DNA from: Chiloscyllium plagiosum
Taxonomy: Eukaryota
DNA length: 64,000 bases
Assembly: GCF_004010195.1 (NCBI RefSeq)
Contig: NC_057752.1
Span: 6,791,003 to 6,855,002 of the forward strand
Reading direction: 5' to 3'
The notes beneath the pieces are model-generated. The model saw only the letters and a program-made list of their open reading frames with translations. It was not told the DNA's origin and did no database searches. Below are positions 1 to 64,000 of this stretch, in pieces; position 1 is the stretch's first letter; each line of letters begins with the position of its first letter. The position numbers and the translations under genes were made by a program.

Positions 1-270
1 TTACTACCCTTGAGGACCTCCTTTTCAAATTTCTGCCTAACTCTCTGTAATCTCCCTTCAGAATCTCAACCTTTTCCCTTCCTATATCATTGGTTACAAT
101 GTGGACAATGACCTCCTGTTAGCCCCTCTCCCCCGTGAGAACATTCTGCACCCTCTCTCAGACATCCTTGATCCTGGCACCAGGGAAACAACACACCATT
201 CTGCTTTTTCTCTGCTGGCCACAAAAACGTCTGTCTGTACCTCTGACTACAGAATCCCCTAACACAATTG
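1..270 (-). mobile_element. CR1-type LINE ORF1 fragment (SGNH esterase-like domain)
   Basis: The minus strand reads IVLGDSVVRGTDRRFCG...MVCCFPGARIKDV...VIVHIVTNDIG, i.e. the GDS, PGA and G/V-TND blocks of CR1 ORF1 esterase, with an internal stop. Confidence 0.8.
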
Positions 271-1253
271 ATCTCTTGGAAGCCGGCATATCAGGATTTT
301 TCAGAAGGCAGAAAGTTTCAGAACCCAGCAGATTAATGTGGATGAAAAGAAGCTAACCACCTCATTGGCTAACTGGAGAGCTTGGCTAACCAGAGCTGCC
401 TTCCCAAAGTCTGCAAAGGATCCAGGGAGCTCCCCACATAGATAATTGGTAGGGAGGAAGATACCTTCCCTGGTTGAAAAGCTATAATGGGGGGAGCTGG
501 ACAGCCCTGGGGAGGCAATAGAATCCCCCAGAGTAAGACAGATCAGGCAGCAGGAAGCCCATTACCTGCTTTACCACCGCATAGCTGAGCTCCAGAGCAA
601 CTGAAATTCAAATGCTCTAATACACTCAAGATAGATTTTGCAACTTTTCCAGTTTCGAAAAGAAAATACACCAGGGCATCACCAATCCCTCTGCTACCTA
701 CGTGTATGTTTTATTTATTTGGAACGAATGAGAATTATGCCTTAACAGTTTTTTTTCTCTTCTCCTCAAACATGTCGTTTTTCAAAAGTTCATTGTTTTT
801 CTGCCAAGGATGAAGGCATTCATGGCCAGAGAGCATGAAGATAAATCCCAAAGCAAATTATCGTCTTTGATGCTTTAATGTTTAAATTCTGTTTAATTTA
901 AAAATGGACAGCCTTGCTGAACTCTTAAAATGGCTAAGGCTGATCACATTATATTTCCAGAAGTTTCTGAACCCCCTGCATTTCATTCCAATGGGCTTAG
1001 AGGCGGGCCACCTCTTGACAAAGGAAAATACCAAACCCATTATATTAGAATGGGTGCTCATACTTTTATAACGATCTCTTCACCTTGCAATGAGAACTCT
1101 GGGGGCAGTAAAATTACAGCTAGTTTCACCTTCCAGTTAGCATTTTTTTGAACTGCTCAATAGACAAATTTTTAATCAGCACCTGAAATGTCTGTCATTG
1201 AGATATGACTAAAACCTGAGCCTATTAAATTGCTTAAATATACAATTCTGGGA

Positions 1254-1494
1254 GGGGTCTTGTCGGTTAATGGTTGTATCCCTGCCTCTGGGACGGAGTA
1301 CCTGGGTACAGGTCCCACCTGCCCTGGATGCGTGTCATGGGATGTCTGAGTAGGCTGATTAAAATAGCTCAAATTCTGGGAGGGGTCTTGTGCCACAGTG
1401 GTAATGTCCCTACTTCTGAGCTGGAAGATCCTGTTCAAGTACTTTCTGCTCTGGAGGTGTGTCACAGCATGTCGAAACAGGTGATCAAGAAGAC
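1254..1494 (+). mobile_element. Tandem pair of short (about 115 bp) tRNA-derived SINE-like units
   Basis: Two diverged units each start GGGGTCTTGT and carry A-box-like (agtggta) and B-box-like (gttcaagt) motifs. They are flanked by a 13-bp direct repeat TACAATTCTGGGA. Confidence 0.65.
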
Positions 1495-1889
1495 TACAAT
1501 TCTGGGATTCATTGTCAGTTGCTTTTTGGCCTCCAAAGGCAAACCATGACCCTGAGTTGGCAGCCTGCCTCAGACCCTCCATATCTCTCCAAGTTACTGG
1601 CTGAAAAAACCTACACTTTTTGCATGTAAGATGAACAACTGGGTGCAGCTCACAGAGGAAATGTGTTATTAGATATTGACCTCCAGAAAGTTGTAACTCG
1701 TGAACTGATTTTTAATGCCTCTGGATATACCAAAACTTGTAATTTATAACCTATCTCCTGTCCTGCCTTAATTTTCTGATTGTTCGTGTTGTTGGAGGAG
1801 GAAAGCAGTTAACCGATGTTTTGTTAATAAACCAAATCCTCGATTTCATCTTAAAGGATTTATTTCAAAAATCAGAATCCAAAAACACA

Positions 1890-2495
1890 AAGATGGAAAG
1901 TAGGGATAAGCCATTTGGCCTATCGAAAACAATGTGCCATTCAACATGGTCATGGCTGATCCTTTATCTCAATGCCATACTCCTGCACTTTCCCCGTACA
2001 CTTAATGTATTTACTTCTTGAAATCTATAATTTTCAGTATCTTTGTCTCTATTGCCTTCTGTGGTAGAGAATTCCATAGGTTCACCATCCTCTGAATGAA
2101 GAAATTTCTTCTGGTTTCATTCTGAAATGGCTGTGAAAGTATCCTGAGCCTGTGTCCCGCTTGTTCTCAACCATCCCAGCCAGGGATAACATCATCCCTG
2201 AATCCAGTCTGTCCAACTCTGTCAGAATATTATACGTTTTAATGAGATTCCTTCTGGATTCTTCTAAACTCTAATGAATACAGACCCACCCAATCTCTCC
2301 TCATATGACCTACCTGCCATACCAGGAATCAGTCTGGTAACCTTTTGCTGTTCTCCCTGTATGATGTGTATCTTTTCTTAGGTAAGGAAACCAAAACTGC
2401 ACACAACACTCTTGGAATAGTCACACCAAGGTCCTAACCAGCTGCAATAAGACTTTCTTGCTGCAGCATTCAAACACTCTTGCAATGAGAGCCAA
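1890..2495 (-). mobile_element. Old CR1 LINE 3' fragment
   Basis: Similar to the reverse complement of the CR1 ORF2 end and 3' UTR seen elsewhere in the window (gaattccataggttcaccatcctctg, ccaaaactgcacacaacactc). Confidence 0.7.
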
Positions 2496-5400
2496 TCTTG
2501 GATCGGTTTTGATAGCAAAACTTGGAGTATCAAGCTAGGTTTTGTTTTCTCCCAAGTTGGTGGTGCTTTCATGGTTTTTGAGGAGTGCCTAAATGAAGAA
2601 GTTAAATGAACTTGTAGGTTCTTCAGCATTATTTGAGCTCCAGCATTCTTTTTGCATCCCATGCCTATTTTTCGTTTGTGGTTTGGTGTTTTTTGGGGGA
2701 TTTTTTTTAAAGATTACTGCAGGTTTTTAAAAAAAACACAATTATTGTATTGCCAGTACCTTTTATTCAATGTGGGAGCAAGATGTCATGTAAGGGATGT
2801 TCTTAATGATATGATGAAAAAAGAAAGTGTGATTTCCAGGACCAGTCCAGATTGGACAAATTTCTTTGGTGTGAGAGATGCTATCATGCAAATAGTGTTG
2901 AAGACTGTACAAGATAGGTCATTTTTCTTTGCCTGTGACTGTCAAATTTCTGATTTCCAAGCATATCTTATGGGAACAAATATTAATGTCACACTGGGCC
3001 ACTTGTACATCAAGACTTGGGAACATGATAACTTTTCCATCTAACCTCCTTAAAGGAGGAGTGTGGCATGGCTTATAATACGAAGAAAATGTGAGATAAT
3101 AAATAGTGAAGTGTAATGCTACATAAGTAATTGTTTTAGATTAACTATAAAAGGCCATGTTATGTATGTTTCAATACACCATGCATAATTTGCTGAAGGC
3201 TGGAAATTACTGTTTGTAGTACTAGGTAGTGTAGTAATTATGGCTTTGTCCAGTAACCATTACATTTGAAGAATAAATTCAGTAAGTGTGAGCCTCCACT
3301 CCAAAATAGACTGTATTTTTATAAATAATTAACTAGTCCACTGATGACCGGAAAGAACCTACCACCCCTCTCCAGTTCATAAAATTGGATCCTTGATGCC
3401 TATAGCGCTACTATGAGAGGGCAATAAATGCTGCTATGCCATTGTTGCGATATCCCAAATTATTTTTGAAAGAACACAAAAGCTTAATGAGTTAATGTAA
3501 TATTTATTTGTATTTGGTTTTAACAGTTTTGTTTTGTATGTTAATGTCAGAAACAGTTAATTTGAGGGCTGTGCTATTTCTACCATTGCAAGTTCACAAC
3601 AACTTATGCAGTAGATTTAGTATCTAATTTCCAGCATGAATAAATGCAGTCTGTAAACTGGGTCAGTTATACTGTTAACAATGGTGAATTCTTGCAATGA
3701 CTTGGTGTTTAGGAATCTGCTGAATTGTATATTCTAGAAATTAAATGTAAATTTTCTGGAAGTTTCTGTGGCTCTCACTTTGCGATAGTTCACATTGGCT
3801 TGCTTGTATATCTTTCTTTGTAAGATTTGTATCCATTGAATCTTATAATGATTTCAGCATATTAGTTCAACTTCTGCATGTGACATATAAATCTTGAGAT
3901 TGCTCTATAGTCTGGTTTCTATGTATCGCTGGTTTCCATGGTATCAGGTCACCACTTGTTTGCCATTTACCAGCTCCAGAATTGCAACCTTTTGCAATAG
4001 ATCTTTTAAAACTTTCTTAATTTGAAGTAGTTTAGATGATTACATTTATATCCTGACTGGCACTTTTAAAGCTGGCCAGTAACACGTCTGACCACTGTAC
4101 CATGTTATTTTAAACTTTTGGTTTCATGCATGCCTAAAGAAAACTACAAAAGAAAGAAAAAGTGTGTCGCTCCAACTGACTCTCAAATATTATGCAATTT
4201 TTGTACCTAATGGTACAACTTAAATATTTAAGTTTTTCACCCTCATTTAGGAAGCAGAAATATGTTTTCGTTTTGGCTTCTGATTACTATCCTGTAACCC
4301 CACAGCAAAACTTTCTGTAGGTATAGAGTAAGAATGGTCTGAAAACCAACTGACATTTACTGTAGGCTTATGCATGAAGAATGGCTACTGGATGAGATAC
4401 TGAAATCCTGCTTTTGTGAATATACTTAAATTATGTCCTGGGATTTTGTCTTTACAATGTATGTGAAAAATAGTTTTTGTTCAGGAGCAAATTCTGCTCC
4501 CCCACCTATTTTCTGCATATGATGACCACTATATCCTAGCGTGGTATCTTCAGGAGAGAATTTAAGGGGTTGGGAGATGGGTTGGGAAGAATGGAAAATG
4601 AAGTAGGAGCAATCAAGTGGTAATCGTGATCAAGTCACCAGTAACACCAACTAGATAGTACACTCAGTATAGCTGCAACTGCACAGAAAAATACCTGCTG
4701 AAATGGGTCCAGTAGCTGTGTTTGTCTCGAATATATATTTTACATTTATCCCATGTTGATGACTTGATGTCAATCAAGAGAAGGATTGTAATTTGGAGCA
4801 AGAACACTGGTTGTCTTTTTCTCTGCGCCCCACCCTCTCCCTCAGGCCCACCCTGCACAAGGTAACACACACACACACAGACACATCTACATTAACCCAA
4901 ACCAGGAATCAAGCGTGGGGAAATGCTTCAACTAAAGAATGTTGCAACTGCTGGGAGAACCAACTTCGTATTTGTAATGGAACAAAAAATACCATTCATA
5001 CTACCACTGTGAAATGATCATGGCCAGAGCAAATTTGCAGCTATTTGTTATTCACCGCTTCGTAGGAAACTGGAAAGGGATGGAGGGTATACATGGTGGC
5101 AATGGTTGGAGGTCTATGATAAAGGGGTATTAAGAGTGTTAATAGAAATCCGATATCCCATTCTTTTCATACTCTTCCTTTACATTATGAAACTTGATGG
5201 CAAATCAATATCCTTAACGATTATAAAATATCTTGGTGCAAACAAAGATTTGTTCAACCTCAGTACCTTTTAAAATGTTCCAGATGAATTTAGCTCTCAA
5301 GATGAGAAGATGCCCATACTGAGGAACACTTTCCACTTTAGTCATCCAGTGTCGGCATCTAGCCCAACCAAGTAAGGCTTCTTCTGTTTTTGTTAGCACT

Positions 5401-6017
5401 TTGGATCAAAAGACCACCTGAGAGAATACTTTACTTTCTACACTGGCAATTATTATGGCCTGTCTGAATTTGCCAGCAAATGTCTAATCAGTGGCAGTTG
5501 TGCTGTGGACCCACGGCTACTTTAGACTTTGTCAAGGTTGTCCAAACTCCTTTTACATATGATCTAGTTAAAGACCTAGCGCTACTCAAACAGAATGAAT
5601 CAATGACCTATAACTGCATTAAGAATGCCACACAATGAATGTTGAGAGTGCACTCAGTGTAGGTTGGGGTTCAATTTGCATAACTCGTGCTGCAACTTGC
5701 TTGAAAGAAAATTAAAATGAATTCTGCTTCTACAACATTTTCCAGAAAATTCATTTAAAGGCTGGCAAAATTATAGAATTTATAGGCAGTTTCTTGGTCT
5801 CTTTTCATTGTGGCGCAAATGCGCAAAATGCCTCGTGGAATGTATTGGAGCTCTGTTTCTGTTGCCAAAATGAATTGGTGAACAAGAATTTAAACGTTTG
5901 TGCAGTTTAAAATGATCGCTAAAGCTGGTTCAAAGCAACTTCCACTGTTGTTCCCAATGCTGCCTGTACAATGTGCATCAGTTGATCACCAGATTTTAGG
6001 GTGCTTTCTCTCATCAG

Positions 6018-6152
6018 CAGGGGAGGAGAACCGTGACATGGATGTGATGCCTGACCATATCCTTCAGCCAGCCCCTGACAGGCCTTCTTTTATAGATAGG
6101 CTTGCTAACACCATTGCAAAACGAAAAAGATCTACTCCGCAGAAATTTGTGG
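6018..6152 (+). CDS. IKZF4: IKZF4 (Eos) penultimate coding exon
   Basis: Translates as (A)GEENRDMDVMPDHILQPAPDRPSFIDRLANTIAKRKRSTPQKFV(G), the Ikaros-family DRLAN..KRKRSTPQKFVG block in its Eos form. It is preceded by a pyrimidine tract and CAGCAG (start 6018 or 6021) and followed by GTAAG at 6153. Phase 1 joins the next exon in frame. Confidence 0.95.
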
Positions 6153-6744
6153 GTAAGAGCTTCTGTGTATTTTTTATATGTCCCAGAAGGGCAGTGAAGT
6201 GTTAGGTTGTTGTCTAACTGTATTTTTCCATGCCTTAGCCCTTTAAAAATGCCTATCAACTTGACCACTTAAATGTATTCATTTATTTTTGAATTTGAGG
6301 ATCTCAATCCTACAAAGAGCAAATTGGGTAATGCAATTAAGTGTAGTGGAGCCACTGCATTCTGTATAATGGTGATTTTGGCTGCATATAGTATTGATTT
6401 TGCTTCACCATTTTGTGCAGAATTCTGGTTCATTGTGTATGTACGGTATAATTTTCTACAAAATTGCAAATTTTAACACAAGTGAAAAAATTAAATTTTG
6501 TCATAATTTTCATCTTGTTAATGTTTTGGGCTACATTTTCTTTTATTATATCATTCTTTTATTATATCATTCTTTTATTCTCAGATTGAGAGCGAGCATT
6601 GAAAGTTCTTAAGTTGGTCTTAAACACGTGGCATATAATTCTTTCGTATTACCATCCCTAAATTAAAGATGGCTTTATTCGATTCTTGGGTGGAAGTAGT
6701 GAAGTTTTAATATTTAATGGCCAAATCACTGAGGATAATGTAAC

Positions 6745-7078
6745 ACAGAAGAACATCAGTCAGCCTGATCATTTCTGGGCTAGCTCTCCAGATGAGCATT
6801 TCACTTACTGTCATTCTCTTGCCTTCTCCACATAACCCTGCAAATTCTTTCTTTTCAAACAGCCATCGAATTCCCTTTTGAATACCTCAAATGAGGCAGT
6901 ATATTCCAGATCCCAACCATTTACAATATGAAAAAGCTTGTCCTTGTATCACTTTTTATTTACTCATTACTTTAAATTTGTACCCTCTCATTCTCGATCA
7001 TTCCATAAGTGGAAAACATTTTCTCCCTATTTGCCCTGTCCAGAGTTTTCTTGATTTTTGAATACTTCTATCAGAATG
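6745..7078 (-). mobile_element. Old CR1 LINE 3' fragment
   Basis: Degenerate ggcagt..attccagatcc..aacca and actttaaatttgtaccctct blocks shared with copies at 26725-27075 and 53575-53830. Confidence 0.55.
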
Positions 7079-7080
7079 CT

Positions 7081-7415
7081 GGGGTGGCACGGTGGCTCAG
7101 TGGTTAGCACTGCTGCCTCACAGCACCAGGGACCCGGGTTCAATTCCAACCTCGTGCGACTGACTCTGTGGAGTTTGCACATTCTCCCCGTGTCTGTGTG
7201 GGTTTCCTCCAGGTGCTCCGGTTTCCTCCCACATTCCAAAGATGTGCAGGTCAGGTGAATTGGCCGTGCTAAATTGCCTATAGTGTTAGGTGCATAGTCA
7301 GGGGTAAATATAGAGTAGGGGAATGGGTCTGAGTGGGTCACTCTTCGGAGGGTCAGTGTGGACTTGTTGGGTCAAAGGACCTGTTTCCATTCTGTAGGGA
7401 TTCTTATTCAATCTA
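7081..7415 (+). mobile_element. Full-length HE1-like (V-domain) tRNA-derived SINE
   Basis: Head ggcacggtggctcagtggttagcactgctgcctcacagc with B box gggttcaattcc, V core gtggagtttgcacattctccccgtgtctgtgtgggtttcctcc, and a CR1-like tail ggacctgtttcc. Confidence 0.9.
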
Positions 7416-8063
7416 ATACTTAAATAAAAAGGGTATTTCAACCACCACCTGTCAAAGCAAAATGGATTTGGATTTTGGGGTAGGGATTTTTGAGACTCTC
7501 TAAATTAGGAGGAATCTTGTTTATTTTTGAGGTTTTTTTTTCCCCACTGTCAGGTGGAAGAGTGAAATCTGTCAATTTTGGTTGTATTTGATTTCAATTA
7601 TTTTTGTTCCAGTGCTAATTCAAAATTGTGTTGCTGATCTACTGTCTAAATTTGGCTTGTCTTAAATTGTCACCACCTCCTTTGTAAGGTTATGATTTCA
7701 AAAATGCTTTACCTGATGTATTCATTATGATGATGAAACATGCAATACATTCAAGAGTTTGACAATCCTTGATTTGGAACTTAAACTAAATCAATATTGA
7801 CTTGAAGGCTGTACATGTTTCTGAAAGAATATTGAAACATCTTTCTTTTAATTGGACTGTTGTCTTTGTAATAAAATTTGTAAAATGACAATTTCAATTC
7901 CTGAAACCAAAATTGTTAACTTGGGTAGGGATTTCATTTACAGTATTTGATGTAACAGAATTGGTTAGACCGGGGGGAGGGGAGAGAGTTGCCTCTAACC
8001 TCCCTAGCTTACTGATTTATTTCTGTTATTCTCTGATTTTAAATCCTAATCCTTTCTTTTCAG

Positions 8064-8788
8064 GTGATAAACACATACGCCTCAACCTAACTGATGTTCA
8101 CTTTGAGGTGAACTCCAATTTTGAGAAGGATGTAGAGATGATGGCTCCTCACCCCATGGACCAGAATTTGGGCAGTGCACTGTCCTATCTAGGAACAGAA
8201 GCAATGAGGCCTCCGAGGCTCCCCATGACGAGTTGCACACCGGAGATCACACCAGTGATCAGTGCTGTCTACTCCCATGTACATCCCATCCACAGCCGAG
8301 CTGAGGCACAGGGAAGTAGAGAGGCAGCAGAAGGCCACGAAGATATGCCAGAACATCTGAATTCTAGAGCAAAAAACCAACTGGTAGAGCTTGGAGTGTC
8401 TCCAAGCAATGGCTGCCATGATTCCACAGATACAGAAAGCAGCCATGAAGACAGGAATGCCCAAACTTTCCCCAGTAACTATGCCATAAGGCAAAGCCCG
8501 GCCTATTCCAAAGAGGACCCAAAGGCACAGGAGCCCCCATCATCTGCCAAAGCAGCTCAAAGCTCAGCCAAAGAGGTCCTAAGAGTCTTAAATGAAGATG
8601 GAGAACAAGTTAAGGCTTATAAGTGTAACCACTGCCGGGTTCTCTTTCTTGACCACGTAATGTTTACCATTCACATGGGTTGCCATGGATTCAGAGACCC
8701 TTTTGAATGCAACATCTGCGGCCATCACAGCCAGGATCGGTACGAATTCTCCTCACACATTGTCAGAGGAGAGCACAAAGTGAGTTAG
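8064..8788 (+). CDS. IKZF4: IKZF4 (Eos) terminal coding exon with two C-terminal C2H2 dimerisation zinc fingers
   Basis: Acceptor cctttcttttcag ends at 8063. Encodes GDKHIRLNL...SPSNGCHDSTDTES...SPAYSKEDPK...YKCNHCRVLFLDHVMFTIHMGCHGFRDPFECNICGHHSQDRYEFSSHIVRGEHKVS-stop. RLP..C..E.TPVIS.VY, SREA.EG and SPAY.KEDPK are Eos-type motifs, and the neighbour RPS26 supports orthology. Confidence 0.96.
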
Positions 8789-11700
8789 AGAGGGCCATAT
8801 GGACTACAGTTTTCTATGCCCCTTGCTCTGGCTTCATCTAAAGAAGGAGGTGTTCTTACTAGGGTTGGACAAGGTAATTGTTTTCAGGGATTAATCTACA
8901 GAATAAACTGGGGTTAAATTTGGCTCTGTTTTTAAAATTAAAACTAAATATTCCCCATCTGGAATTTTTTTGTTGCATCTTTTGACCCAAAGATGCTAAC
9001 CTTAAATTTATTTAGTTGAGCTCTGGTGGAAAGGAGCAATGAATATTTCTAGGAACCCAATTTTACAGTTGATGCCAGTTAATGAAGATTTGGATTAAGG
9101 TACTTTTTTTTTTGAAGCACTGATTATTTTATGTACATAAGGCAGTATAGGTAGGCTTTGCTTTGTAGGGATGAATTAAAAATATGATTTTATTCCTAAC
9201 AAAGCACTCAATTTAATGGACTTCAACTGGTTTTGCACCATCCAGAGAGTAGAGACATCAGCTGTTCTTAAACCCTGAAGATCATGTGTAACTTTAGAAG
9301 AGCAGCATTAGGTGGAAACCATTTACTGATCCCCTTTAGCACTGTATGAATTCTGAACTTAGAAAAATAAAATTAATTTGACCAAATTATCTGAATCAAA
9401 GAGAACTACCTACGTTTATGTCTTAGCCACATTTGTCTTTGAAATATGAAATTTTACAGGTGCCCATTTTTAATATTTGTGAGTTTAGGAGTTTGAACAT
9501 CTTTGAAATTTTGACACTTTTAACTAAAGATATGACTTGCCTGTTTTTGTTTCCAAGTCCTGGTTCAAAACCTGTGGATTAATCCCAGAGTATTGTAACT
9601 TGATTACCCAGTTATGTAATTTAAGATGTTCAGCCAGATTCTGTGATAGTATTGGGGGTGGGGGAGGGATTTATTGTCAAAATTAACCTTTTTAAAAAGA
9701 ACAAAAGTTTTTAACTGCTTCAATTTGAAGATTCCCAATGATGTAGTAGTTTATGTGCCTCCTTTGTCACTGTGGTTACAAATTCAAACCCTGTCAATAG
9801 TTCATCTTCACTTGCCTCCTGTACATGTGGTGAGCTTTGTAAAATCTCTGTTGAACCAGTGCACCGTCTTGCCCTGTGCAAAGTGATCAGCCTGTCTGCT
9901 GAGCAACAGAAGTACCCTGACAATACACAGTACAGGGTCATTAAGCCATGGGGGATGAGTGGAATTTCAGGAGCTATTGTCATTAAATCAGACCATTTAT
10001 AAAATAGGTAATCCAAACTACCTCGTTATCGCTATTGGATATTATAACTACCATGATGCAACCGTGGATTACAAGAGGCTTTGAATTGGTGGCTAATGGT
10101 CATAGGTAATTAACACCTTGCCTATTCCCCTTCCCCTTCACCACCAAGAAAGCTGTTTTATGTCAATGTGTAGCCAACCATTTAGACAATGTATACACAA
10201 TAAAATGCACAGACTTGTTGGTGTATGATAGTTTCTATTGCTCAGTTTCATGGTTAAGAGCATCAGTGCCCTGTTCTAATAAAATATTGACTTGTGGTCT
10301 GGCGGTATAGTTAATATATGTACTGTCTAAAGTTTAAACCTTCCGCAAAGTCGATATTTCAATTCATTAACCACCATGTGCATATTGAGTTCCTTTAGTT
10401 TTTGGCTGAGACACTGCAGTGCTTAACACTCTGAAGAGAGGTAGCCATCTGTGTTCGTGCTCGCCAACACTGGAGCAGCATTTGTATTAGAAGCTGTGAA
10501 GAAATGTGAGTGTTATGTAGGAATGTGCAGTTTTAAAACTTTAATCATATTATATAAATATTTTAGTTCTGACCAAATATGGTTGCAGGAAGAAGGTTAA
10601 TATATTTTAAACAATTAATGTGTTATCTATTAAAAAGACTTTCCCAAATGTTGAGGTTTTTAAATATTGTCAGCATTCATATTTATAATTTTAAAATTCT
10701 ATAGTATAAAAATTCATATGCTTCACACACCTGTGTTGTCAGCTCCAATTCCAGACCTGGGCCACTTCAGCCACATTCACAGTGAATAGTAACAAGTTCA
10801 ATGTTGCTTCCTGGATGGAACATCTATAGGAGTTGGATATTGGCTACTGCGATCCAATGAGGCACTGGAAAGCTTTTCTTTAGGGATGTGGGTAAGAGAG
10901 CGGAAGAAAAGCAAGAGGAAAGATTACAATCCCTCTCCCTTCTAATAAAGAATATTGTATGAATGCACACAGCCATGATTGCATATCTTTACTAGGTTAA
11001 TCAACTGCTGTTCCAAAAAGGACATTTTTTTTCAGTTAATAGGTTTTTATAAAGAGGGAAACTATGACATTGTCAGTTTCCAAGTCACTGATGCAAACTC
11101 TACATTGAGTTTTCAAGGTGATTACTGGGTCATAGTTTTCTTTTGTCCAACCCTAGTTCTTAACCACTTTCCTTTTTCTGGTTTTCCGTGATTAATTTGT
11201 TTTGAACTGACACTTCTAAGAATTTTTCTTTGAATTTGTAGATTTAAATTGTCTTTGCACATTGAATTTCAACACGTAAATGTGTTGCACACTGCTAGGG
11301 CAGCACAAGTTAGCTTCCAATGTCTTATGTAGACTCTACATGTAACTTCAATGCCTTCCTTCATTTTTTCATCCGTTATTTTGAGCACACTTGTAAGATA
11401 TAAGTTTAATCTGTGCAAAGTACAATTATTTAAATCTACTTTAAAAGGTCCTGCTATATTAGTAGAAATTTCTATGTCTGAGCTCAATACAATCTTGTAT
11501 TTCTAGTCCCTGAAGGAATGGGACAGTCCCTGTAACACAGCTAGTCCACTAAGCTGTCGGGACAGAGAAACTTGGAAACAAATTTTATCTGCCCTGTCAA
11601 AGTTGAATTAGATGCAAAGGGACAAAGTTTTAAATTTGGTTGTTGTTTCTGAGCCAGCTTTTAAATAAAATTATAAATAAAAAGTGGCTCCTTATGGAAA

Positions 11701-14700
11701 TTAAGATGAGAAGTTGCTTTCAACCATAACAAGGAAATCCTAAGCAATGGTGGTGGATCATTGTTCATTGTAGGAGATTTGTGCTAAAGACTTCAAGTTT
11801 ATCTGTCCAACATGCTTTTTGCGCCTTTTTTAACGCTTGCACATGTCGCTTAATGGTACCATTTTTGGCAAATTAAGTGCGCTAAGTTTGCAATCCAACT
11901 GCAAAAGGCCACAAAGGTTGAGCATTTGTGAATTGAGAATATCACCCTAGTGCAGTAAAATTGATTAAAGGTTTTGACTCTGGTAATGGAGCTCTGCTTG
12001 TACCTGACCTTAAAAGGCATCTCCTTTCAAAAATAGTTATTCACTGTGGTGTTGAGCAGATCTGCCTGAAGGAAGAAAATCTGCACCAACCAGCATTCCA
12101 GTAAGTTTCTGAATCAGGTAATGTACACTTAGAACCAGATTACATTTTGCTTTTATTTGCTATTAATAAGGGGTCTTCATGGCAACATTTGGTCAGCCAT
12201 TAAAATGGCACCCATTGTCTGATCACAAACTATGTCAAGGAAACTTGCTTTCAAGTTTAAATCTCAGTTCACCTGTTTTAATCTTGAGGCACTTTCAAAA
12301 TAATTAGAAATAAATAGCCTTCCATCCCTTTAATTTATGGGGAAAGCATTGTAGGTTGTTTTTATATTTGTCATCTTTAAACATATTATTCAGTGCCAGG
12401 TGGGGATTGACTTAGAATCACAAACTGTTCTGTCTGGAGCCAATGAGCAGATATGATGCTATTCTCCTTAAAGGGAGTTGCTTTTTTTTCAAAAACATCG
12501 ATTCTGGAATAGTGCCTTGCAGGTTTAAACTGCAGCACCATTTCATTTTTTTTGCTGTGTTGAAAACATTCAAAGCTGCGCAAAATATTTTGAATAATAT
12601 AGTCCCCTAATCAAATTAGTGATAAATTTTGGGTGCAGTGTAGTCCATTATGAATTCATCTTCAGTAGGGAAAATAACTTCATCTTTTTGACCTTATGAC
12701 ATTCTAGCAGTTTGCTTGCTACCATCTAAATAAATTCTAGCTATCTTACTTTGTGCTGTAAACAGAGTACATGCCAAGGAATCTCAAGATGCAAATCACC
12801 ACCACATTCTCTAACCCACAGAAATGGGGGGGAAGAAAATCTTGATTGGTTTTATTATTTTGGGAAATTCTAGGTAGAGGATTTATTGAATTAGTGCATA
12901 TGACTTGATGTGTGACTTGAATGTTGCTATGCCCATAATGGTAGTGGGGTTATTGTGACCTGTCCTAATGCTTGCATGGACTTTCTGAGCCACTTTGCAA
13001 GAATATGAATGGAGATCATTCGTAATGCAACCCCATTATGTTTTTTTTTTGTGGAAGTAAACAAGATTATATGAGACTATCAAAAACATACAGAAAACGA
13101 AATGTTCTCTGCAGTGACTTGAGATTTTCTTTGGCTGAAACTTTGGAAAATATAAAGCTACCAGCTCAGCAACTTTGGGTTTGGGCATTAATTGGGTTGA
13201 TGATTTGATGATAGACTTAAGTCTGCACTGGTAAAACTTTCAATAGAATCAAATGTGCCAATGCGTTTTGCACAGGTGGATTTCCACAGCATGTCTTTGC
13301 TAAATTTTCATTACATATGTTTTTAACATTTCTTGAAGGAGCTCCTCCATATATTGATATTTTGATTCCCACCAGCTACGTGCAAGTTTAATTTTTCTGC
13401 AAATTCATGTGGTTTTGTGCTGTTGGTTTCCTCAGTTATCAGTCCACTAGTTAATCATTGTAATTTTAAGACTATTCTAGTTTGAGCAATTGTCCTAAAG
13501 TTATGAATATTATAATTTTAAAGTACCAGGGAGTAGTATCTCTGTCACCCATTCAAATACTGGTTGATGAGAAGTTAACTCTGATGAAGTCTGGACTAAA
13601 AGTTTCAGGTGGCTAAAAGAATTTAACATTGGTGTTCCTCAATTGTTAAAGTCCTTCATAAATAATTTGAGAACATTTGAGATAATCCATTGTGGTTGTA
13701 AAGTTCTTTCCTTGGATGATTTTTTGAGAACTGCTATCAATTTGTTCATTATCCCTCCCCTTTCCCTTGAAAAAGCTCATAGATATGCTGTGACCTCTGT
13801 ATTGTACAGTAATAGGTACTAGTGAGTGAATTGCAAAACAATAACAAGTATTCAGATAACAGCATATGCTACCAGAATGAAGCCTGAATTGTTTATCATT
13901 GTTTTCTGAACTCAGCAGAGTTATTGCTTTTGATTCCCTCTTCTGTATTAAAGTTGCTGTATTATATGTAGTGTTTGTCATTCCTTCATGTTTTTTGTGA
14001 TTTTTGCTTTTACTCTGATCTTTCAAATGTGGAAATTTTGAAGTGGCAAAAGTCTTTAATGGCAATGTGGAAATAAATGTAAAACATGACAGGTCTTGAG
14101 ATATTTTGGTATCTGATTGCTGGAAGGTAGTGCACCCAATATATATTCCACATTAGAGAACTCGAGTTTACTTTCCGACCTTCCCCTGTGCACATCTATG
14201 TACAATTTCCAAAGAGCATTATACAATACGCTGAGCAAGGCACCAAAAAATAAAGTTTAATTCGAAAATCCTCAGGTATTAAAGTCCCTTATCCTGTGGT
14301 GGTTTTGAGGTTATTAAATTGCTGTTGGAACAAACCATGGCATTGTCAATAATGACGTTATTGATTTATCTTAAACCCCTCAATACACAGCTTATATGGT
14401 CAATTTTCTATTAACACTTCTCAACCAAACTCTTCACATGCATCCTTTTGGGGAGGCACAGTTTAGACTGAAACTATTCTGATGCAAATGCAGTTCTTGT
14501 ACTACTGATCTAGAGAGAGAGTAATATTCCCATGTGAGTTTGTGGAACAGTACCTGACCCTCTGGCACAAAAAAAGTGGGATTGTGTCTTGTAAGGGGAA
14601 GAATTCTGGAGGGAACAAACATTTAAGTTATGAAATTTGTAAATTAAGCCACAGTTCAACTACTTATGTATGGTTATCACAGTTAATATTTTCTCATATT

Positions 14701-17700
14701 CAACAACCACCAAAGCTTACCAGTGATTTTGTAAAATTGTCAGTTCCTCTAGGAAGCAAATGGATTTTACAGCAACAGCAAAATAGTTTTTCTTTGAAAT
14801 GCTTAGAGAGTTTTGCATTTATGCTTTTTGCCTTTTCGTCCAAAAATTGGTATGAGATATTGATTGCTCTTCAGCGCCTTGCTTTGTAAGTGAAGTAACT
14901 TGCTTGTAATCTTGAAGGATCACCCACTTTAAGCACTTCAGGCAAATGTCTACTGATGAGGGGAACTGCTGGAGGATGTTTATATTTATTTTTATTTGAA
15001 TTATGCCCTGTTTTATCTGGAATGAAGGGATGGGAGTGAAACTGGTTTGAAGATATTGCATTGAATCTGAGTTGAATTGCATTAATATGCTATTTATCCT
15101 TTGCCATAGACCTGCACTTAAGTTGGATCAAATTATAGGTCTTAAAGTATGCATTATTGGAGCCAAAGGTCATTCAGCCCATCAAACTTGTTCCACCATT
15201 CAATGTGATCTCAACACCATCCTCCCACTTTATCCCTAGATCCCTTGACATCTTGAGTTTCGAGAAACCTATCTATATCTTTCCTAATTCATGCATTTTT
15301 TTGTGTGAAGAGCCTTAGTTATTTCTAGGGTCAGTAATTAAATTGAGAATTTTTAACCTTAAATTATTTTTCAGGAAAATTAATTTGATCCACTTTGGAA
15401 ATTTGTTTTGGTTTAAAACTGTAAATCCAGAAACGTTTTTTTACGCATGACAATATTAGTTTAAACCAAGAGACCTTTTTAACCTTCCTTCCACACATCT
15501 GCATTCTTCAGTTTTACTTTGCTGGGGTAAAAATGTAAACACTTGGGTACATTTGTTAGGAGGGGTGAGGGAACCCTCTTAAGAATGCTCACTATCACAA
15601 AATCAAGCAGAGAATAATGTTTAAAAGGCACATTGAGGAAAATGCAAGGGAGGAATTGTTTGAGTCTTGTTTGTAAATTTTGCTGTAGTACCTGATAGTT
15701 AATAAGTTAATTGAAATGAGAGCTAAATTGCTGATAATGAAGTTCATAGTTTTTCTTTTACCATAACCTAGTGTTTTCGAACATAATTTAGATGTAGCAG
15801 AAAACTTCAAGCCTGCTTGAAATCAGTGATGAGAGACTGTTTTAATAACAATTTGGCAGCCTACCTTTTTGTTAGTGTCACTTAGTGATGACTCTATTCT
15901 GTATATATAAAATTATATAATATCAACTGTATATTATATAATTTATGTACCTCTTTTTGGTCTGATCTAAATATATTGCACTTACCGTTTACAGGTAACG
16001 GGTGAATTATATTTGGATTGTGACTTTTTAATGACATATATTCTGAGGATTTTTTTGCCTCCTATACTTTTACTTTGATCCAACCAAGGAAAAAACATAT
16101 TATATTAGGTTAAATGCTTTTAAATGCAGTCACTGTGCAGAACAAAAGCAAAAAGGTTTTTCCTTTGTAGTATTCTAAATCTGGAATGAAATTACTCCCT
16201 TTATTAAGCTTCCTGTTTTTCTATCCACTGTAAGTATGTATTCAGTTTATGAATGAGCGCAAAATAAGAATACTGTATTACTGTGATGATTGATTGAGAA
16301 TAAAATGCCCACTCTTATGTGTATGTTTGTTGCAGTAAAGAGATTTAAATAGTCATCACTTTTAATTTTGCTCTCATTCTTGACTGTGAATCATATAACT
16401 TTACAAAACACAACAAAACTGTGGTTCTACCTGTGTTACCTTGGGACACTGGTCTTTGTATGAAATATATAGTTTCGTACAAGAAGTGTTTGATTTCTGA
16501 AGTAATCAAGCTTTTGCAGTCACATAAGCAAAAGCTAACAACTTGAACCTTTTTCAAACAGCTTTCCAAAGCACTTTGTCAATATTTATAGCTGGTGCAG
16601 TGATTAGTGGTTGTTTAGTTGAATTATTTAAGAACTTGATAATCGATCATTTCTGTTGTCAGTTGATTGTTCATTTAATTTGTCATTTTTCACATAAAAC
16701 ACCAAAAACAATTAAATTTTAATACTAAATTTCCTTTCATAATATTCTTCATCTACAATTAATTATGTTTTTAACTATTGACTATTATTTTAAGATAAAT
16801 TACAAATTTTAATTTTACACTAAAAATAATATCTTTGAATAAATCCTAACAGAAACAACTTGTATTTTATATATCTTTAACAAAAGGAATGTTCCAAAAG
16901 ACTTTGTGATTTGGTACAAGGAAAGTTATGTTTGGCAAAGAGAGATGACTGAAAGTCTTATCAAAGAAGTGCATCTTTTGAGTTTTCAACCTTTTCAATA
17001 ATTGAAGTTGCATTGTCCTCAAAAAAAAAAGAGATTTGGATAAAATTTTAGTGCAGCACTTACTTATTTCCAGTGGACAAGTCAAGTACTCAAACAGCTT
17101 AGAGAATCGTCTTGGAAAGTAGCTGCATCTGAGAATATCTGTCTAGTTTAATGTGAGTATTTCAGATCAATAAAATGAGCTACTTTACAATGACTGTGCT
17201 TGATTTGTTTTCTTAAAAAAAAACTCCATAGTTGTGCTGACCCCAGAATAATGTTCAACATATCTTGCAGTTAGGCTGGTACCACATTTTGACTTTTACT
17301 TCTGAGAACTGGACTGAAATCCAAACATGGTCATATTCATTCTTAACCAGCTGCATTGTGCCCTACTTGAACCATGTCTGGGTTGTCTCAGCCCAAATGG
17401 TAATGGGCAAAGGTTTGTAATCTGAAATTGTATTTATAACTGCGCAAATCTCCACAAGTCCACAGGCTGATGTGGAAAATGAAAGTGCTTGCACTGGTGC
17501 AGCTTTGCTCTGGATCTGACTGTTTTAAACCTCACCTGGGAGAGCTCAATTTCACCTAGCCGGTGGACACAATGCAAAATAATTAATTTTCACAAATCTT
17601 GACACACTTTACTTGGAGAGCGCAAAATTATTACCAAACAACTTTCTCAACAAATTGTTTTTGTAATTTGTGAATCTTTAAAATAATTTGCAGCCAGTAG

Positions 17701-20670
17701 TCTCACAAATATCTGCACTTGGCGATTATCTGTTTTACTTGTGAAATATCAACTTCCTTTCACTGCTATCCATCAAAATTACCATCTGCATGATTGCACA
17801 TTATTGGCAATATAATGGATTTTTTTCCAGTTAGTCATTGTGTCACTTTCTGTCAGAACTCATTTGATCTTCTTGATGCATTTGAGACCACTGCAATTAT
17901 ATGTCTGTGTTTCAAATTTAATTCTATCAGCATCAAGCACATGCTGTACTATGAGAGAAGTAGCCTTTCAAAAGGCACATCACACGTTTTGGATGAATTT
18001 GTGTGTCTCCACTGTAACTTTGTGTATTTGTCCAAATATTCTCTTTTGTTACTTTTTAAGTTGTGCATTAAAAAGAACTTCATTCTCGGAAGATGTTTTT
18101 ATCTTGCACTTAAGGACAGTACGTAATATGCTACAGTACAAAAACTAACCTATTCAGGACACAGCTGAGCCGTTTAGCACTAAAATAGCTTGGAAATCTG
18201 ATCTTTAGACTGTTAAAATGTAATCTCACTAGCAACTGTATTTTTCAGCTTTATCTTGGTGTCTGTCAGTTCCTAAAGATTTAAAATTAAGTTTAAATGT
18301 ACCAGCATTTTTTGAGTCTGACTTCCCTCTGCCCAGGCACTGAAGACACGCTAAGTGTGCTACATCTGTCCAACCTCAAGTTTGCTCCAGCGTCATGTTC
18401 CAGGTCATTTAAATGGTCCAGAAGGGCCTGAGCACCAGGAACAGAAAAATTAAAAGCAGTTTTGGGCTTCTCCCATTTGTAGCTGCCTCTGGCCCTGGTA
18501 ATTTTGGCTACTGATGGAGATTAATAATGTAAGAGGGAGAGACTTTAAAAACAAATTACTGGGATCTAGCTTTAGATCTTTGGCTTGCTCCAGAGTCTTC
18601 CAGGATTCAGTGGCAAGCTACATTGGGAGCCATTTTGGGGTGCCCAGCAAACATGACTACCATGAAATAAGGCCAAAGACTGTAAGTGCCCCTTTTCTGA
18701 CATGTTTAAATGGTACTGTCTGGGTTTCTGGGGGTGCAGGCCAGAGGATCCACCCACCAGGACAGCTCTGAAAATACCAAAGCAGTATTTACAACGTGCA
18801 GGCACTGTGACCTGGGGAGCTGCTATTCTTTTCTTACCTGTGTACCAAGAATGCTGGTTTCCTAGCTTCTATGAGAGAAGCCTTTTTGCTCACAAATAAT
18901 CATATTTGTCAAAGTTACCCTGTTTGCCAGTTTCTAATGTTAAAAAATTAAGCATATAATATTTTATATTTTGTTTATGAGCAATCTTACTGCATAGCAA
19001 GATAATAGCAGTTACAACAATCTGCCCATGCCTTGTTTTGGAGTTTCATAGTCCTAACTAGAGGTTGTGAAAATGTTAAACACAGTGTCCTTTAATTATC
19101 TGATTTCAGTGCTAAGTTGAAGGGTTTCCTTGACACACAATCTGTCACCCTCCCAATAAACAGCATCATTGTCACTAAGGTTTTAGTACAGTTGTTGGTT
19201 GCCATGTCAAACTTTGATCCCTAGAAAAACATTTTGAGTTGCAGTACATGAGAATGAAGCACTAGTGCTTACCAGTGTGTCACCATTTCAACTGTTGAGT
19301 GCGTGTTGTGCAACTGGTATAAAAGTGACTTTCATTTCTCTAGTTTGGTTTTTAACCAATAAATTAAGTCTAATGGTAGCAATGGGTGATCCTTTTATAT
19401 TTATCAGCTGAAAAGGATAAGATTGTTATATATGGTTACAGGAAGCTTTTGTTCCTGGGTTGGAGACCCAACAATTGAGGGACAATGTGAAGGTCATCAT
19501 TTTATTGATTATAAAGTGTAAGCTCATTTTTAAACTTCACTTTATCCCCAGGAACTGGTCAGTACTTGAGTACAGTGTACTAGTTCTGTTTTAGGACGCT
19601 TGTCTGGAAGTATATTCGTTTTGAGGTATTGAACTAATCCATTTCAATATATGATGAGATTGTTATTTGCAGCGGGGAGACTGTGAGATATTTATATTAG
19701 TTGTACACTGTTTGTGTAGCCAGAAGTAAAATGTGTAAATGCTGGAACCTAAAATAATGGTATACTTACAGGTCAACCAACATCTGAGAAATGATGGATC
19801 AAACTTTTCTCAGGCGCTGAGAGACCTGTGTATCGTGCCATTTTCTGTTTCTATTTCACTGTGGTGTTTTTATAGACTGCATAATGATATACTTCTCTAA
19901 CCTAAAGAAGTTTCGAGGGAAACTTTTTTTTAAAAAGTTTAAACACTTAGAAGTACAACACATACCTGCTGAAGTGAAGTAGACTGCATGTTTTTGGCTA
20001 TATGGAAAAAATTCCTAAACTTTTGTTTTCTGATTAGGAAAAAGGTAAAAGCCCAGTCCCTCAATTCCTTTGTGTTTTTTTTAAACAAAACATGCACATA
20101 TTCTTATATACCTCATGAAAATGTGAATATGACATTAGCAATGATGAACTGACTATTCTGGATCGACTATCAATTATGAATAATCGCAATCGTTGTACCT
20201 TGCTGATTTGATTTTTGCAAGCAGTTTTTTAACCTGTAGATGTAACATTTTGTTTAGTTTGAAGCCGTTATTAATTGGTTTGAGGACAGTAAAGTGTAAT
20301 CTTAATAAAGATGTGCTGCCTCAAAAAAGCTGACCCATAGCGTGTTTAAAATGCGTGAATATTGTGTTTTTATACAAATGTACGGAATTCCAAGTGCAAT
20401 ACTCCACTGTCTCTTTACAGTAGTTTTCTTGATGGACTTATTCGTATACGTTTGTGTGTAAGTACGATAACAGACCGTTATTGTCTTGACTTTTTTTCTC
20501 CTGTGATCAATATGAATTGCATTATGTTGCTTTTAAAAACTGCTCCAGAGCCTTTGTACATGTATTATATTATAATTATATATATTTGTGTACTGGAGAA
20601 AAACTACTGTAAGTTTTGTACTGTCATGGCTGAAGGTCTACTAAAATAAACTTGAAAAACTCAGGAACCC
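8789..20670 (+). other. IKZF4: Probable very long IKZF4 3' UTR (about 11.9 kb)
   Basis: AT-rich and nearly free of recognisable young repeats, unlike the flanks. It ends in a typical UTR terminus (TGTA-rich tract, AATAAA at 20645, downstream GT/T-rich gtgtttattcttttt), after which SINE remnants resume. Several earlier AATAAA hexamers exist, so the end point is inferred. Confidence 0.55.
20645..20650 (+). terminator. Candidate distal polyadenylation signal of IKZF4
   Basis: AATAAA with upstream TGTA motifs and a GT/T-rich element about 30 nt downstream. Confidence 0.55.
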
Positions 20671-20799
20671 GTTGAAGTGTTTATTCTTTTTAAATTTCAA
20701 CTGTACATAGTGCTCTATGATTGCTCAACTTTGTAATGACATGGCCAGACAAATTATTGGCTACACTATAAATGCAAGGAAGCTTACCATGTCATTTCT

Positions 20800-21300
20800 G
20801 TTTTTCACATGTCAAGACATTCCATGTCACACATTTTGAAGTATAGTTACTGTTGGCATGTAGGCAAATGCGGCAGCCAATATGCGCATAGCAAGGACCA
20901 ACAAAGAGCAATGAGATAAGTTACCTAAGCATGTGTTTTGACAGAAAGAAATTGTATCTATATAGCACTCTCATTTATTATAGCACTTTATTACATCTCT
21001 CAAATGCTCAAAGTATTTCATTTCTAATTAATTACTTTGAAGTACGATCACTTTTTTTATAAGCAAGTGCAGCAAACATTTTGAACACAGTAGGGGCCCA
21101 TAAACAGCAAATAAGATGAAATGGCTATTTAGTTTGTTTCTGATGGTGTCAAGGTAAGAAGGTTGGGCAGGATGCCAGGAAAACTCCCTGCTCTTCCAAT
21201 AATGCTATGGGATTGTTTACATCCACCTGAGAGGGCAAATGGGACCTCAATTCAGCATCTTATCTGAAATATGGCCTTCTTGATGATGTGCTTACATTCT
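20800..21300 (-). mobile_element. Degenerate Deu-domain SINE remnants (AmnSINE/SacSINE-like)
   Basis: tttgaagtatagttactgtt..gtaggcaaatgcggcagccaa..gcgcatagcaag and ctccctgctcttc..atgggat..tacatccacctgagagggca resemble the reverse complement of the Deu core. Confidence 0.6.
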
Positions 21301-23782
21301 GGAATGTCTCTTCAACCTAAATGTTCCATGTTTAAACAAATTGTATGCTTAAATGTATGCTTGCTTCCATTTAACAAGTGTTCTCAACTGAAACTTGTGG
21401 AGTCCTTGTACAAATTAGGAAATTTCATACTGGAAGGAAAGACATGAGCACAATGAAAATGTAAATGTTTGATTCTGTGCCTATTTGTGGTCTTCTGTAA
21501 AGAATTAAACCCAAACTTGCCTCATTTCGGGAGGAGAAATGGGTTGCTAGGTAGCACGAGTATTGACTCAGGGCAAAAGTTAAAATTAAAAACCTCTGCT
21601 AGCTAAATATAGATCTATTAAAAAGTGAGGTTCATTGAACATCAGCCTTGTTTCTGATGAGTGCACAGCACAAAAATTGCCCAGAACCTTTATGCACTCT
21701 GAAATTGTTTAACTTACATGGAAATAGAAAATTTAAACACAATTCTTAAATTTCTTGAAGGGCATTAGGCAGTGTAGAAATAAAACTACATTTTAACATG
21801 TACAATGCCTAACTTTGGACTATTTGTCAAAGGTTAGACAGTTTCTATTTTCACCAATCATGTTCCTCACCTTGATAAGCACAAAATTCACCAGAATGAA
21901 ACTGATAGTTCCCCGCCTCCCCGACCACTCAAATCTTGTTTGTTGCAGGCTGATCTAGGGATCAGATCATATCCACTGAAGGAGATTACATGAGGTCTTA
22001 AAGTCTGCAACTGAAGAAAAATGGAAAAGAATGGATTACCAACCTAATGAGTAAAAAAACCCTATATTAGCAGTCTGGGGTGTCAATGGAGTAGAACGTT
22101 GCTCCCAAGAACGGATTTTGTTTCCAGCCCCAGTGGAATTGAAGTATAACTTCCCTCTGGCAGTAACGGTAATAAATGGGACTGTCAAAATAGGCTTGAA
22201 GGGCCTCCGGCTGTAGCACCAATGTGTTAAGTTAACACAGCGGACACAGATGGGGAAGAGACATTTATTGTGCATCCAACCAATGTGGTGCCTGATTTGG
22301 GAGTGATTGATTTAGGTTTTTAAACTTTTTTTTGATATTAATTATTTCAATTCACTGAAAAGCCTTCACTTTAAGGACATATTGTGTTTCACAGAAAAGT
22401 TGTTTTAAGATAACTTTGCATTGTTAAAAATCACGTCTGTTGAATATTAAAGTTAAAGTAAGGCTTGCATTTATGTAGCACCTTTCATACCCTCTAGTAT
22501 CACTTGTTTTGTAACACAACTAGCATTGAGTCTTGAGGATGTCTCGTTTTTATCGTTCTCTGAAGAAACAGTTGGTGGGGTGGGGCAGTAATTTAAATGT
22601 AACATGTAACATTCAACTTTTCAATGCAAATAAAAAGTCCTGTTACTCGGATAGGTATGTTGTGGCATTGAGCCATACAGACCAGAAGGATCCCAGTTTC
22701 AATCCTCAGGAATAACTGGGTTGGATGGATTCCGTGCTGAAGGGAATTGTGGCTGTTCAAGACTTGCAATCTTCATCTACAAAGAGGTAATGAAGACATC
22801 AAGCTTTAATTTGGAAATGTATAATATTTTTAGTGTATAGGATAAAATGATGCAACTGTTGAGTGTTTTAGTGGTGGGGATTGAAAGGGTTAATTGAAAG
22901 TTCAGATCATCGAGGTTTCAGACAAACTGATTTAAACAGAAACACCAACAATATGAGCGTCTGCAACAGGTGACTGTTGCAGTTGGTTGCTAAGTGCTTT
23001 GAGTCTGTACTGTCCCAAGGTCACCAAACCACAATGTTCAGAAAAGCTTAGATACTTCTCATTGATGTGGTAGCTAATATAAACTTGTCAAACCTAGATA
23101 ACCGTTATGACATTTCTACACTGCCCTAGGACACAGTATGCACTCCTTCCGACTAGAAAAAAAACACCATGAATTACCACAGCAGTCATTATGCAGAGAA
23201 TATTGTCAATTAGGATATGCTCTGTGTTTTTGTACATTTTCCTAACTTATTTGGCAAAAGTTGCTTTTTAGAGACTTTGTGTTCAAAACTGAGAAATACT
23301 TTCATAACCTTGCACTTGAAAACCATGTTCCAGATAGTGAAGTACAGCAATATAGTCAGAGGTTAAGATCTCAATTGATGGTAATTTAACCACCAGGTGT
23401 TGCACAGGGTTATGTAGATCAGAACATGCTGGATTCAGTTCTCTTCGGCTAATCTCAGCCTCAATGGGGCAAAATAATTGCTCCAGTTAAGGGTCAAACA
23501 GCTCAGGAGTTCCTGCTCCTGATCACAATCCACTTACCTCTTCTAGTATTTGTATCTGAATGTGATTGATTGGTGATGTCAAAACCAAGCTCATTTGTCA
23601 TCTTCACTCAAACAACCTGTGGAGATAGAAGATCTAGATACCCATATTTGGGTGCTATGAACATAACTTTTCACAGATGAGTAGAAGGAAAGGAAAAACC
23701 TTGAATGCAAATCATTTAAAGAAAGAAATTCTGATTGCCAACAACTTCCTTATTAGAACTCCATGTTGAAAATATTGAAGTG

Positions 23783-23976
23783 AAACAAAGAATTGTGAAT
23801 GCTGGAGATCTGAAATGAAAACGGAAAATACTGGAGAACCTCAGCAGGTATGGCAGCATCTGGAGAGAAAAACAGTTAACATTTCGAGAAGAGTAATTAG
23901 ACTCAATGTTAACCCTGTTTCTGTCTCCACAGATTCTACCAGAGCTGCTGAGTTTCTCCAGTACCTTGTTTTTGTT
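23783..23976. mobile_element. Short palindromic Penelope-derived element
   Basis: Arm ctggagaacctcagcaggtatggcagcatctggagagaaaaacagttaac is mirrored by gttaaccctgtttctgtctccacagattctaccagagctgctgagtttctccag. Confidence 0.75.
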
Positions 23977-25757
23977 GACAATACTGAAAGTTACTTTTCA
24001 GGTTTGTCAGTGATGTTATATCTATTACTTCTTACAAAGTGTTTACGTATTTCTGGAAAAAGACATTTAATTGTCAAAAGCTTTTCAGCTTTGTCCAACA
24101 GGACAAAGACGTAAGAAATCGGTTTTATTGTTATCTACGATGGTTGGAATTTAGCACTTGAATCATCTTGATTCTGATTTAGTCACAGACTGCTAAAATT
24201 CAAAAAGCTTCCATTTGTACCATTGATGGTTCAACAGAGTAGTTGGCCCAAAAGACCAGGAATAGGTCCCAGATCTACCTTTGATCTTTGCTAAGCAAAA
24301 GCTGGATAATGGGTCAGCCTAATTACAATTGGCCTTGGTTGATGAAAGTTTAAAAGTTAACTGGATTGGTTCCCACTCCTATTTTGTTTGTGATTGTCCC
24401 AGATAGTGATGCTTATTGGAAGAGTTTTTGTATGGACTCCAAGTGTAGACTGAACTGGGTCTAGCTTTTTTTTTCCCCCCGTGGTTAAGTGTCCTGCTCA
24501 CACTTGATGCTCTTAAGTGAACAATGACACCCTTGACGAAACTGACTTCCATCAAGAAGAAAAATATCAACTCTGTTTAGGTCCTCTTTATATTTTAAAT
24601 GTTTCTATTTGGGAGGTGTACATTATTTTCACAGAAAAACAAAGAACTTCTAGCCTATTCCACCCTTCCTTTCTGTCTAAGTATACAATTTTTTTAAATG
24701 ATTAGACTTCATAGTGTTGCTCAGGTAGAACATGGATTGCAGTCTATTGTTTTCCAGGGTCCTGCTTCAACCTGAACATGATAGTTTGCCCATCACTAAA
24801 AAGGCAAACTTATGGAATCGATATTATGATTCAGAGTAAAATTTAACCACCACCTATAAATGAATCAAGAGACAGACATTTTCAGTCTATTTACCCAACA
24901 CAAAATCAAAAATGAAAATTATTTTTCTCTCATCAAAACTGATATTCACATTAGTTGTTTTCCTCTACCTTTTGCAGGTGATTTTATAGTACTCAGGATG
25001 CATGTTACTTAGAGTTAGGTTTGCTTTTTCTAGAAAACTTTTACTTAGAATATTTATGAAAGATTTTATAAAATGCTGAAGTTGTCATTGATATAGTGTG
25101 GTCCTTCAATGAACAGAATCTGAAACAGCGCACCACTGACCATGTATGTGCTTGACTGGTTTTGGCTAGATTGTTTGAGCTCATCATCAAAGTACCTAAT
25201 AAATATACCTTTGTGACCCTGTGCAAACAACTGACACCCTACCAGTAATACAAATAAAAAGTCTCCTTGTCTCAAGGAATTCCAACGGCTTAGAGTTTTT
25301 ATCCTAAACTGTCGTCCAAAAATGTCATTAACTTTGGATTGCTCCAGTCCCTGCCATTCATCTAATTGTTTGTTGATTTTCTGTCTGCTTGTTATGGGAC
25401 AAGGATGGTCATAGTCAATGTTGGCTCTTGTCATTCCACAGGAGCAGGGTGTTCCCATGAAGCATCCCTTGCAAAGAGAATCTGTGACTTCTGAGGTCCA
25501 AGTAAAATTTCCATCTCTAACTGAGCCAGAATTGTGCTCCAGGCTCTAGAGAACATGTTGCAACTAGGTAGAAACACACCATCTGCAGGTGGTTTTGAAG
25601 ACCACATTTTATGGGTAAGTTGGGTGATTTATTTTTCTCAATGTTATGTAATTTTAATAATAGCTGTATACACTAATCTGGCTGAAGAAGGTTGTATGGG
25701 ATGTATGAAAAAGAAGGGATGTATGAAAATAGTTTGAAACTGATTGCTTTGTGGTTT

Positions 25758-26095
25758 TAGGGGAGGTGACAACCTAGTGGTATTATCACTAGACTATTAA
25801 TGCAGAAACCCAGTTAATGTTCTGGAAACACAGGTTCAAATCCTGCAATGATAGCTGGTGGAATTTGAACTCAGTAAAATTCTGGAATTATGAAACCATT
25901 GTCAATCATCAGATAAATCCCATCTGGTTCGCTCATGTCATTTAGGGAAGGAAACTGCCATCCTTACCTGGTCTGGCCTACATATGACTCCAGACCCATA
26001 GGAATGGAGTTGACACTTAACTGCCCTCTGGGCACTGAGATATGGACAGTAAATGCTGTCCTGGCCAGTAATGTCCACATTGCATGAATTAATTT
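25758..26095 (+). mobile_element. tRNA-derived SINE, second family, with L2-like tail
   Basis: Head ctagtggtattatcactagactattaat..ggttcaaatcc, core agggaaggaaactgccatccttacctggtctggcctac, and a tail resembling the LINE 3' end at about 57910. Confidence 0.8.
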
Positions 26096-27134
26096 TAAAA
26101 CAAGTGGTAGCTACCAATTTGTAACTGCTGAGTTTGAAAAATATGAAGTGATTGCTTGTTGCTATGTTTCTTTGAATCAGCCAATTGGCACCATTTAATT
26201 ACAACCCCTTGTGCACACATGAGATATAACCATGTGCATCATATGCACAATGCTTATGTAACCTTCATATAAATATGCATGGAACACCAAACAGCTTCTC
26301 CCATGAGTTCTCTGTGTCCTTGCAAATGGTTCCTAACTGAATGGAAAACATATTAGGAACTGAGAAGCAGACCAACAAATGCTGTGACTTCTAAACACAG
26401 TACTAATATGCTATGTCCCACTAGCAAATGTCAGAATGTTTACACTCCAGAGTGCAGCTACTGGGGACAGATGGAAGTGCAGTCAGCTGCATTCTTGGCA
26501 TGCAAAAGCGATCACCAGTTTACTGAAATGTCTAGTTGAGCAAATTGTTCTTTAGTCTTTCCTCTAGAGGGCTCTGCTACACGAAGTACATCAATTGATA
26601 ATAAATGGTGCATATTTTAGTATAATACATCATTCGTACAGAAACATTTGAAGGTTGGGAGACAAGCTGAGAGGCTATGCATATGGAATCCTTGATTTTA
26701 ATAGAGGCATAGACCATAAAAAATCACAAATGTTACAGTGCAGAAAGAGGCCATTGTGCCCATTATGTCTGCAGCAGGTTTCTGAATGAACACCATGATT
26801 TGGAGCCATTCTCCCACCTTTTTGCCATAACCCTGAATGTTGTTTCTGTTTAAATAATCATCTAATGCCCTGATGAATGCCTTGATTGAACCTGCCTCCA
26901 CCTCAGGCAGTGTATTCCAGTTGCAAACCAATCACCTTGTGTAAATACTTGTTTTGCTAAATACTTGTTTTGCAAATCACTTTAAACCTGTGCTCTCTCA
27001 TTCTTGATCTGTTTACGAATGGAACAGTACCTCCCTGTCTATTCTGTCCAGACCTCTTTTGATCTTGACATTTTAGTGTTTCTCCGTGTTTTTTCAACCA
27101 AAGTGTATCATCTCACTACATTATGGGCTCCCTT

Positions 27135-27208
27135 GAAAACGAACCTTCCAGCTCAGCGAGCAAACCTACATTCCGAACCTCAACCTGAGCTACAAATCCT
27201 ATCAAAAC
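27135..27208 (+). mobile_element. 74-bp retroelement terminal fragment with 10-bp target-site duplication
   Basis: gaaaacgaaccttccagctcagcgagcaaacctaca... is flanked by GGGCTCCCTT at 27125-27134 and 27209-27218. Related sequence occurs inverted at 41185-41258. Confidence 0.6.
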
Positions 27209-27279
27209 GGGCTCCCTTAATGTTGCTCACAGTAACTGCGAACTAAACTCTGGCTTTATTGGGAGCAGAACAGATTTTT

Positions 27280-27740
27280 TTAAAATTCACTCATGGGATG
27301 TGGGCTTTGCTGGCTGAGCCAGCATTTATTGCCCGTCCCTAGTTGCCGTCAACCACATTGCTGTGGGTCTGGAGTCATATGTAGGCCAGACCAGGTGAGG
27401 ATGACAGATTTCTTTCCCTGAAGGACATCAGTGAAGCAGATGGGTTTTTCCAACAATCAACGATGAACCATGGTCATCAGTAGATTCTTAATTTCAGTTT
27501 TTTTTTTAATATTGAATTCAAATTCTACTGTGGTGGATTCTAACCCAGGTCCCCAGAACATTAACTGAGTTTCTGGATTAATTTTTAAAAAAATACAACT
27601 GCGGATGCTGGAAATCAGAAACAGGAGCAAAAACAGAAATTGCTGGGAAAACTCAGCATCTGTGGAGAAAAAGCAGTGACCTTCCTTCAGAACATGGATT
27701 ACTATTCTAGCAACAATACCTCTAGGCTATCGTCTCTCCA
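27280..27740 (-). mobile_element. Second-family SINE interrupted by a Penelope-end fragment (about 27590-27695)
   Basis: Reverse complement of the 25758-26095 family, split by ctgcggatgctggaaatcag..ctcagcatctgtggag. Confidence 0.75.
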
Positions 27741-27971
27741 TAAAGACATAGGAGCATAAGTAGGCCATTCAGCCCATTGAGTCTGGTCTGGATTTCACTA
27801 AGATCGTGGCTGATCTGATAATCCTCAATTATCTGCCTTTTTCCCATAATCCTCGATTTCCTTACTAATTAAAAATCTATCTCAGCCTGGACTTAACTTA
27901 ATGACCCAGCTGCTACAGCCCTCTGCAGTAAAGAATTCCACAGATTCACTATTCTAAGAATCGAAATTCCT

Positions 27972-28259
27972 TCACCCGATCCTCCAAAGAGTAACCCACC
28001 CAGACGCATTCACCTACGCTATCACTCGACATTTACCCCTGACTTACACACCCCACCTACGCATCCCTGAATACTATGGGAAATTTAGCTTGGCCAATTC
28101 ACCTAACCTGCACAAATTTGGACTGTGGGAGGAAACCAGAGCACCCGGAGGAAACCCACGCAAACACAGGGAGAATGTGCAAACTCATGCAGACAGTCGA
28201 ACCAGAGTCCTTGGCGCTGTGAGGCAGCAGTGCTAACCACTGAGCCACCATGCCACCCC
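27972..28259 (-). mobile_element. HE1-like V-SINE lacking its 3' tail
   Basis: Reverse complement of the 7081 element, from the tRNA head to ..ctttggaggatcgggtg; the tail is absent. Confidence 0.88.
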
Positions 28260-30430
28260 ACAGATTTGGAGGTAGGTGAGCACTTTGGTGATATTGACTT
28301 TAGCGATGGAAAAGGATAAGTACATAACGCAGGGCAAGAGTTATTGCTAGGGGAAAGGCAATTATGATGCAATTAGGCAAGATTTAGGATCCACTGGATG
28401 TGGAAGGAAACTGCAGGGGATGGGCACAATTGAAATGTGCAGCTTATTCAAGGAACAGCACTGCATGTTCTTAAGTATGTACTGTCAGGCAGGGAGGAAG
28501 TGTTCAAGCGAGGGAGCTGTGGTTTACTAAAGAAGTTGAATCTCTTGTCAAGAGGAAGAAGAAGGCTTTATGTTAGGACGAGATGTGAAGGCTCAGTTAG
28601 GGTGCTTGGGAGTTACAAGTTAGCCAGGAAAGACATAAAGAGAGAGCTAAGAAGTCATTTGTAGGTAGGATCAAGGAAAACCCTAAAGCTTTCTATAGCT
28701 ACATCAGGAATGAAAGAATTACTAGAGTAAGATTAGGGTCAATCAAGGATACTAATGGGAAGTTGTGCGTGGAGTCCAAGGAGATAGGGGAAGCGCTAAA
28801 TGAATATTTTTCATCAGTATTCACACTGGAAAAAGACTATGTTGTCGAGGAGAATACTGAGATAAATGCAACTAGACTAGACAGGATTGTGGTTTGCAAG
28901 GAGGTGGTGGTAGCAGTTCTGGAAAGTTTGAAAATAGATGTCCCCTGGGCCAGATGGGATTTATCCTAGGATTCTCTGGGAAGCCAGGGAGGAGATTGCA
29001 GAGTCTTTGGCTTTGATCTTTCTGTCGTCATTGTCAACAGGAATAGTGCCAGAAGACTGGAGGATAGCAAATGTTGTTCCCTTGTTCAAGAAGGGGAGTA
29101 GAGACAACCCTGGTAATTATAGACCAGTGAGCCTTACTTCGGTCATGGGTAAAGTGTTGGAAAGGGTATAAGAGATAGAATTTATAATCATCTTGAGAGG
29201 GATAGTCAACATGGTTTTGTGAGGGGTAGGTTGTGCCTCTCAAACCTTATGGAGTTCTTTGAGATGGTGACCAGATGGATGAGGGGAAAGTGGTTGATGT
29301 GGTGTACATGTATTTCAGAAAGGTGTTTGATAAGGTTTCACAGAGTAGGCTATTGCACAAAATACGGAGGCATGGGATTGAGGGTGTTTTAGCATTTGGA
29401 TCAGAAGTTGGCTGGCTGGAAGAAGACAGAGGGTAGTGGTTGATGAGAAATGTTCATCCTGGAGTTCAGCTACTAGTGAAGTATCGCAAGGATCTGTTTT
29501 GGGGCTGTTTGTCATTTTTATAAATGACATGGATGAGGGTGTAGAAGGATGGGTTAGTAAATTTGTGGATGATGCTAAGGTTGGTGGAGTTGTGGATATT
29601 GCTGAAGGATGTTGCAGGTTACAGAGGGACATGGATAAGCTGCAGAGCTGGGCTGAGAGGTGGCAAATGGAATTTAATGTGGAAAAGTGAGTGGTGATTC
29701 ACTTTGGAAGGAGAAACAGGAACAGAGAGTGCTGTGCTAATGGTAAGATTCTTGCTAGTGTAGATGAGCAGAGCAATCCCTGAAAGTGGCCACCCAGGTT
29801 GATAGGGTTGTTAAGAAGGTGTACAGTGTGTTAGCTTTTATTGGTAGAGGAATTGAGTTTCAGAGCCACGAGATCATACTGCAGCTGTACAAATCTCTGG
29901 TGTGGCTGCACTTGGAGTATTGCATGCAGTTCTGATCACCGTGTTATCGGAACGAAGTGGAAGCTTTGGAGTGGGTTCAGAGGAGATTTACTATGGTGTT
30001 GCCTGGTATGGAAGGAAGGTCTTATGAGGAAAGGCTGAGGGACTTGAGGCTCTTTTGTTGGAGAGAAGAAGGTTGAGAGGTAACTTAATTGAGACATACA
30101 AGATAATCAGAGGGTTAGATAGGGTGTACAGTGAGAGCCTTTTTCCGCTGATGGTGATGGCTAGCACAAGGGGATGTAGCTTTAAATTGAGGGGTGGTAG
30201 ATATAGGACAGATGTCAGAGGTAGTTCCTTTACTCAGAGTAGTAGGGACATGGAACACACTGCCTGCAACAGTAGTAGACTCGCCAACTTTAATGGCATT
30301 TAAGTGGTCATTGGATAGACATATGGATGAAAATTGAATTATGTAGGATAGATGGGCTTCAGATTGGTTCCACAAGTTGGCGCAACATCGAGAGCCAAAA
30401 GGCCTGTACTATGCTGTAATGTTCTATGCT
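28260..30430 (+). mobile_element. 5'-truncated CR1 (HER1-like) LINE, ORF2 reverse transcriptase with frameshifts
   Basis: SPGPDGIYPRIL..VPEDWRIANVVPLFKKGSRDNPGNYRPVSLTS, QGSVLG, KFVDD, LQRDMDKL and RRLRG.LIETYKI motifs; ends in an (atgttct)-type tail. Confidence 0.95.
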
Positions 30431-30435
30431 CTGTC

Positions 30436-30840
30436 TATAATGTGTAACCCCTAATTCTGAAATTATGCCTTCTGGTCTTAGACTCTTCCACAAAGGGAAA
30501 CAACCTTTTACTTCATCTCCCCTGTCAAGTCCCCTAAGAATCTTGTATGTTTCAATAAGGTTGTCTCTCATTCTTCTATATTCCAACGAGTGCAACCCAA
30601 TCTACTCAACCTCTCCTCATAAGATAGTCCTTCCATTCCTTGTATCGCCTAAGTGAATATTCTCTTGACTGTCTCCAATGGAAGTGTATTTTCTTTAAAT
30701 AAGAGACCCAAAACTGTTCACAGTATTCCAGCTGTGGTCTGACTAGTGCATGGTAAAAATTTTAGCAAAACCTCTCTACTCTTGTACTCCATTCTCTTTG
30801 AAATAAAAGCCAACATTACTTTTGCCTTCCCTATGAACTT
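30436..30840 (-). mobile_element. Older CR1 3' fragment (continuation of 27745-27971)
   Basis: ORF HSLEYRRMRDNLIETYKILRGLDR on the minus strand; collinear with the CR1 tail left of the SINE/LINE block. Confidence 0.8.
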
Positions 30841-31289
30841 GGATGTGTTGACACATGTTTAGGTCATTTCCAAAAATCAAAGTGGCTCTTTGTCTTGTGT
30901 AAATTAGATCATATAAACAAGCTTTTCAAACAGAATCTAAAGAATGGAAGAATAGGCTTGCTCTGATGTAGCACTTGATCACATCTCAAAAAATTGACAT
31001 ATAATGGATACCTTATCTGAAATTTGATTCAATGTGTATACTGACAATATCCAGCTTCACCTCACCACTACCCCAGTGGACCCTGCACTGCTTACAAAGC
31101 AAGAGTATACAGCAGCATTACAGGACAGCTATTTGGCCAGAGTTGAACAGAAAGGAACAGCGTATACAAACACTGAAAAAGAGCTGTAAAAGAGGCCAAA
31201 GTATGGGGTGGGGGGGAGGGAAACGAATGGTTAAAAAGGCAAAATTAATGGCTCTTGGATGCACATATGTGTTGAAACAAAATAGATGA

Positions 31290-34030
31290 ATGAGTTGTTA
31301 AATACTGGTTAACAGGTAAGATTATAAATCCATTATGGAGCCATAGTTACAAGGATATTAAAACTGGGAACTACATATTCAGGAGTATGTGACTTTTTAA
31401 AGGACAAGCAGGAAGGAAAGGATAGTGGGGTAGCACTGTTGGTACGCAATGAAATACATACAATAGCAAGAAATGATCTTGAATTGGAAGATGTTTAATC
31501 CTAGCGAGTTTTGATGTTTAATCCATATGTTGGAGATAATAAATAAAATGGGGAAGGAGGAGTAGTCTATAGGCTCCCTAACGAAAGCTATATTGTAGAA
31601 CGGAATAAATCAGGATGTATTAATGAGGGCATGTCACAACTGAGGTACATTTATCGTGGGTGACTTTAATCCTCATGTAGGTAGGGATAGTTAAATTGGC
31701 AGAAGAAGCCATGAGGAAGAATTCATTTGAGATAGTTTCCTCGAACAACATTGAGTCATACAACATGGAAACAGACCCTTCGGTCCAACTAGTCTACGTT
31801 GATTATGTTCCCAAACTAAACTTAGTCCTACTTACCTGCGTTTGGCCCATATCCTTCCAAACCTTTCCTATTCATGTGCTGATCTAAATGTCTTTTAAAT
31901 GTTGTAACTGTATCTGCAATATGTTGTGGATCTGGTGATGTGTAATGAGGCAGATTTAATAAATGATGTCAGGATAAAAGATCCTCTCAAAAACAATGAT
32001 ATGGTAGGATTTAGCATTCAGTTTGACAGGGAGGAACCTGAGTCGGAAGTAACTTGCTAAACTTCAACAAGGGCAATTTACAAAGGAATGAGGGCAGAGT
32101 TGGCTGGAGTGGACTGGAAAAAGAGTTCACAGCAAAGACAGTTGCAGAACAATGACAGACATTTAAGAAAATAATTAATTGCCCACAGCTAAGACAAACT
32201 CCAGTGAGGAAGATGGATTCTAGAAAGGGGATATGCCAATCTTTGTCAACCAGGGAAAATAAAGATAGTCTCAGATGGAAGAGAAAATATACAATGTGGC
32301 AGAAATTAGTGGTAAGTTAGAGGATTTGGGAAAGTTTTAAAATCCAACAAAAGTTGACCCAAAAAATTGAGAAAAATAAACATGCAAGTAATGTTAAGAT
32401 GAACAGCAAGAGCTTCTTCAAATATAAGAACAGAAGAGAGAAATCAAAGTTAACGTGGGCCCCTTAGAGAATGAATTGGGGAAATTAAGAATGAGGAAAA
32501 GGCAGAGGAATTGAATACAATCTTTGTATCAGTCTTCATGGAAGATCTTCTTAGAAGACACAAATAGCATTCCAAACTTACTAAATATTCAAGAGGCAAA
32601 AGGAGGAGAGGAAATGCATACAATAATTATCACTTCAGAAAATGTGTTAGGGACACTAATGGGGCTAAAGACCAGTAATTCTATGGACCTGTTGGGATGC
32701 ACTCTAGTGTTAAAAGAAGCAGCTACAAATGTAGTGAATGCATTGTTAGTAATCTTGCAGAAATCCTTAGATTCTGGAACAGTTCCAGGTAATTGGAAAG
32801 CCTTATTTAAAAAGAGACGGGTATTAAAAAAAACTGTAGGCCAATTAGTGTAATGTCTGTTATTGGGAAAATGTTAGAGTCTATTCTTAAGGCTGTAATA
32901 GCAGAACATTTAGAAATACACAATATGATCAAGCAGAGTCCACATGGCTTCATGAGGGGAAATTATGCCGGACAGATTTATTACTATACTGTGATCAGGA
33001 TAAATAAAGAGGAAGCAGTGGATATATTTGGATTTTCAGAAGTCATTTGATAAGGTACCACACATTGGGCTACTTTATAAGAGTCTATGATGTTGGAGGT
33101 AGTATAGGACAGACAATTAGGATAATGGAGGCATTTTCAGTTTCACTGTAACTAGTAGAGTGCCACTAGGATCACTAATTGGATCACAAATAACTTGGAT
33201 GAAGGAAGTGAATGTACTCTAGCCAAGCTTGTAGATGAAAGAAAAATACGTGGGAAGGCAGGTTGTGAGGGTGACACAGTCTGCAGAGGGATGGAGACAG
33301 GTTAAACAAATGGGCAAAAACTTAGCTGATGAAATATAATGTGGGAAACAAAATGTGCTGTGCACTTTGGCAGGAAGAATATAAAAGCTGGATATTATTT
33401 AAATGGAGAAAAAGTGCAGAAAGTTACCGAACGGAGGGACTTGGGAGTCCTTGTCCATGAATGACAAAACACTAGCATCCAACTTCAGTGGATAATAGGG
33501 AGGGCAAATGGAATGTTAGACTTTATTTCAAAGGGATTGGAGTATAAAAATAGGGAGGTTTTGCTAAAACTGTATAAGGCACTAATCAGGCAACAGCTGC
33601 AATACTGTGAACAGTTCTGGGCACTTTATCTAAAGAAAGACATTTTGCCATTAGAGGCAATCCAGAGAACGGTCACTAAGTTGACACATATAGAAGAATG
33701 AAAGATGACCTTATTGAAATATACAAGAGTCATGGAGGACTTGACAGAGTAGATGTGGAAAAGTTGTTTCCTCTCGTGGGAGAGTCTAGGACCAAGTGCC
33801 AATCTCAAAATGATGGGTTGTACTTTTAAAACAGAGATGAAGAGATATTTCTTCTCTCGGAATTGAAGCTGTGGAATTATTTACTGCAGAGGGCTGTTCA
33901 AGCTGGGTCACTCGGTATATTCAAGGCAAAATTTAATCAATATGAGCATCAACCGTTTTAGGGAAGAAGGTGGAGTTAGGGAATTATCAGATCTCGTTGA
34001 ATGGCAGAGCAGTCTTGGGTTGAATGGCCA
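31290..34030 (+). mobile_element. Long, heavily decayed CR1 LINE ORF2 (endonuclease to 3' end), with a younger inverted CR1 tail at about 31750-31915
   Basis: GDFN endonuclease remnant (gtgggtgactttaat), SLDSGTVPGNWK, SVIGKMLESILK..SPHGFM and KGLEYKNREVLLKLYKAL. Confidence 0.85.
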
Positions 34031-34832
34031 TCTAGTTTTATGGTCTTTATAGTCAATTAAATACTTTCGAAGTGCAGTCAGTCTTTCACTGAAGATGCTT
34101 TAATTTTAACATTTCTTTGTTTTAAAATGTTTCCATGGTCTTACCCTTGCTTTTTAATCTCCACCAGCCTTACAATCCTCTGAAATCTCTGCAATCTTTA
34201 TTTCGGTCTCCTGAGCTTCTCTGGTTTTAATTGCACCACCATTGGCAGGCTGCATTCAGTTGCCGAAACTGATTCCCTTTTACTACTTTGTAAACATTTT
34301 CCCTCTTTAAGACAATCATGATTTCAGTTATTAAACATAATATCTTGTGTTTCTTGGTGTCAAATTTTGTTTAATAAACCCTCCAAATCCCCTGTTCTGA
34401 CTAAACCCTTGCATTCATGCTCTAATATCATGTGATTTTGTTTCTGTCCCTGTGGAGATCTTGGGGATTCTTCCACCCACAGCCCCGCAAAAGAAATAAT
34501 GAGAAGATATATTATTGGGCATGTGGGGTGGCCAATTTAGATGTACAGTGCATTCCTTACAATATTTAACAGTACAGATTGCATCTAAGTTTGCACTGTA
34601 CTCGGCACTATTGGCATTGATAGCCTGAGAGGTTTTACAAGAGTTCGAGGCCCTTACTGTATAATAGGGGTGTGTATTCTGTACCCTCTTCCTGGTGAAC
34701 CGACTCAGTTTTTCATTATGATAAACAGACTATATAAAAGTTGTTGCAGCGAGTTTTGAGAAGTTGTTGTGTAAATACAACGACGTGTGGTACAATTCAA
34801 CTGGAAAGTTATCAACCTGAAACGATAAAGTG

Positions 34833-35066
34833 AAAGCAAAACACTGGATGCTGGAAATCTGAAACGAACCAACAATGTTGAATATACTTAGCAGGTATGG
34901 CAGCATCTGTGGAGAGAGAAAACAGTTAACGTTTCGAACCTGAAATGATACTTCATCAGAAATGAAAACATTTAACTGTTTTCTCTCTCCACGGACGTTG
35001 CCACTCCGGCTACATTTCTCCAGCACACTGTTTCGGATTTCCAGCCTCCGTAGTGTATTTTGCTGT
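34833..35066. mobile_element. Palindromic Penelope-derived element directly upstream of the RPS26 promoter
   Basis: agcaaaacactggatgctggaaatctgaaac..ggcagcatctgtggagagagaaaacagttaacg is mirrored by ttaactgttttctctctccacggacgttgcc..tttcggatttccagcctccgtagtgtattttgct. Confidence 0.8.
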
Positions 35067-35094
35067 TTTTTTACAGCTGGGATGGCCCGGTGAA

Positions 35095-35402
35095 TTCTGA
35101 TTGACAGACTCGCCCACCAATCAGCTCCGGCTGGTTCTGATCGCGCGGTGTTCGCTGGGACACGTCACATTACTGTTGCTGCAGTGCGTGAGCATCCGCT
35201 TAACAAACAAGTTCCCTTATAGTTCGTGGTGTAATAGCATTTAGAAGAGATTCTTCGACGAATATCTTGAAGATTTGCCTTCATGAGGCTGAGAGAGTGG
35301 TCAGGATGGTTTGAGATTTGCAGCATGAAGACGTTTTGACGAGTTGCTGGAGGGTTGAGGCGAAGATATAAAAGGAGCGCGCGCCGGTTGCCCTTTCTCT
35401 TT
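35095..35402 (+). promoter_or_regulatory. RPS26: RPS26 promoter: CCAAT box, TATA box (35367-35373) and polypyrimidine TCT/5'TOP initiator (35391-35402)
   Basis: CpG-rich region with ccaatcag near 35117, TATAAAA at 35367, and CCCTTTCTCTTT about 25 nt downstream, directly before the short 5' UTR and ATG. This is the standard ribosomal-protein gene architecture. Confidence 0.88.
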
Positions 35403-35418
35403 GTGACTCGTGCTGAAG

Positions 35419-35421
35419 ATG
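35419..35421 (+). CDS. RPS26: RPS26 coding exon 1 (ATG only)
   Basis: gaagATG is followed immediately by donor GTGAGT, and exon 2 begins with codon 2 (Thr). Confidence 0.93.
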
Positions 35422-36145
35422 GTGAGTGTGGGTTTGAGGCGTCAGAGAGCTGAGGGGAGTTGTATACCGACCACCGCCCCAGTGTCCTGAATAACGAAGA
35501 AGAGTGCAGTTTTTCAATTCCCGTCTCATTTCCTTTGCGGGAGGGCTTTCTCAATTTGGGATGTTGGAGCGTCAGCTAAGCTGAGGCCTACCGATTGCAG
35601 GCCAAACACGAGTTCTCCCGAGACGTGAGCTGAATTAACCCTGCCCGACCTCGCAACAGCTTTACTCTCTAAAGCTGTTTCCGCACCATCGTTAACTGGG
35701 TGGTTAACCCTTGGTGCAGATTCTGAGGCGGGGAATTTTGGCATCCGTTCGAGATAAAACGTGGTGCCCGACCGGGACTGTGGCAAATTGCTGTCGGTAG
35801 CAAGGGACATTATTTGGGCTTCCTCATGTTCCTCTTCCAGGAAATACTCGATGTAGGAGGAACAAAATGCCCTATTTTACGTGTCAGTGACTGGAAGCTG
35901 AATGGTTTTTAAAGATTTTATTTAAAAGATTAAACTATTGAAATACTACAACTTTCTCGTTTAAAGCTGCATTGAGCCGTGTATATACACTGGAGTTCGC
36001 TGATCCACATCACTGTCCAATCATTTTTACTGCTAATTGGATGTTGGAATCGAGAGTACGTTGGCTACATTCAGTGTCTCCTGTTTGTAGTTGTAGAATA
36101 CAATAACATGAAGTGCAGCGCGTTTCAACAGTTTGCCTCACTTAA

Positions 36146-36379
<234 letters not shown>

Positions 36380-36471
36380 TAGTGAATCTGAGGAATTTCT
36401 TATATCTTTGACACTGGTTTTGTTCATAATTGTTGTATGCTGTTGCTTAGTTTGACTCTCTTTATTTCCAG

Positions 36472-36602
36472 CATATGTGCTGCCCAAGCTGTATGTAAAA
36501 TTGCACTACTGTGTCAGCTGTGCTATCCACAGCAAAGTGGTGAGAAATCGCTCGCGAGAGGCCAGGAAGGACCGCACTCCACCTCCACGTTTCAGGCCAG
36601 GC
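36472..36602 (+). CDS. RPS26: RPS26 coding exon 3
   Basis: tttatttccag acceptor. Encodes (A)[43 protein letters not shown]. Donor GTAAGT; 131 nt. Confidence 0.98.
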
Positions 36603-36694
36603 GTAAGTATTGAAGCTCCTGCTAAATGTTGAACTGGTGGCACTCTGGGTCTAGGTATGGCTATCTAGTGAAGTCACTTTACACCCATGACTTG

Positions 36695-36875
36695 TTTAGA
36701 TTAGATTAGATTACTTTACAGTGTGGAAACAGGCCCTTCGGCCCAACAAGTCCACACCGACCCACCGAAGCGCAAACCACCCATACCCCTACATTTACCC
36801 CTTACCTAACACTACGGACAATTTAACATGGCCAATTCACCTGACCTGCACATCTTTGGACTGTGGGAGGAAACC
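36695..36875 (-). mobile_element. 5'-truncated HE1-like SINE in RPS26 intron 3
   Basis: (ttaga)n tail, then cagtgtggaaacaggcccttcggcccaacaagtccacacc..ggccaattcacctgacctgcacatctttggactgtgggaggaaacc. Confidence 0.85.
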
Positions 36876-38083
36876 CTCTTAGCCAAATGGTGATTCTGTT
36901 TCACTGGGGCTGTGATTCTGGTTCCAAGGTGGATTTGGAGGCTCTTGAAAGGTTATTGTAACTGATAATATAAATTAGGAGCAAGAGTAGACCGTTGGCC
37001 CCTTGAGTCTGCAATGTAATCATCATTAGGCCCCTAATTCCAGATTTTATAAATTCAAATGCCATCTTTGCCATGGCAGGATTCAAACCTGGAATATTAC
37101 TAGTGCTCTGGGGATAGTACTAGGCTGTCACTACTTCAATTTGAAATCCAGTTGTTTACTAGTTCAGTCCTTAAAGGTGTCTACTCATTTGTCTGTATTT
37201 AGTTTCACTGAAAATCACTATCACAGACATTTCCCAATGACTCATATTGGTCCTAAGGTGCCTATAGTTCCCAGTTTTCTTTCTGCCTCCTTTCTTAAAT
37301 AGTAGTGTTCCACTTTGACAGTGAAACCCTGCAACATTCATTACCATTGGGGGCTGTAGAAGCAGTCATGGTAGTTTTGGAATGTGAAGGTTTTGGCAGT
37401 AGGTAGGGATTGTGGGTACAGGTGTCAAAACGCTACTTGGATAAGCGTTTGCCCCTAGTTAAGTGAGGGGAACTTGGTTGTGGTACCAATTGCAGTTTTC
37501 TGTTTTCCTCTGGGCAGTGCTAGGCACTTAAAGAAATGTTCTGGAGTTTGGCTTTGGAATTTTTCAAAACTCTCCTTCATCTTCCTTTTTCCCAGAAAAA
37601 GATCCATTGGGCTGGGAGAGAACGTGACTTGAGCAGAAAGGCAACCTGCTTCCAACTCCCACTTAGTATTAATTTTGCCAAGGCCAGCTTGGAGGATATA
37701 GTACATTAGGCAAATGTATTAGTTAAACGTGTTAGTGAAATCAATGCATTAATTTAGTCCTGGTCCACTCCCTTTGTCCTTAATGATCAAAACCTAGGGC
37801 CTTCTCTCTCTCGAGCATAAATTATTGATGTATTGCTTTGTTTTTGTTTATTCAGTAAGATTGTTTCTTACCTTGACTTTTATTTGAAATTTGTGCTTAA
37901 ATGTGCCAGGCTTAGTCTTTGTGAAAATAATTCTCTGAAACACTTGGACATAGGTACTGTGTGAATGATTGTTAAGCAAACCTTGCATCCTTTATCTTGT
38001 GATAGGTGACAATTTGAGGAGATAAAACAAAAAAAAACTTCATATTATTCGTGGGTTATGACCTATAATATCTTTCTTTTCAG

Positions 38084-38122
38084 GCCAACATCCCACGTGG
38101 TCCTCCTCAAAAGCCGATGTGA
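38084..38122 (+). CDS. RPS26: RPS26 coding exon 4 (C-terminus and stop)
   Basis: tctttcttttcag acceptor. Encodes ANIPRGPPQKPM-TGA, matching the ...PPKPM end of vertebrate eS26. Total CDS is 351 nt (116 aa). Confidence 0.93.
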   Translation, partial: ANIPRGPPQKPM

Positions 38123-38154
38123 GCATTGCTAGATCCTATAAATTGATTTGAAAG

Positions 38155-38160
38155 AATAAA
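38155..38160 (+). terminator. RPS26: RPS26 polyadenylation signal
   Basis: AATAAA 32 nt after the stop, followed by GT-rich gttttgtgtg. Confidence 0.88.
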
Positions 38161-38449
38161 GATGCTGAACAACTGAAAGTTTTGTGTGAATATTTACTAA
38201 TTTTGCACCTTGTGTTTTTCTTTACCTTGAAGATATGATGGTTGGGTTTTTTCTTGTACAATAAGTTGAGCAACAAGTTTCCACCACCCAGTTGTTTCCA
38301 GTAGTGAGTAGCTGCCTGGTGTTCTGACCTCTAATTTAATTGCTGCTGAAATTCTGCAATGGTATGAGGAGAGAATGAAATTGAGCTCCATTGCAGTGAT
38401 TTCTGTCAAGAGAATCAGATAGTCATAGTGCAGTTAGGGTAGTGCAACA

Positions 38450-39560
38450 CCCCCTTTGGCTGTTTTTAAAAAAGGAAGCAGAAAGAAGACAATTCTAAAC
38501 CAATTAGTCTGACATCGGGACAACATGTTGGTGTATTATAAAAAAGTTAATAGTAGAGCACTTGGAAAATAGAAGGGTCAGACAGTTGACACATAAAGGC
38601 AAATTATAGTCAACAAATCTACTAGAATTTTTAAAGGCTGTTAATATAGAGTGGATAAAGGAGAGCTAGTGGAAATGGTTTACTTGAATTTTCAAGCTTT
38701 CGATTAGGTCCCACATTAGCATGTAAAATTAAAGTGCATGGGATTCGGAGTACTGTATTGACATAGAACTAAGTGGCAGACCAAGTGACTAGAGGGGTAC
38801 TGCAGGTGTCAGTGGTTGGATCCCAGCTATTGATGATTTAGATGAGAGAACTAAATGTACCCTCCTAGTCTGCAGGTAAGATAAAGTTGGATCTGCTGGA
38901 TAAGATGCTCCAGTGTGGTTTGGGCAAGTTGACTGGGCAAATGCATGCCAAATAAAGTAATGTGGATAAATGTGAAGTTTTGCACTTTGGTAGCCAAAAC
39001 AGAAGGCACACTTATTATTGAATGGTGATAGATTGGGAAAAGGGAGGATGCAATGAGATCTGGGTGTCCTTGAACACTGGTTGCTGAAAGTAACCATGAA
39101 GTTGTAGCAGGTGGTGAAGAAGGCAAATTATATGTTCGCCTTCATAGAGGAATTGCATACAGGAGTAGGGATTCCTTGGTGAGACCACACCTGTCGTATT
39201 GTGTGCAGTTTTCATCTCCTGATGATGATGATGTGGCTATGGAGTGAGTGTAATGAAGGTTTACCAGACTGATTTCTGGGATGGAAGAACTGATGTGTGG
39301 AGAGAAACTGGAACGGTTAGGAGTATATTCATTGGAGTTTGGAAGAAAGGGAGAATGGTCTTAACAGGGTAAATGAAGGAAAGATATTCCTGATGACCAA
39401 GGAGTCCAGAATGGGGTGGGGGGCACCTACAGTTCTTGGATCAAACGGTATGGTGAGAATGTGGGAGCGGAGTTGGATGATTAGTCATGATTATACTGAA
39501 TTGCAGAGCAGGTCGAAAGAGTTAAATGGCCTACTGTGGCATTGATTTTCTATGTTTCCA
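38450..39560 (+). mobile_element. Decayed CR1 LINE ORF2 and 3' end
   Basis: Degenerate RT blocks (ccaattagtctgacatc, aatgtggataaatgtgaagttttgcactttgg, gtgagaccacacct..tattgtgtgcagttt) and tail aatggcctact. Confidence 0.75.
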
Positions 39561-40013
39561 TCACAAATGAAACTTTGCATCCAGTACACCATCTTTTCCA
39601 TCATAAATACTGTTCTGTAGAATTGTGCTCTTAGCTGAATTTATTATTCCTCAATGGTATAGTTTCTTTCTCTTCCTTGTGATGTTGGTCTTGGTGATAG
39701 GTTGTGGAAGTTATGATTTAATGCAGAATGGAGTTTTGGACCTGGAGCTGGCTGTCAGTGTGTGGCCAACAATCCCATAATGCGTTATTTCGGGATGTGA
39801 TGGAAATGATGGGCTTTTTATTTTTAAAAAAGCTGTTGGCAATGTACTAAGCCCCCTAGGCACTTCATAGCAGTAATGGCAGGGGCAGGAAACAGGCATT
39901 AGGTTGGATGCTTGATTGGGGGGGGAGGAGAGAGGTTAGGAGTTGAAAAGGTAGGTATTACACCAGTGACTGCATGAGGAGAGGGAGAGAGGTGATGGGG
40001 GAGTTGACTAAGG

Positions 40014-40262
40014 TATTGCAGAGCTGAAAATATGTTGCTGGAACAGCGCAGCAGGTCAAGCAGCATCCAGGGAACAGGAGAATCGACGTTTCGGGCATAA
40101 GCCCTTCAGGAATGAGGAAAGTGTGTCCAACAGGCCAAGATAAAAGGTAGGGAGGAGGGACTTGGGAGAGGGGCGTTGGAAATGTGATAGGTGGAAAGAG
40201 GTCAAGGTGAGGGTGATAGGTCAGAGTGGGGTGGGGCGGAGAGGTCAGGAAGAAGATTGCAG
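40014..40262 (-). mobile_element. Penelope-like element 3' end with degenerate hammerhead motif
   Basis: gttgctggaacagcgcagcaggtcaagcagcatccag..aatcgacgtttcgggcataagcccttcaggaa; same end type as at 51410, 61007 and 62990. Confidence 0.8.
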
Positions 40263-41276
40263 ACCCCTGTGGAATGCTGTCAGTGGAAAAGAGGGATGGC
40301 TATTTGGTATCCTAAAAGATGTTCGTAACCATATAGCAATTGTTTATGTTGCACAGGATGGAGGTAAACGTGACATATAAAGTTGTATAACGTAAGTTCA
40401 ACTTTCACCATGGGACCTAAATGTTTGATGTTGGATTGATTGGAGGCTAGAAAAAAGTGATGTAGTTCTCTTAATTAAGGATGGCTGTTCAGGACCAAGA
40501 GAGTATTTTTGTTGGAGCAATCAAATTGTTGAATTAGTTTGGATAGAGCTAGGAACTTGTGAAGGTAAAAGGCAAATTATTGCAGTGTTTTATAGCCCCT
40601 CTAGCATTTGATTTATTGTTGTATGTAATGAGATATAGTGAGAAGTATAATTTTGCATGCTGTACAGGCAGATTGTTCTGCGACCTGATTCATTTTATAT
40701 GGTACAGAGTGAAAGATGCAGTGGTACAGTGGCAGAGAGAGTTACACCAAGTCAAACCATATTTTAAAAAAAGATATTTCAATCACTGACTTTTAATCTA
40801 CATTAACAGTGGGAGATTGGCAACTTAGAAAAGGAGTGTGTTGCTGGGACAATTTCTTAAAGCGTTCTCGAGCCAGCCAGGGAAAAGGATATCCTGAGCC
40901 CTCAGGATGTGCGGCAAGCCAAAATTCATCAGTAACCCATAGTAAAGGAGCTTCTCGTTGATGGTGATCACATGATGATATAATTTCATTTTCAGTTTAA
41001 AAGGGAGAAGTGTGGATCCATGACACTCTCTTTAAAATCAAAGATATGAAGACACGGCTGGCTAAGGGGAACTGGAAATCCATGTTAAAAAGGTAAGTGA
41101 GGTTCAGTGGCAGATTTGAAATATTTCCCAATTGTCATGACCCACGGGTGGTGCTCTGGAAGCCAGCACCATTGTTATTGTTATTGGATCTGGATGTACA
41201 TTTGCTCGCTGAGCTCGAAGGTTCGTTTTTATGAAACTACAAATCTCAAAACTCGCTAATTGTTTTTGGAGTGGTG

Positions 41277-42000
41277 ACAAACAGACCCTTCAGTCCAACT
41301 CGTCCATGCCGACCAGATATCCTAACCCAATTATAGTGCAGTACAGGCTCTTTGGCTCTCGATGTTGCGACAACCTGTGAAACCAATCTGAAGCCCATCT
41401 AACCTACATTATTCCATTGTCATCCATATGTTTGTCCAATGACCATTTAAATGCCTTTAAGGTTTGCTATTGTTGTAGGCAGGGTGTGCCATGCACTTAC
41501 TCTGTGTAAAGAACCTACCTCTGACATCTGTTCTATATCACCCATCAATTTAAAGTTATGTCACCTCATTCTAGCCATCACCATCTCACTGTGCACCTAA
41601 TCTGATCATCTCGTATGTCTCTATTCAGTCGCCCCTCAACCTTCTCTTTAACAAAAACAGCCTCAAATTCCTCCGCCTTTCCTCCATACCATCTAGTCCC
41701 ATTTGCCAGCACTTGGCCCATCACCCTCTAAACCTTTCTTATTCAGATACCTATCCAGATGCCTTTCAAATGTTGAAATTGTACCAGCTTCCGCCACTTC
41801 CTCTGGCAACTCATTCCATACACGTACCACCCTCTGTGTGAAAAGGTTGCCCCTTAGGTCCATTTTATATCTTTCCCCTCTCACCCTAAACCTATGCCCT
41901 CTAGTTCTGGACTCCCCCACCCCAGGGAAAAGAGCTTGACTATTTACCCTATCCCTGCTCATGATTTTATAAACCACCTCCTATAAGGTCACCTCTCAGC
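41277..42000 (-). mobile_element. CR1 3' fragment with a second CR1 subfamily nested at about 41333-41690
   Basis: ORF ..GESRTRGHRFRVRGERYK..FTQRVVRVWNELP. Its tail is split between cctaacccaat and ctagtccc by the tail of the 28260-type family. Confidence 0.85.
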
Positions 42001-42049
42001 AGAAACAAAGAAAACAAATTGCTGGAGAAGCTCGGCAGGTCCAGCATGT

Positions 42050-42887
42050 CAGAGGGAGATCACGTCCAACAAATCTTATCAATTTTTTTTCCCCAAGGTG
42101 ACCAGATGTGTAGATGAAGGTAGTGCAGTTGATGTACTTTATATGGGTTTCAGCAAAAGCTTTGACAAGGTCCCGCATAGGGGATTGATAAAGAAGGTGA
42201 AAGCACATGGGATCCAAGGTATTTTGATGTATTGGATCCAGAATTAGTTTATTGACAGTTAACGGGAGTGGTGATGGGCTATTTGTGACTGGAAGCAGGT
42301 GTCCAATGGCATACCATAGGAATCTGTATGTGTGTGTGTATATGCCACAAAGATTGGCCAGGTGGTTGGTAGTGAGGATGAATGTGTTGGGTTACAAGAG
42401 GATATACGTGGCTTGGTCAGTGGTAGAATTTAACCCTGAAAAGTGTGAGGTGATGAAATTTGGAAGAAGTAACAAGACAAGGGAGTACTCAATGGCAAGA
42501 TACAAGAAAGCTCAATGGAACAGAGGGATCTTAGGGTGCTTGTCCACAGATCTTTTGAAAGCAGCAGGACAGGTTAATAGGGTACAGTTAAGATCGCTTA
42601 TGGGGTGCTTGCTTTTATCAGTTGTGGCATAGATTATAAGAGTAGAGAGGTTATGTTGGAGCTGTATAGACTTTGGCTAGGCCACAGCTCAAATACTGTG
42701 GTTTTTCTTGATATATTAATGATCTAGATCTTATAGTGCAGGGTACAATTTTTCATGTTTGTAGGTGATACAAAATTTGGAAGCATTGTAAACTGTGACA
42801 ATGTAAAATTACAAAAGGACATTAAGTTGGTGGTGTGGGTAGAAAGGTGGCGGATGAAGTTCAATGTGATGAAGTATGAGTTGACAT
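42050..42887 (+). mobile_element. Decayed CR1 RT fragments
   Basis: tttcagcaaaagctttgacaaggtcccgcat (FSKAFDKVPH-like) and EFNPEKCEVMKFG. Confidence 0.75.
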
Positions 42888-43723
42888 TATGATTCTAACT
42901 GATCGTACTACTAGACGTGTCAGATCACAATGAAATCTGGCTTGATAGTCTTGTTTTGTTGAATTAGTTAATATGGTGATCAGTCACTGCCTATTTCTTT
43001 AACAGCAGATGTTTATTACACAAAATATATTTTTTTAAAAATAAGGGCTATTTAAATGTGTATGAAGCCTGATCTCACTGCTGAGCCGAGCCAAATTTCA
43101 ATCTGTTTCCCGACACTATCCGTTACAGAGACTAGAGTCCGGTGAAATGACGCCCCAAGCTGAATTCTTTAGTGTTCTACTTAAACTGATTCGTTCCAGG
43201 TTATTTCCCATGGACTGTCGAGACAATTCAATGAGTCCTTTCCAAATCTGCTGATATGAACTTTCTCACCATCTGCTGGCCTAACCTTTTGCAATTCTAA
43301 TAATCTGGAGGTTTCTAACTAAGCTCTCCTGGTTTGGAAATTTCACACTCAACATTTCTGCTGAGGTAATTTATTCCCTGAACTCTTCTCCTCAGAGAGA
43401 AACTAAACTAACTTCTAAACCCAACACTGATATATTTTCTGAACTGAACTGAAATATTGGCTTCTGAACTGATTTTTAAAAACAATGCTTATCCTAGATT
43501 CTTTTAAACTGAAACCAAAACTAAAATGGCCTTGCGTGTTTACTTGTTGTAAACACCACAGTATAAACCTCTTTCCATTAACACCACAGGATTTGCGACT
43601 ACTTGCTGTTCTAGAAGAACATTCTGATCTTTTTTGTTAAAGAAAGCCCTTCACAAAAATAACTAACACTCTATGCCAATATTTTGAAATCTAAATATCA
43701 AAAATGATATTCCTTTCAAAACA
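42888..43723. mobile_element. Probable solo LTR inserted into a CR1
   Basis: 836 bp of unrelated sequence splits a CR1 motif (gag ttg acat | atat tttagtag). Ends are TAT...ACA (near-canonical TGT...ACA) with an imperfect 4-bp duplication ACAT/ATAT. Confidence 0.45.
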
Positions 43724-44062
43724 ATATTTTAGTAGAAAAACATGGAGAAAGTACCTTGTTTTTAAATTTTATATTATTTCAGAGGGTGTGCAGGACTGGA
43801 GAGACCTGTGAGTATGTGTGCATAAGTCATTAAAGGTGGCAGGGCAAGTAGAGGGAGCAGTTAATGAATCCCAAGATACTGTATATTTTATTAATAGCTG
43901 AGTACAGGAGCAATAAGGTGCTGTTGAGCTTGTGTAAGATAACAATTAAACCTCAGCTAGTGTTGTATATAGTTCTGTATGCCACATTTCAGGAAGGATG
44001 AAAATGCAGAAGAAGTTTGTGAAAGTTTCGCGTCCCTGGATCTAAAGAAAATACATTAGAGA

Positions 44063-44465
44063 AGTTTTCCCTGGAGCATTGGAGGCTGAGGGGTTACCTT
44101 TATAGAGATTTTATAAAATCATTAAGGGCATGGATAGGGTAAATATACAGTCTTTTCCCTGTGGTGGGGAAGTCCAGAACTAGAGGGCATGGGTTTAGGG
44201 TGAGGGGGAAAGATTTATAAGGGACCTAAGGGCAACGTTTTCACACAGAGGGTGGTGTGTGTATGGAATGAGCTGCTAGAGGAAGTGCTGGAGGCTGGTA
44301 CAATTACAATATTTAAAAGACATCTGGATGGGTATATGAATAGGAAGGGTTCGAGGGATGTGGGTCAAGTGCTGGCAAATGGGACTAGATTAATTTAGGA
44401 TATCTGGTTGGCATGGACGAGTTTGACTGAAGGATCTGTTTCTGTGCTGTACATCTCTATGACTA
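44063..44465 (+). mobile_element. Young CR1 3' fragment nested in an older CR1
   Basis: Close match to 54620-55010 (agtccagaactagagggcat..gtatggaatgagctg..ctgtacatctctatgact). Confidence 0.88.
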
Positions 44466-44599
44466 TTTGGATAGAAACAATATTTAGGATTACGGGCAAA
44501 AGCTAGGAAAATAGCATAAAGTCATAATGTTTGTTCAAAGTGCAGTGAAGACACGATGGGCTGAACAGCCTCTAATAAAAAGTCTACAATTTAGAATTA

Positions 44600-46680
44600 A
44601 AAGGAGGGACACTGAACTTCATGTATTAGGTAAGATCCTATCAGAAATGGAATAAAAAGAAGAGCAATGCAAAGGAAGAAGAAAGGAAAAGAGAATTGGA
44701 AATAAAGTTTGAATTTGATTGTGAGGAGAGGGAATAACCAAAGAAAAAAGAAAAATGGGGAAATTGAATGTATGATGCTTGAACTCCAATTAATGATCGA
44801 ATCAGACAACAGCTAAGAGTAAAGGGAAAAAGAGATCATAACTCAGGATGATTCAGATTCCAGTGAATGAATGATTTAACTAGAAATCTATGGTTAGTGC
44901 TTAAATATATGGAGGTAGAGTTGGAAGATATTTCACCTCATTTTAAAAAGGTACTTGGACAGACAAAGCGGTCAAAAGATGCTTGGTTCTCTGTGCTGGA
45001 GTGTTTCTGATGGTATAGCTATGAATATACTGTATAAACCAATTTGTCAGAAGAACAATCTGCAGACTATGAAATGGGTAAAAAATATACAATTCAATGT
45101 TTTTGAACTTGTCCCTGAAGCTTATTAGTTTAAAATGTAAGATGCAAGGACAAAATCTAATCACGCATTCTTAGAATATACAAGAGAAAAAGAAATTGAG
45201 ATCAATAGTTTCAGTCTCTGACGTTAGAGAACATTTTTGAGTGCAAGGGAAATTATGATTCTAAAGGAATTCAGAAATAGTACCCAAGTAAACCACAAGG
45301 CTTATTTAAATGAGCATCACATATTAAAGGTCAGAGAATAAGCAGTTCTTGCAGATACTGATATCCCATAGACTATTACGTGCATGTAGATGGTCATATG
45401 GGAATCTGCAAAGAAATTGGAGGAATAGAAACTTTGCAGATGGAAGAGTTCAGTTTAATACCTGCAACAAAGGAGCACCATAATAATAAAGGAGAAAGCC
45501 TATAATCTAAAAACAATATAAAGAAAATAATACACTTCCATTGTAATAAGGCTGGACATACAAAAGCTAATTGTTGGCAGTTAAATGGGAGACTAATTGC
45601 AGTACTAAGAATGCTTAAGAAATTCTCAGAAAATGTGTATTAGGAAAGAAAATGAGTGTTAAAATGATGTCTATTAAAAATGAAGCAATGAATCTGGATA
45701 ATCAGGAATATGTTTCCTCACCTTTTGGTCAAAATTCAGACCATGAGAGGTTCTGAATATTTTATTTCAAAAGGAGTGGTAGTTCCTTATTCTTTAAATT
45801 GAAGAGAGAAACTAATGGACACTAGTTAATCACTTGTTGGCTAATTATACAACTTTTCTTCTAGAGAGCCAGTGAAGGAGAAAATAGTATCTGGAGGTAT
45901 ACACCATGTCCATCAGGTAGTAGTCCCATCTGAGTATCATAACAAACATTGAGTGGCTCATTTGGTATTAATAAAACATGGGTTAATATATCAAAACATT
46001 CTTATTGGCCAAGATTACATAAAGATGTCATTTTTTGCCAAACATGCAATACATAGGGTAATAGGGAAAACCCATCTACACCTCTAATTCTGATATTAGC
46101 TTTCAACAATCATGTTAATGGGGTCTTAATAGATTATGTAGGACCCTTACCTAAAACTAGGAGCAGGCATCCGTATATTTTAACAATTATGAATGTGATT
46201 TCCTGAAGCAGTGCTTTTGGGGAAAATTATGGTAAAAGTGGTCATGAAAATGTTTTTCGGTTTTTTTAAATGAGATGACACAAAATACAATCAGATCAGG
46301 GTTCACATTTTATGTGACAAATATTCAAAGAGATAATAGTTTAGGAGTAAAACGACTTATGTCTTCAGTTTAATACCTGGAGTATTGGAAAGATGGCATT
46401 AAACTTTGAAGAGCAGGATCACAACTTATCAGAAATGTCCTATTGAGGAGAATAAAGGAATTCCTTTGTTACTGTTTACTGTAAGATATGTCCTAAATGA
46501 GTTCATGGGATTCAGTCCTTTTAAACTGACATGAACATGAGGTGAGAGCTGCTTTAATTGATTGAAGAAAAAAATGTATAAACAAAGCTCGGAGACTACA
46601 CTTCCAGCCTATGTTTAAAAGTTTCAGAAAGAAACTAACCAAGCCGTGAGAGTTGCCAAAAAACATTTGTAGTGAGTACT
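44600..46680 (+). mobile_element. Decayed Gypsy (Gmr1-like) LTR retrotransposon: gag and integrase remnants
   Basis: gag motif FELVPEAY at about 45100. Integrase remnants HQVVVPSEY, HFGINKT, YWPRLHKDV, CQTC, VLIDYVGPLPKTRS..YILTIM and IQSDQGSHFM at about 45900-46320, with many stops and frameshifts. Confidence 0.8.
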
Positions 46681-46827
46681 CCAGACAATAGAGAATCAGC
46701 TAGTATCAATAAAATGTTAGATAATACGACGGGACTATAGTCAGGATAGACCTGTAGAGCTGCCTCCTCTGTTTAGCACGCAAGAACAGCGTGTGTTGTA
46801 ACTTAATCAGGTTGATACCTTGCTTTG

Positions 46828-46930
46828 GGGCAAAAATAGAAATTGCTGGAAAAGCTCAGCAGGTCTGGCAGCGTCTGTGGAGAGAAGTCAGAGTTAACGT
46901 TTCGGGTCCAGTGACCCTTCCTCAGAACTT
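46828..46930 (-). mobile_element. Penelope-end fragment carrying a well-preserved minimal hammerhead motif
   Basis: gaaattgctggaaaagctcagcaggtctggcagcgtctgtggagagaagtcagagttaacgtttcgggtccagtgacccttcctcagaact. Confidence 0.8.
46892..46929 (-). ncRNA. Minimal type I hammerhead ribozyme motif
   Basis: The minus strand reads AGUU-CUGAGGA-A-GGGUC-ACUG-GACCC-GAAA-CG-UU-AACU: both core boxes, 5-bp stem II, 4-bp stem I, self-complementary ACGU in place of stem III, and a GUU triplet. Confidence 0.7.
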
Positions 46931-47092
46931 CATTTTGAGTCATCTGGTCTGAAGATGATTTTCAGTGCTCGATATTCTGGTATTATTCCACAACTGGTCA
47001 CTAGATGGAGCATCAGCAAAAGCGAACGGTCCCAATGGGGCCCACTGCATCGGGGATATCAGGGGCACCAACCCATATTCTAACATCAAATC

Positions 47093-47418
47093 CTGCAAAT
47101 GCTGAAAATCTGAAACAAAAACAAAGTAGTGGAGAAATTCAACAGGGCTGGCAGTATCTGTGGAGAGAAAAACAGTTAATGTTTTGAGTCTGGTCCTGAA
47201 GAAGTCATATCAGACTTGAAACGTTGACTCTGTTTCTGTCTACACTATGATCTTTTACTATAAATTCTGAGTCCTATCCTGCCCCCTTAGCTACCTGACG
47301 GAGCACCGCTCCGAAAGCTTGAACTTCCAAATAAACTATAACCTGCCGTGTGAATTTTAATTTTGTCTACAGATGTTGCCAGACCTGCTGAGTTTCTTCA
47401 GCATTTCCTGTGTTTGTC
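47093..47418. mobile_element. Palindromic Penelope-derived element with a different retroelement end nested at 47245-47363
   Basis: Inverted arms as at 23783 and 34833. The insert is flanked by TGTCTACA (47237-47244, 47364-47371). Confidence 0.75.
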
Positions 47419-48899
47419 TCCCATTCTACCAGTCCTATGGGAATATTCTTTCTCTTTATTGTGTAATAATTAAGCAAAGCTTTTTTTTCTTTGAGCACTT
47501 TTTCAATATCAGCCGCAATCGTTCACGAAATAAGATCTTCGTTTGTAGTTTAATAGCTCATGGCATTTTCATTCTTGTCCTCCGGGTGTCGCTAATGAGG
47601 TGAGCTTTTATCGCCCAATTTTAATTTCCCTGATTTGACGCAAACTTTCTTCAGTGTCATTGAATGATGCAGCTGGAGGGTGGTCATTCGGCCCATCAGT
47701 CCTCCTGAGTCCGAATATGTGTGTGACAATGCAGTTTCATATAGCCCAGATTGGAATTCCTTTGCTGAGGTTATTAGTTAAGTCGGTAGGGCTCCTTGGA
47801 TGCTGCCTGAACTGCTGTGCTCTTCCAGCACCACTAATCCATTTTCTGAAACACCCAACTTTTCGTGATGTGTATCTTTTTTAAGCTTGGTTGCAGCATT
47901 TCATCTTCAGATTTTTCTAAACGGAATTCAAAATCACAAACCACTAACGCTCATATTGGATAGTACCAGTCCGGTACTATAACCGTGGCAGTATAGCATT
48001 GTTCATATGTTGGAGGTGACATTTCACTCTTCCTAATCAATTTATAAAAGTATTCCATTTTTTGAAATAAAACGTTGGCAGTGCCCTCAGTTCTGAAAGT
48101 CATACCGGACTCGAAATATTTGTTTCTCCACAGATGCGGACTTTCTCTTACAGTCTATGTATAACAGCGCCTTGCTAATTCAGTTCACTGAGTATCTATC
48201 GATAGTGACTATACTTCATATGGGTGTTAAGCACTTTGGGACATGGATGGCGGTACATAGATTGCACGTATGTCTGTTTTAAACCATATAAACTGGGCAG
48301 TCTAGGGTTTCCCCTTGGCTGGTGCAATAATGGAGGGCTGACGGTTGTCCTCCGTGGTTCTCAACCGGGGAGGAATAAAATCAGCCAATGTTCACACTCC
48401 TGAGCCTTCCCCTGCTCAATCACAGGACTGTAATCCACTTTTAACCCGCGTCTTAAGGACAGTAGCGAGAGCAAGAAATGTAGGGAGCTACATTAGCGGC
48501 ACTGTTTTTAGTTGATTGTATATGTGTATTTAATGTACAGCATGTTAGTTCGGGGCCATCGTGCAGAAAGTGTTACATTTCAGGATGTAAGAAACGTGAA
48601 TAGCGATTGCAAATGTAAATCAGTTTGTTCATGAATCCAGCAAGAATCCCCACTCCTTTCATTTCAGCTTTCAATTTCCTTGGGCTCCCGGCATTTAAAT
48701 AAACTGCAAACTAATGTATTTGCTATAAAGGGATTGATGAAGTTGGCAACTTTTTTTTGGTAAGTGTTTCTCAAAATGCGACCGTTTAAATAATCGGAGT
48801 CTCTTCACAATATTAACAGCTCAATTCCCATCTACTTTCGTAAATTGTCCCCTTGCTTTCTGAAACGACTGTAGATATCTTTGTGGTGCAGTTTCACAC

Positions 48900-49174
48900 C
48901 TTCCTAGTGATGCGATTGGCCTCAGAAAGCTGGAGAGCAGCCAATCTCATGTGTCATATCAGTCCAATGTAATTGATAGTACTCAGCGTGAAACTGACTG
49001 GAAGCGGGTTGCACGAGTTACTTACTCAAGAGTGGAAATTAGAAACTTTGAAAACATTTCCCAAAGTTTTCAAAAGCTGGATTCTCGATGCTATCGCCGT
49101 CTGCTTGAAAAAAGGCGATGGAAGTAATTTCATAGGGGCAGGAAATTAAAGAAAAGAGCGCATTTCTGGACAAG
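48900..49174 (+). promoter_or_regulatory. Putative ERBB3 promoter/5' UTR with three clustered CCAAT boxes
   Basis: GATTGGC (48914-48920), AGCCAATC (48939-48946) and GTCCAATG (48962-48969) lie within a locally CpG-enriched, repeat-poor zone (about 48300-50000) upstream of the signal-peptide exon. Confidence 0.55.
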
Positions 49175-49241
49175 ATGACCAAGTTACAGGTGTTGGAAAT
49201 ATACTTAGTGTGGATTGTAAATGGTGTTACCTCACAGTCAG
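49175..49241 (+). CDS. ERBB3: Probable ERBB3 coding exon 1 (signal peptide)
   Basis: aagATG gives MTKLQVLEIYLVWIVNGVTSQS plus one G, then donor GTAGGT (phase 1). The hydrophobic leader contains LQVL and ends in SQS|V, as in ERBB3/ERBB4 first exons (..SQA|V, ..SQS|V). ERBB3 follows IKZF4-RPS26 in mammals. Exon 2 was not found in the window. Confidence 0.75.
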
Positions 49242-51409
49242 GTAGGTGGAGTCGACCCTATGCTTTCTGTCTTTTTAAAAAATCTACAATTGTAATCTTA
49301 TTTCTGTTTTGTGTCCCAAAACGGTGCTCTCAAACTTTTTGATGAAACTAACTTGGGGGCGTTACTTCTTTCCGGGTGATTTTAAAAAGTATCTTTTTGT
49401 AAAAGAGGGAAAAATCTAATGACAAGCCTTTTATTTGGAGACGGAAACTGGGAGTTATAAAAACCTGTTTGCTTAGGATTTTTGCGCAATCACCTAACGA
49501 TAAACTGAGGCTGTTGTGTGGGAGCGCCTGCTTCAGGTTGGCTGCAGTTTTCCATGGCCTGACTCTCGGTGTGTGAACAGGTCGGAAAGATCAGGTTCAT
49601 GGGCTATCAGTTCAAGCTCATGTGAACGTGAAGTGAGCACCAACCTCGGGTAACCTTCGAAGTTCACGCGGACTTTTCCCCAAAGCCCCCCTCTTGCTGG
49701 GGTAGAGCTAAGGGTGGGATTTCGCGTGTGACAGGCTGCAAGTTTGACCGCACTGGGTCACAAGAAATGTTGAATTATTTCAGCTTTTATCCCCCTAATG
49801 TGTGTATAGGGAATTGAACTGAACTGCGAAGTGGCTCTTTCCAGAAGCATTCAGCCGAGTTCTCGTTTAAAGCCATTTCATGATGTTTCGTGTCTATTTC
49901 ATCCCAGCAGGAGCCTCCGGGCGCTTCTGTAGGTCGAACAATGTTGCCAATTTTCCCCATCTCCCTTTCCCCGAAATCGTGCCTTTTTTTATTCTTCCGC
50001 TGGCAGAGTCACTGACACTATGGGATTCAGTGTAGAGAGCAACTTGGATCCTCGCTGTAAGTTTTAGACTGTTTCAACCCCTGTGCTCATGACACTGACA
50101 AAGTGAACTTGTGATTCACAAGAGCGACAGAAGAGCTCAATGAATCCTGGTCTGTCTGTTTTCTAGCTCTTGGGAGACCTGTGCACAGGAGTTGGAGTCA
50201 GAGTTACAAAGTTGTATTTTTAAAAAAAGATAATAGCCACTGCGGTTCTGTAAATACTTGTCCCTCTTTGCAAATCAGTTCGTGCACTTTACTCTTCCAA
50301 ATAATTCACTGCATGGTGAGATACTAACTAGAAAGATGCAAATCTTCCTGCATTACAAGAACACTTATTCTGTTTATTCATGCCTTGTATGTTTCAACTC
50401 TTCTGGGAATATCAATAGTTCCTTTTAAATGTTAATTGAGTGCTGCCAGTGAGTTGGAGGTTTCACTTGTTTAAGTGAACACTTGAGAGGACAGGTAAAT
50501 ATCTTCTTCATGGATCAGGTGAACTTTGATTTTGAATTTTTGTTATTGCCTGCAGAAACTTGCAAGTTGAACCCTTTCTTTCCAAAGCTGCCCTTTTCTG
50601 TTACAATAAAGGTGCTGACCTGTTTAACTAACACTTTGCTGGGATACACTGAGGTGGTGTGGTTCACAGAGTTGCATTCACACTTTTATGGCTTTTTCCA
50701 AGTGGAATTGAAAACATTTCTCTGTCTCTGGAAAGTGTTTTAGGGTATCTCTCTCTATGCTAGAGGTTCTATATGAATGTAGATTGTGTTGGTGATGCAG
50801 CCAACTGCCACTTGTTGGAACACAGGAGCACAATCTAAGCAAGTGTGGTCCAGTGACCCATCCAGTTTGTTCTTTCTGCAGCCTGTATATATCACACCCT
50901 GTTTATTTCTCATCCTGTTCAATCCACAATCTAATAAATGCTCAGTTAGGAGGCACCAAGTGACGTGCTCCTGTCGAGGAGATGAAAATCCAACCAGGGA
51001 GTCATGTCTGAAGCATCATGGGTGGCACCTCCAAGAGAACATGATGCCCACTTAGCTTTCTGGCAGTTGGTACTATGATCAGCTGAACCTGGCACTTTCT
51101 GCCACAGTATTGAAAGGACCCAATCAAAGTCCTAAATGTTCTCTCTGACTGTAGCTTTGGGATACTTTCTGTTCCCATGAATGAATGAAACAAGGATTTA
51201 AATACACTAAATAAATGCAAGTTGTTACATCCATTCATTGTAAGAGTTGTTTCTTTATCTGGTATTTTATAAAGGCAGCATTTCGTTCGGGACTCTGTAT
51301 GAAATGTGATTTGACTCAGACAAAACACTAGATACAATGTAGCACAATTTCCTCTTCAAGACCACAACTTTGCATAAATCTCCATGAACGAGAAACTCTA
51401 ATCTCCAGG

Positions 51410-53420
51410 ACTGCAGATGCTGGAGATTAGAGTCGAGAATGTGGTGCTGGAAAAGCGCAGCAGGTCAGGTAGCATCTGAGGAGCAGGAGAATGGACATTT
51501 AGGGCAAAAGCCCTTCATCAGAATGGGGCTGTGAGGCAGGGGGGTGGGGCTGGGGGAAGGTAGCTGAGAGTGTGATAGGTGGAGGTAATGCTGATAGGTC
51601 GGAGGGGAAGTAAGAGCAGATTAGTGGGAAGGAAGATGGACAGGTGGGACAGATCATGAGGACGGTGCTGAGCTGGAAGGTTGGAACTGGGATAAAGTAG
51701 GGGGAGGGGAAATGAGGAAGCTGGTGAAATCCACATTAATGCCATGGGGTTGGAGAGTCCCAAGGTGGGCAATGAGGCGTTCTTCCTAGAAGTATCGGGT
51801 GGTGAGGGAACAGCGGTGGAGGAGGACCAGGGCTTGGATGTCCTTTGCGGAGTGTGAGAGGGAGTTGAAGTGTTCAGCCATGGGGCGGTGGAGTTGGTTG
51901 GTGCAGGTGACACGGCGATGTTCTCTGAAGCTCTCTGCGAGTCGGTGTGGAAGGAGGTGTAGTTCAGATAGCTGTGGGAGTTGGTGGGTTTGTAGAAGAT
52001 GTCAGTGTTGAGTCGGTCACCATTGATGGAGATGGAGAGATCCAGGAAGAGGAGGGAGGTGTCTGAATGGTCCTGGTGAACTTAAGGTCGGGGTGAGATG
52101 TGTCGGTGAAGCTGATGAACTGTTCAGCCTCCTCGTGGGAGCACAAGATGGCCCCAATGCAGTCATCAATGTCGCGGAGGGTAAAGGTGAGGAATGGTGC
52201 TGGTGTAACTACGGAAGATAGAGGGGGCCCAGGGAAACAAAAGTCTTGGAGGTGGTGGAGAGCATAGGTTGTGCCTTGAATGTATGTGGGGAGTTCCTGG
52301 ACTGAGGGGATAAGACAGTATCGAGGTAGGTGGAGATGAGTTCGGGGAGGCAGGAGCAGGCTGAGACGATGGGTCAACTGGGGTAGTCAGGCTTGTGGAT
52401 TTTGGGCAGGAAATAGAACTAAGATTGGAAGCTGTGTGTGGAATATCCCCTGAGGTGGTGAGGTTGTGTACAGTCTGGAAAATGATGGTTTGGTGATGGG
52501 GGCTGAGGTCGTGGTCGAGGAGGCAGTAGGAGGAGGTGTCTTTGAGTTGGCGCCTGGCTTCAGTGGTATAGAGGTCAGTGCACCAAACTACCTCTCCCCC
52601 CATTCCCCCCCCCCCCCCCCCCCCCCCCCACCCACCACTGTCCGCTGGTTTGATGGAGGTTGGGGTTGGAGCAGAGGGAGTGGAGGGCTGCGCGTTGTGA
52701 GGGTGAGAGGTTGGTGTGGGTGAAGGGAGTGGACAGATTGAGGTGGTCACTGTCCCAGCAGCAATTGGAAATAAACTCCTCGACCACAACCTCACCTCCC
52801 ATCACCAAACCATCATCTCCCAGACCATCCACAACCTCATCATCTCAGGGGATCTCCCACCCACAGCTTCCAACCTCATAGTTTGCGAACCCCGCACCGT
52901 CTCCCCAAGATTCACAAGTCTAACTACCCCGGCTGACCCATTGTCTCGGCCTGCTCCTGCCCCACCGAACCCATCTCCACATACCTTGATACTGTCCTAT
53001 TCCCCCTGGTCCAGGAGCTCCCCACATATATTTGGGACACCACCTATGGCCTCCACATCCTCCAAGCCTTTCGTTTCCCTGGCCCCAACACCTCATCTTC
53101 ACCATGGACATCCAATCCCTCTACACCTCCATCTGCCATGACCAGGGCCTCCAAGCCCTCCGTTTCTCCCTCTCTTGATATCCCCACAAGTATCCTTCCA
53201 CTGATGATCTTATTCCTTTGGCTGAACTGGTCCTCACCCTCAATAATTTCTCCTTTTGAATCCTCTCACTTCCTCCAGACCAAAGGGGTAGCCATGCGCA
53301 CCCATATGGGCCCCAGCTATGCCTGTCACTTTGTCGGCTACGTAGAACAGTCCATCTTCCGTACTTACACCAGCACCATTCCCCAACTTTTTCCTCCACT
53401 ACATTGATGACTGCATCAGC
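51410..53420. mobile_element. Penelope-like retroelement remnants in inverted arrangement (minus 51410-52770, plus 52775-53420)
   Basis: RT motifs FLQTKGVAMRTHMGPSYACHFVGYVEQ, DIDDCIG and HPDLKFT; the 3' end with hammerhead-like motif lies at 51410-51525. Confidence 0.85.
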
Positions 53421-54129
53421 TGTCATCTTTCAGACAAGACCCATCTGCCCTCTACCCATCAGCTATGACCTATTTGAAAAAGATGAGGATAATTCTCCCT
53501 GGTGGCCTGACCAATATTTCTCTCTTGATCAACATCAAAAAATCAGACAATGTGACCATTATCAAATTGTGCACAGGATCGAGAATTGTTACAGTGCAGA
53601 AAGAGGCCATTCATCTCATCACTGGCTTTCCAAATGTCTAGACCACCTAGTGGCACTCCCTGGCTTCTCTCTACAGTCCTTCCCATAGTCTTTCCTTTTT
53701 TTTTAAAACAACAATACAATTTTGTCTTGAAAGCCTCAATTTGAATTTGCCCCACCATACTCTCAGGCTGTGCTTTCCAGACCCTAACCACATACTGTGT
53801 GGGAAAAGAAGGTTTTCCTTATGTCACCATTGCCGTTTTTGCTAAATGAAATGAATTAATAAATCACAATTCAATTATATCCATTCGAGGTATAAATGTC
53901 CTTTTTTTTTCCAGACCCTTTGGCTCTACCCAGAGGTTCAAAGATGGGCCATTCCATTGTGTAAGTTTTCTCACTGGCAATGTGGCCTTGTAAGATGAGC
54001 ACCAATTATCTTTTAACAATAATTATTCCAAGCTTGTTGGATTTGCTCTCACTTTAAGATTGTTTACTAGTTTCTTAATATCATCTTATCTTCCATTTAA
54101 CCTATTACTATCCAAAGTAAAAGTTATTA

Positions 54130-54230
54130 ACAAGAACAGAAATTTCTGGAAAAATTCTGCAGGTCTGGCAGCATCTGTGGAGAGAAAGCAGAGTGAACAT
54201 TTTGGGTGCCATGACCCTTCTTCAGAACTG
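54130..54230 (-). mobile_element. Penelope-end fragment with degenerate hammerhead
   Basis: Same family as 46828-46930. Confidence 0.7.
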
Positions 54231-54330
54231 AGTAAAGGTTGTTATATGACCTAAAACTAAAGGTACTCTCTCAATCACGTGAATTGTGCAAATAGATATT
54301 TGCAAAAAGGTCACCAAGAAAAATCAGTTT

Positions 54331-55010
54331 CAAAGAGACCTTGGAGTGCAGGCTTATAGCTCCTTGAAAGTAGAGTCGCAGGTAGATAGGATAGTGAAGA
54401 AGGCGTTTGGTATGCTTTCCTTTATTGGTCAGAGTATTGAGTACAGGAGTTGGGAGGTCATGTTGCAGCTGTGCAGGACATTGGTTAGGCCGCTGTTGGA
54501 ATATTGTGTGCAATTCTGGTCTTTCTATCGAAAACTTGAAAGGGTTCAGAAAAGGTTTACAAGGATGTTGCCAGGGTTGGAGGATTTGAACCAAAGGGAG
54601 AGACTGTACAGGCTGGGGCTGTTTTCCCTGGAGCGTCGGACGCAGAGGGGTGACCTTGTAGAGGTTTATAAAATTATGAGGGCCATGGATCAGGTAAATA
54701 GACAAAGTCTTTTCCCTGGGGTGGAGGAGTCCAGAACTAGAGGGCATAGGTTTAGGGTGAGAGGGGAAAGATATAAAAGAGACCTAAGGGGCAACTTTTT
54801 CACGCAGAGGGTGGTACGTGTGTGGAATGAGCTGCCAGAGGATGTGGTGGAGGCTGGTACAATTGCAACATTTAAGAGGCATTTGGATGGGTATATGAAT
54901 AGGAAGGGTTTGGAGGGATATGGGCCGGGTGCTGGCAGGTGGGACTAGATTGGGTTGGGATATCTAGTCGGCATGGATAGGTTGGACTGAAGGGTCTGTT
55001 TCCATGCTGA
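54331..55010 (+). mobile_element. Young CR1 LINE 3' fragment with an open ORF2 C-terminus
   Basis: QRDLGV..LVRPLLEYCVQFWS..LERVQKRFTRMLPGL..FFTQRVVRVWNELP..GRWD-stop, followed by the 3' UTR. Confidence 0.93.
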
Positions 55011-55044
55011 CTCTAATTACATTTGGACCAGCCGTACAGAAGCA

Positions 55045-55185
55045 GCTTGTGGAGGTTAGCTGTGTGCAATGGCCCTGTTTCTTACATTACAACAGGGACT
55101 CCACTGCAACAAGTATTTCATTGGGTATAATGTGCTTTTGAGGTGTCGGGTGGTCATGAAAGTTGCTCTACAAACACAAATCTTC
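55045..55185 (+). mobile_element. Deu-domain SINE 3' remnant
   Basis: gctgtgtgcaatggc..ttacattacaacagggactccact..aagtatttcattgg..gtcatgaaagttgctcta. Confidence 0.6.
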
Positions 55186-56941
55186 CTTTATCTTTTCCAA
55201 GAATTCAGATTCCTAAGTCTAGTTTGTTAAGCTGAAGCTATTTTGATTTCTGCTTGCTTACTTTCGTGAAATTGAGTTAACAAGGAGGTAAAACAGCCGA
55301 AGGCTAATAGTTTCCCTTGGTCATAGTAAATCCTTTCAGACTCTTGCAAGAGCTGTTTCACCCCTCTCTATCTTCAAAATTTAGAAAGCTTTTTTTGAGC
55401 ACTTTTATGGAGGCTCTTTCTTCAGTTCCCTTACCAAAGGCAGATCTGATCCACAGCACCATGATCTCCTCCACAGTTAGGGTCAAAGAGACAGGTCTGT
55501 GATCCACTGCAGCCAGAACAGGATCAACTTGATCCACGACGACTGCCTAGCAACCGCCCCTGCTTGTTGCAGTCTGGAGCTCTGCATAGCGATGGCAGAG
55601 ACTCCACTTTCTTTGTGTTGCTTGGCTGACCATGAATCTCTCCTGCCCTTGCCCACCTGGCATTGGCCTGGGGTAGCAGGATTTTCAGGTCAATACTCAA
55701 CCCATTTGGCCATGTTCTGAACAAATATTCTATGCCTATCAAGTCCTGCAGTGGAAGTTGAGCTTCTGGCTTGGAGATAAGTTGCCATAGCCCATTGAAT
55801 CATAACAGCACCTCTTGAAGCTCGTGCAGCTTCGAAAAGGCAGTTCAGCATAAGTCAGCAATTTCAAGTTCAATGTGGAGCTGCAAACTGGGAAGATCCC
55901 ACATTTGTTTCCAAATATTGTGCACAGCTGATTTAAGCCTGGACAGCTGCTGGTAAGCTATTATCAGCATCTACAGTTGATGGTTTTTCCTCCCCGTTGA
56001 AGGTCCTTCTGATTGCTATTCAGCTCCTGCAGGAGAGGGTACAAGAGTATGGACTTGTGAGACCTCCTCTGCCCCTTTGTAAAAACTTTCTCTCATCCCC
56101 TGTAAAGAAAAGGCACTAAGGTTGAGACTGTCGGGATCCACTCAGCTCTTCTCAAATGAGTGTCAGCCCCTTCCTGAGAGAAGCGAGTCAAGTCCGGGGA
56201 AAAAAAAAGTCCTGTGTTTCAGAGATATTAAGTTCCAGTATCTTTGGAATGTTTCCAAAAACAGCTTTAGGAGAGAGTTACTGTAGATGTGTTTTAAAGC
56301 ATCGTGCATTCGCGCATTTCTTTTTGAAGATACGTTTGAGCTGAAAGGCAATTCAGATGTCTGAGCTGACTTTGGTTTTCTTTAGCTTGTTTTGGTGATT
56401 TATAACCACAAGCCTCCTTTTTGTTAAATAACTTGTTCTACACAGCGGGGTCTTCCCTTATGGATTCTGAATAGCAGTCGGTCTGAAGACACAAGGAGGT
56501 TTTTTTTTCAAAAAGGCTACCTGACGAGTAGCTGTGACAAGAGGTCACAGTGACTAATGTGGGCAAGTGTGACATGTTTTTTTTATAAATAACCTTGTGA
56601 CGATCAGTGTTATTTAAATTAGAGTGAATTTGATCATGACTTCACTTCTTTATGCTCATTCTTTCGTGAAATAAAGCACTTTATCATTTGTATTGGGCCT
56701 GTCTCGCCAAGGATTGTCTGTCTGCATTTGAACAGATTGAAGGAGAACCCATTTGAAAGACCAAATTCACCAGTTCAAGCTGCAAGGACATAATGTTACA
56801 CCCTGGGTTATACCATACTGATTCAACCAGCCATATGCAGTAAACACCGTGGGTACAAGGAACGGTCAGAGGCTGGGAATTCTGCAATGACAAACTCCTG
56901 AAAGCTTGTCCACCATCTACAAGGCACAAGTCAAGAGTGTG

Positions 56942-57441
56942 NNNNNNNNNNNNNNNNNNNNNNNNNNNNNNNNNNNNNNNNNNNNNNNNNNNNNNNNNNN
57001 NNNNNNNNNNNNNNNNNNNNNNNNNNNNNNNNNNNNNNNNNNNNNNNNNNNNNNNNNNNNNNNNNNNNNNNNNNNNNNNNNNNNNNNNNNNNNNNNNNNN
57101 NNNNNNNNNNNNNNNNNNNNNNNNNNNNNNNNNNNNNNNNNNNNNNNNNNNNNNNNNNNNNNNNNNNNNNNNNNNNNNNNNNNNNNNNNNNNNNNNNNNN
57201 NNNNNNNNNNNNNNNNNNNNNNNNNNNNNNNNNNNNNNNNNNNNNNNNNNNNNNNNNNNNNNNNNNNNNNNNNNNNNNNNNNNNNNNNNNNNNNNNNNNN
57301 NNNNNNNNNNNNNNNNNNNNNNNNNNNNNNNNNNNNNNNNNNNNNNNNNNNNNNNNNNNNNNNNNNNNNNNNNNNNNNNNNNNNNNNNNNNNNNNNNNNN
57401 NNNNNNNNNNNNNNNNNNNNNNNNNNNNNNNNNNNNNNNNN
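56942..57441. other. Assembly gap (500 N)
   Basis: Run of exactly 500 N, flanked by repeat fragments; the true gap size is unknown. Confidence 1.
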
Positions 57442-57609
57442 TCCTGATAATTGACAATGAATTCACAGTCGTCATTAAACTCTTACTTCCAGATTTTTAT
57501 TGAATTCAAATTCTGCCATGATGGTATTCGAACCTAGGTCCCCAGAACATTAACTGGGTCTCTAGATTAACAGTCCAGCGATAAAACCACTTGGCCATCG
57601 TCTCCCCTC

Positions 57610-57930
57610 TTGCTCAATAGCAGCAGTGTGCACTATTCACATGATGCACTGCAGAAACTCACCAAACAGCACCTTCTAAACCCATGACCACTACCATCTA
57701 GAAGGATGAAGGCAGCAAATACAGGGGAAAACCACCATCAAGATCCCCTCCAGGTCAGTCACTACCCTCATTTGGTAATATATCGCCATTCCTTCAGTGC
57801 CGTTAGGTTAAAACCTGGAAGTCTCTCCCTCACGGCATTGTGGATATACCTACACCAAATGGATTGGAGTGATTCCAGGAGGCAGTTTACCACAGCTGCT
57901 GCTCATGGGCAACTAGGGATGGGTAATAAA
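57610..57930 (+). mobile_element. L2/CR1-like LINE 3' end (partner of the second SINE family)
   Basis: gcagcagtgtgcact..atgcactgcagaaactcacc..gggcaactagggatgggtaataaat; the tail is shared with the SINEs at 25758 and 27280. Confidence 0.65.
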
Positions 57931-57941
57931 TCTAAAAATTC

Positions 57942-57969
57942 CTGATGAAGGGCTTTTGCCCGAAACGTC
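57942..57969 (+). ncRNA. Minimal hammerhead ribozyme motif at the start of a short Penelope-end insertion (about 57938-58033)
   Basis: CUGAUGA-A-GGGC-UUUU-GCCC-GAAA-C-GUC; stem I is imperfect. Confidence 0.6.
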
Positions 57970-58089
57970 AATTTTTCCTGCTCCTCAGATGCTGCCTGAC
58001 CTGCTGTGCTTTTCCAGCACCACTCTAATCTAGACAATAAATATTCACAGCCAGCGAGCAACACAAACATCACACACATTACTATTAAA

Positions 58090-58690
58090 AAAAGTGTGAT
58101 TAAAAAGGCAAATGGAATGTTGGTATTTAATATCAAGGGGAAACTGTACAGATGTGCTGCCATATTTATGCAGGACCTTAGTGAGATCGCATCTGGAGTT
58201 TTTGCCTTCTTATTTAATGAGGGTTATAATAGCATTAGAAGCAGTTCAGAGAAGGTTCACTCAACTGACACTGAAATAGAATGGTTATTTGATGAGAAAA
58301 TATGGAACAAGTTGGGTCTACATTGCAGTTTAGAAGAATAAGGGGTGACTTTATTGAAACAAAGAGCTTGAGGGAACTTGACAGAGTAGCTGTTTCTCAA
58401 TGTGGACAAGTCTAGAAGTAGGGGATAGTTTAAAATTAGTGGTCTCCCATTTTAGACAAAAGGTGAGGAGCTTCATCTCCCCCTCAATGGGCCATTAGTT
58501 CTTGGTGTTCTCTTCCCGAGAGAGCAGCAGAGGCTCAGTTATTAAATGTATTAAAAGCAGAGTTACAATAATGATCAACATTGATTATGAGTGACAGGCA
58601 CGAAATTGGAGTTGAGCCCTGAATTAGGTCAGTCAGGATTATACTGAACAGTTGAACAGGCTCAAAGGGCCAAATAACCTATGCCTGCAG
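58090..58690 (+). mobile_element. Decayed CR1 3' fragment
   Basis: VIKKANGML, gttcagagaaggttcact and ggggtgactttattgaaac. Confidence 0.7.
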
Positions 58691-58756
58691 CCAATACTTG
58701 TATTTACATTTAGGTTCAAAACAAAAACTAATACTATTTTACAAATAAGTCTACCA

Positions 58757-59118
58757 TGGGGCACGGTGGCTCAGAGGTTAGAACTGCTACCTCACAGCTC
58801 CAGGAACCCAGGTTTGATTCCACCCTCAGGAGACTTTTTGTGGGGAATTTGCACATTTTCCCAGGGTTTGTGGGGCTTTCGGCCAGATTCTCTGTTTTCT
58901 CTCACAGTCTGAAGTGTGGTAAGGTGAATTGGCCATGCTAACTTGTCCTGTCATGTCGACCGGATGTGCAGGCTAGGTGGATTAGGGGGTTAGCAATGGG
59001 GAATGCAGGATTACAGGGATAGGGTGGCGGGGGTAAGATCTGGATGGGATGCTCTTCGGAGGGTCAGTGTGGACTTGATGGGCTGAATAACCTGCTTCTA
59101 CACCGTAGGGATTCTATT
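58757..59118 (+). mobile_element. HE1-like V-SINE, full length, diverged
   Basis: Collinear with 7081-7415 from head to tail (..gtagggattctat). Confidence 0.85.
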
Positions 59119-59699
59119 TTATAGTTCTAAAACATTATCACCACTGTGACATCAACTGCAGGATTTATTTTTTTAAATTTGGGTTTCTGACTTTTGGGTT
59201 AGTAATTAGTGAAGTTAATTACTAATTTGCAAGTATTTCTGTAACTATTTTCTTTTAAAAACCAAGGAAGTCCGGCTTTAAAGCGTATGGGTTTTATGCA
59301 CTACTAATGGGCTTTTGCTTATTTAGATGGATTTGCGACCCAGTGTGGCAAATAATGGGGCCACGAGGTTTGTTAGAGTTCTGGAACTTGATTTTTGTTT
59401 TAAGCTCAATGGAAAAGTCTATACCTTAGAGAGGAAGACTTTTGACTGAATTGGGCAGCCCTGTTACGTTTTTGATTCTTGAGAGCACTTTCCTACGACA
59501 CCATACTGTTTCAAAGGTTACCCAGGAGTGAAGAGTTAGTATTAATCCTAAAAACAGATATGTGGGAGGTAAGACCCTGAAGAGGTTACTTAAAGCTGAG
59601 TACATTTAAACAAGTATATAATAGCTTCAGGAAGGAACTATCTGTAGTTCCAGTCGACAAGCTGAAGTCACAAGCTATTCGGTACTACAAAGTTACGAG

Positions 59700-60350
59700 G
59701 CTCTGCTATTGCATGCTTTATAACAGTCTCTAACATTTTCCCAATAATAATCATTAAGTTAATTTGCCTGTATTTACTGATTTTTCTTAAAAATAAAAGT
59801 GTTAGTCTGGCAGTGTTCATTCTTCTGGGACTTTTCCAGAATTTAAGGATTCTTGGAAGATTACTACCAGTACATCCGCTCTCCATAGCCATTACTTTTA
59901 AAATCCTCAGAGGCAACCTAAGATTCAATGGATTTATCAGCCCTATCCCAATTAATTTCCCTGGTACATTTTATCTTGTGATCATTATCATATTCATTTC
60001 CTCCTCTCCCAATTTATTCTTTGTTCTACGGTATAACTCCTGCTCGGGGGCCTGGAGATTACTCCCACCAGCGTATTCTTCCCCTTGTTATTTCTTAGAT
60101 CCACCATATTGATTCTACACCTTCTGATCCTTGATAGTTTCTTGCCATTGCACTTATCCCATCTAGTACTGGAGCTACCGCACCACACTTCCCTTCCTTC
60201 CTGTCCTTTTCAAAAGTCACATACCTTGGAATAGTTCCCAGCTTTGATCTCTTTGTAATCATATCCATGAATGTCTATTTGTGCGGTTAGCTTATTTATT
60301 TTCTTCCCAATACTACGTGCATTGTAGTAAAGAGCCATTCATTTTGCTTG
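59700..60350 (-). mobile_element. Decayed CR1 ORF2 fragments
   Basis: KYRQINL.IIIGKMLETVIK and GKNTLVGVISRPP on the minus strand. Confidence 0.7.
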
Positions 60351-60384
60351 TTTATCCCCCTCCTTGAACTTATTTACTGCTTTT

Positions 60385-61000
60385 GACAGCTAGTGCCAAA
60401 ATTGGGAAAGCTGTCTCAGAGACTAGTCAAGTAACAGCCTGACATAGTCACACACATGGAATCATACCTGAGAAACAATATCCCATTACCATCACCATCC
60501 CTGGATGTGTTCTGGGGACACTACCACTGTCCTACGTGAGCCCCATCAAGCCACAGAATCAATCCTGGTTCAATGAGCAGCACATGCCCAGTGACACCCA
60601 GTTTGGATTCCACAAGGGCCACTCAGCTCCTGACCTGATTACAGCCTTGGTTCAAGCATGGACAAAATAAAAACTGAATTCCAGAGGGGAGGGGAGAGTG
60701 ACTGCCCTTGACACCACAGCCGCATTTAACCAAGTGTTGCATCAGAGAGCCCTAGCAAAACTGGAGACACTGGGGATCATGGCGAAAATTCTCTCTGCTG
60801 GTTAGAGTCATACCTGGTACATAAAATGGCAGTTGTGGTCGTTGGAAGTCAGTTATCTCAGCTCCACTACAGCAATGCAGAAGTTACTCAGAATAGTACC
60901 TTCAGCCCCACTATCTTCAGCTGCTTCATTAAAGACCTTCCTCCAGTAGGATCAGAGGTGGGTTGTTTACCACTGGCAGTACAATGTTCAGCATCATTCA
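60385..61000 (+). mobile_element. Decayed L2/CR1-like LINE ORF2 fragments
   Basis: QFGFHKGHSAPDLITALVQ, VTALDT.AAFNQV.H..L.KL and FSPTIFSCFIKDLP. Confidence 0.7.
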
Positions 61001-61006
61001 CAACTC

Positions 61007-62990
61007 AGAGTCAAGAGTGTAGTGCTGGAAAAGCACATCAGGTCAGGCAGCATCCGAGGAACAGGAGAATCAAAGTTTTGGGCATAAGCTCTTCATCAGG
61101 AATGAGGCTTGTGGGTCAGGGCTGAGGTTTGGGGGAAGATAGCTGAGAAAGCGATAGGTGGATGAAGGTGAGGGAGAAGACGATAGGTCGGGGGGGGGAG
61201 AAAGAGAGAAAGTGTGATAGATGGGTCCAGAGAGCGGTGCAGAGTTGAAGGCTTGGGACTGAGATAATGTGGGGGGGGGGGGGGAGGGGAAATGAGGAAG
61301 CTGTTGAAATCCACATTTATCCCAAGGCAGAATATGAGGCGTTCCTCCTCCAGGCGTCGGGTGGTAACAGTTTGGCGGTGGAGGCGGCCCAGACCTGCAT
61401 GACCTTGACAGAGTTGGAGGTGGCATTGAAGTGTTCTCTGAAACGATCTGCAAAATGGCGTCCAGTCTCCCCGATATACAGGAGACCACACTGGGTGCAA
61501 CGGATGCAGTAGATGACATTGGGAGAAGTACAGGCAAATTTCTGACTGATGTGAAATGATCCCTTGGGGCCTTGTACAGAGGGGAGGGGAGTGGTGTGGG
61601 CACAGGTTTTGCACTTCCTATGGTGGCAGGGAAAGGTACTAGGAGTGGGGGGGGGGCTGGTGGGGGGTGTGGACCTGATAAGGGAGTCACGGAGTGAATG
61701 GTCTTTTCGGAACGCTGACGGTGGCGCGTGAAGTGGAGGAAATGCACTGGAGGACATCGTCAACCACGTGGGAAGGGAAGTTGTGATTGTGGAAGGAGGT
61801 GGCCATCTGGGACTTTGAGGTGGAATTGATCATCCTGGGAACAGATGTGGCGGAGGTGGAGGATTTGGGAATAAGGGATGGTAATTTTACAGGAGGTAGG
61901 ATGGGAGGTGTAGTCTAGGTAGCTGTGCGAGTCAGTAGTATATGCCTGTGGTTAGTCAGTTGCCAGAGACGGTGATGGAGGGGTGCAGGAAGGGGAGGGA
62001 GGTTTCCAAGTTGGTCCAGGTGAATTTGAGGTCAGGGTGGAAGGTGTTGGTAAATTTGACGAACTGTTCAACCTCCTCGTGGGAGCACAAGATGGTGCCA
62101 ATACAGTCATCGATGTAGCAGAGGAACAGGTGGGGGTGTGGTGCTGGCGAAACTGTGGAAGATGGATTGTTCCTCATAACTGACAGAGGCAGGTGTAGCT
62201 GGGTCCCATGTGGGTGCCATAGCTACCCCTTTGGTTCGGAGGAAGTGGGAAGATTAGAAGAAGAAAGGTGCCACTCCTAGCACCTTTCCCTGCCACCATA
62301 GGAAGTGCAAAATCTACATCCACACCACTCCCCTCACCTCCAACCAAGGCCCCAAGGGAGCCTTCCACATCCATCAGAAATTTACCTGTACCTCTACCAA
62401 TGTCATCTACTGCATCCGTTGCACCCAGTGTGGTCTCCTCTATATCGGGGAGACAGGATGCCTTCTTGCGGATCGTTTCAGAGACATCTCTGGGACACCC
62501 GCACCCACAAACCCCACGGCCCCGTGGCTGAACGCTTCAACTCCCCCTCCCACTCCATCACGAACATGCAGGCCGGGGCCTCCTCCACCACCAAACCATT
62601 ACCACCCTAGAGGAAGAATGCCTTATATTCCGCCTTGGGATCTTGCAAACACATGGGATAAATGCAGATTTCAACAGTTTTCTCATTTCCCCTCCCCCAA
62701 CATTATCCCAGTCCCAAGCCTCCAACTCTGCACTGCCCCCCCCCCCGACCTATTATTATCTTCTCCCTCACCTTCATCCACCTATTGCTTTCTCAGCTAT
62801 TTTCCCCCAAAGCCCACCACTTCCCATTTACCCCTCAGCCCCGACCCACATGTCTCATTCCTGATGAAGGGTTTATGCCCGAAACGTCAATTCTCCTGCT
62901 CCTCAGATGCTGCCTGACCTGTTGTGTTTTTCCAGCACTACACTCTTCGCTCTGAGCTCCAGCATCTGCAGTCCTCACTTTCTCCATCAT
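61007..62990. mobile_element. Penelope-like element with inverted terminal copies of the GIY-YIG/3' region (minus 61007-62265, plus 62268-62990)
   Basis: Zn-linker and GIY-YIG motifs C...KCKTC..FACTSPNVIYCIRCTQCGLLYIGETGR...RFREH appear on both strands. RT motifs YIDDCIG and GTHMGPSY are present, and hammerhead-like motifs lie near both outer ends. Confidence 0.88.
62861..62888 (+). ncRNA. Minimal hammerhead ribozyme motif in the Penelope 3' end
   Basis: CUGAUGA-A-GGGU-UUAU-GCCC-GAAA-C-GUC. Confidence 0.55.
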
Positions 62991-62999
62991 TCACAACTC

Positions 63000-64000
63000 A
63001 ATCATAGAGCTGTACCTCATGAAAACAGACCCTTCGGTACAACTCACCCAAGCCAACCAATTAATCTAGTCCCATATCCTTCTAAACCCTTCCTATTCAT
63101 ATACCATCCAGGTGCCTTTTAAATGTTGTAATTGTACCAGCCTCCACCACTTCCTCTGGCAGCTTTCCGTAGATGCACCACCCTCTGCGTGAAATGGTTG
63201 CTACTTAGGTCCCTTTTAAACCTTATCTCTCTCATCTTAAACCTATGCCATCTAGTTTTGGACTCCCCCCACACCCTGGGGAAAAGACCTTGTCTATTTA
63301 CCCTATCCATGCCCCTCAAGATTTTATAAACTTGTACAAAGATCACCCCTCAAGCTCTGATGCTCCAGGGAAAACATCCCCAGCCTATTCACCTCTCCCT
63401 ATAGTTCAAATCCTCCAACCCTGGCAACATCCTTGTAAATCTTTTCTGAACCCTTTCAAGTTTCACAACATCATTCAGACAGCAGGGAGACCAGAACTGA
63501 ACACAACATTCCAAAAGTGGCCGAACCAATATCCTGTACAGATGCAACATGACCTCCCAAACTCCTATACTCAATTCTCTGACCAACAAAGGTAAACATA
63601 ACAAATGAATTCTTCACTATCCTGTCTACCTACAACTCTACTTTCAAGGAACTATGAACCTGCATTCCAAGGTCTCTTTGTTCAGCAACAATCTCCAAGC
63701 CCTTACCATTAAGGTGTACAAGTCCTGTCCTGATTTGACTTTCCAAAATGCAGCACCTCTACACTGAACTCCATCTGCCAGTGCTCGGCACATCAGCCTC
63801 TCTGATCAAGGTCCTGTTGTAATCGGAGGTAACTTTCTTCATTGTCCGCCACACCATCTGCCAACTTATTAACCAGGCCTCCTATGTTCACATCCAAGTC
63901 ATTTATATAAATGACAAAAAGCAGTGGACCCAGCACCGATCCTTGTGGCATTCCACTGGTCACAGACCTCCAGTCTGAAACTCAACTCTCAAGCACCACC
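63000..64000 (-). mobile_element. CR1 LINE 3' fragment running off the window end
   Basis: [42 protein letters not shown] at about 63915-63950 on the minus strand. Confidence 0.92.

Follow-up and report, generated by a model that had tools for sequence, protein, structure and literature searches.

What is a complete-looking ribozyme motif doing in a shark chromosome, which element left it there, and could this copy still act? The motif lies at 46892–46929 on the minus strand of the 64,000-nt stretch of Chiloscyllium plagiosum contig NC_057752.1 analysed here (the window). The best explanation, which we hold at a probability of about 85%, is that a complete minimal type-I hammerhead heads a likely pLTR fragment of a Neptune-type Penelope-like element (PLE), and that retrotransposition left this old and isolated copy behind as a by-product, probably an inert one.

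The minus strand from 46929 to 46892 reads AGUU CUGAGGA A GGGUC ACUG GACCC GAAA CG UU AACU, and the boxes, stems and palindrome named in the preliminary description were all found in it. Stem I (4 bp, AGUU/AACU) is formed by 46929–46926 and 46895–46892. The box CUGAGGA (46925–46919) is followed by an extra A, by stem II (5 bp, GGGUC/GACCC, loop ACUG) and by GAAA (46903–46900), and the ACGU palindrome occupies 46900–46897. Both the CUGANGA and the GAAA-N-N-UH boxes are intact, the extra nucleotide stands after A9 (offset 1), and G10.1-C11.1 closes stem II. N17 is a U (46896) in a GUU triplet; by hammerhead numbering we take the predicted cut to fall after GUU, between 46896 and 46895. The dimer-type architecture proposed earlier is seen in the palindromic 15.1-16.1 positions and the missing stem III, and the cleavage itself is a prediction.

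A full descriptor (both boxes, stem II of at least 4 bp, a palindromic 15.2/16.2 pair, NUH and stem I of at least 3 bp) matched the window only once, at the focal motif, which agrees with its description as intact and the best in the window. None of 200 dinucleotide shuffles of the window matched this descriptor. When the stem I demand was dropped, three window positions matched (46925, 57942 and 62861), and one of the 200 shuffles gave a single match. A covariance model built from 30 motifs outside the window returned 34 window matches, the top seven of which spanned rough E values from 5.5e-9 to 0.022 and were, in rank order, 57935–57975, 46890–46931, 62854–62894, 40085–40108, 34922–34965, 51488–51527 and 47190–47231. 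The focal motif ranked second in the window by this model, which is not independent in the core. The matches at 54190–54231 and 61068–61103 scored at background level (E 0.21 and 0.54). The eight matches at E≤10 in an Rfam search of the window included no hammerhead, as expected because the motif has no stem III; the stable stem III and Rfam model match of a canonical type I hammerhead are both lacking in the focal motif. The folding energy of the monomer was not unusual (z -0.78), and a PDB sequence search (query P0002) gave no match.

About 12 window loci belong to related hammerhead families, A, B and C. Family A has a GUU triplet and a stem II of the GGGUC/GACCC or the decayed GAGUC/GACUC type. 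Family B has a GUC triplet, GGGC/GCCC in stem II and a stem I with a bulged C. The palindrome is ACGU in both, and AGCU in family C, found at 47295 with GGAGC/GCUCC in stem II. The fragment that hosts the focal motif, a family A1 piece of 99 nt from a dispersed repeat, likely a pLTR (46831–46929, minus strand; alignments and contigs of three species), is 77–81% identical to family B copies over 63–82 nt. Its closest paralogue, 54131–54229 (minus strand), is 84% identical over 99 nt, has the same start and end, and lies 7.3 kb off in a decayed state, with both core CpGs mutated.

The relatives listed in the preliminary description fared unevenly. At 57942, within a short tailless family B copy with a GUC triplet (57938–58026, plus strand), and at 62861, the boxes are intact and stem II (GGGC/GCCC) is paired as claimed, but stem I pairs only with a bulged C. 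The motif at about 47196 is among the covariance top seven, but it lies on the plus strand and does not pass the descriptor, with an additional U ahead of GAAAC; its box 1 starts at 47196, in a region where two decayed family A2 copies meet head-to-head, as an inverted pair, at the ribozyme (47098–47245). The copy at 47295–47345 (plus strand) has the claimed paired stem II, GGAGC/GCUCC, but its box 1 is damaged (CUGAC) and GAAAG/AGCU replaces GAAAC/ACGU, and it was therefore assigned to a separate family, C. In this family, paralogue reads extend with a further CCUGA before the matched part, and A stands at 47299 in about 95% of the depth, which indicates that box 1 is intact in family C at large. 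Decayed motifs had been placed near 34930, 40085, 51495, 54200 and 61075. The first corresponds to box 1 at 34959 (minus strand) in an inverted pair joined at the ribozyme (34828–35033), where both boxes are kept and stem II is broken; it ranks in the covariance top seven, as do the copies near 40085 (a short family B copy with 3 nt of box 1 deleted, 40020–40127, minus strand) and 51495. Those near 54200 and 61075 fell into the covariance background, yet 54131–54229 and 61099 are repeat copies by alignment. Copies absent from the earlier list are those at about 23884, in an inverted pair of decayed copies joined at the ribozyme (23778–23983), and at about 27690, in a family A copy whose stem II and GAAAC are hit by internal deletions (27624–27695, minus strand), and three inverted half-copies.

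The stem II covariation that had been claimed is real (GGGUC/GACCC, GGGC/GCCC and GGAGC/GCUCC), but the window holds only about four families of it. A stronger test came from stem I outside the window, and it upheld the view that covariation supports a real structure. A core-only scan of metagenome contigs, with stem I and N17 left free, gave at least 123 loci (about 900 estimated). Among the matches listed, stem I pairs over at least 3 bp in 60 of 87 distinct variants, against a mean of 16.6 and a maximum of 28 in 1000 shuffles of the partners; relatedness among the 87 variants inflates this test, and the pair types differ widely. When the partners were slid by 1, 2 or 3 nt, only 1, 18 and 2 were paired. 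N17 was C, U or A, and not G, in 120 of 126 matches listed. A set of 30 motifs had 91% of cells paired (0 of 500 shuffles), which is not an independent test: they were picked by hand from 127 matches in favour of a paired stem I, the search pattern itself prescribed three of the stem II pairs, and the covariance model shares its origin with them. The 123 outside loci listed match the window only over 28–34 nt of the ribozyme, and they are therefore distant families rather than copies. A family-specific pattern found no match in the metagenome contigs, and the core pattern none in viral contigs. Two outside loci, L039 (1501–1579) and L046 (1501–1587), carry two intact hammerheads head-to-head, 25 and 31 nt apart, with the junction at the same position as in the short inverted pairs of the window.

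The Penelope-like origin suggested earlier is supported by family B, which is tied to reverse transcriptase (RT) and GIY-YIG frames, by the tail and inversions, and for the focal family by homology. Three of the five family B copies continue upstream into broken coding frames, and the RT and GIY-YIG frame ends 196 nt before the ribozyme at 51521 and 180 nt before that at 62861. Frame 61317–61829, the only one of 12 window frames above the Pfam cut-off, matches GIY-YIG (PF01541, E 1.9e-5) and carries the linker CHHRKCKTC (CX4CxxC) before the endonuclease; none of the 12 matched an RT in Pfam. This frame had two matches among 568 longer candidates, named from stingray and bamboo shark. Longer relatives (94 matches among 1,976 candidates) carry RT PF00078, some of them GIY-YIG as well, and 47 of the 94 have the linker pattern. 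The RT pieces in the window match PF00078-bearing relatives, and the longer RT plus GIY-YIG relatives map colinearly on 51407–53447 and 61004–62975, where the window frames are broken; the family B remnants have the order of RT followed by C-terminal GIY-YIG in one frame. The first of these regions is a long Penelope-like remnant, mainly on the minus strand, with RT from 52787–52287 onward, the endonuclease at 51944–51717, the decayed hammerhead at 51521 with a tail, and an inverted RT piece (52779–53447, plus strand) at the 5' end. The second is an inverted insertion in which both arms hold RT/GIY-YIG remnants and terminate in a family B hammerhead, one decayed and tailless (61099, minus strand) and one with intact boxes and a tail (62861, plus strand).

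Both long insertions are inverted pairs, and inverted insertions number five in all. An extra 3' tail is present in six of 12 copies and absent from the other six, including the focal one. These features fit PLE anatomy as described in the consulted part of one study, with a pLTR, an inverted partner and an optional tail, and a CX2-5CxxC linker marking Neptune and Nematis (PMC8557442); the tail reflects two internal RT start sites, according to the available text of another (PMC11167929). Outside the window, a related frame accompanies 23 of the 123 loci listed; by their coordinates, 20 of these frames are upstream and on the same strand. At one locus, L006, an open frame of RT, CX4CxxC and GIY-YIG ends about 130 nt before the motif. 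The 3' ends of the outside loci listed form two groups, near 60 and near 108 nt. No family A copy was attached to a coding frame in the window or among the outside loci listed. The terminal-repeat location is direct for family B, and for the focal family it follows from homology, tail and inversions. The PLE status of family A likely holds on its homology to family B and its tail and inversion signatures, and the focal repeat is likely the terminal repeat (pLTR) of a Neptune-type PLE. Family A would then have its own coding parent. In that parent element, the missing stem III would arise when two motifs of a tandem transcript paired by their ACGU palindromes, and the dimer would cut after GUU, weakly and probably only with the protein of the element, as tested relatives suggest.

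Minimal hammerheads in PLE terminal repeats have been known as a kind since 2014. The focal motif is of the same kind as those reported in metazoan PLE pLTRs by Cervera and De la Pena (2014, PMC4209133); the accessible text of that report and one supplement searched make no mention of sharks. Stem II has 5 bp here and 7–8 in the schistosome motif described there. The window resembles the Neptune PLEs of Craig et al. (2021, PMC8557442), as far as the consulted part describes them, in RT followed by C-terminal GIY-YIG, a CX2-5CxxC linker, 5' truncation, an inverted partner and an optional 30–40-bp tail. Nematis has the same linker, and the Neptune assignment here was made without a tree against named references; unlike in Neptune, only family B is physically tied to a frame here. 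The anole Poseidon element PAc (Frangieh et al. 2024, PMC11167929, in its available parts) likewise has a minimal hammerhead in the pLTR and two 3' end classes matching two internal RT start sites, but it belongs to another clade and its frame starts inside the ribozyme. Its activity, protein-assisted and dispensable in vitro, was measured, and cleavage by the focal motif is a prediction. Animal non-LTR retrozymes, reported in one chondrichthyan genome, are likewise short non-coding pLTR-derived units with a type I hammerhead (bioRxiv 10.64898/2026.07.22.740005, partial text). They are defined by tandem units with at least two intact motifs, while the focal copy is single. A literature search covering few subscription papers returned no study of hammerheads in shark PLEs, nor any on a clustering of copy ends at the ribozyme.

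The focal fragment has the ribozyme at its start, extends about 66 nt behind it and lacks the 3' tail. No target duplication of at least 5 nt was found in its 46–50-nt flanks. We infer that reverse transcription started at an internal pLTR position about 66 nt behind the ribozyme and halted at the ribozyme 5' edge. Contigs of two other organisms, B and C, cross both junctions of the fragment (records 9, 14, 17 and 22); the insertion is common to three species and therefore predates their split. The three species are closely related at this locus, with contigs differing at 4 to 12 positions over 218 to 502 nt, and the focal core positions of the other two are swamped by paralogues. Directly before the motif, a 33-nt flank (46933–46965, minus strand) resembles the inversion junction at about 47182–47214, 250 nt away, with a score reached by none of 2000 random windows. 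This stretch is possibly a scrap of a second copy; a local duplication or one composite insertion would be further options. Exons at about 36200–38160 (plus strand) are presumably those of RPS26, named from the protein sequence, and the focal site sits about 8.7 kb behind and antisense to this gene. No exons between the two were recognised, in an inspection made without a dedicated search. The last exon of an Ikaros-family zinc-finger gene, which we take to be most like IKZF4, lies at 7889–8788 (plus strand).

The focal copy is probably inert. Core mismatches numbered 9 in 117 cells against 27 in 312 downstream (p = 0.85) in nine of 14 aligned rows (27690, 47295 and partial arms left out), a test of little power. 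The core differences fall mostly at the two CpGs, and both CpGs survive in five of the nine box-bearing copies; the focal copy is therefore not exceptional. The special status implied by the preliminary description is not supported by these counts: the copies decay neutrally, and the focal one is a survivor that is still intact. The gain in monomer folding energy from stem I is only 0.6 kcal/mol. For the dimer, the double hammerhead came to -16.1 kcal/mol while the best fold reached -24.0; in a 76-nt context the two values were -17.5 and -37.1. These nearest-neighbour energies leave out core contacts and proteins, and by them a focal dimer is predicted to fold otherwise than in the active form. 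The full descriptor found no intact partner on the same strand in the window. In a weak poly(A) single-cell run, of which about 2 in 100 reads were read, 1,252 reads fell on repeats and only three of them were at least 99% alike; there were none on the focal flanks, and no pile-up of read starts or ends was listed. Tested relatives had no monomer activity and low dimer activity, according to the accessible text (PMC4209133). The anole motif cleaves with protein, cleavage is dispensable for insertion in vitro, no read ends lie at the site, and the C3/G8 mutants behave as in a hammerhead (PMC11167929, available parts). One of nine Xenopus dimers cleaved in the part consulted of the retrozyme study (bioRxiv 10.64898/2026.07.22.740005).

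A different account takes the ribozyme-headed units of about 100–135 nt not as random truncations but as a short non-autonomous class of their own (retrozyme monomer or SINE-like), whose RNA would start at the ribozyme 5' edge and be copied by PLE protein. We regard it as unlikely. The 46925 and 54225 copies do have identical starts and ends, box 1 is preceded by 4 nt in the 57942 copy and by about 17 nt in the 40110 copy, and all three short inverted pairs (23.9, 34.9 and 47.2 kb) have their junction within or next to the ribozyme. In each run, the matches of about 3,000 contigs stop at the ribozyme 5' edge (46927–46929), with low agreement beyond (0.34–0.40); but the reference itself ends at 46929, so longer copies also break there, and a common upstream stretch appears in the loose-end letters of all three species. 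Among the 98 outside loci listed, 24 end within 20 nt upstream, against 9 at 21–40 nt and 10 at 41–80 nt, with 13 and 19 in wider bins and 23 reaching the locus end, although local alignments also stop where subfamilies diverge and so mimic truncation. The continuation of three family B copies into the frame speaks against such a class, and no tandem units, which the retrozyme definition needs (bioRxiv 10.64898/2026.07.22.740005, partial text), were found at the focal locus, with its single full match in the window. The available sources describe 5' truncation for most PLE insertions.

It is likewise doubtful that the ribozyme is a fixed 5' boundary in PLE copying, either as the transcript start or because reverse transcription stalls and switches template at the folded hammerhead. 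The lead for this reading is the gathering of copy starts and inversion junctions at the ribozyme, seen in the window and at the outside loci listed, and the reservations just given apply to it as well. If true, internal priming 65–110 nt downstream would flood shark genomes with tens of thousands of ribozyme-headed inserts of 100–135 nt, and hairpin-like inverted pairs would likewise arise from the hammerhead boundary. On this view the number of intact minimal hammerheads in sharks could exceed the 4,000–9,000 reported for other vertebrates, and the positions of copy ends would reveal how reverse transcription of PLEs comes to an end.

We think it improbable that the motif is a chance resemblance, or a non-catalytic family motif serving only as a folded protein-binding or boundary signal. 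The absent monomer fold signal and Rfam match would suit this idea, as would the poor cleavage of tested relatives (PMC4209133), the eight of nine Xenopus dimers that did not cleave (bioRxiv 10.64898/2026.07.22.740005) and the dispensability of cleavage for insertion in vitro (PMC11167929), each in the parts available. Chance is excluded by the descriptor shuffles, the pairing at outside loci and the covariance model. A non-catalytic signal is opposed by the keeping of every catalytic position across distant families while the stems covary, and by the protein-assisted cleavage and hammerhead-like C3/G8 mutants of the anole motif (PMC11167929, available parts). That selection kept the focal copy as a host device cleaving or ending a read-through transcript is highly improbable, for its intact core with both CpGs and its presence in three species are set against the intact CpGs of five of nine box-bearing copies, the close relatedness of the three species at the locus, the lack of a dimer partner, the antisense position about 8.7 kb behind the nearest gene recognised, and the absence of flank reads.

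The focal copy, likely a truncated PLE terminal repeat, is one of very many. The very high copy number claimed earlier is upheld by the 52,052, 63,806 and 54,318 contigs (one run each, three species) that match 46500–47700 at 80% likeness, and by a summed depth of 10^5–10^6 over the repeat against about 10 on the flanks; contig counts and depth are no copy number, and this segment holds several families. The one full motif in 63.5 kb of the window corresponds to 16 (0.4–88) per Mb and the three box-intact motifs to 47 (10–138) per Mb. By extrapolation from one window, a poor sample, the density and shark total may exceed the 4,000 in coelacanth and 9,000 in Xenopus given in the accessible text of PMC4209133. 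A single motif matters little, being of a kind long known and in a copy that is probably dead. In shark genomes the copies number at least in the thousands and fall into several families that differ in stems and palindromes, and they form a large natural set for asking what role PLE hammerheads have and whether copy ends cluster at the ribozyme.

Several minor features were observed beside these copies. An assembly gap of 500 N (56942–57441) lies 500 nt upstream of the 57942 motif. Many LINE-type 3' fragments with RT C-terminal frames, at 41691–42000, 44061–44462, 54283–55009 and 63002–63680, belong to an abundant element. The family C piece passes without a break into the downstream portion of a copy of the A type (47366–47416), making 47295–47416 (plus strand) a nested or chimeric insertion. 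Among paralogue reads over 47293–47336 (plus strand) in run X21, 235 continue past 47336 with 11 family letters and then an A-run just behind the AATAAA that follows the family C motif. They agree at 0.82, are strongly one-stranded, and 147 have a 5' flank in common; some other family C copy may thus provide a poly(A) site, about 45 nt behind its hammerhead core, or the A-run may be genomic. The head-to-head pairs fold as long hairpins (34875–35026, z -9.4; 23855–23945, z -3.1; 47150–47260, z -1.8). The miRNA-type Rfam matches at 34875–35026 are spurious and arise from the inverted pair; if transcribed, these hairpins would be possible sources of double-stranded RNA.
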